The translations under genes and the position numbers were made by a program. A model generated the notes under the pieces. It saw nothing but the letters and a program-made list of their open reading frames with translations, was not told where the DNA came from and did no database searches. From a virus (lineage: Duplodnaviria; Caudoviricetes), in the IMG/VR virus record IMGVR_UViG_3300020576_006930, positions 75,133 through 139,132 of that record: a DNA stretch of 64,000 nucleotides. One strand, 5' to 3'. Shown here piece by piece: positions 1 through 64,000 of this stretch (position 1 is the first letter of the stretch; each line of letters opens with the position of its first letter).

Positions 1-41
1 AAAGGTGGGGCTCTTTATTTTTGCCGTCATATATATGTTTT

Positions 42-917
42 ATGAAAGATAAACTACTACCACATACCCATTTTCCTATGATCGTGGGTCTCACCGCCTT
101 GGCCATTGCGATTTGCGCCGCTGGGTTTTCCGTCTATGGAATCGCCACCTTATTTGCCGGAGCGGCCGTTTCCGTTGCGGTTATGGCTGGGACTTTGGAA
201 TTTGGAAAACTTGTGGTAACGACTTATTTATATCGTTACTGGAACAAGATTGGGTTTGGCTTTAAAACCTATCTGACCCTTTCCGTTTTAATCCTAATGG
301 TCATAACTTCGCTAGGTATTTTTGGGTTTTTAAGTTCCGCATATCAGGCCAGTTCTTTAGCGTATAACCTAAATCAGAGCAAGATCCAACAGATTGAAAC
401 GCAGAAGTCTTTTCACAACGACACCATCACGGCAGCCAATTCAAGGATTGCTATTTTAAACCAAATCCGCAATGGGCAGGAAGCTAGGCTAAGTGAGGCC
501 CAGACCAACGCTTTCATCAGTCGCAATCCGATTCAATTAGCTCAGTTACAAAATCAAACCGGAGAAATGATCAAGCAAGCGAATGAGGAAATTAAGGAAA
601 AAAACCAATTAATAGAAACGGAACGGAAAGCGTTACAAAACATTGATCAACAAACGACGGAGTTAAAAATTGCGGCCAGTGGGAAAAAGGATATTCAAAC
701 TCTAAAATACGTCGCCGATCAACTTGGATGGGAATTGGATCGGGTCGCTTTTTGGTTTATGTTAGCGATCATTTTTGTTTTTGACCCCCTTGCCATAGCT
801 TTGATCCTGGCCTATAACGTCGCGATATTCCGACGGGAATCATTGGAGGTTTTAAAACCGGAAACTCCAAAACAGGAAAAAGAGCTATTATTGGATTCTG
901 ACTCAAAAAAAGCTTAA
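42..917 (+). CDS. Membrane protein (three N-terminal TM helices, long coiled coil, C-terminal TM); possible -1 frameshift extension to 1111
   Basis: Hydrophobic helices (IVGLTALAIAICAAGFSV, TLSVLILMVITSLGIFGFL, WFMLAIIFVFDPLAIALIL) flank a Q/E/K-rich coiled coil. ATG at 42 follows a TATATATG element and is preferred over the TTG at 21. Confidence 0.75.
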   Translation: MKDKLLPHTHFPMIVGLTALAIAICAAGFSVYGIATLFAGAAVSVAVMAGTLEFGKLVVTTYLYRYWNKIGFGFKTYLTLSVLILMVITSLGIFGFLSSAYQASSLAYNLNQSKIQQIETQKSFHNDTITAANSRIAILNQIRNGQEARLSEAQTNAFISRNPIQLAQLQNQTGEMIKQANEEIKEKNQLIETERKALQNIDQQTTELKIAASGKKDIQTLKYVADQLGWELDRVAFWFMLAIIFVFDPLAIALILAYNVAIFRRESLEVLKPETPKQEKELLLDSDSKKA

Positions 918-955
918 CGCCGGAAACTCCGCCGGCGGTTATAAAAATTCCGGAG
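905..955 (+). promoter_or_regulatory. Candidate -1 programmed ribosomal frameshift signal (A_AAA_AAA plus H-type pseudoknot)
   Basis: A7 at 905-911 is read TCA-AAA-AAA-GCT-TAA. After a 6-nt spacer, stem 1 is CGCCGG(918-923)/CCGGCG(932-937) and stem 2 is CTCCG(927-931)/CGGAG(951-955). The -1 frame is open to TAA at 1109-1111. Confidence 0.6.
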
Positions 956-1122
956 ATGGTTGAAATGGAAGTAACAGGATCTTGTCCATTGATAGAAGAT
1001 TCCTATGAAATGGACCCTACTTTAGAACCACCTGATGCCGGCGCGATGCAAAAATCTTCACAACCATTTCACGATCCGTTCTTTGACGCATATTTTAAAA
1101 GAAATAATTAATGAATAATGTC

Positions 1123-1151
1123 TTGACAACATTATCTAATAGTACTAAAAT
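1123..1151 (+). promoter_or_regulatory. Sigma70-type promoter upstream of the operon containing the gp55-like sigma gene
   Basis: TTGACA(1123-1128), 17 nt, TAAAAT(1146-1151) in AT-rich intergenic DNA. Confidence 0.65.
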
Positions 1152-1234
1152 ATATTCGTAATAATCAAATTGTTTTGATTTTGCAGAGAAGAGAAACTAT
1201 ATATCGTATTGAATCCAAGACGGATTCGCAAATT

Positions 1235-1381
1235 ATGGATTTATCTGATATTCAATATCTAATAGAGTTGCTCGAATCTGCAATTCATAGTCAAGACTGG
1301 GATAATGTTCAAGAAGCTTTGGAGTTCCTTAAAGAAGCTAATGATGAAAATTCCTCCCTTGACGTGGATGACAGAGATTAA
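1235..1381 (+). CDS. Small acidic hypothetical protein
   Basis: ORF MDLSDIQYLIELLE...; ATG at 1235 chosen as the start. Confidence 0.55.
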   Translation: MDLSDIQYLIELLESAIHSQDWDNVQEALEFLKEANDENSSLDVDDRD

Positions 1382-1386
1382 CAACT

Positions 1387-1689
1387 ATGCTAGCGACAAT
1401 TATAATTCTATCAATTCTTCTCCTTATTTTTGCCACCGCGTTTGTATCCGTGTGTTTTATCGCCCGTGCCCAATATAATCGAGCGAAACAATACGCAGCG
1501 TTATTAGACGACTATGACGTGATACTAGATGAGTTCGGCGAAGATGTTTTGACGACTTACCAACATATGAAAACCATTGACGATAAAAAATGGTTTGAAT
1601 CGGACGACGATGTTGGGAATGTTTTTCAAGATTTGGTGAAAATTATTGAGAAGTTTAATGAGAAGACGCAAGCTAAACTAGAAAGATAA
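1387..1689 (+). CDS. Hypothetical protein with N-terminal TM anchor
   Basis: Hydrophobic N-terminus followed by an acidic helical domain (FESDDDVGNVF). Confidence 0.7.
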   Translation: MLATIIILSILLLIFATAFVSVCFIARAQYNRAKQYAALLDDYDVILDEFGEDVLTTYQHMKTIDDKKWFESDDDVGNVFQDLVKIIEKFNEKTQAKLER

Positions 1690-1700
1690 ACCCACTTCTT

Positions 1701-2534
1701 ATGAAGCGACTCAAAAAATCACCGAAGAACCATGTCCGAAAAAAATCCTCTCCCGCTCCTACGGTTAAATCCCCCAAAAAGATAGACCCGCCTGTTGGTC
1801 CTAATATCGCACGTAATTGGCGACCACGAAAACCCCGCAGTAAAAAGTTCTCCATTGATAGAATGTATTTCACCCAAGACACTGAGAATGCCATAGTTAA
1901 ATATAATACCACCGAATGTCAGGAAACACGGAATAACATCTACAATACTCTTATCAAGTACGCTTTTGAAAAATTAGTAGAAAATGTTTTTAACACCTTC
2001 AAGTTCTCATATTTAGAAACCGGACCACTTGACGCCCAGAAAGAAACGGTTGCCCACCTTGTCGCGAACATTAACAAGTTCGATCCAACCATCGGATTCA
2101 AAGCGTATTCGTATTTTTCTATCGTTGCGAAGAATTATCTCATCGCACTAAATAACAATAACTACAAGCGTTTCAATCAACACGTTGATATTGGGGAAGA
2201 GAGAGACGACCATACTATCCAGCTTCAGTCGGAGGATAAACATTATAAAGATTCAGAAACCGCTGAGTTCATGGATTTGATGGTTGATTTCTGGGAGAAC
2301 AATGTCAATAAGATTTTCAACAAATCCCGTGACTTAAACATTGCCAATGCGATTATTGAGCTATTCCGAAACTCAGATCGGATCGACGCATATAATAAAA
2401 AAGCCTTGTATTTGTATATTCGGGAGATTTCTAGCTGTAAAACTCAACAGATAACTAAAATTATCAATAAAATGAAGCAATACCAAAGGCAAATAACTCA
2501 GAGTTATGTTGAGGACGGAGTAGTGGAAGTATAA
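1701..2534 (+). CDS. gp55: Late-transcription sigma factor, T4 gp55-like
   Basis: YFT..ENAIVKYN and KFDP..GFKAYSYFSIVAKNYL resemble the sigma region-2 core of gp55-family proteins; basic N-terminal extension. Confidence 0.7.
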   Translation: MKRLKKSPKNHVRKKSSPAPTVKSPKKIDPPVGPNIARNWRPRKPRSKKFSIDRMYFTQDTENAIVKYNTTECQETRNNIYNTLIKYAFEKLVENVFNTFKFSYLETGPLDAQKETVAHLVANINKFDPTIGFKAYSYFSIVAKNYLIALNNNNYKRFNQHVDIGEERDDHTIQLQSEDKHYKDSETAEFMDLMVDFWENNVNKIFNKSRDLNIANAIIELFRNSDRIDAYNKKALYLYIREISSCKTQQITKIINKMKQYQRQITQSYVEDGVVEV

Positions 2535-2580
2535 TCTAAGCATTTATTGGATAAAATGTCTAAATTGGGTTAAGTCGGTC

Positions 2581-2587
2581 TATTTAT
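2581..2587 (+). promoter_or_regulatory. Putative phage late promoter element TATTTAT
   Basis: Lies 4 nt before ATG 2592; the same motif recurs before many structural genes. Confidence 0.55.
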
Positions 2588-2591
2588 CCAT

Positions 2592-2987
2592 ATGGACCAA
2601 GATTTTGATATTTACGACGGAAAAACCTTTTCTCAACTCTGTAGCGATATTGTCGATAATCAGGAAGAAATGAAGGGTCAGATTGATATTCTGATCGGTG
2701 AGTTAAAACCCCTTATTAAAACCGTTAACGATGCGATGATTGTCGTTCCGTTGTTGAAGGATTATATTGACGTTGCGGTTAAGAATAACGAACACCTTAT
2801 TAAATTGGCGGCTATAACCAATAAAGTAAAGGCTAAGTATTCAGACGCGGATGTGTCAGGAGCAGGTGGATTTGAGTCGGTGATGAGTGAGGAAGAAAAG
2901 TCGGAGATTGCCAAACATATCCGGGAAATTCAGGTTGGTCAAACCCAGATAAAGATTGAGAAATCGAAACTGGGGGAGAAAGAGTAA
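2592..2987 (+). CDS. Helical hypothetical protein (possibly small-terminase-like; unproven)
   Basis: 131-aa amphipathic helical ORF behind a TATTTAT element. Confidence 0.55.
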   Translation: MDQDFDIYDGKTFSQLCSDIVDNQEEMKGQIDILIGELKPLIKTVNDAMIVVPLLKDYIDVAVKNNEHLIKLAAITNKVKAKYSDADVSGAGGFESVMSEEEKSEIAKHIREIQVGQTQIKIEKSKLGEKE

Positions 2988-2989
2988 TT

Positions 2990-4582
2990 ATGCCATACTG
3001 GGAAAAGAAATCCCCCACCTCCAACAAATCGATGGATAACTACTCCACCGCGATTTCTGGACCAGCAAATCCTCCGGAGTTTTATGAACTTGAACCCGCG
3101 GTAGTTTTAGATGTTATCATCGATAAGAACCACGAGATTTTTAAAAAGGGCAAAACCATTGGGGAAGAACCTTGGGCGCCAGATCTTAACGGTCAGGCCG
3201 CCCTAAAAACGGATGTAGATTATACCTGGATTGGTCGGGTTCTTGTGCGTCCAGTGACTTCTGGTAAGCAAATTTCAAAAGAAAAATTGGTGTGGGCCAT
3301 ACCAATGGAATCAAATCTCTCCGAATACCCACTGGTTAATGAATTGGTGATTGTTGGAAAATATTTTGGAAAATATTATTACTCCAAAAAACTAAACCAC
3401 TCCAATTTAGTCAATCACAATACGGATTTCTCCAAAGAACCTTACTTGGGCGGCGGAGAAAATACCGAACTGGGTACTTCAGATTTATACCAAGGCCCAT
3501 TATCGAAAACCACTCTTCAATCTGGATTTGGAGAAAAAGGAGTTGCGGGTAGGTATTTTTGGGTAAACAAAAACATCCGTGCGTTACGTCGGCATGAAGG
3601 CGACCTCATCGTCGAAAGTCGTTTTGGCCAATCCATTAAATTTGCGGGGTATGATGACGAACGAAAGAATGATTCGGGGCTTAAGAAAAACAAGGATTAT
3701 TATGGGCCGGCGAACGGCGCATCGAAGAATCCTGTTAGCCAGGAAATGTCAGGCGGCGGAAATCCGATGTTGATCATTCGTAATCGCCAGAGGCCGCTTT
3801 TAAAAAATGGCGAAACATTAATCTTAGCTCATAGCCCAAACCCCGGAACCATCCGGGGGACATCAGAAGAAAAAAACGTTGGTGGTTACGTTTCGGAGGA
3901 TATCAATCACGACGGTTCTTCTATTCACATAACTTCAGGTCAGACGATTAGTTCCTGGGTGACCACTTGTTATAAAAAAATGTTTGGTTTGGGGGAGGAA
4001 GTTAAAGAGTTTTCTGGAATAACGACATTTACTTACCCCACTTTAGATGGTGATCAAATCGTAATTAATTCCGACCGGCTGGTTTTATCGGCTCGTTACG
4101 GAGAACAATTTCACTATTCGAAAAAACGATATGCTATCGTCACCGATAACGAATATACCGTTGATGCGCATCAGCAGGTTGTTATAACCACCAATACCAA
4201 AGCGGTGATTAATGCGCCCGCGATTTATTTGGGGGAATACAACCAAACCAATGAACCTGTTTTGCTTGGCCAAACGTCCGTAAATTGGTTATACGATTTA
4301 TGCGATTGGTTAAAAGCTCACACTCACTGGTATATTCATTCCCACGTTGATGCGGGCGAACAATCTCCGTCACAAACCCAATTGCCTGTCCAAATTCAAC
4401 AATTGATTGCCTTACAGAACCGTCTGGAGAAGTTGTTAAGTCGCAGAGTGTTTGTTACGGGAGGTGGTTTGGCTCCAGGACAAAACGGAGGTTCAATAAC
4501 TGATGGTACGGCACCTACCAATATCAATACCACCACCGGCGCTGGAGTTCCGGGAGGTTGGAAAGGCGCGAACAAGAGATAA
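2990..4582 (+). CDS. Baseplate central spike/hub protein (gp5/gpV-like)
   Basis: N-terminal OB-like region (YPLVNELVIV), EGDLIVESRFGQSIKF, beta-helix-like segment (DQIVINSDRLVLSAR), C-terminal HTH..HSH; lies just upstream of gp25/gp6. Confidence 0.65.
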   Translation: MPYWEKKSPTSNKSMDNYSTAISGPANPPEFYELEPAVVLDVIIDKNHEIFKKGKTIGEEPWAPDLNGQAALKTDVDYTWIGRVLVRPVTSGKQISKEKLVWAIPMESNLSEYPLVNELVIVGKYFGKYYYSKKLNHSNLVNHNTDFSKEPYLGGGENTELGTSDLYQGPLSKTTLQSGFGEKGVAGRYFWVNKNIRALRRHEGDLIVESRFGQSIKFAGYDDERKNDSGLKKNKDYYGPANGASKNPVSQEMSGGGNPMLIIRNRQRPLLKNGETLILAHSPNPGTIRGTSEEKNVGGYVSEDINHDGSSIHITSGQTISSWVTTCYKKMFGLGEEVKEFSGITTFTYPTLDGDQIVINSDRLVLSARYGEQFHYSKKRYAIVTDNEYTVDAHQQVVITTNTKAVINAPAIYLGEYNQTNEPVLLGQTSVNWLYDLCDWLKAHTHWYIHSHVDAGEQSPSQTQLPVQIQQLIALQNRLEKLLSRRVFVTGGGLAPGQNGGSITDGTAPTNINTTTGAGVPGGWKGANKR

Positions 4583-4590
4583 CCCCACAC

Positions 4591-4598
4591 TATTTATA
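4591..4598 (+). promoter_or_regulatory. Putative late promoter TATTTATA
   Basis: TATTTATA-CACAT-ATG(4604), with no room for a Shine-Dalgarno sequence. Confidence 0.55.
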
Positions 4599-4603
4599 CA
4601 CAT

Positions 4604-5173
4604 ATGAAAGCTGATGAACTTATTAAAGCCATACGAAAACTTGTCCGGGACGAAGTTAAAAAAGTTGTAACGGAAGAAGTGAATAAATCTATGACACGCC
4701 TCCTGGCCGAAGTCATTAACCGAAACCCAAATGAAGCTGCGGTAGCTATTAGAGAGGAAGCCCAGCCCCAGAAAACCTATACCAAGGACAATCGCTTAAA
4801 TGAAGCTTTAAATTCAACGGTTACCAATCTGCGGCAACGTGAACCGCGTGCTCCGCATACATCTCCTATGGTAAGTTTATCGGATATGTTTGATAAAATA
4901 GATGCTGGAGAGGATGTTATTACTCAACCAACCCCTTCGCCCATTGATACTTCCACGAAACTTGGAATGTTAAAGAGTATTGTTAGTAACGGACCGATTA
5001 ATCAACAAACTTCGGTCTTGGATCATGTCCACGCCACTCCGATTGCTAATGTGTTTAAAAAAGATTTTCGGTCTATGATGAAAAAAATCGACGAAAAACA
5101 GAAAAAAGGCGGAAGTTTCTTTGCGGGTTCTGTACCTCTGACTCCGACGATGGGTGGTTACGACTCCCAATAA
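4604..5173 (+). CDS. Hypothetical protein
   Basis: 189-aa ORF with an amphipathic N-terminal helix (IRKLVRDEVKKVVTEE). Confidence 0.7.
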   Translation: MKADELIKAIRKLVRDEVKKVVTEEVNKSMTRLLAEVINRNPNEAAVAIREEAQPQKTYTKDNRLNEALNSTVTNLRQREPRAPHTSPMVSLSDMFDKIDAGEDVITQPTPSPIDTSTKLGMLKSIVSNGPINQQTSVLDHVHATPIANVFKKDFRSMMKKIDEKQKKGGSFFAGSVPLTPTMGGYDSQ

Positions 5174-5176
5174 TCT

Positions 5177-5593
5177 ATGATTCCGGCCTCCAAAACTCCA
5201 ATTGGAATAACCATTCCAATAAGAAAGACCGCGTCCTCTTATTTTGATCAAACGTATGATACTTTGGGGCAGACTAGAGCAAATATCATAAATTTACTGA
5301 ACACACGTCCTGGCGAGCGTAGAATGCAACCGACGTTTGGGAGCCGGTTGTGGATCCTGGCGTTCGATCAGAACACGGAGATGTTGCCAGAAACCGCCCG
5401 GCGATTAATTGAAGAAGATATCTCAATGTGGGTTCCTGGAGTAAGCCTTAACTATACGGAGGTTGATCTTTTAAAAAGCGAACAAAGTCAAGACGACCGG
5501 GATATTTATAGATTACACATATCCGTTCAATTTACAATAAATTCAACGAAACAAACCGATACCATCGAATTGAATGTGGATAGGGTACAATAA
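5177..5593 (+). CDS. gp25: Baseplate wedge subunit, gp25/GPW family
   Basis: NIINLLNTRPGERRMQPTFGSRL signature. Confidence 0.9.
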   Translation: MIPASKTPIGITIPIRKTASSYFDQTYDTLGQTRANIINLLNTRPGERRMQPTFGSRLWILAFDQNTEMLPETARRLIEEDISMWVPGVSLNYTEVDLLKSEQSQDDRDIYRLHISVQFTINSTKQTDTIELNVDRVQ

Positions 5594-5598
5594 CTAAT

Positions 5599-7575
5599 AT
5601 GTCAGCCACCACCCCCAAGTCATTCCAACCCCAATCTAAAGATGTGCGGTATGTTAATCGTGACTTCCCTCAGTTGAAGGAAGCCCTTATCCAATTTGCC
5701 AAATCTTATTTTCCCAACACCTATAAGGACTTTTCCGATTCTTCTCCAGGAATGATGTTCATTGAACAAGCGGCTTATGTCGGAGATGTGTTATCCTATT
5801 ATACGGATTATATTTTCAAAGAATCCCTGATTGGTAATACCCAAGAACGCACTAATATCATCGCCTTGTCCCGGTACCTGGGTTATAAGGTTAAAGCTAG
5901 CCGGGGAGCAACGGCGGAGTTGGATTTATATCAAATAATACCCGCAGTTGAAATTAATGGTGAATATGTTCCGGATACCAGATTTGCTTTGGAAATCAAG
6001 GAGGGGGCACAGGTATCTAATAATGTTGGTTCTGCTTATTTGACAATGTTGCCAGTAAATTTCTCCGTTAATACTAACATTTCCCCGCGCACCGACTCCG
6101 TATACAGCCGCACCGACTCCGGTGTTCCTGAATATTTCCTCTGTAAAAAAAGCGTGCGCATTCGGGCTGGAAAAATTGTCGTTAAAAGTTTTTCGGTCAA
6201 TGACCCAAGTTCATTTTTGCGATTATATCTGGATGAAACGAATGTATTGGAAATCCTTGAAGTAAAAGACGCAGATAATAACAAATGGTATGAAGTTGAT
6301 TATTTAGCTCAGGAGGTAGTATTGGATTCCGTGCCCAACGACGAATCCTATGAGGGTTTTTACACAACTTACCGTGATCAGGTGCCTTATATTTTACAAT
6401 ATCTCCGAACCTCAAAACGATACACGACAAATGTGGATGAGAACAATCTCACCTATCTTGAATTCGGGGCTGGTCTGGAGGCGTTTTCCAATGAATTGGT
6501 GACGATGAATTCTCAATTGGTGGGCGTGGGTTTGAGTAATATTAATAAATTGAACATTCCCTACGATCCCTCAAACTTTTTAAAGAATGAAACCTACGGT
6601 TTAGCGCCTAACAATACCACCATCACCGTTAAATATTTGGTGGGCGGCGGTTATACGTCTAATGCTAGCGTCGATGAGATCATAAATATAGACTCTGTGG
6701 AATATGATAACTCAACTATTGGTTTGTTGCCGGATCAAATCACTAAAATTGATGATGCGAAGAGTTCGTTGCGGGTTACGAATCCCGTCCCGGCCACGGG
6801 AGGTAAGGATCCTGAAACAAATGACGAGATAAGACAAAACGCATTAGCCTTTTTCGCTGCTCAAAATCGATCAGTCACCAAAGATGATTACCTTGTGCGG
6901 GTTTATTCCATGCCGCCCAAATACGGTTCGCTTGCTAAAGTTCAAGTCGTTACCAATACCAGCCTAGACGTCAACGTCAATCAAATTTTAACCGGCACCA
7001 TCGATGCGAATAATATTGCGCAGGTGACCAACACCGACACCCAAACTTATTTTCGTAAATTGTCTTATGACCGGTCCAATCCATTCGCCATCAACCTATA
7101 CGTTTTATCTTACGATAATAACAAGAATTTAACGCCTGCGAATCAAGCACTGATCAATAATATGATCAACTATTTGAAGCAATTTCGCATGATTACGGAC
7201 GCGATAAATGTTGTGGATGGTTATGTGATAAACATTGGCCTTGAATTTACCATTTCCGTGTTCAAGGGTTACAATAAAAAAGAGGTTTTGTTGAATGCGA
7301 TCACCGCGGTTCAGTATTTCTTTAACATTGATAATTGGAACTTTTCCCAAACCATCAATCTAAGCCAACTGGAATTGGAAATTGCCAAAACCGATGGCGT
7401 TCAGTCGGTGCTTTCATTGGACATTTTCAATCTTAATGCCAACGATGGGAACTATTCCAAAGTTGAGTATGATATCAATAGTGCCACCCGCAATAAAATT
7501 GTATACCCATCCGTTGACCCGTCTGTTTTTGAAATAAAATATCCCGATCAAGATATTAAAGGGACGGTGGTGTAA
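5599..7575 (+). CDS. gp6: Baseplate wedge protein, T4 gp6-like
   Basis: RDFPQLKEALI..YKDFSDSSPGMMFIE..AYVGDVLSYY; GGKDPETNDEIRQNA..QNRSVTKDDY. Confidence 0.9.
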   Translation: MSATTPKSFQPQSKDVRYVNRDFPQLKEALIQFAKSYFPNTYKDFSDSSPGMMFIEQAAYVGDVLSYYTDYIFKESLIGNTQERTNIIALSRYLGYKVKASRGATAELDLYQIIPAVEINGEYVPDTRFALEIKEGAQVSNNVGSAYLTMLPVNFSVNTNISPRTDSVYSRTDSGVPEYFLCKKSVRIRAGKIVVKSFSVNDPSSFLRLYLDETNVLEILEVKDADNNKWYEVDYLAQEVVLDSVPNDESYEGFYTTYRDQVPYILQYLRTSKRYTTNVDENNLTYLEFGAGLEAFSNELVTMNSQLVGVGLSNINKLNIPYDPSNFLKNETYGLAPNNTTITVKYLVGGGYTSNASVDEIINIDSVEYDNSTIGLLPDQITKIDDAKSSLRVTNPVPATGGKDPETNDEIRQNALAFFAAQNRSVTKDDYLVRVYSMPPKYGSLAKVQVVTNTSLDVNVNQILTGTIDANNIAQVTNTDTQTYFRKLSYDRSNPFAINLYVLSYDNNKNLTPANQALINNMINYLKQFRMITDAINVVDGYVINIGLEFTISVFKGYNKKEVLLNAITAVQYFFNIDNWNFSQTINLSQLELEIAKTDGVQSVLSLDIFNLNANDGNYSKVEYDINSATRNKIVYPSVDPSVFEIKYPDQDIKGTVV

Positions 7576-7593
7576 ACCGATTTTAAGTAGATT

Positions 7594-9810
7594 ATGGCAC
7601 ACGTTTTCTATCCCAGAGTAGCGGATACTTACATCCGCGTAGTCAGCGGTTCTACCTTGAATGAATTTCACGTTGGGACTGGGGATAATTTTATTTTTTA
7701 TTTGACGGGTTCGAATTTTGGGACAGCCTCATTGACGGCTAGCTATGCCATCTCCTCTTCCTATGCGCCAGGTTCTCCAAGTGTCAGTGCTTCTTATGCG
7801 TTAACCGCTTCCTACGCATTAAACGGAGGTAGTGTTGGATCAACTGCTAGCGCAGTCACCATTGCGGATATCGGTAATCCCAACACCGAATACGGCGTCG
7901 TGTTCGACGCCGGTACGGGGATAAATTTAGCGAGAAATGGCGGCGGAACCAGTCTTTTTTCATTTAACCCATCCACCGGTTCATTTAAAGCCGTAGTTTT
8001 CGTTGGCGATTTAACAGGGACCGCCAACGCAGCATCAACGGCATCTTATGCGTTGACCGCATCTTATGCGTTAAATGGTGGTGGTTCCGGCACAACTTTA
8101 AGTACCAGCAGTCTATATCCGGTAACTTCTTCCTGGGCTAAGACTTCAAGCGCAGTTACCGTGGTGGATATAGGCAACCCCAACACTGAATACGGCGTCG
8201 TTTTCCTCAGCGATGGCAGTAACTTAGTGCGCAACGGCGGTGGGACCAGCCTATTTGCGTTTAATCCTTCCACCGGTTCATTTAAAGCCCTGGTTTTCAT
8301 TGGTGACTTAACTGGCTCAGCCGCTAATGCGATATCAGCTTCGTATGCTTTAAGCGCAAGCTATGCGCTTTCAGCTTCGTATGCTTTAAGCGCAAGCTAT
8401 GCGCGGACCGCTTCCTATGCGTTTACTTCCAGTTTTTCATTCACTTCCATTTCATCCGCCTTTGCGGACTATTCCATCCAATCTTTAACAGCGTCTTATG
8501 CGCTTAATGGTGGAGCCGGAGGAACTTCAAGTTTTAGTATTTCGTCCAGTTGGGCCAGTCAATCCGCTTTTGCGCCGGTTATTTTTAGCAATGTCCAAGT
8601 TATTAATGGCCAGTTATTGATACTGAGCACCGACACCAATACTTGGTATTCGCTCGGCGTCAGTGATGACGGGTCCGGTTCCTATACGACCAATCTAACC
8701 CCGACCACTAACACGGGTAGTTATTACGCCAGCGGCAGTTTTTATTACGCAACTATTACCAGTTCCGTGTCGGCTTCGTGGGCCACCGCTTCCATTAGCG
8801 CATCCTATGCTCGGACGGCGAGTTATGCGCTAAATGGGGGTTCAGGAGGCTCAACGATTTCGGCGTCCTGGGCTTCTAGTTCTTTAAGTTCCAGTTATGT
8901 TTTGCCCTATCAAAACTATACCGTCACGCCGACGGGTTCAGGAAATTGGATCACTTGTAGTTTTTCTCTGTCCAATCAACAAGTCAATCTGACTACGGCG
9001 TTGGTTTACAACTTTACTCATAGTAATTTACCAAGTTCCGGCCAAATTGCCGATCTAGCGGTTTTCATAAGTCATTCCGCTAATAATACCAGCTCCTTGA
9101 TCTTTCCTCCACAATGGAGAAATATTGGTTCGGGCTGGCCGACGACAATCGCCGCAAATACGGTCGGCGTGGTTTGGTTGCGGGCGATTGACACCAATGT
9201 TATTGTTGGAACTTACGGAGTATCCGGCAGCTCAGCTTCAGTAAACTCAGGTTCCGGAACTACTTTGACCACGGGAAGTTTATACTCAATTACGGCTTCT
9301 TGGGCAATCAATTCAAATAGTTCTAGTTATTTAAATGCCTATCAAAATTTAGTGACGGTGGCGACCAGTTCTTTGAACTGGATAACTTGTAGCTTTTTAT
9401 ATCCCAGTCAACAAATCAGTCTTTCCGTTGCGCAAGTTTATAATTTTACGGCTAGTGGGCTGTCTAATTCCGGACAAGTGTCTGATATTGCTTTGTTTAT
9501 TAATCATTCGGCCGCTGGGTCTAGTTCTTTAGCCTTCCCCAACAACTGGAAAAATATCGGCGGGGGCTGGCCAAATACGATTTCCTCTAATACCGTCGGG
9601 GTTTTATGGTTACGTTCGTTGGACGCAAACACCATTATCGGATCGTTTAATGTGTCGGGAAGCATAAGTACTTCCGCAAGTTATGCGTTAAGTGCGTCGT
9701 ATGCTCCCGGTGCGCCTAGTCTTTCCGCATCTTATGCGTTAACCTCCTCCTATGTATTGTCAACGAACACTTTGAAAAATTTTTCCGTGGCTATGGCGAT
9801 TGCTCTATGA
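7594..9810 (+). CDS. Tail-fibre-like protein with ASYA repeats and two internal duplicated domains
   Basis: Many [ST]ASYA repeats; duplicated DIGNPNTEYGVVF..NGGGTSLF.FNPSTGSFKA unit; duplicated ~110-aa NWITCSF..GWP domain; ends VAMAIAL. Confidence 0.75.
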   Translation: MAHVFYPRVADTYIRVVSGSTLNEFHVGTGDNFIFYLTGSNFGTASLTASYAISSSYAPGSPSVSASYALTASYALNGGSVGSTASAVTIADIGNPNTEYGVVFDAGTGINLARNGGGTSLFSFNPSTGSFKAVVFVGDLTGTANAASTASYALTASYALNGGGSGTTLSTSSLYPVTSSWAKTSSAVTVVDIGNPNTEYGVVFLSDGSNLVRNGGGTSLFAFNPSTGSFKALVFIGDLTGSAANAISASYALSASYALSASYALSASYARTASYAFTSSFSFTSISSAFADYSIQSLTASYALNGGAGGTSSFSISSSWASQSAFAPVIFSNVQVINGQLLILSTDTNTWYSLGVSDDGSGSYTTNLTPTTNTGSYYASGSFYYATITSSVSASWATASISASYARTASYALNGGSGGSTISASWASSSLSSSYVLPYQNYTVTPTGSGNWITCSFSLSNQQVNLTTALVYNFTHSNLPSSGQIADLAVFISHSANNTSSLIFPPQWRNIGSGWPTTIAANTVGVVWLRAIDTNVIVGTYGVSGSSASVNSGSGTTLTTGSLYSITASWAINSNSSSYLNAYQNLVTVATSSLNWITCSFLYPSQQISLSVAQVYNFTASGLSNSGQVSDIALFINHSAAGSSSLAFPNNWKNIGGGWPNTISSNTVGVLWLRSLDANTIIGSFNVSGSISTSASYALSASYAPGAPSLSASYALTSSYVLSTNTLKNFSVAMAIAL
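8335..8404 (+). repeat. 36-nt tandem duplication encoding SASYALSASYAL
   Basis: tcagcttcgtatgctttaagcgcaagctatgcgc(tt) occurs at 8335 and 8371. Confidence 0.9.
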
Positions 9811-9853
9811 CATTCTTCATATTTATATCCCAATCATTCTATTTATCTGTACA

Positions 9854-10420
9854 ATGAAACAACTCATTCCTAACTATACCTTTAATGCGGCTACCAATCA
9901 AGTGACGCTAACGGACTACCCAACCTTGGATTTGGAACGTTTATTGTTGATTACCAACGTCACCGATAACATATTTTTATATAATTTTGCCGACCCAACC
10001 ATTGGGGCAACGGTTGCGGGTAATACCATCACTTTAGCCTATAACACCACGGCAATGAGTGATACGGACAAACTTCAGATTTTTTACGATGTGGCAAGTA
10101 ATGCGCCGGCGTCGGAAGAAAGTTTACAATTATTGAAGGAGCAGGTTATTTTAACCCGCAAACTACTCAAAACCACCGAATGTTTGGCTACGGTCGATCT
10201 TAACCAGAGGATGAAGGTAGACCTGGACGGTTACCAAGGCGCAACTTTAACCGCGACGGGTTTAACGACTCGGGTTTTGGATTCTGGCGGCTCGACGATG
10301 TATACTATCAATGGATCGACTTTGACTCTATTGTCAGCTATTCCAGAGTTATGGCGAACGATTGATCAAGCACGCATTTCTTACAATTCTGGTATCCGGG
10401 CAAATTTAACGTTTTCATAA
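9854..10420 (+). CDS. Putative virion/tail-fibre connector protein
   Basis: ATG at 9854 (MKQLIPNYTFNAATNQVTL..LLLITNVTDNIFLYNFADP) follows TATTTAT at 9840; lies between fibre genes. Confidence 0.65.
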   Translation: MKQLIPNYTFNAATNQVTLTDYPTLDLERLLLITNVTDNIFLYNFADPTIGATVAGNTITLAYNTTAMSDTDKLQIFYDVASNAPASEESLQLLKEQVILTRKLLKTTECLATVDLNQRMKVDLDGYQGATLTATGLTTRVLDSGGSTMYTINGSTLTLLSAIPELWRTIDQARISYNSGIRANLTFS

Positions 10421-10423
10421 TCT

Positions 10424-12832
10424 ATGGCTTTAACCAATACACTAAAACAAAAAGTTGATCTTCCAGTATGGGAGTGGATGCGCCCTTGCCCTATCGCCAC
10501 TGCCGCTGGCGGAACGCTTACAACAGCGGATGACGGTGCCCACCGTTATCTATATTATTTGGGCGCGACTTTCTATCGTTACGACACCATATCCGATTCT
10601 TGGAATCAACTAACCACTCCACCCGTAGCTAACAGCGGTATCGCATCCATTAAATACACGGGGTATCGTGGTTATTATGGCCGCGCCATCTCTGCGCCCA
10701 GCGCTAATACTTTGCGCATCGCGGGATTATATGGCAAAGCCTTGTCCGGTTATCGCATTCGGATTATTAGCGGCACTGGCGCTGGTCAGGAACGAACGAT
10801 AACTGATGTCGCTGATCCTATTATTTGGGAGCGGGGGGTAGTAACGGCGGTTTCAACGACCACCCCGTTGTCTCTGTCGGATAGCACCAAAACCTGGGCC
10901 TTTAATCGTTATCGGGATTATCAAGTACGCATTGTATTGGGAACAGGAGTAGCCACCCGACAAACTTTTAAAATTCAGTATAACAGCAATAACACCGTTT
11001 ATGTCGCGGATGGTAACTATCAGGGTCTTGAACCGTTCGTGGGCGCATGGTATCGTGCGTGGACAACCAGTCCTGTTACGACTGGTGGTTCTCAGACTAT
11101 TTTTCAGATTGAATCCAATGATATTACGGTTAATTCCAATTGGGATATTTTACCAAATAATACCTCACGTTTTGTTGTCCTGAGCGGAGGGATATGGGCT
11201 TTGACCGGTGGCACGAACTTTGTGTTGATGTACTATGACATTCTGTCTGACGCATGGTATAGTAAAACCTCCCAAGGCGCAACCGGGATTGGGCCAAGCG
11301 CAGCTTTAGCCACCGATGTAGTCTTAGAGAAGTTGGGTGAATACGCCGGCGCATTTTGGTCCGGATCAGCCACCAGTGGCAGTTTACGCAATTTAACCGA
11401 TGCGACTTTGAATTTGTCAGAAAATCAATATGTCAATTACCGTGTTCGAATAACAAGTGGTTCCGGCTGGGGTCAGGAACGAACAATTATATCCAGCAGT
11501 GTCAATACTTTAACGGTTGCTCCGCCATTTTCGATTTCGCCACTATCTTCATCACAATACAAAATTTACGGTGACACAGATAAGTTGTTATGGACCGGTG
11601 ACGGTAAAGCATCTCTCTACAAATATTCTGCCGAAGCAGATATTCACGTTCAGTCAGATATCTTAGATTACGGTTGCCCCGCTCAGTATTGTTTTACTTG
11701 GGCTGGGATGCCAACTGCTGCGCAACCAATTTCATCCATTACCAGGGTGGGAACTTTAGCGCAAGTCACGACCTCCTATAACCACTGCCTATCTGCGAGT
11801 AATGTAGTTCAGATTTACGGAGCAAGCGATCCGCTTTACAACATTTCCGCTAGCGTCACTTCCGTCCCAACGCTTACTGGATTTACTTATGTTATGGCTG
11901 GTACTCCAGGTTCTAATGCGACGACGGCTATACCCGCGCTTTCCATTAACAATCTATCAGATCCCAGTAAAAACTGGATTACTAATGAACATAGTGGTAG
12001 CATTTGTATTTATCAAAGCGCAACCGTAGGCACATATAACCCTGTGTTTCGTGCGTTTCGCATTCAAAATAATACTTCCCAGTCATTGACTCTCTTTTCA
12101 TCCTCCGCTGCCCCAATTATCGGAGGAAAATACGCGATTTGTTCCCAACAAGCCTTTGGCACATATTATTCCGCGTCTGTTCCTGTAATGGGCAGCGCCA
12201 CAACTCTTGGATCGACCACAACAATTGTGGATAGCACTAAAACTTGGCCGGTTAATATTTTTGCGGGATATCGTGTCAAAGTAATGGCCGGCGCCGGCCA
12301 TGGCTCAGAAGTAGCCATCACCTCTAACACGGCTACAACTTTAACGGTCGGCACATTATTAGCCGCTTCCGATACTAGTTCAATGTATTGTGTCCTGGGA
12401 TCTCCGGTTAAAGGATTATCCCACGGTTTACTTTGGGCCGGGTCTACTTCCGGATCATTATATTCCGGCTACGAAAAATATCTATACTCACCGGTCGGCG
12501 GCGCCTCTTCCCAATTGACAAGGTTTAACCTTCAAACGGATCAGTGGGAACTTATTGAGTGGTATCCATTTATGGAAACCCTAACCACTGGCACTTGTTA
12601 TGCTTACGACGGAACCAATGATATTTATTTCCAAAAGGATAATACTGGAAGAATTTATCGTTTGGATGTCGCAACCTTGGTGGTTGAACCCGCAGCGACG
12701 ATCCCTTACGGCCATAGCACCGTGCTTCTGGGTAATCGTATGGAAATCATTCAAACCGAAGACGATCTCAAATACTTATACATTATGCGTAACACGGGTC
12801 AGGAGATGTGGCGCACGCTTTTGTTTTGGTAA
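10424..12832 (+). CDS. Putative receptor-binding protein: Kelch-like propeller segments interrupted by repeated beta modules
   Basis: FYRYDTISDSW and MYYDILSDAW blade-like motifs; four or five repeats of Y[RQ][IV]RI..G.G.GQ.R.I. Confidence 0.6.
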   Translation: MALTNTLKQKVDLPVWEWMRPCPIATAAGGTLTTADDGAHRYLYYLGATFYRYDTISDSWNQLTTPPVANSGIASIKYTGYRGYYGRAISAPSANTLRIAGLYGKALSGYRIRIISGTGAGQERTITDVADPIIWERGVVTAVSTTTPLSLSDSTKTWAFNRYRDYQVRIVLGTGVATRQTFKIQYNSNNTVYVADGNYQGLEPFVGAWYRAWTTSPVTTGGSQTIFQIESNDITVNSNWDILPNNTSRFVVLSGGIWALTGGTNFVLMYYDILSDAWYSKTSQGATGIGPSAALATDVVLEKLGEYAGAFWSGSATSGSLRNLTDATLNLSENQYVNYRVRITSGSGWGQERTIISSSVNTLTVAPPFSISPLSSSQYKIYGDTDKLLWTGDGKASLYKYSAEADIHVQSDILDYGCPAQYCFTWAGMPTAAQPISSITRVGTLAQVTTSYNHCLSASNVVQIYGASDPLYNISASVTSVPTLTGFTYVMAGTPGSNATTAIPALSINNLSDPSKNWITNEHSGSICIYQSATVGTYNPVFRAFRIQNNTSQSLTLFSSSAAPIIGGKYAICSQQAFGTYYSASVPVMGSATTLGSTTTIVDSTKTWPVNIFAGYRVKVMAGAGHGSEVAITSNTATTLTVGTLLAASDTSSMYCVLGSPVKGLSHGLLWAGSTSGSLYSGYEKYLYSPVGGASSQLTRFNLQTDQWELIEWYPFMETLTTGTCYAYDGTNDIYFQKDNTGRIYRLDVATLVVEPAATIPYGHSTVLLGNRMEIIQTEDDLKYLYIMRNTGQEMWRTLLFW

Positions 12833-12850
12833 AGAAAATTCAATACATAT

Positions 12851-14065
12851 ATGAATATGACACGCAAACTTTTAATTGGTTTTTTAATCTGGAGTATGAC
12901 TCTGACAATGTTCGGCGCAACCGTATCTCTGATCTACGATTCTGTCACGGGAACAATATTGAGTCGCAAAGAGTTGATTTTTCCGTCCAATGCGACTTTT
13001 AACGCGCAGGTATCCATTTATAGCCAAACCAACTCCATTTTAAATGTGGGCATCCTGAACCTAACTAATAGTCTAATCGTTAATGGTTCAGGTGTACTAT
13101 CCCAACTTGCAGTCGGGGCAACCAACGCTTCCGGCGGAACCAATATTCTTGAGCTTTTGTATAATGGGGTGAAGTTGGGGCGTTTCGGAACAAATGGGAT
13201 TTGGTATGGTAATTTCGCCGGGGCGACCAATCTGCCCATAAGCGCATTTTGGGGCTCGGGTGGCACGAACACGGCAAATACAAACGGTACATTAGGACAA
13301 GCTCTGTTTAGTTCCGGCAATGGCGGTGTATATTTCGGAGCAAGTCAGACACCAGGTGTTTTGTTTGGTGACCGGGCCGTCTGGAATGGGACGGCGTGGG
13401 AAGACGACTCACGATGGACGCATTTTGAGAATGAGTTTTTTCTTGCGCAATCCGTTGGCTACCCAATGGCAGTTTTCGGTACCGGAACTGGGGCTGGGGT
13501 AAGCAGCGTAGATACGACGAGCAATCGCCTCGGCGTGGTTACTCTGTCGCCCGGAACAACTGCCAATGGCTATTATGGTGAGTGTATTGGCAGCGCAGCC
13601 ATTCGAGCGTTTACCTGGGGACAAGGTGAAAAGATGATCACCGATCTGACTTGTTATGTGGACACCTTATCCGACGATACAGAGAATTATTGTTTTCAAT
13701 TTGGTTATAGCGATTCACAAACCACAAATAATCCAGCGGATACCTTGCTTGTACAATACTCTAACAATACCAACGCGGGGAAATGGGAAATTATGTCACG
13801 CAATTCTACAGGCAGCACAAATGTTTACGATATCGGCACGAATGTCGTCGCTAGACGTTGGTATGACATTCGTCTTGTTACCGACACGGATGGCACAAGT
13901 TCTGCTTACCTGGACGGTGTTCTGGTTAAGTCTGGTATTCCCGCCACGTCAGGTCAAGTCATTCCGATGTTTAGGGTAAATAAAGCCGCGGGGCTACTAG
14001 ATCGGCCGATCCGGTTGGATTATTATCGTTGGTCTATCAAGCGGGCGACTACCAAATATCAATGA
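12851..14065 (+). CDS. Signal-peptide-bearing fibre-like protein with C-terminal lectin/ConA-like domain
   Basis: MTRKLLIGFLIWSMTLTMFG-A signal peptide; GTLGQALFSSGNGGVYF fibre-like motif; WYDIRL..SAYLDGVLV ConA-like motif. Confidence 0.65.
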   Translation: MNMTRKLLIGFLIWSMTLTMFGATVSLIYDSVTGTILSRKELIFPSNATFNAQVSIYSQTNSILNVGILNLTNSLIVNGSGVLSQLAVGATNASGGTNILELLYNGVKLGRFGTNGIWYGNFAGATNLPISAFWGSGGTNTANTNGTLGQALFSSGNGGVYFGASQTPGVLFGDRAVWNGTAWEDDSRWTHFENEFFLAQSVGYPMAVFGTGTGAGVSSVDTTSNRLGVVTLSPGTTANGYYGECIGSAAIRAFTWGQGEKMITDLTCYVDTLSDDTENYCFQFGYSDSQTTNNPADTLLVQYSNNTNAGKWEIMSRNSTGSTNVYDIGTNVVARRWYDIRLVTDTDGTSSAYLDGVLVKSGIPATSGQVIPMFRVNKAAGLLDRPIRLDYYRWSIKRATTKYQ

Positions 14066-17000
14066 GATACGCAATTTTTATATTTTTATTGTTATGCTTG
14101 GTGTTAAATTCTCCAGCGGAAAACCGCGTCCCCAATTCTGGATTTGAATTAGGACCTTCGCGTGGTTGGTTGTCGTGGGAAAATTTAAATAAACCGACGT
14201 TTAATGGCAACGGATCGCTCTACACATTCATGAACACGAATGCGAATTCCGGCGGTTATTCCTTTCGATCCACTGGAAGGTTGCGTTCTCGCTTGTTTTG
14301 GTTAACCAATGGAAATTATGTTCTGACTTTTTCTGCCAAAGCAACTTCCGCCCATACTCATAAAGCGGGAATTTTAAACGAAACCGCAGGTGTAACTACC
14401 GTTGATCCGACAGATACGATTTCAGTCACTACCTCTTGGGCACGGTATACAAATACTTTCACGGCAACCAGTGATGGTCTTTATTTTGTAAAATTTATTG
14501 ATGTTAACGCGTCGGTTTTTTATGTGGATGATGTTCAGGTTGAGTCCGGCGTAACGGCGCATGACTATGCGCCTTCAACTCCAGTTGAACTTGGTATTAC
14601 GATTCCCCAGACAAATTCTATGTTTTTTGTTGGTCAAACGGCGCAGTTCACACTTAACTTTTGGAACACAGGCCCGCCGACCAATGCCACGGCGCGGTAT
14701 GATGTTTATGATTTCTGGAACTCAAATGTGTTGAGCGGAGTTACCTCCGTCGCCCTGGCGGCAGCAACGAACACCACCACTAATATAAATATCCCCAATC
14801 TAACCGGCTGGTTTCGGGTAATGACTAGACTTGCGGATTATCCCGATTCGTGGGACGAAGCCACGTTAGTCGCATATCCGTTTGCGTCGAATATTACCTA
14901 CAACGCAGCAACGGACTGGCTCGGCGGGCATCCACAAGATTCCACAAACAATATTAATCGTGAAATGATGGCAGGGCGACACATCGGGAGAACTCTCGGG
15001 CCTGGATGGCAAGCCAATCGCTGGGGATTTGTGTCGGGTATTGAATATAATCAAGGGGTATTTGACTGGAACGATTACGCCATCACAAATTTGACGCAGC
15101 AAGGAATGTATGTGGTTGCGACCCTGACTCCGGAAGACGGAACGTGGCCGCATTACTTTACGAATAGCGAGGCGGTGAATCTGGGGCTGTGGAGTAACTA
15201 CTGCTACAAGCTGGTTTACCGCTACAATGTCGAACTTGGACTCAGCAACAGCATCATTTATGAGGTTGGACCAAATGAACCACTACAATCCGGTCCGACT
15301 ACACCCATCAATGTCCGGGACGCCGTGACCTACGCTAATGTTCTGACCTACGGCGTTTGGGGCGCAACCAATGCGCATGGGAGCGCAAAACTAATCGGTA
15401 TTGCCGGTGCGGCTGGAGCGGGTGAATGGGCTTGGTGGGTCTACACGAACTTACCAGCCGGAACAAAGGCAGCACTAACGGCGGTTTCCACCCACGTCTA
15501 CCCACAGGATTCAGTGGGGGTTGCTTTAAACCCAAACGGAAGTTTTAACGCAGTAAGCTTCGTGAATAATTCTTACGGTTATGCGACCAATTTTGCGGGG
15601 ATCAAGCCTGTCTGGAATACGGAATCCGGAGTAGGAACTGTTTCAGGCTTCAAAGGTCAAAATACAATGTGGACGAATTATTATTCATTGTTTAAAACCG
15701 ATTACACTTATGAGAGCCAACGAATGGAACGGCAGAGCCGAAGTTTAACGGCGGTAATTACCAGCACTGAAGAAGCTCTCCGTGGTCTTGGCGCTGGTTT
15801 GGATAAGTTTTTATATTATGATTGTCGGAGATTTAACGATGCTTCATTTCAAACCGCTCAACCATACGGTCAAGATTATATGCAAGTTGATCACCCGCAT
15901 CTAGTCTCCTTGTCCATCGCACAATATATGGTAACACACGGCTTTGGTCGGGTTGTCAATAGTGGAGAAACTAAAGTTGAAGCCTATTCTTTTACTAATT
16001 CCAGTGGCAATGCGGTAATAGCGGCGTGGAACTACGACCGCACCAACCGAACGGCGACGTTAACCAATGCGTTTTTTGCCGCTTACGACGTAATGGGAAA
16101 TCGGATTTCCACTAACTCAGCAAACATCGCACTAGACCGATTTCCAACCTACTTTGTGAGCAGCACGCTTTCGTTAGTTCAGATGAGCAATATGTTTTGT
16201 ACAGCAACGTTTGTTAATGTTGCCGATACGATTCCACCTCAGGTTTCCTTCTCCGTTGCGCCGACTGGAGCGTGGAACGGTGATTCCGCCGGAACATTGG
16301 TTAAATGGGACGCGTTGGATAACCGGTGGTCGAATTATCCTGAGGGCTACGATTACACTAATATTCTCAGCAAATATTCACTAGACGGAGCTGCCTATAC
16401 CACTTATTCCCAGAGCAATTACGTTTGGTTATCTGGGCTGTCAGCTGGCAACCACACAATTAAAGTTACAGTTAAAGATAAAAATAACAATGCCGACGAA
16501 TGGACATATGATTTTTTGGCTGGCGAAGACATCCCGGTTATTACCATCACCTCACCGACTAACAATCAACCTTCCGTCGCGACATCAATAACGGTTACCG
16601 GAACAAGTTCTGATAATGATACGGTGAGTGGGGTTTCTTTAACTAACATATCAACTGGAGTCGGCGCAACCGTAACCGGAACCACTTCTTGGAGCGCAAC
16701 AATGACGTTGCGGCAAGGAACAAATACATTACAAGCCGTAGTCACAGATAATTTAAGTAATAAAGCAACTAATTCAATTGATGTCATAGCGGTCAACCTG
16801 ACAAACCGGAACACCGCCGTTAAATCTCCCTATTTAGGTGTACAGTATTTACAAATTCAGAATCCCGCTGCCCAGCATACTTTGATGTCTAATGTGCCCG
16901 CCACCTATGTCAATATGCCTATCACGTATGCGATCCTGACTGGCGGCGCATACGGGGGCCACGCAAACGGAACAAATTATTACGATGCGACGTATGCCGC

Positions 17001-18021
17001 CAATACAAACGCGGGGTGGAATATCATTTTACAATTTTCTGATATGCCCACGAATCTTATTGCCACATATGTTCCTTATTTAGTTGCTAGGTACCCTTCG
17101 TGGATGGTGATCCCGTTGAATGAGAATGACAGCGCAGCGGAGTCGTCGGCGATCATCAAGTTGTTCCGGACGGCGTTACCGACGCAACGGCTCGGAGGTC
17201 CAGCTCTTTATCATATCGTCAACCCACCATATATTGATGCTTTGATCGCGAGCAACGCATTCCAATTACTTGACAGCTTCGTCGCACACGATTACCTTGC
17301 GGTGCCGTTGAACGGGCTCTGCACGGCTGGCTGGTGGACGAATAGCTACTATCACCCGAGCAACACGCCGACGGGCTACCATCCGGAGTGGTCGGTTGGG
17401 AATCTGCCTAGCCGTTTAACGTGGATGAATAGCTACACGAACCAATTGCGGACGGATTATACCGATACCCCGAAGGCAATTGTTTCAGAATATGGCATTT
17501 ATCAAAATGATGTTCCTGATGGCGAATACGCAGGACGTATATTCCGTTCTATGCATATACCAGTTTTCGTCACGGCGAACTTCGCCACCACTAATCAGTG
17601 TCCATATAATAATGCTCTATACGATGGAGTTGGGGTTGGTTATTTCACCGAAAGTCAACAGGAATTTCTTTCCAGTGTAGAAATTACCAGTTCTTGTGCG
17701 GTTGCTTCTCCCGTCGTCGTGGCAAGTGGAGGCGCAGGTTTATATAGCACAAGTAGTAGTACAATTAACGTATCAGGAACTTCAGATAATCCTGACGCGG
17801 TGATCTCGTGGAGTAATTCCCGAGGCGGCGCCGGATCGGCAACGGGCAATCTGACGTGGAGTAAGACGGGGATAACTCTTTATAGCGGTGGTAATACCTT
17901 AACTTTTACCGCAACATCAGGAGAGGATAGCACGTCTACTACATTAACGGTTACGTATACTCCGCCGCCTCCTGGTGGTTCGACGAACAATGTTTGGATA
18001 TTAAATCTTTACAACCACTGA
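14062..18021 (+). CDS. Exported multidomain glycoside hydrolase: signal peptide, CBM4/9-like, clan GH-A domain, Ig-like domains, second GH-A-like domain, Ig-like domain
   Basis: ATG 14062 overlaps the upstream TGA (ATGA). MRYAIFIFLLLCLVLNSPA signal peptide; NSGFE..FYVDDVQVE CBM; NEP and WNTESG catalytic-Glu motifs; a second LNE..HDY..VSEYG set. Confidence 0.7.
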   Translation: MRYAIFIFLLLCLVLNSPAENRVPNSGFELGPSRGWLSWENLNKPTFNGNGSLYTFMNTNANSGGYSFRSTGRLRSRLFWLTNGNYVLTFSAKATSAHTHKAGILNETAGVTTVDPTDTISVTTSWARYTNTFTATSDGLYFVKFIDVNASVFYVDDVQVESGVTAHDYAPSTPVELGITIPQTNSMFFVGQTAQFTLNFWNTGPPTNATARYDVYDFWNSNVLSGVTSVALAAATNTTTNINIPNLTGWFRVMTRLADYPDSWDEATLVAYPFASNITYNAATDWLGGHPQDSTNNINREMMAGRHIGRTLGPGWQANRWGFVSGIEYNQGVFDWNDYAITNLTQQGMYVVATLTPEDGTWPHYFTNSEAVNLGLWSNYCYKLVYRYNVELGLSNSIIYEVGPNEPLQSGPTTPINVRDAVTYANVLTYGVWGATNAHGSAKLIGIAGAAGAGEWAWWVYTNLPAGTKAALTAVSTHVYPQDSVGVALNPNGSFNAVSFVNNSYGYATNFAGIKPVWNTESGVGTVSGFKGQNTMWTNYYSLFKTDYTYESQRMERQSRSLTAVITSTEEALRGLGAGLDKFLYYDCRRFNDASFQTAQPYGQDYMQVDHPHLVSLSIAQYMVTHGFGRVVNSGETKVEAYSFTNSSGNAVIAAWNYDRTNRTATLTNAFFAAYDVMGNRISTNSANIALDRFPTYFVSSTLSLVQMSNMFCTATFVNVADTIPPQVSFSVAPTGAWNGDSAGTLVKWDALDNRWSNYPEGYDYTNILSKYSLDGAAYTTYSQSNYVWLSGLSAGNHTIKVTVKDKNNNADEWTYDFLAGEDIPVITITSPTNNQPSVATSITVTGTSSDNDTVSGVSLTNISTGVGATVTGTTSWSATMTLRQGTNTLQAVVTDNLSNKATNSIDVIAVNLTNRNTAVKSPYLGVQYLQIQNPAAQHTLMSNVPATYVNMPITYAILTGGAYGGHANGTNYYDATYAANTNAGWNIILQFSDMPTNLIATYVPYLVARYPSWMVIPLNENDSAAESSAIIKLFRTALPTQRLGGPALYHIVNPPYIDALIASNAFQLLDSFVAHDYLAVPLNGLCTAGWWTNSYYHPSNTPTGYHPEWSVGNLPSRLTWMNSYTNQLRTDYTDTPKAIVSEYGIYQNDVPDGEYAGRIFRSMHIPVFVTANFATTNQCPYNNALYDGVGVGYFTESQQEFLSSVEITSSCAVASPVVVASGGAGLYSTSSSTINVSGTSDNPDAVISWSNSRGGAGSATGNLTWSKTGITLYSGGNTLTFTATSGEDSTSTTLTVTYTPPPPGGSTNNVWILNLYNH

Positions 18022-18040
18022 TTGATAGTTATGGCGTGAT

Positions 18041-18448
18041 ATGAAAAAGGTAAAAATAATCTGGTTTTGTCTTGGGTTTATTATAACCGGTCTATTATGG
18101 GCGGCGCCTTCCAAACAATTGTTGGGGCCAACCGCAAGTACAACCGCTAACGCATTGGCCCGATGGACCGATACCACGGCTTCCCGCTTGACTAATTCCG
18201 TGGTGTTCGTGGATATCAATGGCAATCTCAGCGGAGTTAATACCCAGAATTTGAACCAAGCTAATATTAGTACAGGTATCACCACCAATGGTCTGATTTT
18301 TTTAAGCCGCAGTAGTTTACCTAGTGCCAGTGATGTAGGTGGAACTATCGGTTCCATCACGAATTATCTTATGACGGTAACTAACGGAATAACGACGGTG
18401 TTTTGGTCCGACGGCACCACTTTATACAGCAAACAAATCGCTCCTTAA
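18041..18448 (+). CDS. Exported stand-alone copy of the shared 111-aa C-terminal domain
   Basis: MKKVKIIWFCLGFIITGLLWA signal peptide followed by KQLLGP...WSDGTTLYSKQIAP. Confidence 0.8.
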   Translation: MKKVKIIWFCLGFIITGLLWAAPSKQLLGPTASTTANALARWTDTTASRLTNSVVFVDINGNLSGVNTQNLNQANISTGITTNGLIFLSRSSLPSASDVGGTIGSITNYLMTVTNGITTVFWSDGTTLYSKQIAP

Positions 18449-18454
18449 AACGAT

Positions 18455-19084
18455 ATGAAAAAAATACTAACATTCTTGCTGGCGATTCCATGGTTGGCAT
18501 CGGCTCAAATCGGGATCACCGGCAACGCGGCGTTTGTTGGCGCGGCGGGCTTCTCGGTTGCGAGCACGGGCGGAGGCAGTTGCCCCGGCACGCCTACGGT
18601 GGCCCAAAATGTTTACAACGCAAATCAAGCATGTGGGCTTACGGATGGAATTGGACATTACCGAACGGGTTTAATCGGATACACCAACTCGGCGACGATC
18701 AACATTTGCGGGGCTGACTTTTTAATGACCTATGTGGCGGGTGACATTTCAGGGCTGACGTTTAAGGCTTATGTTTACTCGCTATCTGGAAACAACCTCG
18801 ACACGTTGCTAGCAACATCCTCAACCACGATTTCTGGTAATAATAGCTGGTCCCATACCACCAATCATTTCGATTTTTCAACGGCGGCTACCGTTAGTCC
18901 GGGAACGCGCGTAGCAGTTTTTGTGCAACCAACGCAGGCGGGGGATAATTCCAACTACGCTAGAATTGACGTGCAAGACACAAATGTTTTGACCCCCGGA
19001 AACTTAGCGACTTGGAATAGCACGGGCGGAATTGAATTGAACGCAACCACGAATGACCCATGGATAAGCCTTTATTTTTATTGA
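18455..19084 (+). CDS. Small exported beta-sandwich protein
   Basis: MKKILTFLLAIPWLASA-Q signal peptide; beta-rich domain resembling 20870..21370. Confidence 0.7.
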   Translation: MKKILTFLLAIPWLASAQIGITGNAAFVGAAGFSVASTGGGSCPGTPTVAQNVYNANQACGLTDGIGHYRTGLIGYTNSATINICGADFLMTYVAGDISGLTFKAYVYSLSGNNLDTLLATSSTTISGNNSWSHTTNHFDFSTAATVSPGTRVAVFVQPTQAGDNSNYARIDVQDTNVLTPGNLATWNSTGGIELNATTNDPWISLYFY

Positions 19085-20868
19085 TCGGTTTGCTGCTGGC
19101 ATTGCAGGCGCAAGCGGCGACCAACATTGCAACGAGTGTGTCTCGCTCTGATGTTAACGCGGCAATGTCGGCCTGTTCCAACGGGGATACCCTTTCGATT
19201 CCCGCCGGGTCCGCAGTGTGGACTTCGGCGCTTACGGTGACGAAATCAATTTCAATCATCGGAGCTGGCACAAATGCAACCTTCATCACCAACGGGCAAG
19301 CTAGCGGGGTCTGCACCATTTTTGCGTTTGAACCCAGCGCGAACGCCCCGCAGCGGCTTAGTTCAATGGCTTTCATCCAGACCAACGGGTTTGCTCAGCA
19401 ATATGTAATTACTGTCAAGGGGGCTATTAGCTCGTTTCGGCTCGACCGCTGTTTTTTTACTCAAGGCAAGACTATCATCCAAACGGCACTCGCGGCGGGA
19501 AGCGGGCCGGTTTTCGGCGTGATTGACCATAACCATTTCTATAATTGTTCACTGGAAATACAGTGCTTCAATTTCCGAACCGGAGACACGTTGGACGGCG
19601 ACCAAATGTGGACAGCCTGGCGGGCCGCTCCGAGCAGCTATATCGGAACGACTAACAGCATGGTGGTAGAAAATAATGCGTTCCATGTGGACAACTCTTT
19701 GGCGGGTGACAATGACGAGCCAATGAGCGGAGGGCGTGGGGCAATTTACGCTTGGCGATTCAACACCCATCGAAGCGACAACACCTCGCGGGCCTATGTG
19801 GGTGTTGATATGCATGGTGCGTTTGCGGGGGTTCGTGGGGGAACGCTGTATGAGATTTACTCCAACAATTTTTACATTGCCACCACATACCGACTCACCA
19901 AACAGCGAGGCGGAAGCTGGATATCCTACGGCAACACCTATTGGAACACGAACACGGTGAGGGACTTCATAAACTTGGGTGCGGAAACGGGCACCGAGCA
20001 AACGGCGAATGCGGCGACCGGCGACGGTTACACCAATTCTTTTTATTGGGGGAACATCTCAAACGGTTCGGAAAATACAACCGTTGTTAACGACAGTCTG
20101 CTGCCCGCAGTTGAGGGGACGCATTACTTTTTGCACGCCCCGGCTTCCACCAACAATTTTTACCCCTACACCCCGCTTGTCTATCCGCATCCACTCGTGA
20201 CGGCGCAGGATGGCGGCGGAGGCGGCGACGTAACCGCCCCGACCTGCGTGATCACATCGCCGGCCTCGGTATCGAGCGGGAGCAGCGGAAGCTACAGCAC
20301 CAGCAGCAGCACGATCACGGTGAGCGGAACGAGCGACGATGCGACGGCGACGGTGACGTGGAGCAATTCACGCGGGGGAGCGGGTACGGCGACGGGAAGC
20401 ACAAGCTGGTCCGCACCAGACATCGCTCTTTATTATGGTGGTAATACACTAACTATATCAGCGACGGATTTGAATTCCAATATAACCTCCACCGTCCTGT
20501 ATGTCATTTATATTAGTCCTTTTTCCACTGCGAAACAAATCACCGGTCCCTTAGCTTATTCCCGGGCGCAATCCGCGGCGACCTGGGCCGATACCAATGC
20601 TTATAAAGTACTGGATTCACCCGTTTTAATTGATAATATTGGGAATATCACTGGCGTAAATACTCAACAGATGGTCCAAGCAAATGTCACGACTTTATAT
20701 ACCACCAATGGCTTCCTCTTACAACAGAAAGCAAGCCCACCGGAAGTGTCAACCATCGGCGGTTCAGTTGGTAGTATAACCAATGGTTTTTTATTGAATT
20801 ATAATGGCAAAATTTATATGTATTGGAGTGACGGTAATACATTATATTCCAAACAATTAATCCCCTAA
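19060..20868 (+). CDS. Exported right-handed beta-helix (pectate-lyase-like) protein with Ig-like domain and shared C-terminal domain
   Basis: LLIGLLLALQAQA signal peptide; GDTLSIPAG, VIDHNHF, VVENNAF, EIYSNNF beta-helix rungs; shared C-terminal domain at 20533-20868. Confidence 0.75.
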   Translation: MDKPLFLLIGLLLALQAQAATNIATSVSRSDVNAAMSACSNGDTLSIPAGSAVWTSALTVTKSISIIGAGTNATFITNGQASGVCTIFAFEPSANAPQRLSSMAFIQTNGFAQQYVITVKGAISSFRLDRCFFTQGKTIIQTALAAGSGPVFGVIDHNHFYNCSLEIQCFNFRTGDTLDGDQMWTAWRAAPSSYIGTTNSMVVENNAFHVDNSLAGDNDEPMSGGRGAIYAWRFNTHRSDNTSRAYVGVDMHGAFAGVRGGTLYEIYSNNFYIATTYRLTKQRGGSWISYGNTYWNTNTVRDFINLGAETGTEQTANAATGDGYTNSFYWGNISNGSENTTVVNDSLLPAVEGTHYFLHAPASTNNFYPYTPLVYPHPLVTAQDGGGGGDVTAPTCVITSPASVSSGSSGSYSTSSSTITVSGTSDDATATVTWSNSRGGAGTATGSTSWSAPDIALYYGGNTLTISATDLNSNITSTVLYVIYISPFSTAKQITGPLAYSRAQSAATWADTNAYKVLDSPVLIDNIGNITGVNTQQMVQANVTTLYTTNGFLLQQKASPPEVSTIGGSVGSITNGFLLNYNGKIYMYWSDGNTLYSKQLIP

Positions 20869-20869
20869 T

Positions 20870-21370
20870 ATGCTAAGTCCTATTTTCATTATGGGTCAGT
20901 TCCTTCAGCCCTTATATGGGTTTTCTGTTGCCGCCGCCGGCGATATCGTTTGGATTTCGCAAACCACCGACGCGGATTGGTGGCAAGGGACCATTCACTC
21001 TCAAGGGATTAAAAACTCATCGGCCCGCACCATTTCAAAAGTTAGAATCAAACTGGAAAATGCCGCCGGGGATACCACGGGCACCGTCGGCATTTACTCG
21101 CTTCAAAATGCCGGCGGAACCCAAACCGGAACAAGCTCGCAAGCCGTAACCCTAACCGGCGCAACCGCCGCATGGTATGAGTTCACGTGGGCGTCTAATC
21201 CGACAACGACGGCAGGCGACTTTTTTATCTGCCTATCCTGCGGGAGCGGGAACATTCGTGTGCGAACCAGCACGGTTTCGACGAGTTATGAAAACTCGTC
21301 TTACGACTACTGGAACGATGCGACCACGCACGCGGCAGACATGGTGTTTGAAATTTATACAATCCCTTGA
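20870..21370 (+). CDS. Small beta-sandwich protein, probable paralog of 18455..19084
   Basis: TISKVRIKL..VGIYS..WYEFTW..DMVFEIY parallels INICGADF..AYVYS..HFDFS..WISLYFY; signal peptide unclear. Confidence 0.6.
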   Translation: MLSPIFIMGQFLQPLYGFSVAAAGDIVWISQTTDADWWQGTIHSQGIKNSSARTISKVRIKLENAAGDTTGTVGIYSLQNAGGTQTGTSSQAVTLTGATAAWYEFTWASNPTTTAGDFFICLSCGSGNIRVRTSTVSTSYENSSYDYWNDATTHAADMVFEIYTIP

Positions 21371-23424
21371 AGCGTTTTCTTTCATTTATTTTTGCGGTTG
21401 GTTTGGCCCTGCCAGCTTTTTCGGCTACCTACTATATTGATTACGGGGCGGCGAATGATTCGGCCAATGGTCTGACCACCTCCACCCCCTGGAAGCGATG
21501 CCCGGGCATGGTGGGCTTCGCTGGCACTTACTCGCATAGCGCAGGCGACGTGTTCACATTCAAGGGTGGGGTGACGTGGCCAAAGACGGTCTTCCCTTTG
21601 ACCATCGGTTACAGCGGCGCCGCTGGCAACGTGGACACCTATACTGTGGATCAAACTTGGTATTCAGGAGGGGCTTACGACTATCCGGTTTTCGACGGCG
21701 AGACGACGCTCGGAGGTGCGATTATTTCAATTCCGGCAGGTGGCCGGGATTACATAAAGATCAATGGGTTGAAGATGCAGAATTGCGACAACGGCACGAA
21801 CTCCGTAGGCGCAATTATGATTGACATGTATGATGGGCGAGATATTGAAATCAGCTATTGCTGGCTCGCCCCAAACTCCATCGAGGCTTTTGATTACCTA
21901 GCCAACTCCAAAAGCGCGGCCAACATTTCAATCCACCATTGCACGATCCGAAACGCGATTCGAGGGGTGGTTTATGCCACGACCGGATTCAGCGTGACGA
22001 ACGTTTCAGTTTACAACAACGATTGGCAAGGGCCGGGGACGATGTACATGGGCGGCTACCATGCAGACGGCTTAATGGTGGGCGACCCAATCGCCGGCGT
22101 GGCCAATTCGATTTACAACTTGCGCGTTTACAACAACAAATTCTACGGGAATTGGCAGATTGCAACAGCCATCATTTACAGCAATGGGGGCGTGAACGGC
22201 GCTGAGATTTACAACAACGTCTTTTCGTTGGAAAACACAAACGGATACGCGACCAATCAGCCAATTTTCGGAGCGTTCTGCCAGTTTTATCGAAACGACA
22301 CCAATCTTCGTTTCTACAACAACACCTTCTCCAGTGACGCCATGCACGGATGGAACGGCAGTGACCCGTTAGGGGCAAAGGCGGCGATTGCTCAATACAC
22401 TCCCATCAGCGGCGCAGTGTTGACCGCCTACAACAATCTTTTTTCCAAATGTGCAATCGGGATAAATGTTGATGCGACGGTAACGGTTGTTTCAGATTAC
22501 AACCTGCACGAGCCAGACGCATCGCATTGGGGTTATCTGATCTGGGGGGCGACCGCGTATAGTTCGCTTGCCGCCGCGCAAGGGGCAGGCTATGAGCTTC
22601 ATTCGCCGGCACTGGCCTACGCCAGCTTTGTAACCGTTTCAAATGGCATCACGGGGGGTTCTGATTTCCGCCTTCAAACCAATTCTCCCGCCATCGGCGC
22701 CGGCACGAACCTAAGCGCCTTATTTACGGGCGACATTTTAGGTACCAATCGCGGAAGCTCGTGGACGCTTGGCGCGTATCAATCCGCGTCAAGCGGCGCC
22801 GGGGGCGGCGACGTTACCACCCCGACCGTTACCATTACCAGTCCCACTCATAACCAAGTTATTAGCGCAAACTCCATTGCGGTTAGCGGAACCAGTTCGG
22901 ACGATGTCGCCGTCAGTTCGGTCGCCTTGACTAATACCTCAATGAATGCCGGCGCCACGGTCACCGGAACAACCAGTTGGACGGCGACGATTCCCCTTCG
23001 CACCGGGACCAACCTTTTAAGCGCCGTGGCCACGGATAGCAGTGGTAATAAAGCTACTAATACGATCACGGTCATTTACTCCGTGGCCAAACAGATTATC
23101 GGCCCAGTCGGATTAACAACGGCCAGGGCGCTTGCACGTTGGTTGGACACTTCCGCTTATAAATTAGCAAATAGCTCAGTGGTTATTGATGATTTAGGTA
23201 ATGTCTCAGGTGTTAGTAACCAAACCATAATGAGACTGGACGTTGGTATAGTGTGTGTCTCCAACAACTTGATTTTTATCCAGCAAAACACTGCTCCAAT
23301 TGCTGGTGATATTGGGGGATCGGTTGGAAGTGTAACGAACTGCGTCATACGTAATGTCAATGGTATTCTAAATGGTTATTATTCAGACGGTGTAACTCTT
23401 TGGACAAAACAATTAGCCCCCTAA
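21367..23424 (+). CDS. Exported right-handed beta-helix protein with Ig-like domain and shared C-terminal domain
   Basis: TTG start overlapping the upstream stop; MKRFLSFIFAVGLALPAFS-A signal peptide; TYYID..DSANG..PWK, YNN rungs, DFRLQTNSPAIGAG..LGAY; shared C-terminal domain at 23089-23424. Confidence 0.78.
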   Translation: MKRFLSFIFAVGLALPAFSATYYIDYGAANDSANGLTTSTPWKRCPGMVGFAGTYSHSAGDVFTFKGGVTWPKTVFPLTIGYSGAAGNVDTYTVDQTWYSGGAYDYPVFDGETTLGGAIISIPAGGRDYIKINGLKMQNCDNGTNSVGAIMIDMYDGRDIEISYCWLAPNSIEAFDYLANSKSAANISIHHCTIRNAIRGVVYATTGFSVTNVSVYNNDWQGPGTMYMGGYHADGLMVGDPIAGVANSIYNLRVYNNKFYGNWQIATAIIYSNGGVNGAEIYNNVFSLENTNGYATNQPIFGAFCQFYRNDTNLRFYNNTFSSDAMHGWNGSDPLGAKAAIAQYTPISGAVLTAYNNLFSKCAIGINVDATVTVVSDYNLHEPDASHWGYLIWGATAYSSLAAAQGAGYELHSPALAYASFVTVSNGITGGSDFRLQTNSPAIGAGTNLSALFTGDILGTNRGSSWTLGAYQSASSGAGGGDVTTPTVTITSPTHNQVISANSIAVSGTSSDDVAVSSVALTNTSMNAGATVTGTTSWTATIPLRTGTNLLSAVATDSSGNKATNTITVIYSVAKQIIGPVGLTTARALARWLDTSAYKLANSSVVIDDLGNVSGVSNQTIMRLDVGIVCVSNNLIFIQQNTAPIAGDIGGSVGSVTNCVIRNVNGILNGYYSDGVTLWTKQLAP

Positions 23425-23497
23425 GCTATCTTTTTAATAAAATATTGATCGGTTTTCATACCGTTTACCATATTTATAATCAAAGGAATCTTATTAT

Positions 23498-23722
23498 ATG
23501 GACTGGTTAAAAGGTATTTTAGAAGACAATAGTGGCGGCGCATCCTCCACACGCATATTAATGTTGGTCTGGGGCGTCGGAGTTTTCGTCGTTTGGGCTT
23601 ATATTTCCCTCCATACGGGAGTAATGGTCGTTTTACCAGAAACCGTAATCACCGTGCTCCTTGGTACTTCCGCAATGAAAGTTGTTCAGCGGTTTGGGGA
23701 AAAGCCTGAAGATAAGAAATAA
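23498..23722 (+). CDS. Small two-TM membrane protein, holin candidate
   Basis: 74 aa, two hydrophobic helices, charged C-terminus (FGEKPEDKK); own TATTTATA (23471) and AAGGA. Confidence 0.5.
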   Translation: MDWLKGILEDNSGGASSTRILMLVWGVGVFVVWAYISLHTGVMVVLPETVITVLLGTSAMKVVQRFGEKPEDKK

Positions 23723-23803
23723 TTCCGGCGTTTAATACACGCTTGAATTTTTTGTTACGGTAGAGTTAAATAGGCTAGTGGTGTATATTTATTCTCAAGA
23801 CTC

Positions 23804-26020
23804 ATGCACCATCTAATTTTTCCAACTAAAGACTCTCACATCACCAATCAGAACTCTTATGCGGATAAGAATTTGGGATTGGATGAAATCCTAAAAGTCG
23901 GCTCTTATTCTCAATATTCTTCAGTCCGGGTGTATACCCACCTGTACACTTACCCCGACAATCAATATTTTGATTGCCTGCTCGTAGATAGTTTTGCGGG
24001 AACGATCACCGGTTCTTTCACCGGAACGGCAAGTTATGCGTCGGGTAGCATCAATGGCACAGGTATTCTGACCGCTTCCTATTTTGTCGGCAGTGTCACC
24101 GGCAGTGTTTTTGGTTTTGAGGCCGGCGTGCCTGTTGCGGATAATGCGTTTTCCGGTTCGTTATCCGCTTTTAGCGGCAACATCTCTTCCAGCGCTGGCG
24201 GCTTGTTCGGTTATCTCACCGCCAGTTTTAATTCCGCTTATTTGGTGACCTACACAGGTTACATCAGCGGCTCCACTGGACAAATCACCGGCTATCTTTC
24301 TGGCTCCAACACGGCCAATGAACAGGGTTATGAAATTCTTGAAAACAAGGTTATTAGCCGGGCCTTGTTAAAATTTGATCTCACTGCCATTTCCCGCTCC
24401 ATAGCCGATGGTTCCATTCCCAATCCCCAATTCCGGCTTAAAATGAAAATCGCTAAGGAGGAAGAACTACCTCTGGCTTATACCCTTTACACCTTCCCTG
24501 TCAGTCAGAGTTGGGAAATGGGTACAGGTTATTTTTCCGATGGTGGTAGCAATGAAGGCGTCAGTTGGAATTGGCGCAATTTTTATTCCAGTAGTTACTG
24601 GTATCCGCCAGTGGAGTCTGACTTTCTTCCGACGGCGGACTATCTTAACGACTCCGCTTCCACGTGGCTATCGTTTAATCGTGGGGGTGGAACCTGGTAT
24701 TACAAAGATGGGTTGAATAATAACGTCAAATGTACGCAATCGTTTGATTATGAGACCTCTGATGTCTATATGAATGTCACCAGCATTGTCCGGGCTTGGA
24801 TTACCGGCTCGCTACCCAACGAAGGTTTTATTGTAATGAGTTCCCTGGAAAACCAATCCGGCTCCAATGGGTTATTGACTTTCTTTTCCCGGGATACCAA
24901 TACGATTTTCTCCCCCACCTTGGATGTTATGTGGGATGATTCCGTGTGGACTACGGGGAGCGTAACGACCGCCAGTGTTACTTTAGCCACTTTTCCCGCC
25001 GGTATAAGTTCCAGTATTCAAACAGGTTCGACTTTAACGATTGCGGGTGGAATTGCGGGCTTGTTCTCCGGCAGTGGGTTTTTTGTTTATGGTAATCAAT
25101 TAGATGTCACCGCATCGGCCTTTGGAGGCTTTGTCGTTGGTCAGGGTTTGTCAGGAAATATTACCGGAATGCCGGTGTTGGGCAACATTACCGGCTCCAT
25201 CTCCGTGAGTCAATCGATTGTAACCGGCCCGTGTGGTAACGACTTTACCGCCTCATTTGTTTCCGCTTCTTTTACCAGTGGCCTTTTTAGTGGGAGTTCG
25301 TTTGGGGCTTACTATGTCGAAAATAAACTTGAAAATGGCTGGTTGACCGGTTCCTGGAGCCCTCTGGCGTTACTGGGAGCTAAGGTGGAAATCCCCATCC
25401 CAACCGGCATCGAACCGTACGCATACGCTTATGTTCACGGGATATACGTCAACGGCACGGCGTTGGGCATCTACACGCTTTCTGGATCCTCCACCGACAG
25501 CGCAAGTTTCAGTGGTCAGTTTATTGATGGGCAATTAGCTGGTGGCACAATCAATTTACAGATGAGTGGGAGTGTCTTTCCCGCAAGTTATATGTATACC
25601 AGCAGCGTGGAATACTCAACAAATGCTTTGACCGCGCTGAACACGGATATTCCGTTCGTAGCCGTGGTTCAAAATCTGCGCCAAAAATATAGCAATGGTA
25701 ATGTGGTGCGAATTAATGTTTTTGGGCGGGAAGAACAGCCGTTGAAAAACTTCGTTCGCCGGACGCAATTGACCCAGTATATGATCCCCGCCTATTTGCC
25801 GACAGCCTCATACTATGCTGTCAAGGACAATGAAACGGAAGAGGTGATCATCGACTTCGACGCTTATACGCGGTTAAGTTGCGATGAACACGGGAATTTC
25901 TTTATTCTGGATATGACGGGCCTGGCCCAGGAGCGCAATTATCGCATCCTTCTAAAATCCGTGGTCGGTGATGAGGTTTATGTCTTTGACAATGGCGACG
26001 TATTTAAAATTGTAAGATGA
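23804..26020 (+). CDS. Virion structural protein (DNRLRE-like core with S/G/T-rich insertions)
   Basis: KDSHI..NLGLDEILKV..SRALLKFDL..SWEMGTG..NVTSIVRAW..NEGFI..FFSRDTNTIFSPTLDVMWDD. Confidence 0.65.
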   Translation: MHHLIFPTKDSHITNQNSYADKNLGLDEILKVGSYSQYSSVRVYTHLYTYPDNQYFDCLLVDSFAGTITGSFTGTASYASGSINGTGILTASYFVGSVTGSVFGFEAGVPVADNAFSGSLSAFSGNISSSAGGLFGYLTASFNSAYLVTYTGYISGSTGQITGYLSGSNTANEQGYEILENKVISRALLKFDLTAISRSIADGSIPNPQFRLKMKIAKEEELPLAYTLYTFPVSQSWEMGTGYFSDGGSNEGVSWNWRNFYSSSYWYPPVESDFLPTADYLNDSASTWLSFNRGGGTWYYKDGLNNNVKCTQSFDYETSDVYMNVTSIVRAWITGSLPNEGFIVMSSLENQSGSNGLLTFFSRDTNTIFSPTLDVMWDDSVWTTGSVTTASVTLATFPAGISSSIQTGSTLTIAGGIAGLFSGSGFFVYGNQLDVTASAFGGFVVGQGLSGNITGMPVLGNITGSISVSQSIVTGPCGNDFTASFVSASFTSGLFSGSSFGAYYVENKLENGWLTGSWSPLALLGAKVEIPIPTGIEPYAYAYVHGIYVNGTALGIYTLSGSSTDSASFSGQFIDGQLAGGTINLQMSGSVFPASYMYTSSVEYSTNALTALNTDIPFVAVVQNLRQKYSNGNVVRINVFGREEQPLKNFVRRTQLTQYMIPAYLPTASYYAVKDNETEEVIIDFDAYTRLSCDEHGNFFILDMTGLAQERNYRILLKSVVGDEVYVFDNGDVFKIVR

Positions 26021-26021
26021 T

Positions 26022-26471
26022 ATGGAGTTCAACAATCAAATCAATAAGTTTCAAACGCTTGGTCTTTATGACTATAAATTTGATGAGGTCGGCAATGTCA
26101 TCGCCAACTCCGCCAGCGCAGAGTTTTCTTATAATTATCTAGCGTTACCGTTACGGGATATGGTTTACGACACCCAATCCATCACTGCGTATTACGATGT
26201 GGATTTTACTGAATTTGTTCCGGCTTTGGTTCCCGTCAGTGCCACGGATACAACGATTAACTCAACCGCCAATCAGGATTTAATAACGGAGAACAATCAG
26301 TTAAAATCCAAGATCGACGATTTGATTCAATTATCCGAATCCAACTCCGCGGTGGCCAAAAATGATGCGATCAAGCGTGTCATTTTAGATTTACGGATTG
26401 CGTTAAAGGAAGGTAAGGAAGACCGTGAATTTTCCGATGTATTTCCTTATACTGCCAAGGCAATTAATTAA
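26022..26471 (+). CDS. Hypothetical protein with coiled coil
   Basis: Tightly coupled ORF in the structural operon. Confidence 0.7.
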   Translation: MEFNNQINKFQTLGLYDYKFDEVGNVIANSASAEFSYNYLALPLRDMVYDTQSITAYYDVDFTEFVPALVPVSATDTTINSTANQDLITENNQLKSKIDDLIQLSESNSAVAKNDAIKRVILDLRIALKEGKEDREFSDVFPYTAKAIN

Positions 26472-26474
26472 ATT

Positions 26475-29400
26475 ATGTCATATCCATTCCAAGTTACAGG
26501 TCCAGTGACCGGGAGCATAAGCTCGGGATCATATTTTAATGATTCCGATAACGCGTTATTCTACCGTAATCCGGTCCGTGATTTTTGGTTTGGGTTTTCA
26601 CCCTATGACATTACAGAGGTTGCGGCTTACGATTACGCCAACAACCAATTGGCCTGGGGCATTATGGATCAGGTCACGGATTATAAGAAATTGACCTTCT
26701 CTTATGAAAATGAGAAAAATCAAGTTGTCCAATATTCTTACAATCAATTTGTCAGCAACACCCTGCTATACAAAAATGATAAAGCCCTTGATCACCTTAC
26801 CCGCCATTTGACGCAATTGGGACTGGGGAATGGTGATTATCGCGTAGTTTACAATTATACCCGGCAGCTTGCCGGCGGGCCTGATAATTTCCTTTCCCTC
26901 CGGGACATTTCTGCTTCCCGTAAAGAATTGAAAATCGTACCGACCACAGCGGAGACCGTGCGCTTTCAAGCATTTTGTAAAAAGAAGTTTCAGATAAAAG
27001 ATGTCTCCGCGTTGTTGATTCAGTTAACGGATAATTGTCCTTACGATGAGTTATATCGGGGCATGAAAGATTCTTATCAGGACGCCATTAACTTTCTCCA
27101 AACCATTTTCTTTTTACAAACCGACGGAGATATTCTTCGCTTCTTAAAAAACTTATATGAAGATTATGTAAAATACGTGGCGATGTCCGTTGAGAATATT
27201 AATGCGGGGGAATCCCCCGGCCGAGTCAGTCGGATTCAGGGCATTCGCAATTATTTCCAAAATTGGCTCCGCTCAAATAACGACGCCATTTCTGATTTTG
27301 CGGATATTGAAGTAAAATTTATTGAATTTGTAACGAAACGAATCAATGAACAATTTCTTCCGTATCAGAATCAAACGGGTGCGGATTTCGTCCGGGCCAA
27401 ACAATTTATCTATGACTTGTTCGTTGAACGATTCTACCAAACCACGACCGAGCCGCTCGTATCCAATTACCGAAACAAATACGTCTCCTATTTCAAAAAC
27501 GCATTCAACTTCGGTAATAATCGCTATGTTTTGATTTTTAACCATAGTTTTTCAGAAGAAAATGGGGAGTTGGTGCTCTTAATCAAATTGGCAGAAGAAT
27601 TGCCTTCCGATATAAAACTCCGGGATCGTTGCTGGATCAGCAATCTGGGGATGGTACCTTATATTTTCCAGGTCTCCGTGCGGGGTTCGGTCTCCAATAA
27701 AACGATCCACATTTCACCTCCGGATTTTCTTTTACACGCAAATAATGTTGATACCAAAAACATTAACAAATTATATTCCGCCGCGGAGCTGAAGCAGGAT
27801 TCTACAAGCCAAGCCGACAACATTTTCATTCAAAAAAAGATAACGGAACTGAACGTCGATTACAGCAATTTTGAAAATTTCGTGGTGTTTTCTTCCGTGG
27901 CTAATCGGCTTAGCGTTTTCAAAAACAAAATCATTGATTGGTCTACCCTAAGCGCATCCTTAGCCGATGTTCAAAGCCATTCCTCATCCGTTTATCCCTA
28001 TTACACGGAAGAAGTCGATGAAATTGAAACGCAAATGAGCAGTTTGGTGGAATCGTTTGATGGCTACGAATCCTATCTTTTCCGATCCAACAACTACCTT
28101 TATAACGTTGGGGCTCAGACCTGGAATAGTTCTAGTTATGTGATTGCTCTCGATGCGGAAGCTGTAACCTATGATCGCAATAACGGCGATAGTTTAATCA
28201 ATAATACCCCCGCATACGTTGTGGATGATGAAGCGAACGATGAATATCTAACCTTCTTGTCTATGATTGGGCATTACTTTGATAACCTGTATCTTTACAT
28301 CAAGGCTATGCCCTTGGAGCGGGTAGCCCAAAATCAGATATCCGGAAGTATGTCTTCTAATATGTTGAAAGATATGCTGGGTTCGTTTGGTTGGAAAATC
28401 GATGACATTTTAGGCGATAGTCCCCAGGATAAGGTTTATTTGAATAATGCGTCGGGCGGTAGTAATGCGTTATCGGATAGTGAACGCATGCGGAGTATCT
28501 GGAATCGGATTTTAATTACTCTACCCCAACTTTACAAAACTAAGGGCACCGAAGAATGCGTGCGGCTGATCTTAGCCTGCCACGGAATCCCCTCTGACCT
28601 GATTTCCGTAAAGGAATATGGTGGGGTAGATTATTCCGCAGGCACAAGCATTTCCTATGTTCAGAATGAAAAAGTGTTTATGATGCGCTTTACTCCTTCT
28701 TACGCTTATTGGAATATCCCGTTTCCTCATCAAACGAAGACCATTGAATTTAAACTTGCCTTTTCTGACGCTAGCCTTTATGAGTTTGAGGATGATATCC
28801 CTCTAATGTGTTACATTCCTGGACCTTTTACTGGCGGTAGTGGCCAGTGGCGGCTCGGAGTTCGTAAGGGGCGCGGGGAATTCGACGGTTCCATATATTT
28901 CCAGATCCATCAGACAGGATCCTATCACAATGTCTCAGGTTCCTCAACGGCCGCATTAGAATTGACAAGCAGCACCCTCCCATTATTTAACGGTGATGTT
29001 TTCAGTGTTATGCTCCGGAGAAACTGGCCCACCATTCTGTTTGCCACCGGTAGTGGTTTATTGGAAGATTCCTTACCCACAAAATATGATTTGTATGTTC
29101 AACGCAATGAATCAGGCCGCATGGTTTTCCAAGCCACCTCCAGTATTGTCTTGTCACGGGATTACAATCAGGGCTTTTCTGATATCTCTAAGCCCGTGGG
29201 CAATCGCCTTTTGATTGGTAACTGGGCTTCAAATTATCCCGTATTGGGTAATGCGTTCATCGGCGTTTTAGATAAGATTCGGCTATGGCGTATTCCAATC
29301 GGTGATAGTGATTTCCAGGATCACGTCAATGACTTCAACTCCTATAGTTGGTATAGCTCCTCCGCTGATGATTTGCTTCAGAAGAATCTCTATTTCGTGT

Positions 29401-31322
29401 CCGACGTGAATTATCCGATTGACGTTGCTGAACCAAATTATGTGACGGGATCCGCCTCCGGTTCTCACGGCGTAGTTTATTTTCCAAATAGCAACGAGTA
29501 TTTCACGGCGCCGACTAGTTGGACCTCTTTTGATTCCATTTACACCGGGTCAATTTTTAGCAGTTCCTTGAGCCAAAGTGCCTGGGTGCCGTATAATGAC
29601 ACCGATTTTAGGTCCGGTTCCTATGTTTTGTTTTTCAATGGGATATGGCAAAACATTTCCCATTCTCTGTCCGGTGACGGCTGTTATCAAACTACCCATT
29701 CCGTTTATCCCTATCAATATCTTCCAGTTAATTTGAATCAAACTTATACCGTGGGGGCTTATGGCCCAAACAAGTTCAAGAATAATAAGATAAAGAAAAC
29801 TGACTACACTTTAGATGTTCGGTTGGATGATCGGTATAGTTCGACAACTCCGACAGAAACCCTGGTATCCTCCGATTCAAATATTTTTGGATTCTTCTCC
29901 GACCCACAGGATTTCCGTAACAAGGATATTGTCCGTTACTTCGGTAATTCCGGAATTCTAAATTCTATTTCCGATCCGGGCGCACTCTATTCTTCAAGCT
30001 ATAGCGGCTTGACCAGTGCGCAAAAGCAATACGCTAAACACGTTAACAAAAAAACTTTGTTTACGGAACTGATTTCTCTGAATAAGTTTTATTTTGACAA
30101 GTCAATCTTTAAGACAATTAAAAATGTTGCGCCGGCCCGGGCAAATACCCTAACGGGAATATTGATCGAACCGTCAATCATTGAACGACCCAAGTATCAA
30201 CACCGGGCAATAACCACGGAATTAAATCCGGCTGGAGATTATCTAGGCGTCATTGATAAAATAGAAAACCCAGCGTGTGATGTGCTTTGGTCGGAGTTCA
30301 ATACTGATATCACGACGCAATCAACCCCCAAGGCTTATCCTCTGGACTATTACCTTTTCTTGGCGCAAAAAAATCAAAATCCTGGACTGACCGAACCGAC
30401 TTGGTATCCTGTCTTAAAGGAGCGTGGGGAAATTCTCTCTTATCAGGGCTTTGAATATCTTTTAGATGATTACAACCGTATCACCTGGAATAATAGTCTA
30501 CCCCCAAATTACACTGCGCCCATTGATTTGAAAGCGGTAAGCAATCCAAATTCAATTTACCCGAACAATTACGGAGGCTGGTATATGGATGACTTGCTGG
30601 ATAAGTATCAGTTTGGGTGGTATCCTGACCGCGCGGGGGAATACCGTAACGATTCAGTGGTGGGGAATGGAAAAAATCCACCGGGAGCCACAAGTCAGGC
30701 CAATATGAACAATTGTCCAAGTGGCAGTGCTTTATATTATTTATTGAAAAGGTGGAGAAAGTATGATGTTTTCGCTAAAAGCGGGTCTTATCTCCATACC
30801 AACAACCCACAGGATAATCAATACAGTACATCTTCAGTGTATTTATATGATATCATCCACGTCACGGAAGACTTTTATCGGTCATTGGTGTATATAAAAA
30901 ATGATCAAACCGAGGTCGAACCCCTTGACCCGAGTACAGTTTATCAGTCCGGTTATGGTTACAAACACTCCGCTGGCACGTTTATTAGCACTTCCAACGA
31001 ATATCGCAGCAATATCCGCGCGGTTCCTGTTGGGGGTGGAGGTCCGACAAATCTAAATTATTATCTGGACAATTCCAATCTTGGTTATTATGAATTACTC
31101 AACGGTTATCCCCGCAATCACTATACCAACAAAATTCAGTGGTTGAGTCCGACGCGGATTTCTATATTTACCACGACGGCAACAGGATCGTCGTTTATTA
31201 AGGGCCGGCAGACGGTCGAAACAACCGTAGACACAGGAAGCCTTGGCGATAATTCGTTGCCCGTCACTTCCATTAACGTCAGTAATGTTAATGTGGTCGC
31301 AGGCGATAATGTATTGAACTAA
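26475..31322 (+). CDS. Large baseplate protein (gp7/P2 gpI-like core with LamG-like insertion)
   Basis: FLSMIGHYFDNLYLYIK..IWNRILITLPQLYKTKGTEECVRLIL; FIGVLDKIRLW; IKNVAPARANTLTGILIEP. Confidence 0.65.
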   Translation: MSYPFQVTGPVTGSISSGSYFNDSDNALFYRNPVRDFWFGFSPYDITEVAAYDYANNQLAWGIMDQVTDYKKLTFSYENEKNQVVQYSYNQFVSNTLLYKNDKALDHLTRHLTQLGLGNGDYRVVYNYTRQLAGGPDNFLSLRDISASRKELKIVPTTAETVRFQAFCKKKFQIKDVSALLIQLTDNCPYDELYRGMKDSYQDAINFLQTIFFLQTDGDILRFLKNLYEDYVKYVAMSVENINAGESPGRVSRIQGIRNYFQNWLRSNNDAISDFADIEVKFIEFVTKRINEQFLPYQNQTGADFVRAKQFIYDLFVERFYQTTTEPLVSNYRNKYVSYFKNAFNFGNNRYVLIFNHSFSEENGELVLLIKLAEELPSDIKLRDRCWISNLGMVPYIFQVSVRGSVSNKTIHISPPDFLLHANNVDTKNINKLYSAAELKQDSTSQADNIFIQKKITELNVDYSNFENFVVFSSVANRLSVFKNKIIDWSTLSASLADVQSHSSSVYPYYTEEVDEIETQMSSLVESFDGYESYLFRSNNYLYNVGAQTWNSSSYVIALDAEAVTYDRNNGDSLINNTPAYVVDDEANDEYLTFLSMIGHYFDNLYLYIKAMPLERVAQNQISGSMSSNMLKDMLGSFGWKIDDILGDSPQDKVYLNNASGGSNALSDSERMRSIWNRILITLPQLYKTKGTEECVRLILACHGIPSDLISVKEYGGVDYSAGTSISYVQNEKVFMMRFTPSYAYWNIPFPHQTKTIEFKLAFSDASLYEFEDDIPLMCYIPGPFTGGSGQWRLGVRKGRGEFDGSIYFQIHQTGSYHNVSGSSTAALELTSSTLPLFNGDVFSVMLRRNWPTILFATGSGLLEDSLPTKYDLYVQRNESGRMVFQATSSIVLSRDYNQGFSDISKPVGNRLLIGNWASNYPVLGNAFIGVLDKIRLWRIPIGDSDFQDHVNDFNSYSWYSSSADDLLQKNLYFVSDVNYPIDVAEPNYVTGSASGSHGVVYFPNSNEYFTAPTSWTSFDSIYTGSIFSSSLSQSAWVPYNDTDFRSGSYVLFFNGIWQNISHSLSGDGCYQTTHSVYPYQYLPVNLNQTYTVGAYGPNKFKNNKIKKTDYTLDVRLDDRYSSTTPTETLVSSDSNIFGFFSDPQDFRNKDIVRYFGNSGILNSISDPGALYSSSYSGLTSAQKQYAKHVNKKTLFTELISLNKFYFDKSIFKTIKNVAPARANTLTGILIEPSIIERPKYQHRAITTELNPAGDYLGVIDKIENPACDVLWSEFNTDITTQSTPKAYPLDYYLFLAQKNQNPGLTEPTWYPVLKERGEILSYQGFEYLLDDYNRITWNNSLPPNYTAPIDLKAVSNPNSIYPNNYGGWYMDDLLDKYQFGWYPDRAGEYRNDSVVGNGKNPPGATSQANMNNCPSGSALYYLLKRWRKYDVFAKSGSYLHTNNPQDNQYSTSSVYLYDIIHVTEDFYRSLVYIKNDQTEVEPLDPSTVYQSGYGYKHSAGTFISTSNEYRSNIRAVPVGGGGPTNLNYYLDNSNLGYYELLNGYPRNHYTNKIQWLSPTRISIFTTTATGSSFIKGRQTVETTVDTGSLGDNSLPVTSINVSNVNVVAGDNVLN

Positions 31323-31386
31323 AGAAAAATAAATGAAAACACCAAGAAGTTCATAATTATGGTACACGAACCATTGAATCCACTTT

Positions 31387-32028
31387 ATGTATATTGACAA
31401 CCAGACTATCACCGTCGATGCGATGTTAACCCGAAAAGGCCGTGAGCTCCTGGCCAAAAACGGCAACCTTAATATTAACGCATTCGCCCTCGCAGATGAT
31501 GAGATTGATTACACCTTGTATCAGCCGAACCACCCCAACGGGAGTGCTTTCTTTGACATCGCCTTACGTAACACCCCCATTTTTGAACCCCTCTCCGATG
31601 AGACGCAGGTGATGAAGTATAAGCTGGTGACTTTGAATCAAGGCGTAACTTCCATTCCGGTCATTGCTATCGCCCAAGATAAAATTTCAGTTCAGCGAGA
31701 TTACACCGGTGACATCATCATTTCCCCATCCACTAACCCAGCTTACAATCTTTCTCTGGGCTACACTGCGATCTTGGGTAATAAAAATGTCGGTGTGCTG
31801 ACCGTGGAGGAATCCAACTCAATTAACGCGGTGTCCAACACCATCCCCACGTTTGCGGGCGACGTTAACACCGCAAGTTCACAGGTGGTGGTCGGTAAGA
31901 AGTTTCGGTTTTTGCCCAACAGCAGTTTGGGTAAAACGACATCAACCACTCTAACGATTGTTGGTAATGAAAGTGGTGGTAGTATTAGTATTGAAGTGAC
32001 GGTTTCTGCGCCGACGACTTCCGTGTAA
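31387..32028 (+). CDS. Baseplate/tail structural protein
   Basis: VDAMLTRKGRELLA..FALADDEIDY, resembling the LT..G..LL N-terminus of tail-collar/baseplate proteins. Confidence 0.6.
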   Translation: MYIDNQTITVDAMLTRKGRELLAKNGNLNINAFALADDEIDYTLYQPNHPNGSAFFDIALRNTPIFEPLSDETQVMKYKLVTLNQGVTSIPVIAIAQDKISVQRDYTGDIIISPSTNPAYNLSLGYTAILGNKNVGVLTVEESNSINAVSNTIPTFAGDVNTASSQVVVGKKFRFLPNSSLGKTTSTTLTIVGNESGGSISIEVTVSAPTTSV

Positions 32029-32038
32029 TTGAGGCTAT

Positions 32039-33142
32039 ATGATATTTAAAACTTTTTCACCAGACGACATTGTGGCCGGGAGAACAACCCGAGTGGCTAG
32101 TGGGTATTGGCCAGGTTCCCAGACCAATTGGAGTTCCAGCCTTTTTGTTGATAACTACTGGGCTCTGACTTCCTCCGCGACCCCCTCCCCATCTTTTGGA
32201 GCTTCCTATTATGATGTCCGGAAGACAATGTATTATCTGGATGTTTTTCCCGATAGCACCTACTATCCCAACGATCCCTACTTTTCCATTGCTTACGGCC
32301 ACATTGGAGGCGACGTAGGTAGTGGCTCCTTCAATCTGGAGACCGGAAGTATCCGGGTCGCACCCACCAAGACCATTTATAACCAATATAAAAACATCCT
32401 TTTAGGTTCGGCGGATGCGGATGGCAAATTCACTTTTAAATCCGGTAGTACAACAACCAACTCCGATGAAATATTCGTTTTGAATTTCTCTTCGTATAAG
32501 ATGAAAGACAAAATTGATGAGGGCGCATTTGAAATTTCTCTCAGCGGTTCACTTGGTTTAGTTACCCTACGTGACGACTCGCCCTACCAAACCCAAGCGT
32601 CTAGCTATTATAATCTTGTCTCCGGATCGCTCAATGATACAACCACTACCTCTCCGACTTATCAGGGGCTTGGTCTCATTTATCCCAATGATGGAATTGT
32701 CGTGTTGAACGCAACCACTTTGAATCAACTCATTGGTTTAACCGCGGTTACTCCGACCAGCGATTTTAACTACACTGGTTCCTGTATTAATGATACCAAA
32801 ACGGTAAATCATAAAGTCCTTTCGTGGAGTCTTAAAGCGGCGAACCGGATTGTAAAAATTCGCAAGAGTGAATATGTTCCGGCTCGGCACTATTTTGTTC
32901 GCATAAAAAATAGAGATTTCAATTACAGCAACAATCCAACTTATGTCTACGATGGCACCGATGGTATCCATTCCAAAGGCACAATTCGTAATGCTGATTT
33001 TATAACCGATCCCAAGACGTATATTACGACGATTGGTTTGTATAATGATAGCAATGAATTGGTGGCGGTGGCTAAATTAAGCCGCCCGGCCGTAAAGGAC
33101 TTCAATTCTGAGCTTTTGGTGAAGGTACGACTCGATTTTTGA
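32039..33142 (+). CDS. Baseplate/tail-fibre attachment structural protein
   Basis: C-terminal YITTIGLYNDSNELVAVAKLSRP collar-type motif. Confidence 0.65.
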   Translation: MIFKTFSPDDIVAGRTTRVASGYWPGSQTNWSSSLFVDNYWALTSSATPSPSFGASYYDVRKTMYYLDVFPDSTYYPNDPYFSIAYGHIGGDVGSGSFNLETGSIRVAPTKTIYNQYKNILLGSADADGKFTFKSGSTTTNSDEIFVLNFSSYKMKDKIDEGAFEISLSGSLGLVTLRDDSPYQTQASSYYNLVSGSLNDTTTTSPTYQGLGLIYPNDGIVVLNATTLNQLIGLTAVTPTSDFNYTGSCINDTKTVNHKVLSWSLKAANRIVKIRKSEYVPARHYFVRIKNRDFNYSNNPTYVYDGTDGIHSKGTIRNADFITDPKTYITTIGLYNDSNELVAVAKLSRPAVKDFNSELLVKVRLDF

Positions 33143-33196
33143 CCCAGAACTACAAATAAAACATCGTTTTGATAGTGTCACTGATATGTACAACAT

Positions 33197-34231
33197 ATGA
33201 GTGACATTTTTATTTGTAAACATTGTGGAAAAGGAATTGGTATAAGACAATTTGGCCACCACCTTTCGAAAATCCACCAACAGAAATATGAAGATTATGT
33301 AAAAGATAATATCGTCGATTTTAAACATTTGAATTGGAAATTGTGTTCCGATTGTGGTGAGTTGTGTAGAAGTATTTCCAATAAATGTGGAAAATGTTAT
33401 ACTAAAACTCATCAAATAAAAGGAAATCAATATATTCAGTGTAACTATTGTAAAGAGAAAGTCCATTCCAAGGTGTTGTCTCAACATTTAAAAATGTATC
33501 ACAATGTTGATTTTAGAGAATATGTCAAAAATAATCTTAACGATTTTAAGAAGTTTGGATGGAGCAATTGTATTGTTTGTGGAACGGTGTGCGTGAACCG
33601 AAGTAAAGTTCATAATAACCCAACTTGTTCTCCCGAATGTTTATGGAAAATTAGAAAAACTTGGGTGGGAGAAAATTCTCCACGTTTCGGCGCTATTCTT
33701 TCAGAAGAAACGAAGCGAAAGATTTCGAATGGAAATAATGGAAAAAAAGGATTGAGAGGAGATCTTAATCCGGCCTGTCGAATAGATGTGAGAAAAAGAA
33801 TTTCAAAAACTCGTATAGAACGTGGAGTGGCGAAAGGGAAAAACAATCCGATGTTTGGAAAAACCCATACTCCCGATTCAATTGCTAAAATATTTTCTCA
33901 TCGGAAGATGAACAGATTAGAAAAGTTGGTTGCGGATGAACTTGATAAAGCATCCATTCCATATTATTTTCAATTTTTTATTACTGAAAATGGGATTTGT
34001 AAATCATACGATTTCAAAATTAAAGATCGCCCAATTATTCTTGAAATAGATGGTGATTTTTGGCACGGTCATCCAGAAGCAAAAAACCATTTCGACAGAC
34101 TGGATCAGGTAAAAAACAATGACATTTTAAAAAATTCTATGGCATCCAACAGGGGATATAAACTTATTAGGTTTTGGGAACGTGATATTAAGAAAGATCC
34201 TTCCATTATCCTTAAATCTATAGTCGGTTGA
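33197..34231 (+). CDS. Free-standing homing-type endonuclease (zinc fingers, NUMOD3, Vsr/DUF559-like nuclease)
   Basis: CxxC..HL..H repeats; NPMFGKTHT; YDF..ILEIDGDFWH..GYKLIRFWE; AT-rich. Confidence 0.8.
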   Translation: MSDIFICKHCGKGIGIRQFGHHLSKIHQQKYEDYVKDNIVDFKHLNWKLCSDCGELCRSISNKCGKCYTKTHQIKGNQYIQCNYCKEKVHSKVLSQHLKMYHNVDFREYVKNNLNDFKKFGWSNCIVCGTVCVNRSKVHNNPTCSPECLWKIRKTWVGENSPRFGAILSEETKRKISNGNNGKKGLRGDLNPACRIDVRKRISKTRIERGVAKGKNNPMFGKTHTPDSIAKIFSHRKMNRLEKLVADELDKASIPYYFQFFITENGICKSYDFKIKDRPIILEIDGDFWHGHPEAKNHFDRLDQVKNNDILKNSMASNRGYKLIRFWERDIKKDPSIILKSIVG

Positions 34232-34250
34232 TATTTATCTCTACGCGGCT

Positions 34251-35264
34251 ATGATTAAAAGCATCAACAAGAATAATGTTCTCATTACCCCATTTATCGC
34301 AACTAAAGGTTGTGAAATGTCAGGTATCCAGACGGATGATCTGTTGTTGATTGAAGCCACTCCGGCAACTGGATCCAGCCCCGCCACCAGCTCCATCCCT
34401 ATCGCGCTTGATTTTGTGGATTATGGCGCCGGCGTCAATAATCCGGTCCTCAATCGCAATTGTAGCCTTGCCCTGGAGCAACAAACCCTTGACCAGGTTA
34501 TCTATGAGGAAGGTATTAGTGGGAGTGGAATGTTTTATCCAGATGCGGAAGCAGTCAATATCAATGGTTCATATAAACGTCTGGTCTGGAATCAAATAAA
34601 ATCAGCCTTCTATAATGAACACCACAATCCAACCCAGTTATTTGGGATGGAAAATGTCGATGTTAACCTTTCCGGAACGAAACGACTTTTCGCCAATCGT
34701 GTTCGGGTTTTTACTGTACCCCGAATTGTTTTCGGTGAAAAATTGTTGGAGAACAGCATTCGTTTAATCGATAACGCTTTGGATGATAAATACGTCATCG
34801 TTGATGATGGGCAGGGGAATCTAATTGCGAAAGACAATTTGTTTTCTAAATATCAAGCCGTTCGGCCCTGGGTTAATCTCATTGTCACCGGTTCAACCGG
34901 CTATACTTGTCCCGCCGTGATAATTAGCCCGCCCACAGGAAGCTTTACGTTAATAACCACCCTCACGGCGTCGATTTCTGGCGCAGCAACCGTTTCGCCG
35001 TTTACTGCCAGTTTATTCTGGTCCGATCCGTTTGATAACGAACTTGGGTTTAAAGTTTGGATGGCAACAAAAGCAACTCAGGGCAGTGGTTGGTCACCTT
35101 ACAATAACATCGCAGATGTCGGTGCGAACATTACCACTTTATCCGCGATGTTCACTGATGTTATGGTTTCTGCTTCCTTCTATGTGAAAGCATATAATGC
35201 GCTCGGGACCTCTTCCGCGACAAATATTACTTATGTAAGCCTGACCGGATCAGGTGCGCCATAA
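34251..35264 (+). CDS. Structural protein (N-terminal half paralogous to 32039) with FN3-like C-terminus
   Basis: VFTVPRIVFGEKL..IVDDGQGNL; LFWSD..ELGFKVW..FYVKAYNALGTS. Confidence 0.6.
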   Translation: MIKSINKNNVLITPFIATKGCEMSGIQTDDLLLIEATPATGSSPATSSIPIALDFVDYGAGVNNPVLNRNCSLALEQQTLDQVIYEEGISGSGMFYPDAEAVNINGSYKRLVWNQIKSAFYNEHHNPTQLFGMENVDVNLSGTKRLFANRVRVFTVPRIVFGEKLLENSIRLIDNALDDKYVIVDDGQGNLIAKDNLFSKYQAVRPWVNLIVTGSTGYTCPAVIISPPTGSFTLITTLTASISGAATVSPFTASLFWSDPFDNELGFKVWMATKATQGSGWSPYNNIADVGANITTLSAMFTDVMVSASFYVKAYNALGTSSATNITYVSLTGSGAP

Positions 35265-35270
35265 CGATTT

Positions 35271-38024
35271 ATGAATTTATATAACAAAATAAATAATGAA
35301 AATTATGGTTTCTCTGTGGCGACCAGAGATAAATGGCTGGTTGTCGGTAATCCTTCATTTTATAGTTGGCCGCCTGCTGAACTGGGAGTGGCTACCAGTG
35401 GTTCCGTAGATGTTTTCCTGTATAGCAAACGGTATGATCAACACCTCTTACAGAATACTCTGTTTCGACATCTTTTGGCGGACGAAGAAATTTTGTTGGC
35501 CGCGGAGACAGGTTCGGGTGGTCAACCACCAACAGGATCCATAATTTCAGGAAGTTTACACACCGAAGCGACGGGATCTTTTTCGGATACGGCAGACTCC
35601 GATATAATCCTAGACTATGGGACATATCTCAGTGGTTCGGTGAATGATTACGGTCGGGCCGTGGACATCCATAACCGATTATTGGGAATCGGTTATACCT
35701 ACAACCGATTATTATTTCAATTTGATTCCGGAACGCTCGATATTAGTTCCTCCGGCGGCGTGGACATGTATGATTTAGGCGTTTATGACCCCGACACCGT
35801 TTCATTCCGGGAGGTTATCACTTCCGATTCCTACTCAGGTTCGGATGGTTATTACTATTTTATGGCCTCCGTGCCGCCCGGTTATTCCGCGGTTGCTTTA
35901 CAACGGACAACCGATTTGGTTAATTGGAATACCATCCAAACTCTCTCCACTGACTATGAGGCCGGAGGCCAATACGCATTTCGTTTCCCGCAATCAGAAT
36001 ATGTTGGAAATTATCGGTTGACGGAATCCGTTGATTATGATCCTTACATTTTAACCTTGACTAATCCGGTCCCGACCGTGACTGGATCTTTCGGTTGGGC
36101 AGTCTCTATCAATGACGATTGGGTCGCAGTCGGTTCTCCATTTTATAGTTCATCCCGTGGAGCGGTTCATATGTTTCGCAAATTTGGCGGCACGGCGCTC
36201 GCAAATTTAAGCTGGTCGCTTCATTCCACGATCACCGCAAGTGATGCTCAACCTGGAGATTTATTCGGATATTCCTTGGAACTAAATAGTGCGCCGGGAG
36301 TCATAAACTACACAACACGCTCCGTTGCGTATTCTCAGAGTATGGTTATTGGCACTCATCGCCCAAGTGGTTCAAAGGTTTATTACTATGAGATTAGCGG
36401 CAGTGGTGGTCTTTCAGGAAGTATTAGCAGCGCCAGTTGGCAAGAAACTTTTTACTTCACTCCGACCTATACTAATTTACCACTGACATATTATCCCGAT
36501 GCGTATCCGATCTTATCCTCTTCCTGGGCCGGGCCCAGCCCAGTTGCGGATATGTTTGGTTATGACGTTTCCATCTATGGCGACACCGTTGCCATCGGCG
36601 CTCCATTTGATCGGTATTATTTTGAATACACCCAGTCCGCAGTTTATCAACAAGGCGCTTTCTATGTTTTTGAAAGATGTCCAGTTGCGGACTATGGATT
36701 TTCGTTGAATATGAAATCCCACGGTACGGAGGATTCTCTTAAAAATCACCGTTTAGGTTATTCACTCGACACCTATGCGGGAAAATTGGTGGTTGGTTGT
36801 CCTAAGTTAACGACTATCCAAATGGGCTCATCATCTCTATCGCCGTGTTATATCCAAGGTTCTTTATACCAAGCACATTTCTGTCGGACCGAAGAGGAAT
36901 ATCAGATCCAAGGTCAGTATTGTTATTTACAATACAACACCGGATCAAATCTGTGGGAGTACAACAATACTTATCAAATTAAAAAACGCTATCTTGCGCC
37001 CTATCGCAATTTCGGTTGGGGGATTGATATGTCGGATCGCTTTATCGTGGTTGGGTCACCAATGAATATCAGTGGTTCCAAACGCACAATAGACATCTAT
37101 TACACCGGTAGCAACCTAAATGACTTCGATCCCATATCGGGACAAGCTTACATTTACAACCTTGCCAATTATAAATCCGAATTTCAAGTTGGGAATGTGT
37201 TTTATCGCAATGGCAAAATTGTGATTATAACCTCCGGCTCACAATTTGATGGTTTGTTTTTCAATCCCATATCCGATGCTGACTATCAATACGATCTGAT
37301 GTTTCATAACAAGCAGACGTTACACGAAAAACAAATTATTTGCTCTGTGGAACCAGGGGAATTTAATGTCAGTACCAATCCAAGCTCCACCTCCATAACT
37401 AGGTCTCTGTTTGATATCAATCAGAACGGGGTTTTTGATTTTCAAGATGTTGATGTGTTGTTGATGTATATGAACTACAAACGTACGGAGGGGGATAGTG
37501 ATCAGAACTCAAACTGGTCTGCTTCCGTTTTGATCGCCGATGACGAAATCTGTTGGCACGATTATTTGAAAAACTCCGGAAATTTTTATGGGACAAACGA
37601 ATTGTATAGTTCCAGTTTTGCGTGGTTAAATACAACTGCGATGTATTCGGCACTGGATTTTAATCAAGATAATATCATCGATGTCAATGACCAAAATATT
37701 CTGTGGAAGTATTTTTCCAATCGTTTAAATCAAACTAATTTTGATAAATATCTGACAACAAATTCCTCCCAACGGCTTTATAGTTCGACCGTCGATCAGT
37801 TAAATGCCAAAACCAATCGCAATCACTTACCCACCATCCGTTCCGAATTTTTTGATTATGATCGGTTAAGCAAAAATGATCAGACGGGATCTTATTTGAC
37901 TCCCTATGTGACTTCCATCGGCCTTTATCAGGATGGTGAACTGGCTGCAATTGCTAAATTAGGTAGTCCCATTAAACTATTGCCTGATTATCCCTATAAC
38001 TTTGTAGTGAAAATGGATTTTTAA
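35271..38024 (+). CDS. Structural protein with FG-GAP-like propeller, two EF-hand/dockerin-like loops and collar-type C-terminus
   Basis: FGWAVSI..VAVGSP and FGYDVSI..VAIGAP repeats; DINQNGVFDFQD and DFNQDNIIDVND; YVTSIGLYQDGELAAIAKL. Confidence 0.7.
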   Translation: MNLYNKINNENYGFSVATRDKWLVVGNPSFYSWPPAELGVATSGSVDVFLYSKRYDQHLLQNTLFRHLLADEEILLAAETGSGGQPPTGSIISGSLHTEATGSFSDTADSDIILDYGTYLSGSVNDYGRAVDIHNRLLGIGYTYNRLLFQFDSGTLDISSSGGVDMYDLGVYDPDTVSFREVITSDSYSGSDGYYYFMASVPPGYSAVALQRTTDLVNWNTIQTLSTDYEAGGQYAFRFPQSEYVGNYRLTESVDYDPYILTLTNPVPTVTGSFGWAVSINDDWVAVGSPFYSSSRGAVHMFRKFGGTALANLSWSLHSTITASDAQPGDLFGYSLELNSAPGVINYTTRSVAYSQSMVIGTHRPSGSKVYYYEISGSGGLSGSISSASWQETFYFTPTYTNLPLTYYPDAYPILSSSWAGPSPVADMFGYDVSIYGDTVAIGAPFDRYYFEYTQSAVYQQGAFYVFERCPVADYGFSLNMKSHGTEDSLKNHRLGYSLDTYAGKLVVGCPKLTTIQMGSSSLSPCYIQGSLYQAHFCRTEEEYQIQGQYCYLQYNTGSNLWEYNNTYQIKKRYLAPYRNFGWGIDMSDRFIVVGSPMNISGSKRTIDIYYTGSNLNDFDPISGQAYIYNLANYKSEFQVGNVFYRNGKIVIITSGSQFDGLFFNPISDADYQYDLMFHNKQTLHEKQIICSVEPGEFNVSTNPSSTSITRSLFDINQNGVFDFQDVDVLLMYMNYKRTEGDSDQNSNWSASVLIADDEICWHDYLKNSGNFYGTNELYSSSFAWLNTTAMYSALDFNQDNIIDVNDQNILWKYFSNRLNQTNFDKYLTTNSSQRLYSSTVDQLNAKTNRNHLPTIRSEFFDYDRLSKNDQTGSYLTPYVTSIGLYQDGELAAIAKLGSPIKLLPDYPYNFVVKMDF

Positions 38025-38104
38025 GAAATTGTAGAAAAAATGTTTAAACGAAAAAGGTATGAATTGCCCTGAGAGTTATATTTATATAGTAAGGATAATG
38101 ATAT

Positions 38105-38353
38105 ATGACACCAACCGCACGACCATCAACTGAAAATAATCTAGCTCAACGTTATAACTCCCAGAAAGCTGGCGGAGCCTACGACGCTAAAACTATTGGT
38201 AAGTGGGGGCTGCATGCGCCAGTGGAAAATTCTCTCCAGTCACGCTTTTGGACTCCTCTTGGATTCCGGGTCAAAATGAATTCTAGCGAATTTAATAATC
38301 CCGGAGGATCTATGTATTTACAAGGTCACACGACCAAAAAATACAAGCCGTAA
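38105..38353 (+). CDS. Small basic hypothetical protein
   Basis: Own TATTTATA (38079) and AAGGA upstream. Confidence 0.6.
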   Translation: MTPTARPSTENNLAQRYNSQKAGGAYDAKTIGKWGLHAPVENSLQSRFWTPLGFRVKMNSSEFNNPGGSMYLQGHTTKKYKP

Positions 38354-38369
38354 ATCCATTCAAAAAGTT

Positions 38370-38795
38370 ATGTCATTTGGGCACTGGAAACTTCCAGAAA
38401 ATTTAAAAGCTATTCCCACGGAGGCTATTGGTTTCGTTTATGTTATTACCAATACTCTCACCAATCGCAGATACGTCGGGAAAAAATTGTTGGTTAACAA
38501 AAAGAAACGAAAACCGCTAAAAGGGCGGGTTAATTCCCGACGGTATACCATCGAATCTGACTGGAAGTCTTACACTGGATCCTCCCCCATTCTCAACGAA
38601 GATGTTATAAAATATGGTAAAGACAAGTTCGTTTTTGAAATTTTATCTTTTCACCCCTCCAAACTTTTGTTAGCTTATTGGGAAACCAAGACCCTAGTTG
38701 ATCGCAATGCGATTTTTAGTGACGAATACTATAATGAGGTACTTAATTTAAGAATTCGCAATCGGAAAGCGGTCAATAACGTTATTTTAAGTTGA
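38370..38795 (+). CDS. GIY-YIG (Seg-like) endonuclease
   Basis: GFVYVITNTLTNRRYVGKK..WKSYTGSS..FEIL..E..YYN. Confidence 0.8.
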   Translation: MSFGHWKLPENLKAIPTEAIGFVYVITNTLTNRRYVGKKLLVNKKKRKPLKGRVNSRRYTIESDWKSYTGSSPILNEDVIKYGKDKFVFEILSFHPSKLLLAYWETKTLVDRNAIFSDEYYNEVLNLRIRNRKAVNNVILS

Positions 38796-38821
38796 TGTTA
38801 GTCGGAGGTAGACCGTACAAT
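38792..38821 (+). promoter_or_regulatory. Sigma70-like promoter for primase and SbcCD genes
   Basis: TTGATG, 18 nt, TACAAT, then 7 nt to ATG 38829. Confidence 0.45.
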
Positions 38822-38828
38822 CCCCTTC

Positions 38829-39773
38829 ATGTCAATAGACCAGACAAAGCTTCTTTCATTGTTAAATGAAGTGTTCAATCAACAAGCCAAAATCCGAAAA
38901 GGGGTAGAGGCGGTGTATTTTTGTCCGTTTTGTCATCATTATAAGCCCAAGTTAGAGGTAAATCTTAATGTTCAGAAATGGCATTGTTGGACATGTAATA
39001 CCTCCGGAATGTCTTTCCGCAGCCTTTTTAAAAAATTAAATGTAGCTAGGTCATATTTTACGCGGCTCTACGACATAACCAAGGACAAAAGGTTAAATAT
39101 AGAGGCCCCAGATGACATTAAAAAGGAACATAAACAGCTCCCAGACACCTTCATTCCCTTGGCCGATGGGTTTTGGGGTGGAACATATGCTTCCCCCCAC
39201 CGAAAATCGGCTATGTCCTATCTACGGAAAAGAAATGTCACGGATGAAGACATTCTGAGATATAATATTGGATATGCGGAAGCTGGGGAGTATCAGAATA
39301 GGATCATTATCCCATCTTATGATAAAGACGGGAATTTGAACTTTTTCTCATCCAGAGCTTTTTATGAAGCTATGACTATGTCACATAAACTTCCTGACTG
39401 GAGCAAGGATGTAATCGGATTTGAATTGTTTATCAATTGGGCTGAGGATATTACTTTAGTGGAGGGTAGTTTTGACGCTTTAGCTATTCGGAAAAACGCT
39501 ATCCCCCTGTTTGGGAAAACTATGAGTTTTTCGCTGAAGGAAGCGATTATTCGGGAAGGGGTTGGCCGGGTCAATATTATATTGGATAACGACGCTCGGG
39601 GTGCGGCCATCAAAATCCAAGAATTTTTGACCGCTCAAGAGATCGACTCACATTTGATTAAACTTGAAGAAAAAGACCCATCCATACTGGGGTTCGGTAG
39701 GATAAGCGAAATTATACAAGATTCCAAACCATCCGATTTTCACAACATCATTTCTATGAAACTATTCGAATAA
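38829..39773 (+). CDS. DNA primase (zinc-binding domain plus TOPRIM)
   Basis: CPFCHH..WHCWTC; RIIIPSYD; LVEGSFDA; LDNDA; DP. Confidence 0.9.
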   Translation: MSIDQTKLLSLLNEVFNQQAKIRKGVEAVYFCPFCHHYKPKLEVNLNVQKWHCWTCNTSGMSFRSLFKKLNVARSYFTRLYDITKDKRLNIEAPDDIKKEHKQLPDTFIPLADGFWGGTYASPHRKSAMSYLRKRNVTDEDILRYNIGYAEAGEYQNRIIIPSYDKDGNLNFFSSRAFYEAMTMSHKLPDWSKDVIGFELFINWAEDITLVEGSFDALAIRKNAIPLFGKTMSFSLKEAIIREGVGRVNIILDNDARGAAIKIQEFLTAQEIDSHLIKLEEKDPSILGFGRISEIIQDSKPSDFHNIISMKLFE

Positions 39774-39774
39774 T

Positions 39775-42700
39775 ATGCCCATTACCAAATTAAAAACCGA
39801 TATTGCTAAAGTTTCGCACATCGTCCATGTGGCCGACATCCACATTCGACTTAATAAAAGAAATGAAGAATATCGTGGAGTGTTTGATAAATTATATGAA
39901 GAAATAGCTAAAACACCGGCTAGCACCGTTATTGCGGTCTTGGGCGATGTCTTTCACAATAAATCGGAAATGGCGCCGGAGGGAATTCAGTTAGCCAAGG
40001 ATTTTTTGTATACTCTCGCGGAAATGCGTCCGGTGATTTTAATTGCGGGAAACCACGATGCGACATTGACTAACCGCAATCGGCTTGATTGTTTAAGTCC
40101 TCTGGTCGACGCGCTTAATCACAAAAACATCCACTACCTCCGTGATTCGGGATTGTACAGTTTTGGGAATGTGTTGTTTAATAATATGGGCGTGTTCGAT
40201 CCGGTCGAAAAATATCTTCGGTTCAAGGATATTCCAACCGTTCACAAAAATTCCCACGAACATTTTATTGCGTTGTTCCACGGTCCGGTAAACAATGCGC
40301 TGACTGATCTTGGGTATACCATCTCCAGTAAATCCTACCCCACCGCTTTATTTGATGGACATGAAATCGCCTTGCTAGGCGATATTCATATGAAGCAGGA
40401 TTTACAATTATATGACCCGGATGAAGGTCAACCTTTTATTCATTACGCGGGATCGTTGATTCAACAAAATCACGGCGAAGATTTAAAAGGACATGGGTTC
40501 AGTTTGTGGGATCTGGGTAAAGTTTCATATACCCACGTTGAAATTCCAAACGAATACGGACATTTCACCATTGACGTAGAAAAAGGAAAACTAAATACCG
40601 ATTTAGCGAATATACCAAAAAAAGCGCGGTTGAGAATTCGTTGCTTTGAGTCGGTCGCCACCGAAGTAAAAGCGGTTCTGTCCAGTGTGCGTAAGGTCGC
40701 GGATATAACAGATGTCATTTACGTGCGGGTAACATCCCCTACCGATCAAAAAACCATCAAAGCTGGAGCCATTTTATCGGGTGATTTATCCGACACAGAA
40801 TATCAAAATTCATTGATCACCGACCATCTTAAAAAACAAATGAAAGTGGTGGACAAACCGACCATTGAAAGTGTGCTCAAGGTGAACAAGGTTATAAATA
40901 ACCAAGTTAAAAAGGATGGGTTTAGCCGAAACATTCGTTGGAAACCAAAGCTATTTGAATTTGACAATATGTTTTCTTACGGAGAGGGGAATGTCATAGA
41001 CTTTTCCAAGCTCAGCGAAGTTGTCGGTTTATTTGCTGCGAATGCGTCAGGAAAATCAAGCGTCTTATCTGCTCTAATTTTTTGTATCTTTGACAAGTGT
41101 GATAAAGCATACAAAGCTAGTTTCATTTTGAACAATCAAAAAATGAGCTTCCGGTGTAAGTTCAATTTTGAAATCGACGGGATCAATTATTTCATTGAAC
41201 GTGGAGGGAAAGCGGACAAGAAGGGAAATGTCCCCGTAACGGTAAAGTTTTGGAAAGAAGAAAACGGAGAAGAAATTGAACTTCACGGGGAAGGCCGGCG
41301 GGATACCAACGAAGTTATCCGTGATTACCTTGGAAGTTATGACGATTTTCTTCTAACGACTCTATCGGTTCAAAACGCAAAAAATTCAAATTCGTTTATT
41401 GATATGGGTCACTCCGAACGTAAGGATTTGTTGAGCCAATTTATCGGCCTAACAATTTTTGATCGGTTATATAGTGTCTCCAATGAAAAACTTAAAGAAC
41501 TGACGGTTTTGTTAAAGGAATACAAAAATGACGACTTTACTAAAAAGTTAGTAGAATTAAATAATGCGTTGGGGAATTCTCAAAGTTTATATAACACTTC
41601 CCATATCGAATTGAATCGGTTAGCTTCCGAACGTGAAGAGGTAAATTTAAAAATTGTTGATGTTTCTAAAGGATTTGTCAATACGGACAATAAAGTCGTA
41701 GATCTGGCCGCAGCGGAAAAATCAAAGTCAGATTTAATTCAGAGAATAGAAAAGGAACAACGTTCTCTCCTCGGTTATACCCAAGCCTCAGTCACGTTAC
41801 AAAAATCAATCGATGGCTTTCAGAAAGTCATCACCGAACTGGCTCATAAAAATGTTGAGACGATTTACATCCAATTCTCCGAAGCTGAAATTCTTTGGCG
41901 GGATTTGAAAAATTCCGTGGATAAAAAGAAGATTGAAGTGCGTTCCAAATTAGATAAATTGGACAAGTTAAATAAACACGAATATGATCCAAATTGTAAA
42001 TATTGTGTTAATAACGAATTCGTCAAAGACGCATTGCGCACAAAAGAGGAATTGCCTCAGGAAAAACTGGCCGCTGCCAAGTTAATTGAACGGCTTCAAC
42101 AGATCAGTAAGAAAAAGGATGATTTGGCCTGGGTGGTGGCTGATCATAAATTACTCCTCACAACTCGCGAAAATTTAGTTCAGAGTAAGGATGATTTTAA
42201 TGATGAATTGGCAAAAATAACCAAATCTGAAACCTTGATCGTGCGCTTGGCGGCAGAACGGGATGCGATCACCAGAGACATTGAGTTTTATCACAATCAC
42301 CAAAAAGACATCGAATCCAATAAACAAATTCAAAAAGAAGTGGAAGTCCTAAATCAGAAATTGAGAAATGTCGCTCACACCCACAAGACCGTGAACCAAA
42401 CAATCTTGGATTTGAATGGCAAACTTACGGTGTTAAAAACTCAGATCGAAGAGATAAAAAAGAAAGTGGAAAAGGCTAAATCCATCGAAGATGAATATGA
42501 ATCTTATAGCCTGTATGTCCAATGTGTCGGTCGGGACGGAATTCCCTATGAAGTTATCTCCGCAACAGTTCCGGAAATTGAACGGGAAGTGAATAATATT
42601 CTCAGCCAAATCGTTGAATTTTCCGTGGAATTGGAATCGGATGGTAAAAACATCACTCCGTTCATTGTCTATGAGAAAAATCGCTGGGCCTTGGAACTAT

Positions 42701-42975
42701 CCAGTGGCCTTGAGAGATTCATTTCGTCCTTGGCCATTCGGGTAGCGTTGATTAACATTTCCAATCTACCACGGATGAATGCGATTGTAATCGACGAAGG
42801 GTTTGGGTGCGCAGATGCGGACAACCTCGCAGCGATGAACACCCTATTTGATTACCTGAAAACTCAATTTGACTTCGTTTTAATCATCTCCCACCTTGAT
42901 GCGCTTAAGGATATGGTGGATAAACACATCGAAATCAAGAAAGAAAACGGGTTTTCCAAAGTTAACTTCGTATAA
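39775..42975 (+). CDS. Fused Mre11/SbcD nuclease and Rad50/SbcC ATPase (gp47-gp46-like)
   Basis: ADIH, GDVFH, GNHD, LGDIH phosphoesterase motifs; Walker A NASGKSS; CKYC zinc hook; LSSGLE signature; IDEGFG; IISH. Confidence 0.92.
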   Translation: MPITKLKTDIAKVSHIVHVADIHIRLNKRNEEYRGVFDKLYEEIAKTPASTVIAVLGDVFHNKSEMAPEGIQLAKDFLYTLAEMRPVILIAGNHDATLTNRNRLDCLSPLVDALNHKNIHYLRDSGLYSFGNVLFNNMGVFDPVEKYLRFKDIPTVHKNSHEHFIALFHGPVNNALTDLGYTISSKSYPTALFDGHEIALLGDIHMKQDLQLYDPDEGQPFIHYAGSLIQQNHGEDLKGHGFSLWDLGKVSYTHVEIPNEYGHFTIDVEKGKLNTDLANIPKKARLRIRCFESVATEVKAVLSSVRKVADITDVIYVRVTSPTDQKTIKAGAILSGDLSDTEYQNSLITDHLKKQMKVVDKPTIESVLKVNKVINNQVKKDGFSRNIRWKPKLFEFDNMFSYGEGNVIDFSKLSEVVGLFAANASGKSSVLSALIFCIFDKCDKAYKASFILNNQKMSFRCKFNFEIDGINYFIERGGKADKKGNVPVTVKFWKEENGEEIELHGEGRRDTNEVIRDYLGSYDDFLLTTLSVQNAKNSNSFIDMGHSERKDLLSQFIGLTIFDRLYSVSNEKLKELTVLLKEYKNDDFTKKLVELNNALGNSQSLYNTSHIELNRLASEREEVNLKIVDVSKGFVNTDNKVVDLAAAEKSKSDLIQRIEKEQRSLLGYTQASVTLQKSIDGFQKVITELAHKNVETIYIQFSEAEILWRDLKNSVDKKKIEVRSKLDKLDKLNKHEYDPNCKYCVNNEFVKDALRTKEELPQEKLAAAKLIERLQQISKKKDDLAWVVADHKLLLTTRENLVQSKDDFNDELAKITKSETLIVRLAAERDAITRDIEFYHNHQKDIESNKQIQKEVEVLNQKLRNVAHTHKTVNQTILDLNGKLTVLKTQIEEIKKKVEKAKSIEDEYESYSLYVQCVGRDGIPYEVISATVPEIEREVNNILSQIVEFSVELESDGKNITPFIVYEKNRWALELSSGLERFISSLAIRVALINISNLPRMNAIVIDEGFGCADADNLAAMNTLFDYLKTQFDFVLIISHLDALKDMVDKHIEIKKENGFSKVNFV

Positions 42976-43007
42976 AATAACCAAAATTTCATATACTTAT
43001 ATGGTGT

Positions 43008-45773
43008 ATGAATTTACTGCCATCGTTTGGTAAGCGTGGACCGGTTTTAAACCTGCTTACCAAAAAAGTTGATATCGAAGATACCGCTGATTCTTCGAAA
43101 TACTTTGTTATAACTGAAATCGACACCGTTTTTACAGCTGGAAGAAATCCTGTTGCTTTTAACGGGTCATCTTTACTTAAAGATAAATCTGAAGTTCAGA
43201 TTGAGTGTATTGATTCGAATGGCAATTCCCTTTACTTCGAGCAGGCTAAATCAAAAATTGCTCAATTTACCGACGTGTCAAATTTCGTCGTGTCATTTCA
43301 CGTTTATGGCGATTCATATAATGGCCCGGCCAAACTGGTTTTCGTAGGCATAACAATCGATAATCGGTTGGTGCGGTGGGTACGAAATATAACCATTGAC
43401 AAAACTCTTACCAACTCTAAAAAAGTAAGATTTTACAATGAACCAACATTAGAGATTAGACCATTGTTATATCCCGTCGTCGATCTGGGCCTGGCCTCCG
43501 AAGTTGATGTGGCGACCGTATATCGTCAAGCAACCGCAACCGCAACCGTTATCGGTTTTGTCAGTTCGATAACATTTATTTCTCCGGGATTTAAGGGGTC
43601 AGGATATACATCAGCGCCAGGAATAGTCATCGGCGCACCCACAGGACCCAATCCCCGCCAGGCCACCGCGACATGTACTTTATCCGGCGATTATGTCGCC
43701 TCCGTCACCATCACCGACGCGGGGCGGGGCTATATTACTTCTCCCGCCATTACATTCGTCGGTGGGGGATTTGTTGTTCAGGCCACCGCACAGGTTAATA
43801 TTACCAATCAAATTAACACCATCGCCGTAACCTCAGGCGGACTTGGCTACACCACTATTCCCGGAATAACTTTCACCGGCGGTTCAGGCGCAGGCGCGGT
43901 AGCCCACGCTACTATTTCTGGTGGCAAGGTAACGGCAATAACTATTGATGACAATGGCGATGGGTATGTGTCAGCTCCGGATATTGTCATTGACGATCCG
44001 ACGCCAACGACCGCGGCGGATTTGAATGTCGCATTAACTTTTCAATCACAATTCTATTCTTATCCGGTTAATCCATTAGCCGACACGAACCAAGCATTGG
44101 TTAATAAAAAACGAACGGAGATTGATTATCGAATTGTTAATTCCGGGATATCTGATGCGGATTTATCTCCGGGATTAATTCAGACCGGATCCTTTAATGC
44201 GCAGATGGAAGGGCGTGACATAACCCTTACCATCGCGAAAATAAAATTGCCTCTGTCGCATAAAGAAGTGAACGTCAATTTGACCGAAACTTTCAAGGTT
44301 AAAAAGGTTGTCGATACAAAAACTTTAGTATTGAATGATCCGTTTTATTACCGTGTTGGTAATAGCAAATTCGTAGCGACGATTATCTCCGGATCGTGTT
44401 CTATTCCATACAACTATATAAAATACAATACTAATCCTGATTCTAGTCTGACAACCTTCCCGTCTGGCGCCCATGCGCCCGTTAATGTCAAGGAGTCTTA
44501 CGTAGAAGCCACCTATCGAAACATAAAACCATTTTCCGGTTTTATCGCGCGGCATAAGTTATATCGGCGCAGTTTGTTTTATCCTGGAGAGTTTCAACAA
44601 ATTTCCGACGAACCATTGAATGCGGTGGAATTGTTGACGGACACCGTAACGTTTAATCGTGCGTACTATCGATTGGGAACGTTTTATCACCAATTTCATA
44701 TCAACAAATATTGGTTTTCGAGTTCCGCTGACATAACCCTTCAGGCTAAATCATCTCCACTCAATTCAATGTACATTGATTGTGGCGCACCCAAAAACGC
44801 GGATGGTTCCAAATATGTTTTGGTAAAAACCGACACCATTGGTAGTGTAAACGATAATAATTATTACCCTTATAATTCGACGGAATATAACTCTCTCTCA
44901 GGTTCATCATACAATTCCAATTTCATAAATCTCAAAAAGGATTCTCTCCACGCTCTTCAATCAGGAATTATTATTGAAAAAGATATCCGGGCAACCGATG
45001 CGAAGGTTAGTTTTTATTTCACAAGCTCAGTGGCTTCCATTGCCCAAGAACCAACCTATGATCCTGTATATGGATTGAAAATTGGAGAAATAAGCACTCA
45101 GGAACTGACTTCAAAGAAATTTTTCAATCAACCTCAGACATTGTATTTTACTCCGCAAGACGATTATTTCGGAACTCTAAAAATTGTTCCCTATAAATGT
45201 AATGTTACTTTATCCGATCTCTCTTTAAAAGCTTACGGCGACACTGGATTTTCTCCGGAAGTTCTTGTTATTCGGGTTCCTTGCCCCCTAAATGTGGCAA
45301 ACGAAGCTTTTGAATTCCGGGCTGAGTTATATGATATCAATCACATTCTCATCCCAACCGAATTAAAAGCGACGGAGGGGGTAGATCCGGATGGGATCAG
45401 TTTATTGGGTAGTGACCACTTAGGTCAGGTTTTGGTCGTCAATAATAATAACACAACCATAACTTCAACTGCGGAAAGTTTCACCATTAATAACAATTTA
45501 TATCTTCCCCATCTTGTTACAAATTGTTCCCCTACTGATTATAATCGGTTAGTCACCTGGAACGGTTTAACGGGCGCTTTAGAAAGAACCCCCATCATCA
45601 ACGTCAGTCACGATAGCGAATACATTACTTTACGTACAGGATCGTGTAAATCGTTCCTCGTGACGCCAGTGGAGGGGAAATCGGTTAATGTAGCGTTTGA
45701 TGGTTCCACGGGGGGCCGGCAAATCTATTGGTCAGCGGGCGTGATAAAAACTGTAGTGTCATCGTCAATTTGA
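43008..45773 (+). CDS. Virion structural protein with GxGY repeat insertion
   Basis: GSGYTSAP, GRGYITSP, GLGYTTIP, GDGYVSAP repeats of the kind seen in tail/baseplate proteins; TACTTATA upstream. Confidence 0.6.
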   Translation: MNLLPSFGKRGPVLNLLTKKVDIEDTADSSKYFVITEIDTVFTAGRNPVAFNGSSLLKDKSEVQIECIDSNGNSLYFEQAKSKIAQFTDVSNFVVSFHVYGDSYNGPAKLVFVGITIDNRLVRWVRNITIDKTLTNSKKVRFYNEPTLEIRPLLYPVVDLGLASEVDVATVYRQATATATVIGFVSSITFISPGFKGSGYTSAPGIVIGAPTGPNPRQATATCTLSGDYVASVTITDAGRGYITSPAITFVGGGFVVQATAQVNITNQINTIAVTSGGLGYTTIPGITFTGGSGAGAVAHATISGGKVTAITIDDNGDGYVSAPDIVIDDPTPTTAADLNVALTFQSQFYSYPVNPLADTNQALVNKKRTEIDYRIVNSGISDADLSPGLIQTGSFNAQMEGRDITLTIAKIKLPLSHKEVNVNLTETFKVKKVVDTKTLVLNDPFYYRVGNSKFVATIISGSCSIPYNYIKYNTNPDSSLTTFPSGAHAPVNVKESYVEATYRNIKPFSGFIARHKLYRRSLFYPGEFQQISDEPLNAVELLTDTVTFNRAYYRLGTFYHQFHINKYWFSSSADITLQAKSSPLNSMYIDCGAPKNADGSKYVLVKTDTIGSVNDNNYYPYNSTEYNSLSGSSYNSNFINLKKDSLHALQSGIIIEKDIRATDAKVSFYFTSSVASIAQEPTYDPVYGLKIGEISTQELTSKKFFNQPQTLYFTPQDDYFGTLKIVPYKCNVTLSDLSLKAYGDTGFSPEVLVIRVPCPLNVANEAFEFRAELYDINHILIPTELKATEGVDPDGISLLGSDHLGQVLVVNNNNTTITSTAESFTINNNLYLPHLVTNCSPTDYNRLVTWNGLTGALERTPIINVSHDSEYITLRTGSCKSFLVTPVEGKSVNVAFDGSTGGRQIYWSAGVIKTVVSSSI

Positions 45774-45787
45774 CCGTATTTATGTGT

Positions 45788-47080
45788 ATGACATCGTTAA
45801 GTGAATATTTTTTATCATCAATTAGTAGTGTGGAATTAGAATCTTTTCTACAACGAATTGTAGAAGGTGGCGCATACGGCCATTTAGCCCACCCCTATGA
45901 AGATTTAAGCCTTACCTTTAGGGATGTAAAAGCCATCGTCAATTCGGCGTTGTCGGGGAAAATTCAAGCTGATGAAAAGGTCGATGGACAAAATCTGATG
46001 TTTACTTGGAAACGCGAACAATTGCGAGCGGCTAGGAATAAAGGTCATATTAAAAATTATGGAGAAAATTCCTTAACCAAGGATCAACTGGATCAAATGT
46101 TTGCGGACAGACCGCCGCAGATTCGTAAAGCATTTGTTACCGCAATGGGGGATCTGGAAAATGCTTTAAAACAAGTCGATCTTCGTTTATTGCGGGAAAT
46201 TTTTCAAGAAGGCAAGCGGTTCGTTAATGTTGAGGTAATTCTACCTGCCACCCAAAATGTTATCCCATATGGGATGAATGTTTTGGTATTCCACGGTACC
46301 GTAGAATATGATGAACAGGGCAATCCCATCGGCCAGGGTATGGTAAACGCGGGGCAGTATTTAGAGGGAATCATTAAAAAAGTAAATTCAAATATTCAAA
46401 AGAACTTTACCCTCCGTGGCCCAAACCCAATTGTGCTTAAACAAGTCAAAGATTTTCAACAGAAAAAGAAAGAATATTTGGATAAGATTCGTCAAGCTCA
46501 GGGTAAGTTGCCCGATTCCGCAACCATTTCCGATTACCACACGGGGCTTTGGAGTAAAATGATCACGCAGAAAGCGTCTGAATTTGGTTATCAGATTCCA
46601 AAAAACATTGTCGGTGATTTAATCAATCGATGGGTTCACGATGATAAGAGTAAGAGAATTGCCCAACTTCAAAAAGAAATCGTTTCTCCGGAATTTAAAC
46701 AATGGATAGCGGAATTCGATGGTAAACCGGCTCAAGCTTATTTTAAACAAGTAAATGAAGCGTTTGAAAATTTATTTTTAAAGCTTGGGGTGGATGTCTT
46801 GGCTAATGCGACCGGTTATTTGGCCGCAAGTCCTGATGCTGCGGCTCGGGCGGTGGCGCAGCAAACTCAGCAAGAAATTGAAAAAATAAGACAATCCAAT
46901 GACCCGGAAGCTATTTCCAAACTGGAGCGGGAACTAAACCGCATTCAGAGTTTGGGTGGGTTGGAAAAAGTCGCGGGGACGGAGGGAATTGCTTTTTATC
47001 GCAACGGTAAAATTTATAAGCTAACAGGTTTATTTGCCCCCATTAATATGATACTCGGAATTATAAGATACAAACGATGA
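45788..47080 (+). CDS. Ligase/nucleotidyltransferase-fold protein, possibly packaged in the head
   Basis: EKVDGQN (motif I KxDG), EGIAF (motif IV-like), YKLTG (motif V-like); ATG 45788 follows TATTTAT at 45777. Confidence 0.55.
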   Translation: MTSLSEYFLSSISSVELESFLQRIVEGGAYGHLAHPYEDLSLTFRDVKAIVNSALSGKIQADEKVDGQNLMFTWKREQLRAARNKGHIKNYGENSLTKDQLDQMFADRPPQIRKAFVTAMGDLENALKQVDLRLLREIFQEGKRFVNVEVILPATQNVIPYGMNVLVFHGTVEYDEQGNPIGQGMVNAGQYLEGIIKKVNSNIQKNFTLRGPNPIVLKQVKDFQQKKKEYLDKIRQAQGKLPDSATISDYHTGLWSKMITQKASEFGYQIPKNIVGDLINRWVHDDKSKRIAQLQKEIVSPEFKQWIAEFDGKPAQAYFKQVNEAFENLFLKLGVDVLANATGYLAASPDAAARAVAQQTQQEIEKIRQSNDPEAISKLERELNRIQSLGGLEKVAGTEGIAFYRNGKIYKLTGLFAPINMILGIIRYKR

Positions 47081-47131
47081 CTGGAGAAAATAATCCTGTT
47101 TTTTTAAAATATTTTTCCTATTTATGTTCGT

Positions 47132-48007
47132 ATGGACGAATTTTATGTATACGAACTTATTGATCCCAGAGACGGGAATCCATTTTATATCGGCAAAGGA
47201 AAAAAAGACAGGATGTATCACCACGTCAAAAAAGTAAAGAAAAATGATCAGCGGGAATTGAGGAAAAATCCACATAAATTTTACAAAATAAAACAAATTT
47301 TAAATGACGGATTTATTGATATTTCTTATAAAATAATTCTCTCCGGAGTGAGTGAAGACGATGCGTTTAAAAAAGAAAAAGAGATGATCTTCTCATATGG
47401 GAAGGGAAATCTAACAAACATAACGGATGGGGGCTTCGGTGGGGCAAATGAAATAGCAGCAAAAACAAATAGCATACTTAGAAAAGGAAAGACGTGGGAG
47501 CAGATATATGGTCGTGATATGGCGGTAGCTCTCAAAAAGAAATTGGTAGAACGGTCGGTTGGAAATAAAAATCCATTTTTTGGAAAGACACATACGGAAG
47601 AAAATAAACGGCTATTCTCAGAAAATTCTAAAAAATTACACACAGGAAAAAAAAGAAGCGAAGAAGCGAAGAAAAATTTATCCAATGGAATTTCCAATTC
47701 TCCAAAACATAAAGAGTGGAGGTTGGTGATGAAATCGGAAAAATATAAAAAAATGTATTCGGATAAATCTAAATTATTGTGGCAAGATCCTGTGTTTAGA
47801 GAAAAGAATATGGCTGGAATTAAAAATAGAAAGCCTAGGTCGAAAGTATATACGGATGAGTTTCTCATAAATACATATAGGGGGTATTTAGAAGAAAAAG
47901 AAAAAACAAAAAAATATTTATCCTGGGCAAAATACTACAGAAGTTTAGGGATTAAAAGTCCTGTTTATTTTCATTACAAAGCAAAAAGACTTTCAAAAGG
48001 AATATAA
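47132..48007 (+). CDS. GIY-YIG homing endonuclease with NUMOD3 repeats
   Basis: FYVYELIDPRDGNPFYIGKG..R..E..LTNITDGG; NPFFGKTHTEE; very AT-rich. Confidence 0.85.
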   Translation: MDEFYVYELIDPRDGNPFYIGKGKKDRMYHHVKKVKKNDQRELRKNPHKFYKIKQILNDGFIDISYKIILSGVSEDDAFKKEKEMIFSYGKGNLTNITDGGFGGANEIAAKTNSILRKGKTWEQIYGRDMAVALKKKLVERSVGNKNPFFGKTHTEENKRLFSENSKKLHTGKKRSEEAKKNLSNGISNSPKHKEWRLVMKSEKYKKMYSDKSKLLWQDPVFREKNMAGIKNRKPRSKVYTDEFLINTYRGYLEEKEKTKKYLSWAKYYRSLGIKSPVYFHYKAKRLSKGI

Positions 48008-48010
48008 GTT

Positions 48011-48625
48011 ATGGCACGAAGACGTTGGAAAATTCAAGATATTCAATCGGTGGTTTCAGGGGAAAACCCATTCACTCAATTTGGTTATCATGTACAGGAA
48101 CCCAAACGAAAATTGGATGAACGTTGGGTGGATGCGAAGGGTAAAGTGTGGGAACAACGGAGTGGGTATAAAGCGATTGTCAATGAAAAAGCGGATGCGA
48201 TTAGGGATTTAGTCCGGCAAAATTGCTCCAAATGCCATATTGATTTGCGGTGGGGAACTCAATTGGATAAGAGGTTTTTTCCAAAGACGGGAATGTGCTA
48301 TAATTGTACCATTGATCACGATACTAAAATGCGTATGGATGGAACGTGGGATGTATATGAAAAACGCAAAGTTTTAAAAAATCAATTAGCTTATATCCAA
48401 GACATGCGCAATTACATTAAAGAATCAATTGACTATCTCACGACAACCGATGGGAAAATGTCTTTTGTGGATGAAAAGGGCAAACTTGAAACGTGGACAA
48501 ATACCCAAATTGATATTTTGTTGTCCGGAGCTAAAATGGATTATGAAAAACTGACACAGGATATTGTCGCGACGGAAAACCTCATCGCCTCCTTGGGGGA
48601 GGAAAAGGAAGTTAATGGCCAGTAA
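48011..48625 (+). CDS. Hypothetical zinc-binding protein upstream of terminase
   Basis: CSKC..CYNC. Confidence 0.7.
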   Translation: MARRRWKIQDIQSVVSGENPFTQFGYHVQEPKRKLDERWVDAKGKVWEQRSGYKAIVNEKADAIRDLVRQNCSKCHIDLRWGTQLDKRFFPKTGMCYNCTIDHDTKMRMDGTWDVYEKRKVLKNQLAYIQDMRNYIKESIDYLTTTDGKMSFVDEKGKLETWTNTQIDILLSGAKMDYEKLTQDIVATENLIASLGEEKEVNGQ

Positions 48626-50246
48626 GCAACAACTTGCTGCGCAAAAAGCCCGCCAGTACATGCGTAATGAATACGCTAAATGTTTGATGGAGCCGCTATA
48701 CTTCATAAAAACATATGTCAAAATTCAACACCAAGATCGTGGTATCATTCCCTTTGAACTCTATCCGTTTCAAGAACAATGTTTGAAGGATTTTCATTCT
48801 TCCGGCCGTTGCGTAGTGCTCAAATCACGGCAGATGGGTATTTCCACTCTTGTCGCCGCTTATGCGCTTTGGGAATTAATTTTTCACGACGGTAAAAATA
48901 TTCTGGTTATTTCCATTAAGGAAACCGCGGCGAAAGAAGTTATTGGTAAAATAAAACTTGCCAATGATGAATTACCACCCTGGTTAAAAATTCCGGTCGT
49001 GGAAAGTAATAAACTCTCATTGAAGCTCAATAACCAATCCCGGGTGCTGGCGACTTCCTCCGCCTCCGACTCTGCCCGGGGTTTCGCTGCGTCCCTGTTG
49101 ATTATTGACGAATGTGCGTTTATTGATGGCATCGAAGATATTTGGACCTCCGCGCAACAAACGCTCGCCACGGTTGCCGCGGGGAAAGCGATCATCTTAT
49201 CCACGCCGAATGGTATGGGCAATTTCTTCCATAAAACTTGGTCGGAAGCAGAAGCACATCAAAATAATTTCAAGACCATAAAATTGCCGTGGCATCTTCA
49301 TCCGGAAAAAACCCAGATATGGCGGGATGCGCAGACCCGGGAATTAGGCGCACGCATGGCGGGCCAAGAATGTGATTGTGATTTCCTAGCCTCCGGTAAC
49401 AATGTTATTGATCTGGTTAAATTGGCGGAAATTGAAAAGGATTTTGTCGTTGAACCCATTGACTATGCGGAAGGCAAGGCGTTGTGGATTTGGGAGAGGC
49501 CCAAGGATAATACTGATTATCTGGTTACTGCGGACGTGGCCACCGGAGACGGGAGCGACTATTCCGCATTTCACGTTATTGACCGGGACACAATGACCCA
49601 AGTTGCGGAATATCAGGATAAAATTGGGATATTGGAGTTCGCCAAAATCTTGGTTTCGGTTTCTACACGTTATAATAACGCGCAATTGGTGGTTGAACGT
49701 GAATCCTACGGCCGGGGCGTTTTGGAATTTATTATGGCAGATGGTTATCGCAATTTGGTTTTTACCAATTCCAATGAATTGTATGTTGAAACCAAAGGGA
49801 AAATTCGTAATAAGTATTACGCTGAAGAAAAGAAGCTTCTTCCTGGTTTCTCCACCAATGAAAAAACTCGTATTCTTATCATTGGTAAAGTGGAATTGTA
49901 TTTTGCTCAAAAATATTTTACTCCGCGCTCCATTCGTTTAATCCACGAATTGAAAACATTTATTTGGCATAATGGCCGGGCCGAAGCCGCTTCGGGTTAC
50001 CACGACGATTTGGTCATGTCGCTGGGCATTGGACTTTGGGTCCGTGATAATTCCCTCAAATGGAAAGAGGAAAATATTGAAATCGCCAAAAAAATGTTGG
50101 AAGAGATTCATACACCTGACAAACCTCCCGGCCACTCACCCATTTATACTGCGCGCAGCGCACAGAACTCTGCCTTTGATCAGTGGAATATGCGAGTTGG
50201 TGGAGTTGGCAACGATCAGAGAGAAAATCTATCGTGGTTACTATAA
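48615..50246 (+). CDS. terL: Terminase large subunit (T4 gp17-like)
   Basis: LYPFQ, KSRQMGIST, LIIDECAF, LSTPNG, ADVATGDGSDYS, HDDLVMS; ATG 48615 follows AAGGA. Confidence 0.95.
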   Translation: MASKQQLAAQKARQYMRNEYAKCLMEPLYFIKTYVKIQHQDRGIIPFELYPFQEQCLKDFHSSGRCVVLKSRQMGISTLVAAYALWELIFHDGKNILVISIKETAAKEVIGKIKLANDELPPWLKIPVVESNKLSLKLNNQSRVLATSSASDSARGFAASLLIIDECAFIDGIEDIWTSAQQTLATVAAGKAIILSTPNGMGNFFHKTWSEAEAHQNNFKTIKLPWHLHPEKTQIWRDAQTRELGARMAGQECDCDFLASGNNVIDLVKLAEIEKDFVVEPIDYAEGKALWIWERPKDNTDYLVTADVATGDGSDYSAFHVIDRDTMTQVAEYQDKIGILEFAKILVSVSTRYNNAQLVVERESYGRGVLEFIMADGYRNLVFTNSNELYVETKGKIRNKYYAEEKKLLPGFSTNEKTRILIIGKVELYFAQKYFTPRSIRLIHELKTFIWHNGRAEAASGYHDDLVMSLGIGLWVRDNSLKWKEENIEIAKKMLEEIHTPDKPPGHSPIYTARSAQNSAFDQWNMRVGGVGNDQRENLSWLL

Positions 50247-50287
50247 AAACTATTTATACATCGCAGTACTCTATATATTTCTAATCT

Positions 50288-52366
50288 ATGGCACAAAATT
50301 CAATGAAAAATAACCTCACTGCCTCTGACGAAACCGATATCAGAGAGAGGTCGTTATTTGCGCGTTTAAAAAGACTATTTTCTTCTGGAACCATCGTTCG
50401 CAACATCGGCGGCAAGAAGTTAAAAGTTATCGACACCGATAACTTAATGGTGGGTACATCTCAGAACACGACTCGGGATCGATTCAATCGCGTTCGTTCA
50501 ACAGGCTACAATGCTTATACCCGTGACTTTGCGCTTTCTTATCAAGCCGCGCGAATTGACTTATTTCGCGACTACGACACGATGGATATGGATCCCATAA
50601 TCTCTTCGGCCTTAGATATTTATGCCGACGAATGTTTAACACCTAACGAATTGGGTGAGATTATAGTCATCCACTCCGATGATAGCAACATTAAAGATGT
50701 ACTAAACAACCTTTTTTATGACATTCTAAATATCCAGTTCAATCTCTGGTCTTGGACCCGCAATATGGCAAAATATGGGGATTTTTTCTTACGACTTTAT
50801 ATTTCCCCCACCTATGGCGTTTATTTCGCGGAACCAATCTGTGCTTATAACGTCGAACGCATCGAAAATTCTGATCCGTTGAATAAAAATTATGTGAAGT
50901 TCCAAATCCGGCCCACGGATTCTTCTCAGGCGGATACGTTGGAAGAATTTGAAATGGTCCATTTTCGATTATTGTCGGATAGTAATTTCTTGCCTTATGG
51001 TAAGGGTATGTTGGAAGGGGCCCGGCGCATTTGGAAACAACTCTCCCTGATGGAAGACGCGATGTTAATCCATCGGATAATGCGTGCGCCGGAAAAACGC
51101 ATATTTAAAGTTGATATTGGTAATATCCCACCCAATGAAGTTGACGCACATATGGAAAAGCTTATTTCAAAGATGAAAAAAGTACCATATATTGATCAAC
51201 GCACAGGGGATTACAATTTAAAATTCAACTTACAGAATATGGTGGAGGACTTTTTCTTGCCCGTGCGTGGTTCGGATAGTGGTAATTCCATTGAAAATTT
51301 GACCGGTATGGAATGGACCGGAACCGATGACATTGAATATCTACGTAATAAACTGATGGCGGGTTTGAAAATTCCCAAAGCCTTCCTGGGTTATGAAGAA
51401 GAATTGTCCGGAAAAGCAACTCTGGCTGCGGAAGACGTGCGCTTCGCGCGGACAATTGGCCGCATCCAGAACTTTTTGATTTCCTCCCTTGGGCATATCG
51501 CGCGGGTTCACTTATATTCTCAGGGTTACCGGGATGAAGATCTGGTGAATTTTTCCCTTGAACTCACCAACCCATCCATCATCTTTGAAAAAGAAAAAGT
51601 AGCGCTCTGGACCGATAAAGTCAGTGTCGCCAAGGATATGATGGAAAACAAATTGTTTTCTAAAAAGTGGATTTATGACCACGTCTTTAGCATTGACGAA
51701 GACGCGGCGGAAGTGTTGGGTAAGGAATTGATTGAAGATGCTAAATCGCTTTATCGCTTTAAGAGTATTGAAGAGGATGGTAATGATCCCGCCCAGCCGT
51801 TCAAAAAAATCAAACCGAGCGGCGGTGAGGATCAGGGCGGTGGGGATGGCGGTCCACCCGATTTGGGAGGATTGGATGGGGGGCCAGGCGGCGGCCCGGA
51901 ACCAGGAGGCAGCGGGCCGGAAGCCACGCCAGGTGGTGAGCCGGGAGGCGCTCCGGGCGGGCCGGATGCGGATTTAGCCGACGCGCTCAAGGAAGGCCAC
52001 GGCGAACCGGCGGATGATTATGTCCGCCCGTCGCAAGCGGGTAAAAAAGACGCGAGTGATTATCCGTTCGGCGAAGACCCACTAGGGGATAAAGAAAACC
52101 GCGCCGAACCAAGAAAACGTAGCGCGCTCACTCATCAGTGGCAGGGCGGTAGTCCGTTTGATATGGGTACGTTAGCCGAACGCTCTCAGACCAAGGCTCA
52201 GGTCATGAAAACGCTCCGGGACCCAATTATTACCTCTTTGGATGCGTTTTTGGTTAATTCCACCAAGGAAATCCTCACGGAGACAAAAACCAACGGAGGC
52301 CAAATGGAAGAAAGCGGTTCGAAAACTTTCTTGGATGAAGATAATATAATCGATTCTGATCAATGA
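50288..52366 (+). CDS. gp20: Portal protein (T4 gp20-like) with Gly/Pro-rich C-terminal tail
   Basis: LSLMEDAMLIHRIMRAPEKRIFKVDIGN; EDFFLPVRG; DIEYLRNKL..LKIP. Confidence 0.95.
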   Translation: MAQNSMKNNLTASDETDIRERSLFARLKRLFSSGTIVRNIGGKKLKVIDTDNLMVGTSQNTTRDRFNRVRSTGYNAYTRDFALSYQAARIDLFRDYDTMDMDPIISSALDIYADECLTPNELGEIIVIHSDDSNIKDVLNNLFYDILNIQFNLWSWTRNMAKYGDFFLRLYISPTYGVYFAEPICAYNVERIENSDPLNKNYVKFQIRPTDSSQADTLEEFEMVHFRLLSDSNFLPYGKGMLEGARRIWKQLSLMEDAMLIHRIMRAPEKRIFKVDIGNIPPNEVDAHMEKLISKMKKVPYIDQRTGDYNLKFNLQNMVEDFFLPVRGSDSGNSIENLTGMEWTGTDDIEYLRNKLMAGLKIPKAFLGYEEELSGKATLAAEDVRFARTIGRIQNFLISSLGHIARVHLYSQGYRDEDLVNFSLELTNPSIIFEKEKVALWTDKVSVAKDMMENKLFSKKWIYDHVFSIDEDAAEVLGKELIEDAKSLYRFKSIEEDGNDPAQPFKKIKPSGGEDQGGGDGGPPDLGGLDGGPGGGPEPGGSGPEATPGGEPGGAPGGPDADLADALKEGHGEPADDYVRPSQAGKKDASDYPFGEDPLGDKENRAEPRKRSALTHQWQGGSPFDMGTLAERSQTKAQVMKTLRDPIITSLDAFLVNSTKEILTETKTNGGQMEESGSKTFLDEDNIIDSDQ

Positions 52367-52428
52367 CAATTGTATGATTTTCACTAGGATTTATCATATT
52401 TATAATTTAAGTAGAAGCGTTTAAGCAT

Positions 52429-53322
52429 ATGCATAAGAAACTGCGGCATTCCAAATTTAGAAATACCGGCATTTTATTCGAACTTTTGACAAGGCAGATA
52501 ACAGCAGATATTATTGCTGGTAAAGAAGAGTCAGAAGCCCAGGATATTTTGTTTCGTTATTTTAAGGAAAATACCGAATTAGGTAAGGAGTGGCAACTTT
52601 ATAGTTGTCTCATCCAAGAAAAAATTAAAAATGAACCAAACGCGGAACGCTTTCTTCAGACGGTCGTTGAGCGCCGTCGGCGCCTGGATTCCAAACAATT
52701 AATTTTTGAAAAATATAATCTAGTTAAGGATATCAAAGCCCGTTATCCCATCGATGACTTTCTAAAATCCGGAGTTAAAAATTATCGTTTATACGCTTCC
52801 ATTTATAAAGTATTTGAAGACTCATCTTCCGCGGATGTAAAATTTGATTTGAAGGAGATTTACCAATCAAAAAATTGCATCGTGGAAAATATCATTGATC
52901 GCCCCAATACCAAACCCAACCCCGACGACGATCTGATGGATTTTTATGAACAACAGGACGATGACATCCGATTGTTGTCTTATAAATTTTTAGTTGAGGG
53001 CGTCAATCAAAAATACAAGGATTTTGACGGAAACCAAAAAGAAATTCTTCGGGAATACATTAACAATGTCTCCAATACTAATTCATTGGGCAAATTTCTG
53101 GGCGTTAAAATTGATGCGGCTAAAAATGAACTGAATGAGTTGTGTGATAAAATTCACGATTCAGAAGTCATTAAGATTAAAATCAATGAGGTTTCACGGC
53201 AGCTGGATAATGTTAAACCTGGCTCTGTCGTCAAAGACAATCAGGTAATGGTCGTCTTGTTGGCCTATGAATTACTAAAAGAAATCCGTAAACAAATTTG
53301 CCATGAAAACGCCGTCGTATAA
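52429..53322 (+). CDS. Head-module hypothetical protein
   Basis: HSKFRNTGILFELL; lies between portal and protease genes; TATTTATA at 52397. Confidence 0.7.
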   Translation: MHKKLRHSKFRNTGILFELLTRQITADIIAGKEESEAQDILFRYFKENTELGKEWQLYSCLIQEKIKNEPNAERFLQTVVERRRRLDSKQLIFEKYNLVKDIKARYPIDDFLKSGVKNYRLYASIYKVFEDSSSADVKFDLKEIYQSKNCIVENIIDRPNTKPNPDDDLMDFYEQQDDDIRLLSYKFLVEGVNQKYKDFDGNQKEILREYINNVSNTNSLGKFLGVKIDAAKNELNELCDKIHDSEVIKIKINEVSRQLDNVKPGSVVKDNQVMVVLLAYELLKEIRKQICHENAVV

Positions 53323-54466
53323 TTTAACCAATTTAAAACAGTCCATTCGCCGTTTGATTTACGAAGCGCTGGCCAATCGATTTGGTCAAGGTGGAGACAT
53401 CAAAGGTGCGGAGGGGGTGGCAAATGCGCAGTGGGGTAGTGTTTACAATGTCATGCCCAAGGGGGAAGCCAAGAACGAAGTTTTTTATCGTGTTCAATTA
53501 CACAATTCAGGCGGTCCGGTTAAGTATTTGAAACAGGATGCGCAAGGCCGTTGGTTTTTTATGGAACCGCCCAATTTGACTTGGCGCCCGGTTAACCCCG
53601 CTAAAGTGCCGCAGACTAATGAGCCTCTGGCAGAAAATGATGAAGGTAAAAATTTTCCTGGATTTGATCATATCCACTGGTCTATAGTTGATGGGAAACC
53701 GCTGGATTCTAAAATGGGGAGTTCTGCTTCCAATGGTGAAAAATGGTGTTATGATCAACATATGGTTAAAATTCCAATAAAACGGGGAGATATTTTTTTA
53801 ATGGGTAGGGCAAGTGATGGAAAACATTATATTTTAGACGGTCCAATTGATGCGAATGAGTATAAAAATAGAAAAACTCGTTCGACTAATGAGTGTGATG
53901 AAATTCCTGATCCAATGGACGGAGACACCACTGATGTACATACAATGGATACGGCGAATTTAGGGGAAGCTGTCAATTATCGTGCTTCCACTGATGAATT
54001 AGTTAAGGCGTTCGTGGCATGGAAACAGGCCACTCCGGCGGAAATTAAATCCCATAATGCTGTTGCGTTTACGGCTGGATATAATGCTTGTTTAGCCGCG
54101 GCGAAACAGACGGGGTTAAATGAGTCGGTGAATGGAAAGTTTCAAGTTTATTTAACATACCTTGTTAGGGGAGATGAAAAACACAGATTGTTTAACTCCA
54201 ATGCTAATACTAAAGAGGAAGCATCGGTCGAAGCGGTTGCTTATATGCAATCCATAGCAAAAGCCAACAGGATCCCACCAGACTCTATCAAAGTGTTGTC
54301 AGTTCGTAAAGGGGGATTGAATGAAGAAACCTCTTCCGGCGCAGTTTTCTCAGGTGGCCCAACTATCCAGACCCCCAACGCATTCAGTAAAAAAGGCGCC
54401 GGTAGTAAAAAGGCAATGGATGCGACCAAGAAAACTGGCTACAAGCCAGTGAAAAAGGAATATTAA
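53303..54466 (+). CDS. Putative internal head protein with multiple L/I-x-E sites
   Basis: IYE, LAE, LGE and two LNE sites separate short segments. Confidence 0.55.
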   Translation: MKTPSYNLTNLKQSIRRLIYEALANRFGQGGDIKGAEGVANAQWGSVYNVMPKGEAKNEVFYRVQLHNSGGPVKYLKQDAQGRWFFMEPPNLTWRPVNPAKVPQTNEPLAENDEGKNFPGFDHIHWSIVDGKPLDSKMGSSASNGEKWCYDQHMVKIPIKRGDIFLMGRASDGKHYILDGPIDANEYKNRKTRSTNECDEIPDPMDGDTTDVHTMDTANLGEAVNYRASTDELVKAFVAWKQATPAEIKSHNAVAFTAGYNACLAAAKQTGLNESVNGKFQVYLTYLVRGDEKHRLFNSNANTKEEASVEAVAYMQSIAKANRIPPDSIKVLSVRKGGLNEETSSGAVFSGGPTIQTPNAFSKKGAGSKKAMDATKKTGYKPVKKEY

Positions 54467-54471
54467 GATTT

Positions 54472-55524
54472 ATGAGCAAGCAAATATCATTGAAACATAT
54501 GTTAGCGGAAGGCTTCGCTTACGATGTCGGGACGGAGAAAAATTCCTTTGAAGCCTCCGTTGCCTCCGCGACGGAAGCCGCCAAGAAGAAATTTGAAGAG
54601 AGTATGAAGCAGAAGGTGGTGGGGCAGAAAGTTAAGTGCCGTGCTTCCCGGGGTCAACCCGGCCAGCCCGAAAAAGATTATGTCATTGAAAAAGTTTCCG
54701 CTGCGAGTATCGATTGGTATTGGAAGCAATACGTCGTTGTTTTCAAGGATGAAAAGAACAAGGAATATTTTTTGAAGCCCGGTTTTAAAGTGGAAGTATT
54801 GACTGCGGCCCAACCCGGCCAGCAACCCACGAACCAAACTCCCGCTGAACCCAAGACTCCCGCCGCGGCGCCTCAGGCGCCAAAAGCTCCGGCGGCTCCA
54901 AAGGCTAATGCGCCGACTCAGGTCACACCGCAGGCAGCGGGAATGAAGAATGCGACTAAAGCTCCGGTGGCGGAAGATCGTGATCCGTGGGAAATAAAAG
55001 GGACGGAGCCAGGCGAGATATATGTGCTCCGTGACGGAGATCAAATGGGAGGCCCGTTTGAAAGTGAAGAAGAGGCAAAGGATTGGATGTATGATAAGCA
55101 ACAACAATTGCCAGAAAGTCAAGCTCCTGTTGCCGAAGCCCATCAAGAATACAAGAAGGAATGGGCGGCTCAGATCATTGGGGAAATTCTATTCAAGTTT
55201 TTATCGCCCCAAAAACAAGCCGATCCCAATGTTCAACGCAATCCCACGGCCGCCGTCTTGCCGTATATCAAGAGCTCTAAGTGGGTGGGCGACGAAAATG
55301 GTGATCCCGGCGACGGTGATCATGCGCAGTGGATTTTGGAAATTCCGGTCGAAGATCTGGCGCCGGATGTAGACCTTCAGGATTTGAAGCTGGAATTTTC
55401 CAGTGAACTGCGCAGTTCCGCCGGCGAAGCTGGCGGTCAATATTCTCGCGGTTATGCCGATGCGGAAAAAATCGGCCGGCTTTATCGGATAACCATCGAC
55501 TACACGGTGGGATTGGATGTATAA
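54472..55524 (+). CDS. Putative internal head protein with Pro/Ala linker
   Basis: ISLKHMLAE N-terminus; PAAPKA-type linker. Confidence 0.55.
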   Translation: MSKQISLKHMLAEGFAYDVGTEKNSFEASVASATEAAKKKFEESMKQKVVGQKVKCRASRGQPGQPEKDYVIEKVSAASIDWYWKQYVVVFKDEKNKEYFLKPGFKVEVLTAAQPGQQPTNQTPAEPKTPAAAPQAPKAPAAPKANAPTQVTPQAAGMKNATKAPVAEDRDPWEIKGTEPGEIYVLRDGDQMGGPFESEEEAKDWMYDKQQQLPESQAPVAEAHQEYKKEWAAQIIGEILFKFLSPQKQADPNVQRNPTAAVLPYIKSSKWVGDENGDPGDGDHAQWILEIPVEDLAPDVDLQDLKLEFSSELRSSAGEAGGQYSRGYADAEKIGRLYRITIDYTVGLDV

Positions 55525-55527
55525 TTT

Positions 55528-56145
55528 ATGAGCCAACAAACCAAACCAGTTCTTGTTGAATGTTTCACCTTTGAATGTCAGCGTGATATCCTCACCGAAT
55601 CACTCTCCGGCAATGGACCTTTCATTGTTAAAGGCTGTCTCCAACGTGCGAATGTCAAAAATCAAAACGGGCGCCTCTATAAGAAAGAAACCTTGCTTCG
55701 GGAAGCGGCCAAGTATGATAATGAATTCATCAAAGAACGCCGGGCCCTTGGAGAACTGGATCACCCTGAAAGTTCCGTAGTTAATTTACAAAATGTTTCC
55801 CACAATGTCATTGAAATGCACTGGGATGGGGATGATCTGGTCGGGACCATTGAAATCCTTCCCACTCCCAATGGCAACATTCTCAAAGAATTGTTCAAGG
55901 CAAACATCCGGCTGGGTATCTCCAGCCGGGGCATGGGGACGGTGAAGAAGGATATCCGGGAAGAGATTGATATTGTCCAGGATGACTTCGAGTTAATCGC
56001 TTTTGATTTTGTTTCAAATCCCAGTACGCGCGGGGCATTTATGTTCGCTGCAAGTCCTTTAAAAGAAGGAATTGTTCGAAATCCCCTTACAAATAGGTGG
56101 GAATCTACGGAAAATATCATACGGGACATTCTTTCCGAAATTTAA
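55528..56145 (+). CDS. gp21: Prohead core protease (T4 gp21-like)
   Basis: NQNGRLY, ALGELDHP, GISSRGMG, FDFVSNPS. Confidence 0.95.
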   Translation: MSQQTKPVLVECFTFECQRDILTESLSGNGPFIVKGCLQRANVKNQNGRLYKKETLLREAAKYDNEFIKERRALGELDHPESSVVNLQNVSHNVIEMHWDGDDLVGTIEILPTPNGNILKELFKANIRLGISSRGMGTVKKDIREEIDIVQDDFELIAFDFVSNPSTRGAFMFAASPLKEGIVRNPLTNRWESTENIIRDILSEI

Positions 56146-56157
56146 TTTATAAAATAT

Positions 56158-56652
56158 ATGAAAACCAAACTTTTTGAAAATGTCGGAAACAATAAATTTA
56201 AACTCCTAACCGAAGCGATGGATCCAGATCGCGCTAAGCTTATTCGTGAAGGGCTGAAGAAGGTGTTTGCCAACACCAAAACGGAATTGTCCTATGACAA
56301 AATTCAAAATTTTGGTTTGGGTTTCATCAAGGACGTTAACACGGCGCGCAAATGCGCTTTACAAGAAGCCCGCGATATTGCTCCGGCCCTTGGCTTCTCT
56401 GACCATCCAGAGACAGGAACTTTTGTAAAAGAAGCAGAAGTCGCTAAGGAAAATGAAGCGTCTCACGAAGAAACACCTGATAGTCCCGAAGAAAAACGGG
56501 AAGTCCAGATTGGTAAGGAAATTATAAAATTGCTTAAAGCTGATGGACAGGGTCGTGGAGTTAAAGGTTCTGTAATAGTCCCATCTCCAGAAGATTGTTT
56601 TCAAATTAGTAAACTGGCATTCGAACTCATCAAAATGCACGGCGCCAAGTAA
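56158..56652 (+). CDS. Hypothetical head-associated protein
   Basis: LFE/LTE N-terminal motifs; directly after the protease gene. Confidence 0.6.
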   Translation: MKTKLFENVGNNKFKLLTEAMDPDRAKLIREGLKKVFANTKTELSYDKIQNFGLGFIKDVNTARKCALQEARDIAPALGFSDHPETGTFVKEAEVAKENEASHEETPDSPEEKREVQIGKEIIKLLKADGQGRGVKGSVIVPSPEDCFQISKLAFELIKMHGAK

Positions 56653-56669
56653 GAGTATAATAACTTGAT

Positions 56670-56717
56670 CATCTCATAATCAGTGGTATAATATCCTCTG
56701 GTTATGAGATGTTTTTT
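56670..56717 (+). terminator. Intrinsic terminator hairpin whose loop contains an extended -10 (TGGTATAAT)
   Basis: CATCTCATAATCAG(56670-56683)/CTGGTTATGAGATG(56698-56711) followed by T6; TTGATC at 56665 and TATAAT at 56687. Confidence 0.6.
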
Positions 56718-56725
56718 GCCGTGAT

Positions 56726-57247
56726 ATGAAAAAGGTAGATCGAATAAAAAAAGAAGCGGAAGCCACGATGGAAAAAATTCGGGCAGTGGCTCGGCATATT
56801 CGTAATGTAGAGGATAATTGCTTTTTACTAGGCGAAAAGTTAATTCTTGGTGGAGAGATTGATCTTGGAAAACAATTGATAGCCAACGGATTTATTCATG
56901 ACGCAAGCAAGTTTCATGGAATTGAATTTGAATATCTTTCAACGGGAAATCCAACGGAAGAACACGCGAAACTTAAATTGAAACTGGCTATTCACCACCA
57001 TCAAAAAACTAACCCGCATCATCCGGAAGCGTGGTCGGGAGGTATCAAAGACATGCCCGATGTTTATTTGGCAGAAATGGCATGTGATCTTAAAGCTAGG
57101 AGTGAGGAGTTTGGAACAAATTTCCGAGAATGGATAAATGATTCTGCTACGACCAAATGGAATTTCAAAAAAGAAGATAAAGTCTATCAAGATTTAATGC
57201 GGTATGTTGATATGATATGCCAAAAACCATTTGAACAAATAAAATAA
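56726..57247 (+). CDS. HD-like (DUF5662-type) phosphohydrolase
   Basis: H..V, HDASKF, HHQKTNPHHPEAW, EMACD. Confidence 0.7.
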   Translation: MKKVDRIKKEAEATMEKIRAVARHIRNVEDNCFLLGEKLILGGEIDLGKQLIANGFIHDASKFHGIEFEYLSTGNPTEEHAKLKLKLAIHHHQKTNPHHPEAWSGGIKDMPDVYLAEMACDLKARSEEFGTNFREWINDSATTKWNFKKEDKVYQDLMRYVDMICQKPFEQIK

Positions 57248-57670
57248 ATGTGCATATGTGTTGAATGTGGTTGTGATAAAAATGTTATTAAACACCATAT
57301 AATTCCAAAAAGTAGAGGTGGGGTGTTTACCATATTTTTGTGTCAGGCTTGTCATGACAAGTGTCATGAAATAAAACCAAGAAATATTTCTCTGTCACAA
57401 TTAACTAAAGACGGTCTAAAACGAGCAAAAAATAAGGGGGTTCGTTTAGGAAATCCAAATTTTAAATATGCCTTAAAAAAAGCGGTATCAGTTAGAGTAA
57501 ATAAAGCAAAGATAAACAATGATAGACTAAAACAAATTGTAACTTTTATTATCAATACTGATGGATTATCAAAACTTAAAGATGTCTGTGAGAGGATGAA
57601 TGGTGCAGGTTATAGAACAATATATGGTAATAAATTCACCCCCACGCATATACATAGATTATTAAAATGA
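57248..57670 (+). CDS. HNH endonuclease fused to a serine-recombinase-like C-terminal DNA-binding region
   Basis: CVECG..HHIIPKSRGG..LCQACHDKCH, then LTKDGLKRAKNKGVRLGNP..MNGAGYRT..FTPTHIHRLL. Confidence 0.7.
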   Translation: MCICVECGCDKNVIKHHIIPKSRGGVFTIFLCQACHDKCHEIKPRNISLSQLTKDGLKRAKNKGVRLGNPNFKYALKKAVSVRVNKAKINNDRLKQIVTFIINTDGLSKLKDVCERMNGAGYRTIYGNKFTPTHIHRLLK

Positions 57671-58026
57671 AAAAGGTAACAACGTATACCGCAAACATTT
57701 ACATCGGCTTAAAAGAGGGGTATACTGGACGCTTACACACCATTGATGAAGTTTATTGTATCTGCCAAGAATTTGTCGATCAGATTGGATTTTGTGTTAC
57801 GGTTACTCCGACACGCTTCGTTTATAAAAATGGAATGGAACCAGGAGCCGTTGTCGGAACTATAAATTATCCCCGTTATCCCTCTCAACCCCAAGACTTA
57901 GAAGCTAAAGCAATGATCTTAGCCAATAAATTAATGGTTGAGTTTAAACAACACCGTGTTTCGGTGGTGTTTCCTGATAAAACGATAATGTTGGAAAACT
58001 TTACCCTGGACGATTTTAAAGAGTAA
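57667..58026 (+). CDS. Hypothetical phage protein
   Basis: ATGA-coupled ORF (CVTVTPT..EPG..INYPRYP). Confidence 0.7.
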   Translation: MKKVTTYTANIYIGLKEGYTGRLHTIDEVYCICQEFVDQIGFCVTVTPTRFVYKNGMEPGAVVGTINYPRYPSQPQDLEAKAMILANKLMVEFKQHRVSVVFPDKTIMLENFTLDDFKE

Positions 58027-58032
58027 TTTGGT

Positions 58033-58212
58033 ATGGACAAAATCTCTGTTCCATTGTATAATAGACCGATAAAATCTGTACAGGATCGTCGGTATCGTCC
58101 GCTTACCCGGGAAGAGTTATTATCCCGTGGAAAATGTTGTCATCATAACTGCCGTAACTGTCCATATAAAGACGAATTAAAAAATAATGCAAACCTTCCT
58201 TCCTCTACCTAA
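58033..58212 (+). CDS. Small Cys-rich protein (DUF5522-like), absent from the ORF track
   Basis: Hand translation: MDKISVPLYNRPIKSVQDRRYRPLTREELLSRGKCCHHNCRNCPYKDELKNNANLPSST (59 aa). Confidence 0.6.
   Translation: MDKISVPLYNRPIKSVQDRRYRPLTREELLSRGKCCHHNCRNCPYKDELKNNANLPSST
58034..58062 (+). promoter_or_regulatory. Sigma70-type promoter upstream of the glycosylase gene
   Basis: TGGACA, 17 nt, TATAAT. Confidence 0.5.
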
Positions 58213-58624
58213 TTATTTAGAGTCTATGCGTTGTCTTGATAAGTCCCGACTGGGTAATCAAGTTTGGCGTGAAGGTATTACGTTAATCCGCGGCGGCTGG
58301 CCAAATCACCCCGCTTCAAAAATGTGGCGTGGACATGAATACCATCTTGGTTTATATTTGTTAGCCGGTTGTGATGTCCTCAAAGAACGTGGGAAAGATT
58401 ATCCGGAAATCCGCCGGAAAATTAAACAGGAAATGCGTAAGCACAAAAACACGGGAGCGCCGCCATGGATGGGAAGTGAAAGCTTTCATTCAAGCCATAG
58501 AAAAGCCTTGTTATTTAAGAATTTTAATTGGTATAAACAATTTGAGTGGAAAGAACTTCCTGATGTCCCCGATGAGAAGGGCAAATTAAATTATTATTGG
58601 CCATCAAAACAAAACAATCTATGA
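58187..58624 (+). CDS. Pyrimidine-dimer DNA glycosylase family protein (DenV/MSMEG_6728-like)
   Basis: MQTFLP..LDKSRLGNQ..WPNHPASKMWRG..PPWMG..HSSHRKALLFK..YYWP. Confidence 0.8.
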   Translation: MQTFLPLPNYLESMRCLDKSRLGNQVWREGITLIRGGWPNHPASKMWRGHEYHLGLYLLAGCDVLKERGKDYPEIRRKIKQEMRKHKNTGAPPWMGSESFHSSHRKALLFKNFNWYKQFEWKELPDVPDEKGKLNYYWPSKQNNL

Positions 58625-58941
58625 TTAAATCTGAAAATTATATTACCGAGGAAGTTCGGAAGGCGGCAGAACAAGAAGCACTGGCAACTTTAATGAGTTC
58701 TTTCACCGAAGCTATGTTTGAGAAGTTGATGGCCAAAATGAATGCTGGTTATCATGGTTGGGATATCAAGGATCCTGTTATGATAGAGTTATTAAAAAAT
58801 CGTCTGGCGGATAATGTCAATCGGGGTGATTGGATTGACGTGGCCAACGTGTCGATGTTGTTATGGAATATGCAACAGCCCGATAATGCGCCACAGAATT
58901 CCGTGGCGAACCCGCCTCTAAATGAAGTCCTTACTAATTAA
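58621..58941 (+). CDS. Helical hypothetical protein (MazG-like DVAN motif)
   Basis: KL..GYHGW..GDWIDVANVSMLL; ATG 58621 overlaps the upstream TGA. Confidence 0.55.
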   Translation: MIKSENYITEEVRKAAEQEALATLMSSFTEAMFEKLMAKMNAGYHGWDIKDPVMIELLKNRLADNVNRGDWIDVANVSMLLWNMQQPDNAPQNSVANPPLNEVLTN

Positions 58942-59579
58942 GGCCGACCGCCGGTTTTATCTGCGTGCAGGGGCTCGTATTGACAAGTTGGAGTTTTGCG
59001 AATTTCTTCCAAATTATCTTCGCCAGTAATTTTATCCACATGGATATCTTGTGGTGAATCGGAGATTTCGCCCATGATAGGAGCTTCTTCCATTGACTGA
59101 CGTTCACGGTCAACCGGGTTTTGATCAACCTGGGGGCCCTTACGCAAAACTTCCTGAATGTCTTTAATTTCGTAATAACGGGACAAAACATGTCCCATAT
59201 CTTCATATAAAGCATTAAGGCGTTGGACGCCGCTGTAAGTTTCCTTGGCAATTTTTTGGAACTCACCCACCCGGCCCTTTAAATCTTTGAAATCTTTTTG
59301 AATGGTTTCCTGTTGAAACCAATCCGCCGCTTCGTTACACGCATAGGTTTCCGCCATAGTGGCAATTTCGGCTAAGGCTTTGGAAGTTTCGGATAGGGCT
59401 TGTTCTACCTGTAAAGATTTTCCATACTCATTAAAACGACTCACCATATCCATGAGTTTACGTTTTTGATCTTTGCTGAGCTTGGGCCGGTCATCTTCAA
59501 AAACCCCATTGCGTGGAATTTTATCAAGATTCTCGACGATGCGCTTCAGACTAAATTCTTGGACTTTGTATTTTTGCAT
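58938..59579 (-). CDS. Hypothetical (probable head-associated) helical protein
   Basis: Start MQKYKVQEFSLKRIVE at 59579, preceded on the - strand by TATTTATA-CGCAT; YEDMGHVLSRYYEI. Confidence 0.7.
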   Translation of the reverse strand: MQKYKVQEFSLKRIVENLDKIPRNGVFEDDRPKLSKDQKRKLMDMVSRFNEYGKSLQVEQALSETSKALAEIATMAETYACNEAADWFQQETIQKDFKDLKGRVGEFQKIAKETYSGVQRLNALYEDMGHVLSRYYEIKDIQEVLRKGPQVDQNPVDRERQSMEEAPIMGEISDSPQDIHVDKITGEDNLEEIRKTPTCQYEPLHADKTGGRP

Positions 59580-59592
59580 ATGCGTATAAATA

Positions 59593-59880
59593 TTACTTGA
59601 TTTCGGAATCCTGTTTGTAATTGTCAAAAAACCCAACCAATTTATCGAAGGATTCGAATCTCAAATTGGTTTTGCGTTTGCCATCTTTTAAATAAAAACC
59701 ATCCTTTTTGCGGAACACCAACATTGGGGGATTTTCCAAACCCATACAATATGTCCCGTTAGGTTTAAATCCCATATCGGATAGATGGTCCGTCTCAACG
59801 ATTGTCCATTTATCATGCGGAATTAATTCGGTTTTTTTCTCTTCCGCAACGGTGTTTAAAATTTCTTTAAGGCTTATCAT
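59593..59880 (-). CDS. Hypothetical protein
   Basis: MISLKEILN N-terminus; coupled to the upstream - strand gene. Confidence 0.65.
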   Translation of the reverse strand: MISLKEILNTVAEEKKTELIPHDKWTIVETDHLSDMGFKPNGTYCMGLENPPMLVFRKKDGFYLKDGKRKTNLRFESFDKLVGFFDNYKQDSEIK

Positions 59881-60623
59881 AAATCCAATTTTCTTAAAAA
59901 GTCGGCAAGGATTTTACTACCACCGATATCATCCGCGAAGGAGACGGATTTTGCTACGATGACTTCATCGCCTTCAGGAGTTTCACCTTGGGCTGGAGGC
60001 TGCCCTGGCGCCGGTTCTCCCGGAGCTCCTTCAGGGGCCCCACCTTCCGGCGGAGCTTGCGCATCAGGTTCCGGTTTTGTCTGCCGGTATTTTGTAAAGG
60101 CGGTGTAACTATATTGCATCGCGGAACCTTCCCGTAATTTTTTAATCGTCGTTGTGGTGTTATTATTAAATTGGTCGGAGGTTTCGTATTTTATTTCACG
60201 CACGGCTTCTTCTTCAGGATTAGTGCTACCTGGCGGTTTGGTCTTCTGTAAAGGTTTAGATTTGACTTCCGAATAATTGTTAACCGATTCCAGCTCTTTC
60301 ATAGAAAGGGGTTGGCCAACAAATCGGCTCACATACTGATCGTAATTACCCTTCGCGGTGAATTCTTTTGCAATGGGATTGGTTTGACCTTCCTGGAGCA
60401 TCGTGGGGGATTGAAATTCTTTTAACAAACCTAACATTTCCATTTTTAACTTCAATGGTAAATTCTTTTCTTTGGTTGCCGCAAATTGTTCGACGCTTTT
60501 TGGACTTATTTTTTTTGCCACCTTACGCAAGGAGCGTGAAACCTCCGATGGCTTCGTTTCGCCTTTTTGGATTGCGCGGACGGTTTCAAAAAACTTTCTT
60601 TGCTTTTGTGATTTTAAAGGCAT
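59877..60623 (-). CDS. Hypothetical protein with DUF3008-like N-terminus
   Basis: MPLKSQKQRKFF..VRAIQKGE..FAATKEKNLP; TATTTATA on the - strand at 60641-60648. Confidence 0.65.
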   Translation of the reverse strand: MPLKSQKQRKFFETVRAIQKGETKPSEVSRSLRKVAKKISPKSVEQFAATKEKNLPLKLKMEMLGLLKEFQSPTMLQEGQTNPIAKEFTAKGNYDQYVSRFVGQPLSMKELESVNNYSEVKSKPLQKTKPPGSTNPEEEAVREIKYETSDQFNNNTTTTIKKLREGSAMQYSYTAFTKYRQTKPEPDAQAPPEGGAPEGAPGEPAPGQPPAQGETPEGDEVIVAKSVSFADDIGGSKILADFLRKLDL

Positions 60624-60640
60624 ATGAATTTCCTATTGAC

Positions 60641-60648
60641 TATAAATA
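60641..60648 (-). promoter_or_regulatory. Putative late promoter TATTTATA for the - strand operon
   Basis: Reads TATAAATA on +; lies 17 nt upstream of ATG 60623, with AGGA in between. Confidence 0.5.
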
Positions 60649-60701
60649 TCTTGAAAATAGTTATCGTTTTACTTTTTCTCTATAATATATATTACTGAAA
60701 T

Positions 60702-60796
60702 GCAACAACCCTTTCTAATTTGTTGCTAACCCACTCTGTAATAACCCTTCATTGGAGTTCCCAATAATTCCACAATCCACAAGAGAGGAAACTTGT
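60702..60796 (+). promoter_or_regulatory. Structured 5' leader of the scaffold-capsid operon (three hairpins)
   Basis: GCAACAA/TTGTTGC (60702-60726), ATTGG/CCAAT (60751-60765), ACAAG/CTTGT (60779-60796) with AGAGG in the loop. Confidence 0.45.
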
Positions 60797-60800
60797 AACT

Positions 60801-62354
60801 ATGATTAACAGCGAACTATTAAAAGAGGCAATTGCCGATGCTAAAGCCGTCCGCGCTACTGCGGTCGCGAATGCAAAGCATGCCCTTGAAGAAGCCTTCG
60901 CCCCTCGCTTTCACGCTATGTTTTCGGACAAACTGAAAGAAGAGACAGGTGAAGAAGACGGTCTTGATAATATGGATCAAGAGCCCGTTGCCGAAGTCAG
61001 TGCCCCTAATCAGGTATCTGGCAAAGGTGGCGAAGCAAAAGGTCCCCAGACAAAAGATGTAACCAAAGGTCAACCCAAGAAGATTTCTGATGCGGGAACG
61101 CACGGACGGACGATTGCTATGGGCGGCGCTGGCGGAGCTAAAAGTGCTCATGCCCCAGTTGCTCCAAAAACAATTGACGAAACTTCTGAACTTGAACTTG
61201 AAGGTGAATCCGGAATCACATCGGAAGACCTTGATGAAATCATCAAAGAATTGGAAGCTGAAGTAGCTGGTGAAGCTGAAGGTGAGGCTCCGGCCGATCC
61301 AACCGCAGATCCCGCAGCTCAACCGTCAGCCGTTGACCCCAACGCTGACCCGGCTGCTGGTGCTCCCGCACCTGCTCCTGCTCCCGCACCTGCTCCTGAA
61401 GGCGATCCTTCAGCCGGTGGTGCTCCTGCACCCGATTTGGGTATCCCCGGTGCCGCTCCGGCTGCTGCCGGTGGCGCTCCCGCTGGTATTCCTGGGGCGG
61501 AACCTGATGGTGACGAAGCTGGTGCTCCTGCCGGGATTCCTGGACAGCCGCCCGCTGGCGCTCCTGAAGACGAAGAGGGTCTTGAAGAAATTGACCTCAA
61601 CGCGCTTTTGGAAGCCTTGACGGATGAAGAAACCGAAGTCTCCGAAGGTAAACTTCCACCCTGGCTCAAGAAAAAGGGCGAGAAAGCGGAAGATGAAGAC
61701 GAAGACGATAAGGATGAGGAGAAAGAAAAAGTTGACGAAATTGCAAATCAAGGATGTGCAGGTAAAGTTGATGGCCAGGATAAGTCCGGCGGCGTCAAAG
61801 GTTATCCCGCAGCTCCGAAAGATGCGAGTAAGAATCAAATCTCCGGAAAAAATCACGGTGGTAAGATAGAATCCACCCCAAGCGGTAAAGGTTTGAGTGA
61901 AACCGCTGTCTTGGAAAAGGAGAATACCGATCTCAAAGATGCGCTCAATGAGCACATTAAAGCGATTAAGTATCTCCAAGGACAGATCAATGAAGTTAAT
62001 TTGTTGAATGCCAAACTTCTTTACACGACAAAGATGTTCAAAGGCTTCAACCTTGACAACAAGCAGAAGATGCGTGTGGTTGAGACTTTTGATTTGTTGA
62101 AGAATGTTCGTGAAGTTAAGCTGACCTATGCTGGTATGTGTGAGGCCCTTAATTTCGGTGCGAGCAAAACACCTGCGGCTGCTAAAGCAGCGGGTCAAAA
62201 GCGCATCACCGAAGCATATGCATCCCGTCCGGTCGCATCAACGAAGCCTGCAACAGAGATTCTCTCTGAGAGCAAGGATATGGCCAACCGATTCAAGAAA
62301 TTAGCTGGAATTGGAGCCAAGAAAAATAACCCGGTTGTCAAAAGCAACCAATAA
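60801..62354 (+). CDS. Prohead core scaffolding protein (gp22-like)
   Basis: LLKEAIADAKAVR..ALEEAF; acidic and Pro-Ala-rich middle; EVNLLNAKLLY; directly upstream of the capsid gene. Confidence 0.8.
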   Translation: MINSELLKEAIADAKAVRATAVANAKHALEEAFAPRFHAMFSDKLKEETGEEDGLDNMDQEPVAEVSAPNQVSGKGGEAKGPQTKDVTKGQPKKISDAGTHGRTIAMGGAGGAKSAHAPVAPKTIDETSELELEGESGITSEDLDEIIKELEAEVAGEAEGEAPADPTADPAAQPSAVDPNADPAAGAPAPAPAPAPAPEGDPSAGGAPAPDLGIPGAAPAAAGGAPAGIPGAEPDGDEAGAPAGIPGQPPAGAPEDEEGLEEIDLNALLEALTDEETEVSEGKLPPWLKKKGEKAEDEDEDDKDEEKEKVDEIANQGCAGKVDGQDKSGGVKGYPAAPKDASKNQISGKNHGGKIESTPSGKGLSETAVLEKENTDLKDALNEHIKAIKYLQGQINEVNLLNAKLLYTTKMFKGFNLDNKQKMRVVETFDLLKNVREVKLTYAGMCEALNFGASKTPAAAKAAGQKRITEAYASRPVASTKPATEILSESKDMANRFKKLAGIGAKKNNPVVKSNQ

Positions 62355-62371
62355 TAGGAAAGAGTAAAAAT

Positions 62372-64000
62372 ATGGATAATGTCAGAGAATTATTGACAAG
62401 CGCTCTTAACCCCCAGGTAAGACTGATGCAGGAAACCCGTAACTTGGTAACCAAGTGGGATAAGACTGGTCTTCTTGAAGGGCTCGACAATGATGTCGAA
62501 AAGAGCAATATGGCCGTTCTCTTGGAGAACCAAGCCAAACAACTGATCGAAGAATCTACCTCCACCGGTACTTCTGCGAACTCCGAACAATGGGCTGGCG
62601 TAGCGCTACCCCTCGTGCGTCGTGTGTTTGCTGAATTCGCCGCCAAGGAGTTTGTCTCCGTTCAGCCAATGAACCTTCCATCCGGACTGGTTTTCTACTT
62701 GGATTTCAAGTATGGAACCAACCAAGGTGCTATCAGCAAGGATGTTTCCGGTTCTGTGTATAGCTCCCTGTTCGGCGGCTCGGGCAACAAGCTCGGTTCG
62801 ACGGATTCGGCAACTGGCGGCCTCTACGGCGCTGGTCGTTATGCTTATACCCTGAATGACAAGGTTGCCACGGTCACTTATAACTCCGCCTCTGTGGGAG
62901 TTTCGACTTTGGAAGACTTGAACTGGAATGTCAACTGGGATGTTCAAGCCGCTAAATCCGGTTCAGCTGATGCTGCGTTGGATTCCTTGAGCGGTTCTAT
63001 CGCCGCTGGCCAGGTCTGGAAATTCACCACTACCAACTTCCTAAGCACTACCGCTACCGCGGGTAATGTGTTTGACGCGTCGGCAGTACGTTCGTTCGTT
63101 CCTTATTCTGGTTCCGCTATCGTGAACTACTTCCCCGCCTTGACCAAGTTGACCACGACCAATGAAGTTCAATTCATTGTTTCTGCGTCGGCTAACCTTG
63201 GCCAGACCGCTGCTCTCCAGCAGGGTTTGAGCATAAACTACAGCGTCCAACCGAAGGATTCCAACCGTGGTGACTTCGAAGATGCGACAAATGCCTTGGA
63301 TTCTGGTAAAGTCAATACCCCAGGTACTTCGACTACGGATACTGGTCTTAACAAAGACATTGGTATTCCTGAAGTCAACCTTGAGTTGAAGAGTGAGCCA
63401 ATCGTGGCCAAGACTCGTAAACTGAAGGCAGTCTGGACGCCTGAACTCGCTCAGGATCTTAATGCTTATCATAGCATTGATGCTGAAGCCGAACTCACGG
63501 CTCTCCTCTCCGAATACGTTTCGATGGAAATTGACCTCGAAATCTTGGACATGCTGATTACCGCAGTTCCCGCAGTTACGACCGAACGTTGGAGCGCCAA
63601 GCTCAATCGTGAAATCGTACCTAACGGTTCCGGTGGTTTCACCTTCGTCGATCAGACCGCCGCAGGTACGGGCGGTTACTATGAGAAATCAACCTGGTAT
63701 CGCACACTCGGTATCAAGTGCCAGAAGGTCTCTAACAAGATTCACCAATTGACGCTCCGTGGTGGCGCAAACTTCATGGTTTGCTCGCCGGATGTCGCAA
63801 CGATTCTTGAGAGCATCCCCGGCTTCACCGTCAACACTGACGGCGATCAGGCCAAGTTCGCAATGGGCGTCACCCGCGTGGGTACATTCGCTCAACGCTT
63901 CCAGGTCTACAAGAACCCCTATATGACCGATAACGTCATCTTGATGGGCTTCCGTGGAAATAACTTCCTGGAAACCGGTGCTGTCTATGCTCCGTATGTT
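62372..64000 (+). CDS. gp23: Major capsid protein (T4 gp23-like), truncated at window end; absent from the ORF track
   Basis: Hand translation: MDNVRELL..KWDKTGLLEG..LENQ..LPLVRRVF..VQPMNLPSGLVFYLDF..KTRKLKAVWTPELAQDLNAYHSIDAEAEL..GAVYAPYV. Confidence 0.96.
   Translation, partial: MDNVRELLTSALNPQVRLMQETRNLVTKWDKTGLLEGLDNDVEKSNMAVLLENQAKQLIEESTSTGTSANSEQWAGVALPLVRRVFAEFAAKEFVSVQPMNLPSGLVFYLDFKYGTNQGAISKDVSGSVYSSLFGGSGNKLGSTDSATGGLYGAGRYAYTLNDKVATVTYNSASVGVSTLEDLNWNVNWDVQAAKSGSADAALDSLSGSIAAGQVWKFTTTNFLSTTATAGNVFDASAVRSFVPYSGSAIVNYFPALTKLTTTNEVQFIVSASANLGQTAALQQGLSINYSVQPKDSNRGDFEDATNALDSGKVNTPGTSTTDTGLNKDIGIPEVNLELKSEPIVAKTRKLKAVWTPELAQDLNAYHSIDAEAELTALLSEYVSMEIDLEILDMLITAVPAVTTERWSAKLNREIVPNGSGGFTFVDQTAAGTGGYYEKSTWYRTLGIKCQKVSNKIHQLTLRGGANFMVCSPDVATILESIPGFTVNTDGDQAKFAMGVTRVGTFAQRFQVYKNPYMTDNVILMGFRGNNFLETGAVYAPYV

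Follow-up and report, generated by a model that had tools for sequence, protein, structure and literature searches.

Frameshifts that extend the C-terminus of a phage protein are known from the T7/T3 capsid gene 10A/10B, from head and tail genes of Lactobacillus phage A2, and from Listeria phages A118 and A500 (PMC5009743). In all of these the shift takes place in the last 0-frame codons and yields a minority product with a C-terminal extension; one gene gives two virion proteins in a fixed ratio, and the extensions are often Ig-like domains. In insertion sequences, a cluster of elements with proven, stem-loop-stimulated A_AAA_AAA sites has been listed (PMC4066793), and the orfA-orfB sites of the IS3 family (IS3, IS150, IS911) combine an A-rich heptamer, A_AAA_AAG or A_AAA_AAA, with a 5-8 nt spacer and a stem-loop or pseudoknot, the fusion joining two functional domains across a long ORF overlap. 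In E. coli dnaX (tau/gamma), a lysine-codon heptamer is combined with a 3′ structure and an upstream Shine-Dalgarno-like stimulator; the shifted ribosome terminates at once, and the shifted product is the short one. Tail assembly chaperone genes (G/GT) of dsDNA phages have a conserved -1 programmed ribosomal frameshift (PRF) giving a long minor product, usually without a strong pseudoknot. Transcriptional slippage, finally, has been described at A/T runs, as at the A9 of Thermus dnaX, in IS elements and in Citrobacter tssM (PMC5009743, PMC4256274).

A first-pass annotation of the window (the whole 64-kb stretch of viral DNA analysed here, from a large uncultured freshwater phage) had proposed a -1 frameshift with an H-type pseudoknot at the end of a membrane-protein gene. 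Comparison with 11 relatives supports this reading, and we consider it very probable that the 3′ end of this phage gene directs programmed -1 ribosomal frameshifting. All features described below lie on the + strand. The 0-frame ORF (42..917) encodes a putative short isoform of 291 aa. It starts at ATG 42, residues M1-K2-D3 being invariant across homologue alignments, and ends ...LLLDSDSKKA, its last codons being TCA (903-905) AAA AAA (906-911) GCT TAA (915-917). The slippery heptamer A_AAA_AAA (905..911) stands in the 0-frame register TC[A AAA AAA], and is followed by a 6-nt spacer, GCTTAA (912..917), which ends in the 0-frame stop (TAA 915-917). Stem 1 (S1, 918..937) pairs CGCCGG (918-923) with CCGGCG (932-937) through six G-C/C-G pairs, and encloses an 8-nt loop made of loop 1 (AAA, 924-926) and the 5′ arm of stem 2 (S2, 927-931). 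An A-rich loop 3 of 13 nt (GTTATAAAAATTC, 938..950) crosses stem 1, after which the 3′ arm of S2, CGGAG (951..955), pairs with CTCCG (927-931) to give a predicted H-type pseudoknot (S1 6 bp, L1 3 nt, S2 5 bp, L2 0 nt, L3 13 nt) with sterically feasible loops. The gene end, the A7 run and both stems were found exactly where the annotation had placed them. The standard arrangement that it had invoked, an X_XXY_YYZ heptamer followed by a structure, is also present, with A_AAA_AAA in register and S1 beginning 6 nt after it.

The -1 frame is free of stops between the stop at 899 and TAA 1109-1111, and adds 66 codons (911..1111, translated from the window sequence). A promoter-like site of the next transcription unit, TTGACA-17-TAAAAT (1123..1151, 11/12 consensus matches), directly follows the -1 stop and bounds the extension. 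The predicted fused product has 356 aa compared to 291 aa for the 0-frame product, 66 residues being added. The predicted junction is ...DSDSKK|SLTPETPP... (peptide ...DSDSKK-SLTPETPPAVIK), the extension residues are SLTPETPP...DPFFDAYFKRNN, and the C-terminus reads HDPFFDAYFKRNN. It includes the conserved motif DPFFDAYFKR (1073..1102), an end shared by single-ORF homologues. In the window record and in all relatives, gene callers truncate the protein or call a spurious small ORF downstream; for annotation, the true long product would be 356 aa.

Compared to the systems listed above, the layout is that of a textbook -1 PRF cassette (PMC4066793, PMC5009743), and by this analogy its kind is known and the example is new. 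A literature search found no paper describing this cassette. On the likenesses drawn here, the nearest functional analogues are the C-terminal-extension frameshifts of virion genes, and the nearest mechanistic ones the IS3-family sites. As in T7/T3, A2 and A118/A500, the shift would occur in the last 0-frame codons and give a minority product with a C-terminal extension, though the fixed ratio of two products is here only inferred. The gene differs from those cases in encoding a predicted four-TM membrane protein instead of a virion protein, in an extension predicted to be a disordered tail with a short aromatic-basic motif, and in its stimulator, a compact H-type pseudoknot with comparative support. 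With the IS3 family it shares the A-rich heptamer, the spacing and the hairpin or pseudoknot, but its -1 frame opens only about 4 codons ahead of the site, its 0-frame stop lies inside the spacer, and there is no sequence or Rfam similarity between those sites and the window cassette. The common N-terminal body, lysine-codon heptamer and 3′ structure recall dnaX; the outcome is opposite, since here the shifted product would be the long one, and an upstream Shine-Dalgarno-like stimulator of the dnaX type was looked for before the heptamer (TTGGATTCTGACTC) and none was evident. A conserved -1 PRF with a long minor product is likewise a feature of G/GT. We nevertheless rejected an identity with the tail assembly chaperone, as the gene does not lie between tail tube and tape measure genes, encodes a four-TM coiled-coil protein without Pfam or PHROG family, and has a predicted pseudoknot.

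Taken by itself, the window sequence makes a case for frameshifting that is suggestive rather than compelling. The S1 hairpin is the minimum free energy (MFE) structure of 912-960 (-13 kcal/mol), and the fold z-score of the window sequence alone, computed with ViennaRNA, which does not score pseudoknots, was an unremarkable -0.45. Nor is A7 by itself rare, with 29 A7/T7 runs in 64 kb. Such runs were depleted relative to dinucleotide-preserving shuffles (29 observed vs 67 +/- 12), a shortage that fits selection against slippery homopolymers in this phage. Of 12 homologous frameshift sites, 9 showed joint S1 and S2 pairing of the strength seen here; such pairing was found at 0 of 1,911 other positions within the window's first 6 kb, and its frequency in a background of 13,958 natural positions from the same loci was about 0.1%. 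Rfam covariance models searched against 700-1300 gave no relevant match, even at E <= 10. Both copies of an 11-mer reported by the first-pass annotation, CCGGAAACTCC, were recovered as an exact repeat (858..868 and 920..930), and there are exactly two in 64 kb, vs 0.01 expected. A role of this repeat as an upstream competitor or attenuator was rejected: it is not repeated in relatives, and is therefore probably incidental. The significance of the cassette comes from comparison with relatives and not from the single-sequence fold.

The comparison covered a clade made of the window and 11 distinct relatives (58-78% protein identity), all from independent metagenome assemblies of different samples; relatives' DNA was drawn from ENA, JGI and Logan assemblies, with separate samples and assemblers. 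Three other routes to relatives yielded nothing: a search for related loci with the single window protein as query gave no matches, blastn of the region against cultured phages gave none either, and a pattern scan of IMG/VR DNA for the cassette (CAAAAAAAGNNTRRNGCCG) returned 88 chance matches, none adjoining this gene. In databases, these close homologues are called as proteins of about 290 aa ending ...LLLDxxPKK(A/V), like the window. All 11 were found to be frameshifted alike, with a heptamer, a spacer holding the 0-frame stop, a GC-rich S1 and a -1 ORF. The heptamer is A_AAA_AAA in the same register in 8 relatives. In the 3 others (L194, L199, L200), it is C_CCA_AAA, a canonical heptamer at the same place and the same distance from S1, with only four A's and no A7. 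Phage A2 uses this same heptamer, C_CCA_AAA, with a downstream structure. The spacer measures 6-8 nt and contains the 0-frame stop (TAA, TAG or TGA) in 12/12 members. The -1 ORF is open over 53-121 codons in all 12, and 11 of the extensions end in a clear DPFFxAYFKR-type motif, that of L199 having a weaker ...FAKRYFK... variant which is not terminal. Conservation of the extension peptide (xPExxPPAxIKKEE) starts right at the shift site.

S1 is GC-rich and 4-7 bp long across the clade, and is the MFE hairpin in 12/12; 93% of its alignment cells are paired (12 sequences). S2, of 5-8 bp, was found 11-19 nt after S1 in 11 of the 12 members (the window and 10 of 11 relatives), the intervening loop 3 of relatives being 11-19 nt long and A-rich. 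The arms of S2 vary in sequence among members yet remain complementary: CTCCG/CGGAG in the window, GATTCC/GGAATC in L004, GAGGAGA/TCTCCTC in L194, TTCCTC/GAGGAA in L196, AGAAACC/GGTTTCT in L203, CGATTCT/AGAATCG in L195, and AGGTTCT/AGAACCT in both L002 and L198. In the MAFFT alignment (A3), paired cells made up 85.7% vs 78.8% in shuffles (0/500), and the covariation score was 0.209 vs 0.116 (0/500), while slid registers gave only 20-51% pairing. This alignment sets L194 and L203 3 columns out of the S2 register and was left unedited, which makes the pairing counts conservative. Four of 7 S2 pairs vary on both sides, vs 1 of 6 for S1, the rest of which are mostly invariant G-C pairs. As S1 is nearly invariant, its support in these alignments is one of conservation and not of covariation, and the conservation could in part be that of the protein, for in the -1 frame each arm is read as Pro codons and a G (CCG-G). 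L202 (1873-1940) has the heptamer, the spacer and an S1 of 6 bp closing a loop of 8 nt, with no detectable S2; judged from its sequence, this is a natural hairpin-only variant of the signal. Of what the first-pass annotation had proposed to look for in homologues, conservation of the A-run (or heptamer) was seen, as was covariation in the S2 arms; S1 is mostly invariant, and L202 lacks S2.

On a tree of the core protein, L201 groups with the 12 frameshifted members in a single clade, supported at 100%. L201, nested within it, has an uninterrupted ORF. This topology fits a single origin of the cassette, a long retention and perhaps one loss, and the retention points to selection over a long time. 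Uninterrupted homologues without a conserved structure, which had been named as a possible refutation, were found outside the clade, where they have neither heptamer nor structure; inside it, the structure covaries. Uninterrupted homologues keeping the LLxD motif showed no comparable structure, even when the best of 30 positions was taken.

Database searches gave 3,947 homologues of the protein, every one viral or metagenomic in origin. At 50-60% identity, most are single ORFs of 320-350 aa ending in D(D/P)FF(K/N)xYFK(R/Q)-type motifs, and more than 100 more distant ones also carry the terminal motif within one uninterrupted ORF. Since core, tail and motif are united in one ORF in over 100 homologues, the -1 ORF would therefore be the gene's own C-terminus. 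Scans of viral and metagenome contigs with alignments gave at least about 148 further distinct loci, with identities of at most 56% among the matches listed, most of these loci being uninterrupted single ORFs.

The wider family includes genes which bear on how the -1 frame is reached. Among the matches listed, at least 18 loci have an A9-A11 run at the gene end, with a change of frame (L040, L043, L044, L046, L052, L075, L080, L085, L103, L106, L111, L122, L133, L136, L144, L147, L161 and L162). A -1 change is needed in 17 of these 18, and a +1 change in L052. No consistent structure was found downstream of the runs, and in one A-run clade the continuation ends in the family motif (...RRHDYFSRLFKN). 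At least 7 origins (about 7-8) are needed on the tree, and L046, out of frame with A11, has as its sister L047, in frame with A12. In such subclades, slippage of the polymerase or sliding of the ribosome on poly-A is the natural mechanism, and we regard these cases as likely to reflect transcriptional slippage, poly-A sliding or hypervariable runs, not the mechanism of the window. One may ask whether programmed transcriptional slippage could account for the window as well, the polymerase adding one A on A7 so that the mRNA encodes the fusion and the structure is irrelevant. We consider this very unlikely, even though the other subclades reach the same -1 frame at A9-A11 runs and polymerase slippage may make a minor contribution at A7. 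The sister clades with A9-A11 resemble known transcriptional-slippage sites, whereas the window clade, with A7 or C_CCA_AAA and a pseudoknot, does not. A7 is shorter than the A9-or-longer runs of the other clades, and homopolymers on which slippage takes place usually count 8-9 residues or more, vs A7 in the window and A4 in the C_CCA_AAA members. For the three latter, with four A's at the same position and the pseudoknot, slippage is excluded. Polymerase slippage moreover leaves unexplained how the run is set in the 0 frame, why its distance from the structure is 6-8 nt, and why a structure covaries downstream, this structure being still untranscribed when the polymerase would slip. For the clade as a whole, these three features are typical of ribosomal frameshifting.

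A further arrangement is found in a distant subclade where the gene is truly split: the tail is a separate small ORF with its own Met, overlapping the stop of the core gene, mostly as ATGA (gene ends of L065-L076, L114, L115, L121 and L129). This tail ORF has about 50-60 aa, starts M..Y..NR.YRD and ends ...FKK. The split, ATGA-coupled layout needs at least 3 origins, and from its sequence the subclade is a translationally coupled version of the gene. The same could be imagined for the window, with 956..1111 or more translated alone, from ATG 956 or by reinitiation at TAA 915, and no fusion made; an ATG is indeed present at 956, and gene callers report separate small downstream ORFs in several relatives. 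Independent translation from this ATG had also been raised by the first-pass annotation, and what was found speaks against it. ATG 956 is not conserved, and in L195, L196 and L203 the extension lacks Met entirely. Conservation of the extension peptide begins upstream of any candidate start, GGAG (952-955) lies only 0-1 nt from ATG 956, too close for a Shine-Dalgarno sequence, and homologues have the tail fused in frame. We therefore give two separate genes hardly more than a marginal probability.

The least credible alternative is an artefact or decay, either a homopolymer assembly error (true A8) or a fixed frameshift leaving a dead tail remnant: homopolymer runs are error-prone and short motif-less forms exist among cultured-phage homologues (XacN1 and RAS14 for example), but independent assemblies of relatives keep the out-of-frame layout, seen in 12 diverged sequences that come from separate samples and assemblers, homopolymer error is excluded because three of these carry C_CCA_AAA in place of A7, and a dead remnant would gather stops at 58-78% identity, while the extension is open in 12/12 with the motif intact in 11.

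Ribosomal frameshifting in the window would then proceed as follows. While AAA-AAA (906-911) is being decoded, the pseudoknot 6 nt further on would stand at the ribosome's mRNA entry channel, and a fraction of the ribosomes would slip two tRNA-Lys back by one base on A_AAA_AAA. Ribosomes that do not slip would translate GCT, terminate at TAA and make the short isoform of 291 aa; those that have slipped would read 66 further codons and give the 356-aa isoform, with a disordered Pro/Glu-rich tail ending in the aromatic-basic motif DPFFDAYFKR. Most likely, both short and long isoforms are made. The slippage itself, its efficiency, and a fixed short:long ratio as the selected function are what we infer from the conserved elements. 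The spacing of 6 nt falls within the usual 5-8 nt between heptamer and structure (PMC4066793). In E. coli, A_AAA_AAA shifts less readily than A_AAA_AAG (PMC5009743), and efficiency may therefore be low, or dependent on the host, or on tRNA-Lys(UUU). About 40 phage tRNA genes were detected with ARAGORN outside the window (G000:C1 51764-52562 and 64060-64135), among them two tRNA-Lys(UUU), one tRNA-Lys(CUU) and a tRNA with a CUA anticodon (amber-suppressor type). The phage's own tRNA-Lys(UUU) genes might determine how efficient the frameshift is. The Lys tRNAs of the phage decode the slippery codons.

Taken as a whole, the family might have repeatedly evolved different devices setting how many copies of the protein carry the tail, a reading that we offer tentatively and to which we give slightly less than an even chance. 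The devices would be a fused ORF (all copies tailed), the pseudoknot -1 frameshift (one origin), slippage at A9-A11, and the split ATGA-coupled gene. If the A-run cases are truly programmed, the family would allow several recoding mechanisms with one purpose to be compared side by side in nature. The pseudoknot, if real, would constitute a new RNA family.

To our knowledge, -1 PRF with a covarying, compact H-type pseudoknot is uncommon in bacterial or phage genes outside IS elements and virion proteins. The present locus would add a non-virion membrane-protein case with 12 natural variants, which form a ready-made mutational series comprising a heptamer swap (A_AAA_AAA to C_CCA_AAA) and the S2-less L202. 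The tail, its DPFFxAYFKR end and its dosage would have to matter, which gives a handle on an uncharacterised protein of jumbo phages; among its cultured carriers are XacN1, RAS14/CM1, Xoo-sp13, Mosig and immuto.

The function of the protein was searched for in Pfam, PHROGs, PDB sequences, the ESM Atlas and with Foldseek. None was found, and only generic coiled-coil matches were returned; Atlas neighbours were virus-only 'hypothetical' clusters. A weak match was to M. tuberculosis SteB-RipA (9hmx, E 0.1), a coiled-coil protein anchored in the membrane that regulates a cell-wall hydrolase. An AlphaFold2 model was made of the uninterrupted relative P0017, in place of the fused 356-aa protein. It predicts TM1 (11-38) and TM2 (42-65), followed by TM3, which extends as a long helix (72-155); with the helix that returns from it (163-215), this makes a long antiparallel hairpin. 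After TM4 (232-268) come a short linker and a disordered tail, at whose end a short helix (344-349) covers the motif. Judging from its homologues, the family is virus-only and found in large myoviruses. Uninterrupted homologues are present in the cultured jumbo or large phages XacN1, RAS14, CM1 and Xoo-sp13, and also in Mosig, immuto, Mel-JY01 and RsoM2USA, all annotated as hypothetical.

An HSP20 gene and a sigma-like gene flank the membrane-protein gene, and the baseplate, portal and capsid genes lie downstream of it. The HSP20/alpha-crystallin small heat-shock gene (L001:196-669) lies about 0.5 kb before the start of the window. In L194, L197 and L199-L202, an HSP20 gene is also found directly upstream of the membrane-protein gene, and synteny is conserved. 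On the other side of the frameshifted gene, before the baseplate block, stands a 277-aa ORF (window 1701-2534) with a weak match to Sigma70 region 2 (E 0.036), which may encode a phage late sigma-like factor. Further into the window (39775-42975), a single ORF of 1,066 aa matches an SbcD-like PHROG in its N-terminal part and an SbcC-like PHROG over the remainder, and appears from these matches to encode a fused SbcCD nuclease.

Follow-up and report, generated by a model that had tools for sequence, protein, structure and literature searches.

Tailed-phage virions assemble in the cytoplasm, so that genes for signal peptide-bearing proteins within a phage tail module pose a question: where would such proteins act, and would they belong to the virion at all? 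We address it for a cassette of seven plus-strand open reading frames (ORFs) at 12851-23424, surrounded by genes for baseplate and fibre proteins on the contig of a large uncultured T4-like phage, in a stretch of 64,000 nucleotides of that contig (the window) that belongs to an IMG/VR virus record. The phage host is probably a Verrucomicrobia-type bacterium. An original prediction, made from the nucleotide sequence of the window, had read this cassette as a late-expressed exported system whose products might mature in the periplasm and become part of the virion upon lysis, be displayed on the infected cell, or degrade capsule or exopolysaccharide (EPS) and release progeny.

Results

A coupled gene block within the tail module

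Baseplate wedge genes (gp25-like and gp6/J-like) occupy positions 5177-7575 of the window, and those for terminase, portal, prohead protease and major capsid protein are found at 48.5-64 kb. Between neighbouring ORFs of the cassette (Table 1) there are 1-19 nt or an overlap, and all are co-oriented and translationally coupled. The true start of P0002 is the ATG at 14062, inside an ATGA overlap with the preceding stop, and P0007 starts with a TTG inside a TTGA overlap. Together with the flanking tail genes, these overlaps and short gaps confirm the predicted set of seven tightly coupled genes in a tail module. PHROG gave no match for any of the seven proteins, nor was similarity to the flanking structural genes detected. 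A scan for promoters and terminators gave match counts close to the shuffled expectation and nothing convincing within the cassette; in the same scan, a promoter-like site (23453-23480) and a terminator-like hairpin (23727-23743) flank P0220. From its anatomy, a pair of hydrophobic spans followed by a C-terminal tail that bears charges, this small protein is a putative holin; it has no PHROG match, and no endolysin was identified nearby.

Table 1. The cassette genes and two neighbours, with positions in the window
Gene	Position	Strand	Product
Fibre-like structural gene	7594-9810	+	738 aa; without signal peptide
P0001	12851-14065	+	404 aa; predicted signal peptide, ~125 aa without recognised sequence, 254-aa C-terminal domain
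P0002	14062-18021	+	1319 aa; predicted signal peptide, putative CBM_4_9-like domain and clan GH-A-like glycanase, Big_7 Ig domain, second catalytic-like domain, C-terminal Ig domain
P0003	18041-18448	+	135 aa; predicted signal peptide followed by the 112-aa predicted trimer module (fibre repeat and C-terminal domain)
P0004	18455-19084	+	209 aa; predicted signal peptide and a domain without assigned fold
P0005	19060-20868	+	602 aa; predicted signal peptide, probable right-handed beta-helix, Ig domain, C-terminal predicted trimer module (491-602)
P0006	20870-21370	+	166 aa; sole cassette member without a clear signal peptide; orphan
P0007	21367-23424	+	685 aa; predicted signal peptide, probable beta-helix (family with TYYIDY after the signal peptide), Big_7/Glucodextran_B Ig domain, predicted trimer module (574-685)
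P0220	23498-23722	+	74 aa; holin-like; directly 3' of the cassette

Predicted signal peptides are concentrated in the cassette

N-termini were scored with a home-made rule that considers the n-region, the hydrophobic core (h-region) and small residues at -3/-1 (c-region). By this rule, signal peptide-like N-termini occur in six of the seven cassette genes but in none of nine flanking structural genes (those starting at 7594, 9857, 10424, 23804, 26022, 26475, 31387 and 32039, and the small gene at 23498), which bears out the contrast originally described. Over the whole 139-kb contig, 15 of the 119 plus-strand ORFs of at least 100 aa pass the rule, and a run of six among seven consecutive ORFs arose in only 0.08% of 200,000 label shuffles (permutation p ~8e-4). 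The n-region carries a net charge of +1 to +3 in five of the cassette signal peptides and of 0 in P0005, and the signal peptide of P0002 is strong (h-region hydrophobicity 3.65). P0006, negative by the rule, begins with only a weak, uncharged hydrophobic stretch. Among the homologues examined, those of P0001, P0002, P0003 and P0007 also carry signal peptides, and diverged homologues retain the signal peptide properties though their sequence varies. In addition, the predicted cleavage site of P0007 aligns with the junction between signal peptide and TYYIDY motif of a large family of beta-helix proteins that bacteria secrete. Because homologues bear them too and the P0007 cleavage site matches that secreted family, the cassette signal peptides, predicted to be of the Sec type, look genuine.

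Enzyme-like domains and their relatives

P0007 has 279 homologues and, among the 120 listed, nearly all consist of a signal peptide followed by TYYIDY at the mature N-terminus. Its nearest homologue, P0008 (51% identity), is encoded in a bacterial EPS biosynthesis locus, and the bacterial relatives P0008, P0152 and P0219 all lie within or adjoining polysaccharide loci. Another relative, P0015 (45% identity to P0007), occurs in a separate phage contig, L002, where this signal peptide-bearing, anchor-less beta-helix protein is found alongside a 381-aa fibre that has a T7-type N-terminal anchor and no signal peptide. P0007 matches Glucodextran_B (E 2.3e-8) and, at 21.3 bits and thus below the NCBIfam cut-off of 25, choice_anch_Q; many of its homologues carry PF13229. 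For P0005, the Atlas structure gave TM values of 0.65-0.82 to beta-helix clusters and the Glucodextran_B match is weak. Neither protein has a direct Pfam beta-helix match above the cut-off, PDB sequence searches with P0002, P0005 and P0007 returned nothing usable, and P0003 and the P0007 beta-helix had no matches among 50,697 GenBank phage records.

Ig domains (Big_7/Glucodextran_B) are detected by Pfam in cassette proteins, including P0002 (residues 836-920). The glycoside hydrolase region of this large protein has no Pfam or PDB sequence match; it is language-model features in the Atlas (0.94 to CBM_4_9 plus GH10/GH39-like clusters of Verrucomicrobiota, Planctomycetota and Lentisphaerota) that suggest a putative CBM_4_9 plus clan GH-A-like glycanase. 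Of the cargo domains first proposed, the two beta-helices (P0005 and P0007) are thus probable, and the CBM plus GH-A assignment is putative. Signal peptide-bearing homologues of P0002 occur in two other contigs, L005 and L011. In L005 the homologue is split into two genes that both have a signal peptide, the one of the second gene standing in place of the linker.

Residues 151-404 of P0001 share 77% identity with the C-terminal end of P0221, a 613-aa fibre-like protein of contig L011 with a signal peptide/lipobox-like start. P0001, the candidate for the lectin-like cargo of the original prediction, has no Pfam, PHROG or NCBIfam match, and its AF2 single-sequence model (pLDDT 30) allows no fold assignment. 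P0004 has no family match and no relative in the viral contig set, P0006 has no homologue besides itself, and the two show no similarity to each other.

A conserved C-terminal module predicted to trimerise

P0003, P0005 and P0007 share a C-terminal module of 112 aa, whose last 60 residues form an unnamed, highly conserved and strictly C-terminal domain. The fibre motif quoted in the original prediction is located in this shared module; it is a repeat of which large fibre-like proteins have as many as 16 copies. When predicted as a homotrimer, the 112-aa module reached an ipSAE of 0.91, versus 0.00 for the best control, with a partner pLDDT of 91 and at least 98% of contacts in agreement between runs. 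When the tool was calibrated, 20 of 30 solved homo-pairs attained the ipSAE mark, as did 1 of 23 single chains; this calibration applies only roughly, as the trimer run used its own alignment and three copies. The module is therefore predicted to be an intertwined homotrimer. Its AF2 monomer model is poor at residues 1-60 and has a pLDDT of 64-80 at residues 61-112. A Foldseek search of the C-terminal domain against PDB and BFVD retrieved nothing at E <=1e-3, and the best hit of a wide VIA-align search (Z 4.0) was within noise.

The distribution of this domain follows that of signal peptides. By the strict rule, at least 27 of the 37 protein clusters bearing it have signal peptides, and more do by eye, versus 7 of 58 other fibre-repeat proteins and none of an 18-member fibre family with a conserved N-terminus (MHRKH...). 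Homologues built like P0003, of 135-167 aa, are P0128, P0130, P0133, P0140 and the product of the L005 gene at ~9923-10339. The unnamed domain, a predicted trimer, would mark exported fibre-like proteins in phages and bacteria alike.

Several known C-terminal elements were considered for this region. A type IX secretion (T9SS) sorting domain came to mind because the nearest listed isolate is a Flavobacterium phage; however, Por_Secre_tail and TIGR04183 gave no match (Pfam E <=10, NCBIfam E <=1), and a T9SS tag is also disfavoured by the single copy of the domain in the sole bacterial genome that has it. A general verrucomicrobial sorting tag was likewise rejected: sampling of the phylum turned up the domain in 1 of 401 genomes, and sampling of the family in 1 of 45. 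For the Peptidase_S74 chaperone, the three C-terminal modules had no Pfam match at E <=10.

Related genes in other phage-like contigs

Signal peptide-bearing fibre or enzyme genes similar to those of the cassette are present in at least five other virus-like contigs. The original prediction had pointed to related phages as the place to look for such genes; L005, L006 and L011 do contain them in phage-like gene sets, and homologues are accordingly not confined to bacterial chromosomal loci. L005 and L006 were recovered only by a three-sequence alignment query, as single-protein scans of viral contigs with P0003, P0004 or P0005 (residues 1-400) found no relatives. In the window, L006 and L011, signal peptide-bearing fibre or enzyme genes immediately precede holin-like or lipoprotein genes. 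The L006 lipoprotein was considered as Cor, but the match (E 0.0019) spans the lipoprotein signal only and was not counted as evidence.

The fibre-like gene at 7594-9810 is 47.5% identical to L005 6731-8443, a gene that closely precedes the L005 cassette and has another genome position than in the window. From this arrangement the cassette appears to be a movable block, accompanied in L005 by a fibre-like gene without signal peptide. Several fibre candidates devoid of signal peptides are conserved between the window and L005. In the phage contig L008, the sole fibre candidate recognised is P0207, a 1245-aa protein with a signal peptide and the C-terminal domain, encoded after the tape-measure gene and four small genes.

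Discussion

A proposed exported set of glycan-active proteins

We consider it about an even bet (probability around 0.5) that the cassette encodes late, Sec-exported, in part trimeric glycan enzymes and binders that act on the host envelope or EPS and are not canonical virion parts. Two of its enzymes would be beta-helix proteins and a third, large one a CBM-glycanase; besides these, the block would hold a mini-fibre that stands alone and two or three small proteins without assigned fold. The enzyme parts may descend from secreted polysaccharide enzymes such as those encoded by PVC-type bacteria, probably Verrucomicrobiota, which in the phage would have acquired Ig domains and, at the C-terminus, a trimerising module made of shaft and knob. 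As the genes are tightly coupled, share one strand and are interrupted by no convincing terminator, the cassette would be transcribed together with the tail genes. The n-, h- and c-region anatomy, which matches that of bacterial homologues, suggests that the pre-proteins would then cross the inner membrane via Sec and be cleaved by signal peptidase I. Folding and trimerisation would follow in the periplasm, and before or at lysis the proteins would cut or bind the capsule, EPS or LPS glycan of the host. Progeny may be freed in this way, receptors on the dying cell and on its debris may be destroyed or masked, or superinfection may be impeded. A point against this scheme is that Sec by itself delivers proteins only as far as the periplasm of a diderm host.

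Several lines of evidence favour this exported set: the clustering of signal peptides, the bacterial family to which P0007 belongs, the separate signal peptide of the split L005 gene, the tie between signal peptides and the C-terminal domain, the anchored fibre found together with an exported-type enzyme in L002, the lysis-like neighbours, the predicted trimer and the precedents in print. We regard the products as other than canonical virion fibres since fibre candidates without signal peptides adjoin the cassette and no virion anchor or other particle-attachment domain was found at the N-termini of its products, where the signal peptide leads directly into enzyme or fibre repeat. The absence of a signal peptide in P0006 counts against the exported set, as does the presence of P0207 at the position expected for the tail fibre in L008; the host-range position in the tail module and the L005 linkage to a fibre gene without signal peptide would also fit virion parts. 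From sequence features we favour, as first proposed, a set of late exported proteins directed at capsule or EPS; the idea that all seven genes make up one system finds no support.

What else could explain the block

The same proteins could be true virion fibres or tailspikes, exported to the periplasm, trimerised there and docked once holin and endolysin open membrane and wall. Late docking is physically possible, T4 fibres being able to attach to fibreless particles in cell extracts. The location of the block in the tail module and its link to a signal peptide-less fibre gene in two phages agree with this proposal, and so do the fibre repeats with their predicted trimeric knob, the fibre position of P0207 in L008 and the adjoining lysis-like genes. 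We nonetheless deem it unlikely, as no docking domain was found and the enzyme comes right after the signal peptide, fibre candidates without signal peptides are conserved with L005, and L002 has a canonical anchored fibre in addition to its signal peptide-bearing enzyme. The original suggestion that the proteins join the virion at lysis hence finds no direct support beside such candidates and the missing N-terminal anchor. It is similarly doubtful that, across scattered uncultured phages of PVC-type and other soil and freshwater bacteria, host-recognition parts are Sec substrates that trimerise in the periplasm and join virions at lysis, with the conserved C-terminal knob as a folding or docking unit. 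If true, virion fibres that mature outside the cytoplasm would depart from wholly cytoplasmic assembly and would change the textbook rule. That very rule speaks for ordinary fibres or spikes assembled in the cytoplasm, their hydrophobic N-termini being capture relics or having some role other than export, and the beta-helix was evidently captured from bacteria along with its signal peptide. Relics would decay, yet the signal peptide properties persist in diverged homologues, the split L005 gene has acquired a signal peptide of its own, and signal peptides follow the C-terminal domain over dozens of clusters. A functional signal peptide on an abundant late protein would, moreover, send it to Sec whatever its role, and we find this explanation quite unlikely.

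The resemblance of P0002 to CBM_4_9 plus GH10/GH39-like enzymes of polysaccharide-degrading PVC bacteria, and the fact that signal peptide-bearing phage CAZymes are known, could instead indicate auxiliary metabolic genes, with secreted glycanases feeding the infected cell or its kin on environmental polysaccharide and no relation to adsorption or release. This is distinctly improbable in our view: the enzymes carry fibre repeats and a predicted trimer knob that otherwise occur on phage or surface-fibre-like proteins, the nearest beta-helix homologue sits in a locus for EPS synthesis and not degradation, and the block is coupled within the tail module beside lysis-like genes. Least credible by far is an assembly chimera, in which bacterial DNA was joined into the phage contig. 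It would account for the bacterial-type enzyme domains and for the slightly raised GC content at 18-22 kb (0.50-0.515, versus 0.37-0.48 across much of the window). However, start/stop overlaps and short gaps continue with no strand or frame break at either border, the independent contigs L005, L006 and L011 hold related signal peptide-bearing genes among phage-like genes, and the same proteins are found on a second contig of 185 kb; this objection to the original prediction has therefore been set aside.

If the cassette is indeed exported, phages of little-studied bacteria would carry a kit that remodels the sugar coat of the host from the envelope side late in infection. This would bear on how progeny are released, receptors destroyed and superinfection excluded, and on natural microbial EPS turnover. 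The block also illustrates how phages may build chimeras from secreted enzymes of their hosts and fibre modules.

Comparison with known systems

To call the cassette an undescribed system was too strong, as signal peptide-bearing phage CAZymes and other phage genes (PMC13507307, PMC10367356), WceF (PMC7949094) and the MAT fibres (PMC10769870) are already in print. WceF of Pantoea stewartii is an exported trimeric right-handed beta-helix glycanase with a tailspike-like fold (PMC7949094). It combines a beta-helix with intertwined C-terminal regions, as predicted for the cassette proteins, to which it is likened by description and not by sequence; its gene belongs to an EPS biosynthesis cluster, and its substrate is the EPS of its own producer. 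Unlike them, it is chromosomal and has a Tat signal and a P22-like N-terminal head domain, whereas the cassette proteins are phage-encoded, with Sec-type signals, no head domain and another C-terminal module. The mosaic adhesive trimer (MAT) fibres of Bdellovibrio bacteriovorus are phage-fibre-like proteins with signal peptides that bind surface glycans (PMC10769870). They are signal peptide-bearing trimers with variable beta-rich C-terminal tips, displayed outside the cytoplasm, and in this resemble the cassette products as predicted here. However, MATs have a conserved 130-aa domain after the signal peptide, many end in Peptidase_S74, and they are owned by the cell and serve predation; the cassette proteins have neither that N-terminal domain nor an S74 match, and their genes lie in a phage tail module.

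Virion tailspike and fibre depolymerases, such as P22 gp9 and the CBA120 TSPs (PMC6966330), share with the cassette the location in the tail module and, as predicted for the cassette, the beta-helix enzyme, trimerising C-terminus and host-glycan targets. They differ in having an N-terminal particle-binding domain, no signal peptide and a cytoplasmic assembly, whereas in the cassette the enzyme directly follows the signal peptide. As for phage-encoded predicted Sec substrates, signal peptides have been reported on 5% of prophage CAZymes (PMC13507307), and Porphyromonas phages have signal peptide-bearing genes without known function (PMC10367356); these have been read as secreted CAZymes or envelope modifiers. 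Neither report mentions fibre-like or tail-module proteins or a common C-terminal trimer domain, whereas in the cassette six genes with predicted signal peptides lie together among the tail genes of a T4-like phage.

A seven-gene cassette of predicted exported proteins

Seven ORFs (P0001 to P0007, in order) fill one stretch of the window, separated by gaps of 1–19 nt or overlapping, including ATGA and TTGA start/stop overlaps, so that the block is as tightly coupled as the original prediction had claimed. A simple n/h/c-region rule applied to N-termini scores 6/7 of these genes and 0/9 flanking genes as signal-peptide (SP)-like, in agreement with the earlier claim of six SPs and none in the flanking structural genes. 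The observation is real: only 15 of the 119 plus-strand ORFs of the whole contig pass the rule, and six SP-like genes among seven consecutive ones occur in 0.08% of label shuffles. The cassette SPs are well supported, by rule rather than formal prediction. The seventh protein, P0006, shows a weak hydrophobic start only, and a homologue search with it found none.

All-against-all BLAST shows relatedness within the cassette. Big_7/Glucodextran_B Ig domains recur in P0002, P0005 and P0007, and a 112-aa C-terminal module (45% identity, no indels) is common to P0003, where it directly follows the SP, P0005 and P0007. The Atlas model of P0005 itself resembles right-handed beta-helix clusters (TM 0.65–0.82), and the N-terminal 800 residues of P0002 resemble, with a feature score of 0.94 as sole basis, CBM_4_9 plus GH10/GH39-like clusters from Verrucomicrobiota, Planctomycetota and Lentisphaerota. 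In the PHROG family search, 0/7 cassette proteins had a match.

Coordinates of features in the window, in the whole 139-kb phage contig (G000:C1) and in other contigs
Location	Feature	Details
Window 5177-7575	gp25-like and gp6/J-like baseplate wedge genes	PHROG matches
Window 12851-23424	Seven-gene cassette	
Window, directly after cassette	74-aa protein	Two hydrophobic spans and charged tail
Window 33197-34231, 47132-48007	HNH/homing-endonuclease-like genes	Interrupt structural/packaging region; PHROG matches
Window 39775-42975	One 1066-aa ORF	SbcD-like N-terminal and SbcC-like C-terminal parts, normally two genes
G000:C1:464-5410	About 13 paralogous small genes in tandem, upstream of window	100-130 aa; starts are MNGKLLW/MYGKLLWH variants
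G000:C1:68022-68733 (L015, L016), 37654-38232, 41572-42171	Small SP-bearing proteins outside cassette	FN3 domain in one (E 3.5e-10)
G000:C1:59884-60732 (L012)	282-aa protein, 14.4 kb before window	Prepilin-type N-terminal methylation motif (Pfam N_methyl, E 2e-8)
L005 8449-9924	BspA-type leucine-rich-repeat (LRR) protein, 491 aa	No SP; between fibre gene and SP cassette
L006 4509-7895	1128-aa phage protein	SP, subtilase (Peptidase_S8, E 3e-42), beta-helix and Ig domains; lysis-like genes directly after
L009 6351-8177 (Verrucomicrobiota MAG contig CAZZFF010000033.1)	Secreted protein	'FTYQGRL'-type N-terminal repeats, SGNH/GDSL esterase, C-terminal domain; enclosed in glycosyltransferase and O-acetyltransferase locus

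The C-terminal module and the P0007 family

An exhaustive HMMER search with P0003 divides the module into a fibre repeat (residues 23–80) and a separate domain (last 60 residues). The repeat reaches 16 copies in large proteins, among them the 18 members of an SP-less family whose N-terminus ('MHRKH...') is conserved. The domain, very conserved, lies only at the extreme C-terminus, in ~40 clusters; SPs by a strict rule occur in 27 of 37 clusters carrying it versus 7 of 58 other matches, and are recognisable by eye in several further carrying clusters. Three module copies are predicted to intertwine as a trimer (pLDDT 91; contact agreement between runs at least 98%), with an ipSAE of 0.91 where the best control gave 0.00, the tool's mark being reached by 20/30 solved homo-pairs and 1/23 single chains, counts that apply only roughly to this module. 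A known-fold search could assign it no fold, and neither a T9SS sorting domain nor S74 gave a profile match.

A pattern scan of 185,579 species genomes found the C-terminal domain at one bacterial locus. The domain occurs in 1/401 Verrucomicrobiota genomes and 1/45 genomes of the carrier's family, and in single copy in the carrier; this rarity rules out a host-wide sorting tag, and the domain more probably acts as a trimerising or binding knob complete in itself. The one bacterial case, encoded in a Verrucomicrobiota MAG within a polysaccharide locus, is an SP protein with an SGNH esterase; it is a candidate for a fibre-like enzyme that belongs to the cell and modifies EPS. Another protein, P0152, adjoins glycosyltransferases.

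P0007 residues 1–470 have 279 homologues, many on megabase-size bacterial contigs, and nearly all those listed have an SP after which the mature protein begins with TYYIDY, the very arrangement of P0007. The nearest, P0008 (51%), lies beside a polysaccharide flippase, a pyruvyl transferase and an acyl-AMP ligase, and hence in an EPS locus. The predicted SP of P0007 evidently descends from that of a bacterial family of secreted proteins. The 44-kb phage-like contig L002 encodes both a homologue, P0015 (45%), and a canonical 381-aa SP-less tail fibre with a T7-type N-terminal anchor, so that in this contig the anchored fibre is one protein and the predicted exported, anchor-less beta-helix another.

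The phage, its relatives and its host

The source record is a 139-kb linear IMG/VR virus contig (CheckV completeness 39%) with nearly all genes on the plus strand; the window covers its positions 75133-139132. Further along than the baseplate genes, PHROG matches identify primase, fused SbcCD, large terminase, portal, prohead protease and major capsid protein; the nearest isolates by portal are Flavobacterium phage immuto and Microcystis phage Mel-JY01 (52% identity each). The phage is thus a large T4-like myovirus. The small SP-bearing proteins elsewhere in its genome imply that predicted exported products are not limited to the cassette.

In a relative, L005 (structural genes 36–86% identical), a three-gene cassette encodes an SP mini-fibre, an SP CBM-glycanase with the trimer module, and an SP Ig protein with a second catalytic domain. 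It lies between the counterparts of 34251 and 35271 in the window rather than after the baseplate, downstream of an LRR protein and of a gene homologous to 7594, the SP-less fibre gene. Two genes together correspond to P0002 there; the second begins with an SP of its own at the place of the P0002 linker, which argues that export is under selection. Phage-like contig L011 encodes an SP/lipobox fibre whose end is the P0001 C-terminal domain (77%), together with a P0002 homologue that also starts with an SP; two small membrane proteins and a lipoprotein come next. L006 encodes an SP fibre that carries the C-terminal domain, together with an SP subtilase/beta-helix protein; here a membrane protein and a related lipoprotein come next. 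In phage L008, P0207 (SP, fibre repeats, C-terminal domain) is encoded downstream of the tape-measure gene, and P0156 lies in a PM2-like element. Searches of 50,697 GenBank phage records with P0003 and the P0007 beta-helix gave no match.

Three observations suggest a PVC-type host, probably Verrucomicrobiota: the taxa to which the enzyme relatives belong, the single bacterial genome that carries the C-terminal domain, and the phage gene with a prepilin N-methylation motif. Such a motif, characteristic of the numerous pseudopilin-like proteins that PVC bacteria have, is a hint at the host, and its gene may be linked to secretion through the outer membrane.

Possible roles and published analogues

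The exported-set reading of the original prediction is a plausible hypothesis. We give roughly even odds (about 0.5) to a cassette of enzymes and binders that would be made late, exported via Sec and act on the host's own envelope glycans. The main rival, that the proteins are exported yet become virion parts by docking at lysis, agrees with where the cassette lies and with its linkage to a fibre gene, but no docking domain was found in them and the SP-less fibre candidates already in the phage make such a role unnecessary; we consider it unlikely. Signal peptides persisting as relics fit less well and seem slightly less likely still, nutrient-acquisition genes somewhat less again, and a chimeric assembly is very improbable.

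The closest published analogues of the cassette are WceF, a Tat-exported, trimeric, tailspike-like EPS hydrolase encoded within an EPS cluster (PMC7949094), the Bdellovibrio MAT fibres, phage-fibre-like trimers bearing signal peptides (PMC10769870), Porphyromonas phage genes with signal peptides (PMC10367356), and the 5% of prophage CAZymes that have them (PMC13507307). No signal peptide is predicted in P8625, the first verrucomicrobial phage to be cultured, so phages of this kind do not have the feature in general. The cassette varies on kinds already known.

What the first reader, a model, noticed from the sequence alone, without database searches (positions are those of the whole stretch)
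18041..23424. Indel-free 111-aa C-terminal domain in three exported proteins, one stand-alone
Seen: 18113-18448, 20533-20868 and 23089-23424 are each exactly 336 nt. They align without gaps: KQ..GP....A...A.W.DT.A.....S.V..D..GN..GV..Q......N......P.....GG..GS.TN.....NG......SDG.TL..KQ..P. The large GH protein lacks the domain but is followed directly by the stand-alone copy with its own signal peptide. Inference: a common trimerisation/anchoring or sorting domain, supplied in trans for the first unit. Its first half resembles a tail-fibre motif. It has no TM helix and is not PEP-CTERM- or T9SS-like by eye.
Basis: partly seen in the sequence, partly recalled or inferred. Interest (0 to 1): 0.82.

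Follow-up and report, generated by a model that had tools for sequence, protein, structure and literature searches.

The report
Shared fibre-end module on exported phage enzymes
Three exported proteins of a large uncultured phage end in the same 111-residue module, made of one tail-fibre repeat plus a previously undescribed 55-residue end-cap, which most likely joins the proteins into three-chain stalks rather than acting as a sorting signal.

Summary
Three gap-free 111-aa copies (46-47% identical, 36 invariant columns) end a stand-alone protein and two enzyme-like proteins, and all three proteins carry Sec-type signal peptides.

The module has two parts. Residues ~3-46 are one copy of a repeat that occurs 5-25 times in tandem in phage tail fibres. 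Residues ~57-111 are a strongly conserved cap (…APTAA-IGGTVGSVTNH…YWSDGTTLYSKQLAP-stop). The cap matches no Pfam, NCBIfam, PHROG or PDB sequence.

The cap is rare: about 45 clusters among 1.84 billion representative proteins. It always sits at the extreme C-terminus, nearly always on signal-peptide proteins. These are phage-encoded lyase-, esterase- or tailspike-like enzymes, or bacterial fibre proteins inside polysaccharide-biosynthesis loci.

In one Verrucomicrobiota genome, a paralogue of the cap protein ends instead in a Peptidase_S74 trimerisation chaperone. The weak structural matches are all C-terminal ends of trimeric tailspikes.

Best reading (about 0.45): a fibre stub plus a C-terminal trimerising or terminating knob for exported enzymes.

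A general sorting signal is unlikely, because the cap is single-copy and was found in 1 of ~445 Verrucomicrobiota genomes. "Supplied in trans to the big glycanase" is not supported: a sister phage keeps the stand-alone gene beside a homologue of that large protein that has its own fused copy.

Other first readers of this scan noted the same stretch on this genome only.

The parts
18041..18448 (+). Stand-alone gene. Signal peptide at 18041-~18112, then exactly the 111-aa module (18113-18445), then the stop.
   Evidence: Five further stand-alone families of 136-167 aa, most with a signal peptide, exist elsewhere (P0006, P0011, P0012, P0017, and L005 ~9926-10336).
18113..18256 (+). Tail-fibre shaft repeat (module residues 1-48) of the stand-alone copy.
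   Evidence: Profile positions 3-46 match 5-25 tandem stretches in large phage fibre proteins. Those proteins hit phrog_28473 'tail fiber protein'. The AF2 monomer model is low-confidence here.
18281..18445 (+). C-terminal cap (module residues 57-111) of the stand-alone copy.
   Evidence: Profile positions ~53-111 match the extreme C-terminus of ~45 otherwise unrelated proteins. The AF2 model has pLDDT 79-93 here: a short helix plus a three-stranded antiparallel meander.
19060..20868 (+). Exported 602-aa protein: signal peptide, beta-helix-like enzyme region, Gly-rich linker, Ig-like domain (~20245-20490), then the module (20533-20865; cap 20701-20865).
   Evidence: (Glucodextran_B, E 0.0034, below the cut-off). 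The beta-helix reading rests on direct reading of the translation and is an inference.
21367..23424 (+). Exported 685-aa protein: signal peptide, right-handed beta-helix enzyme, GAGGGD linker, Ig-like domain (22822-23076), then the module (23089-23421; cap 23257-23421).
   Evidence: Glucodextran_B 2.3e-8, Big_7. 274 homologues were found, including ~500-aa secreted Beta_helix / 'choice-of-anchor Q' proteins.
14029..18021 (+). Large exported protein (probable start at the Met at 14062) with two Ig-like domains and no module. Putative glycanase, not verified.
   Evidence: In L005 it is represented by two genes, and the first of these carries the module.
23498..23722 (+). 74-aa holin-like protein, two TM segments by eye, that closes the cassette.
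   Evidence: 72% identical to a 75-aa protein that closes the equivalent cassette in L005. No family search was run on this protein; the holin label comes from its size and hydrophobic segments only.
12851..23722 (+). Cassette of mostly signal-peptide proteins set in the phage tail module, with higher GC than its surroundings.
   Evidence: It lies between baseplate genes and further large, unannotated genes. The homologous cassette sits at a different place on the L005 map.

Best explanation
The 111 residues are a two-part C-terminal module. The first part is one unit of a phage tail-fibre shaft repeat (GPxxxTxNAxxRWxDTxxxxLxNSxVxIDDxGNxxGV). The second is a conserved ~55-residue terminating cap that always ends the polypeptide.

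Inferred mechanism: after Sec export and signal-peptide cleavage, three chains associate through the cap and zip up the adjacent fibre repeat. This gives a short trimeric stalk. The enzyme heads hang from it on Ig-like domains and Gly-rich linkers. The cap would then do the job done in other fibres by the P22-type C-terminal domain, the foldon, or the S74 chaperone: registering and capping a three-chain fibre end. It may also contact a ligand, as fibre tips do.

The three copies have identical length and share their invariant positions. Homo-trimers and mixed trimers are therefore both conceivable. The stand-alone protein would be a headless subunit.

The whole cassette is an exported, polysaccharide-directed accessory set of the phage and not part of the virion.

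Shown here: the composite nature of the module, its distribution, its C-terminal position, the link to export, and the architectural equivalence to S74. Inferred: trimerisation itself, mixed assembly, and the substrate.
For: 1. The N-half is a repeat used in tandem in phage tail fibres.
2. The cap is terminal. 43 of 47 proteins end at its last residue, and the other four within 1-6 residues.
3. Cap passengers are typical trimeric-depolymerase material. They include tail spike/fibre PHROGs down to E 7e-40, pectate-lyase-like beta-helices and SGNH esterases. One protein has a collagen-like run, GPPGPQGPPGANGTN, shortly before the cap.
4. In the Verrucomicrobiota genome G001, the cap protein P0062 shares its post-signal-peptide N-domain (49% identity) with a paralogue that ends in Peptidase_S74 with an SDRDSK motif. 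That is the position of the trimerisation chaperone in MAT-type exported fibres (PMC10769870).
5. The confident part of the AF2 model gives only weak fold matches. The best ones are all extreme C-terminal ends of trimeric phage-type depolymerases: PL16 lyase 4ufq, Z 5.1; Det7 tailspike 666-708, Z 4.0; 9NA tailspike, Z 3.5; P22 tailspike 618-665, Z 3.4. [quoted passage not shown]
6. The cap is far better conserved than its varied passengers. This fits self-association better than recognition of varied glycans.
7. The lack of indels across paralogues and across the L005 copies fits a register constraint.
Against: No oligomer was modelled or measured, because only monomer prediction was available. 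All fold matches have Z below 8, a range the tool itself says can reflect a common arrangement; a three-stranded meander is ubiquitous.

Bacterial homologues of the P0003 enzyme are mostly ~500-aa proteins without any such module, so the enzyme does not need it in order to fold. A Gly-rich linker and an Ig-like domain separate the enzyme from the module, so the module cannot be a folding nucleus for the beta-helix.

The collagen-like case is a single protein. Some bacterial homologues of the enzyme carry binding-type C-terminal add-ons (PG_binding_1, InlB B-repeat, fn3), which would equally suggest an attachment role.
Confidence: 0.45

Rival explanations
1. The cap is chiefly a ligand-binding tip: a small lectin- or CBM-like knob. 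It tethers the exported enzymes, and the stand-alone protein, to host envelope polysaccharide or another surface component. This is not exclusive of trimerisation.
For: The layout enzyme / Ig-like spacer / C-terminal module is the usual layout of secreted glycan-active enzymes. Bacterial cap proteins lie inside EPS/O-antigen loci with GT4, Bac_transf, Wzy_C and Asn synthase genes. MAT fibres end in adhesive tips (PMC10769870). Conserved aromatic residues occur in the cap (Y/W-W-S-D-G, L-Y/W). Homologues of the P0003 enzyme carry binding-type C-terminal domains.
Against: The cap is nearly invariant while the passengers (lyase, esterase, phosphoesterase, fibre) imply different substrates. A CBM need not sit at the exact C-terminus, yet 43 of 47 proteins end at its last residue. 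No CBM or lectin match was found by sequence or fold.
Confidence: 0.2
2. The proteins are virion tail fibres or spikes after all. The hydrophobic N-termini would be attachment segments rather than cleaved signal peptides, and the cap would be the distal fibre tip.
For: The cassette lies inside the tail module, downstream of baseplate J/wedge genes. The L008 cap protein resembles tail spikes and sits beside tail assembly proteins. Several passengers hit tail spike/fibre PHROGs.
Against: The N-termini have the n-region, h-region and small-x-small layout of Sec signals in at least 45 of 58 cap proteins, against 10 of 108 repeat-only fibre proteins. The same cap occurs on chromosomal exported proteins in EPS loci. 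The P0003 enzyme groups with secreted bacterial proteins. The cassette occupies a different map position in the sister phage, and the same small two-TM protein follows it in both phages.
Confidence: 0.12
3. The cap is a C-terminal sorting or anchoring signal read by a host envelope machine, analogous to the T9SS CTD or PEP-CTERM. The phage borrows it to place its enzymes on or beyond the outer membrane.
For: It shows the hallmarks of sorting domains: an extreme C-terminal position, an N-terminal signal peptide, diverse passengers, and conservation far above that of the passenger.
Against: There is only one copy in the 6.6-Mb genome that has it. It was not found in 400 further genomes of that phylum or in 44 of the same family. 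Only 1 confirmed hit came from a pattern scan of 185,579 species genomes. No TM segment is present and there is no T9SS or PEP-CTERM model match. Some cap proteins may lack a signal peptide.
Confidence: 0.08
4. The stand-alone copy exists to supply the module in trans to the large upstream protein, which lacks it.
For: The stand-alone gene starts 19 nt after the module-less large protein.
Against: In L005 the stand-alone gene sits directly upstream of a homologue of the large protein that has its own fused copy. Nothing in the large protein's C-terminus resembles a docking partner, and that end is not conserved in the L005 counterpart. Stand-alone genes form at least six diverged families, so they look like a function of their own.
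Confidence: 0.1

Closest known systems
C-terminal trimerisation / auto-chaperone ends of phage tailspikes (P22, Det7, 9NA tailspikes; PL16 HylP-type lyases)
   Same: A small beta-rich element at the very end of a polysaccharide-degrading, fibre- or spike-like protein. These are the best, though weak, fold matches (Z 3.4-5.1). A role in aligning three chains is documented for P22 (PMC3357383).
   Different: There is no sequence similarity. Here the element is only ~55 aa and follows a fibre repeat rather than an interdigitated beta-helix. It is separated from the enzyme by a linker and an Ig-like domain, and it sits on Sec-exported proteins instead of virion proteins.
Peptidase_S74 intramolecular chaperone domain (endosialidase, T5 L-shaped fibre, MAT fibres)
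   Same: A conserved C-terminal module shared by otherwise unrelated fibre and spike proteins. A G001 paralogue with the same N-domain as a cap protein ends in S74.
   Different: No S74 profile match. No SDxxxK motif is conserved at the module border. The cap is less than half the size, and there is no sign of self-cleavage.
Bdellovibrio MAT (mosaic adhesive trimer) fibres, PMC10769870
   Same: Signal-peptide-bearing, phage-fibre-like exported proteins with a conserved domain after the signal peptide and interchangeable C-terminal tips. The bacterial cap proteins (P0062, P0051, P0029) have this layout.
   Different: The window's three proteins lack the N-domain (only the cap matches) and are phage-encoded enzymes. 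The cap is not among the tips described in that paper. Identity of the N-domain with the Bdellovibrio one was not tested.
T4 fibritin foldon
   Same: A short C-terminal beta-hairpin element with an aromatic-x-x-DG-x-W/L turn pattern that nucleates a trimer (my own recollection of the foldon sequence).
   Different: No detectable homology, and fibritin did not appear in the fold searches. The cap is twice as long.
T9SS C-terminal domain / PEP-CTERM sorting signals
   Same: A C-terminal position on signal-peptide proteins with diverse passengers.
   Different: No model match, no TM helix, single-copy and extremely sporadic in genomes.

Membership tests
Phage tail-fibre shaft repeat (as in phrog_28473 'tail fiber protein') | A ~40-aa motif, GP..S.T.NA..R(W/F)DGT.G..L.NS.V.IDD.GN, occurring in tandem arrays | tested here: met
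   Module positions 3-46 match 5-25 stretches per protein in large fibre proteins, and these proteins hit phrog_28473. In the window there is only one unit per protein. P0001-P0003 themselves do not reach any PHROG at E 0.01.
Peptidase_S74 (PF13884) intramolecular chaperone | A match to the family profile and an SDxxxK Ser-Lys dyad at the domain border | tested here: not met
   No PF13884 hit at E<=1 on P0001-P0003, nor at E<=0.001 on 48 cap proteins. No conserved SDxxxK in the alignment. The G001 paralogue that does have S74 shows SDRDSK.
T9SS C-terminal sorting domain | A match to the Por_Secre_tail / TIGR04183-type models, with many paralogues per genome | tested here: not met
   No NCBIfam hit at E<=0.1 on 10 cap proteins. 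One copy in G001.
PEP-CTERM / exosortase signal | A PEP motif, a C-terminal TM helix and a basic tail, with many paralogues per genome | tested here: not met
   The C-terminus is hydrophilic (…YWSDGTTLYSKQLAP). No NCBIfam hit. Single-copy.
P22-type tailspike C-terminal domain | Structural superposition with the trimeric C-terminal beta-prism | tested here: inconclusive
   Z 3.4 (rmsd 2.4-2.5 Å, 42-45 residues) to P22 618-665, Z 4.0 (rmsd 2.4 Å, 41 residues) to Det7 666-708, Z 3.5 (rmsd 2.1 Å, 41 residues) to 9NA 631-673. These values are below the range the tool calls meaningful, and the model is a monomer.
MAT fibre family (PMC10769870) | A signal peptide, a conserved ~130-aa beta-rich N-domain, a trimeric fibre, and a variable C-terminal tip | tested here: not met
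   The window proteins share only the cap with the MAT-like P0062/L004 protein. Bacterial cap proteins do have a shared N-domain after the signal peptide, but its identity with the Bdellovibrio domain was not tested.
Carbohydrate-binding modules | A sequence or fold match to a CBM or lectin family | tested here: inconclusive
   No Pfam or PDB sequence match. No CBM among the fold hits. A weak or missing fold match does not exclude the family.

The most novel reading that the evidence does not exclude
The shared module lets different Sec-exported phage enzymes, together with a headless stand-alone subunit, co-assemble outside the cytoplasm into mixed three-chain complexes. This would be a phage-encoded 'mini-cellulosome' built on a tail-fibre stub. 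It would attack or remodel the host's envelope polysaccharide from the infected cell, timed with lysis by the adjacent holin-like gene. The same cap would be used by bacteria to terminate exported fibres encoded in EPS loci.
Probability: 0.15. Interest if true: 0.75.

Novelty: new variant of a known kind. Interest (0 to 1): 0.5.

Why it matters
Conserved C-terminal ends that register trimeric phage fibres are a known principle. This cap, however, is an unannotated family: no Pfam, NCBIfam, PHROG or PDB relative was found. It sits on signal-peptide-bearing, so presumably exported, rather than virion proteins.

The cap marks a small, recognisable class of phage-encoded secreted polysaccharide-active enzymes, and it links them to exported fibre proteins in bacterial EPS loci. 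If it trimerises, it is a compact, portable extracytoplasmic trimerisation tag. If the copies mix, it would be a new way for a phage to build multi-enzyme complexes.

It also gives a simple sequence handle, the conserved C-terminal cap motif ending …YWSDGTTLYSKQLAP, for finding such cassettes in metagenomes.

Tried and rejected
- Pfam, NCBIfam and PHROGs on the three proteins gave nothing for the module. The only traces were sub-threshold: Gp34_trimer at E 0.11 and DUF1829 at E 0.076.
- PDB sequence searches with profiles A1 and A4 found nothing relevant.
- tblastn of P0001 against 50,697 GenBank phages found no match.
- AF2 with only the 3 copies gave an unusable model, pLDDT 45. With 48 sequences only the cap is confident.
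- Foldseek against PDB and BFVD found nothing at E<=0.001. VIA-align gave a best Z of 5.1.
- Two ESM Atlas searches gave no score at or above 0.9 and no informative family.
- The word-based homologue search with the module profile found almost nothing beyond the window's own proteins.
- PDB sequence searches for the passengers P0002, P0003 and P0004 found no relatives, so 'GH' remains unverified.
- A literature search for the repeat motif and for signal-peptide tail fibres turned up nothing pertinent.
- The search for related loci with the 16-row alignment failed because the alignment was too diverse.
- One homologue search timed out.
- The Python machine was lost. A planned tree of stand-alone versus fused copies, and pairwise identity tables, were therefore not made.
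Full report
**Setting**

The window is the last 64 kb of a 139-kb IMG/VR virus record that CheckV rates 39% complete. Its genes run almost entirely on the + strand. They include baseplate J/wedge (5599-7575), terminase (48564-50246) and portal (50288-52366). It is therefore a large uncultured tailed phage.

Between the baseplate genes and further large, unannotated genes lies a block, 12851-23722, whose proteins mostly begin with Sec-type signal-peptide-like N-termini. Its GC content is about 0.50, against 0.40-0.46 around it.

**Observation**

The three ORFs 18041-18448, 19060-20868 and 21367-23424 end in 111 residues that align without a gap. Identity is 46-47%, with 36 invariant columns. 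A profile of the three finds only these three places in the contig, at E about 1e-57 to 1e-60.

At the DNA level the copies differ at many synonymous sites. They are old paralogues under protein-level selection, not products of recent conversion.

The large upstream protein lacks the module and the stand-alone gene follows it after 19 nt. After predicted signal-peptide cleavage, the stand-alone protein is essentially just the module.

**The module is composite**

A profile search of 1.84 billion representative proteins gave 188 hits, which split cleanly into two classes.

- Positions 3-46 match 5-25 tandem stretches in large proteins without signal peptides. These proteins hit the PHROG family 'tail fiber protein'.
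- Positions ~53-111 match a single stretch at the extreme C-terminus of about 45 otherwise unrelated proteins.

Only a handful of proteins match over the full 111 residues. These are four stand-alone proteins of 136-167 aa (three with an N-terminal signal peptide, the fourth with one after a longer called N-terminus) and one 1089-aa protein.

The 'domain' is therefore one tail-fibre shaft repeat plus a separate cap. The cap consensus is TNG..F.Q...APTAA.IGGTVGSVTNHL..NVNG.L.DYWSDGTTLYSKQLAP followed by the stop codon.

**Properties of the cap**

- 43 of 47 cap proteins end at its last residue, and the other four within 1-6 residues.
- A simple signal-peptide heuristic is positive for 45 of 58 cap proteins. 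Most of the rest are visibly truncated gene calls. Among the repeat-only hits it is positive for 10 of 108.
- Passengers include pectate-lyase-like beta-helices, SGNH/GDSL esterases, a Laminin_G_3 domain, a metallophosphoesterase, and regions that hit tail spike/fibre PHROGs down to E 7e-40.
- The cap matches nothing in Pfam, NCBIfam, PHROGs or PDB sequences.
- With a 48-sequence alignment, AF2 models residues 61-111 at pLDDT 79-93: a short helix followed by a three-stranded antiparallel meander. The fibre-repeat half stays low-confidence, as expected for a monomer model of a fibre segment.
- No fold match is significant. The best ones are nonetheless all the extreme C-terminal ends of trimeric phage-type depolymerases: PL16 lyase 4ufq 169-216 at Z 5.1, Det7 tailspike 666-708 at Z 4.0, 9NA tailspike 631-673 at Z 3.5, and P22 tailspike 618-665 at Z 3.4.
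- PL16 enzymes are triple-stranded (PMC11669647). The P22 C-terminal domain acts as an auto-chaperone for trimer assembly (PMC3357383).

**Where the cap occurs**

*Viral contigs.* Four IMG/VR contigs carry it.

L005 is a sister phage, with up to 86% identity in neighbouring genes. It has a stand-alone copy with its own signal peptide. Directly downstream is a 1089-aa homologue of the window's large protein, and this homologue carries a fused copy. Next comes a separate 437-aa protein equal to the second half of the window's large protein (73% identity). Last is a 75-aa two-TM protein that is 72% identical to window 23498-23722.

The whole L005 cassette sits at a different position relative to conserved neighbours. 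The cassette is therefore mobile within this phage lineage. The stand-alone gene is kept even where the large protein has its own copy.

L007 is a complete 59-kb phage with a single cap protein. In L008 the cap protein resembles tail spikes.

*Bacteria.* A pattern scan of 185,579 species genomes confirmed one hit, in a 6.6-Mb Verrucomicrobiota MAG. That genome has one copy. HMM searches of 400 further genomes of the phylum and 44 of its family found none.

In that MAG, and in metagenome contigs L009, L010 and L015, the cap proteins lie inside polysaccharide-biosynthesis loci. These loci encode GT4 glycosyltransferases, Bac_transf, Wzy_C, asparagine synthase, an epimerase and an O-acetyltransferase. 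L010 has two cap proteins.

**Architectural equivalence to S74**

The MAG's cap protein P0062 consists of a signal peptide, a conserved N-domain (FTYQGRL…), a GDSL esterase, a fibre region and the cap. Its N-domain has four paralogues in the same genome.

One of them is 49% identical over residues 23-183. It continues into Gly-rich fibre repeats and ends in Peptidase_S74 with an SDRDSK motif.

This is the layout of the Bdellovibrio MAT fibres: a signal peptide, a conserved N-domain, a trimeric fibre, and either S74 or another tip (PMC10769870). The cap thus occupies the place that the trimerisation chaperone or tip occupies in paralogous exported fibres.

**Interpretation**

Several facts point the same way:

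- a fibre repeat directly upstream of the cap;
- a strict C-terminal position;
- passengers typical of trimeric depolymerases;
- one collagen-like run shortly before the cap;
- the S74 replacement;
- the consistent, if weak, fold matches.

Together they make a fibre-stub plus trimerising or terminating knob the best reading. I put it at about 0.45.

In the window the knob is separated from each enzyme by a Gly-rich linker and an Ig-like domain. The P0003 enzyme has many ~500-aa bacterial homologues without any such module. The module is therefore an add-on that would multimerise or tether the enzymes. It is not a folding nucleus for them.

Equal length and shared invariant positions would allow mixed trimers, with the stand-alone protein as a headless subunit. 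This is inference only.

**Rivals**

- A ligand-binding tip is compatible with much of the evidence and is not exclusive of trimerisation (0.2).
- A virion fibre role is made unlikely by the signal peptides, the bacterial EPS-locus homologues and the movable cassette (0.12).
- A general sorting signal is disfavoured by the single copy and extreme rarity in genomes (0.08).
- 'Supplied in trans to the large protein' is weakened by L005 (0.1).

**Limits**

No multimer prediction was available. The Python machine was lost, before a tree of stand-alone versus fused copies could be built. The host is unknown.

**Verdict**

Its nature is refined to a tail-fibre repeat plus a new C-terminal cap family on exported proteins of phages and of bacterial EPS loci. 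This is a new variant of a known kind, the C-terminal fibre-terminating domains, in an unusual exported context. Interest is moderate.

Noticed in passing
window 23498-23722 (+); L005 14964-15191: A 74-aa holin-like protein, with two TM segments by eye, closes the exported-protein cassette. It is 72% identical to the protein that closes the equivalent cassette in the sister phage, so it travels with the cassette.
   Followed up: partly
window 12851-23722 vs L005 ~6728-15191: The cassette sits at different map positions in the two related phages. In the window it lies between the baseplate-proximal genes and 23804. In L005 it lies between homologues of window 34251-35264 and 35271-38024. Only the stand-alone module gene, the large glycanase-like protein and the small TM protein are shared.
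   Followed up: partly
window 14029-18021 vs L005 10360-13629 and 13605-14918: The window's 1330-aa protein corresponds to two genes in L005. The first half (27% identity) carries the module in L005. The second half (73% identity) is a separate protein with its own signal peptide. This is a gene fusion or fission between sister phages.
   Followed up: partly
window 33197-34231 (+): An HNH/homing-endonuclease-like gene (PHROG hits) sits between two genes that are adjacent in L005. It is probably a mobile endonuclease insertion.
   Followed up: no
window 39775-42975 (+): A single 1066-aa ORF combines an SbcD-like N-terminus and an SbcC-like C-terminus (phrog_100 and phrog_77). It is an apparently fused SbcCD nuclease.
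   Followed up: no
P0109 (141 aa, metagenome): A stand-alone-type protein with the signal peptide and the first ~39 module residues then diverges into unrelated sequence. It is probably a frameshifted or decayed copy.
   Followed up: no
G001 (Verrucomicrobiota MAG): L026-L030: Five paralogous exported fibre proteins share a post-signal-peptide FTYQGRL N-domain. At least two different C-terminal ends occur: the cap and Peptidase_S74. This is a MAT-like mosaic family outside Bdellovibrio.
   Followed up: partly
window 18455-19084 and 20870-21370 (+): Two small ORFs (209 aa with a signal peptide, and 166 aa) are interleaved between the module-bearing genes. They have no family match and no counterpart in L005.
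   Followed up: no
window 21367: The 685-aa gene starts with TTG and overlaps the stop of the preceding ORF by 4 nt, which suggests translational coupling.
   Followed up: no
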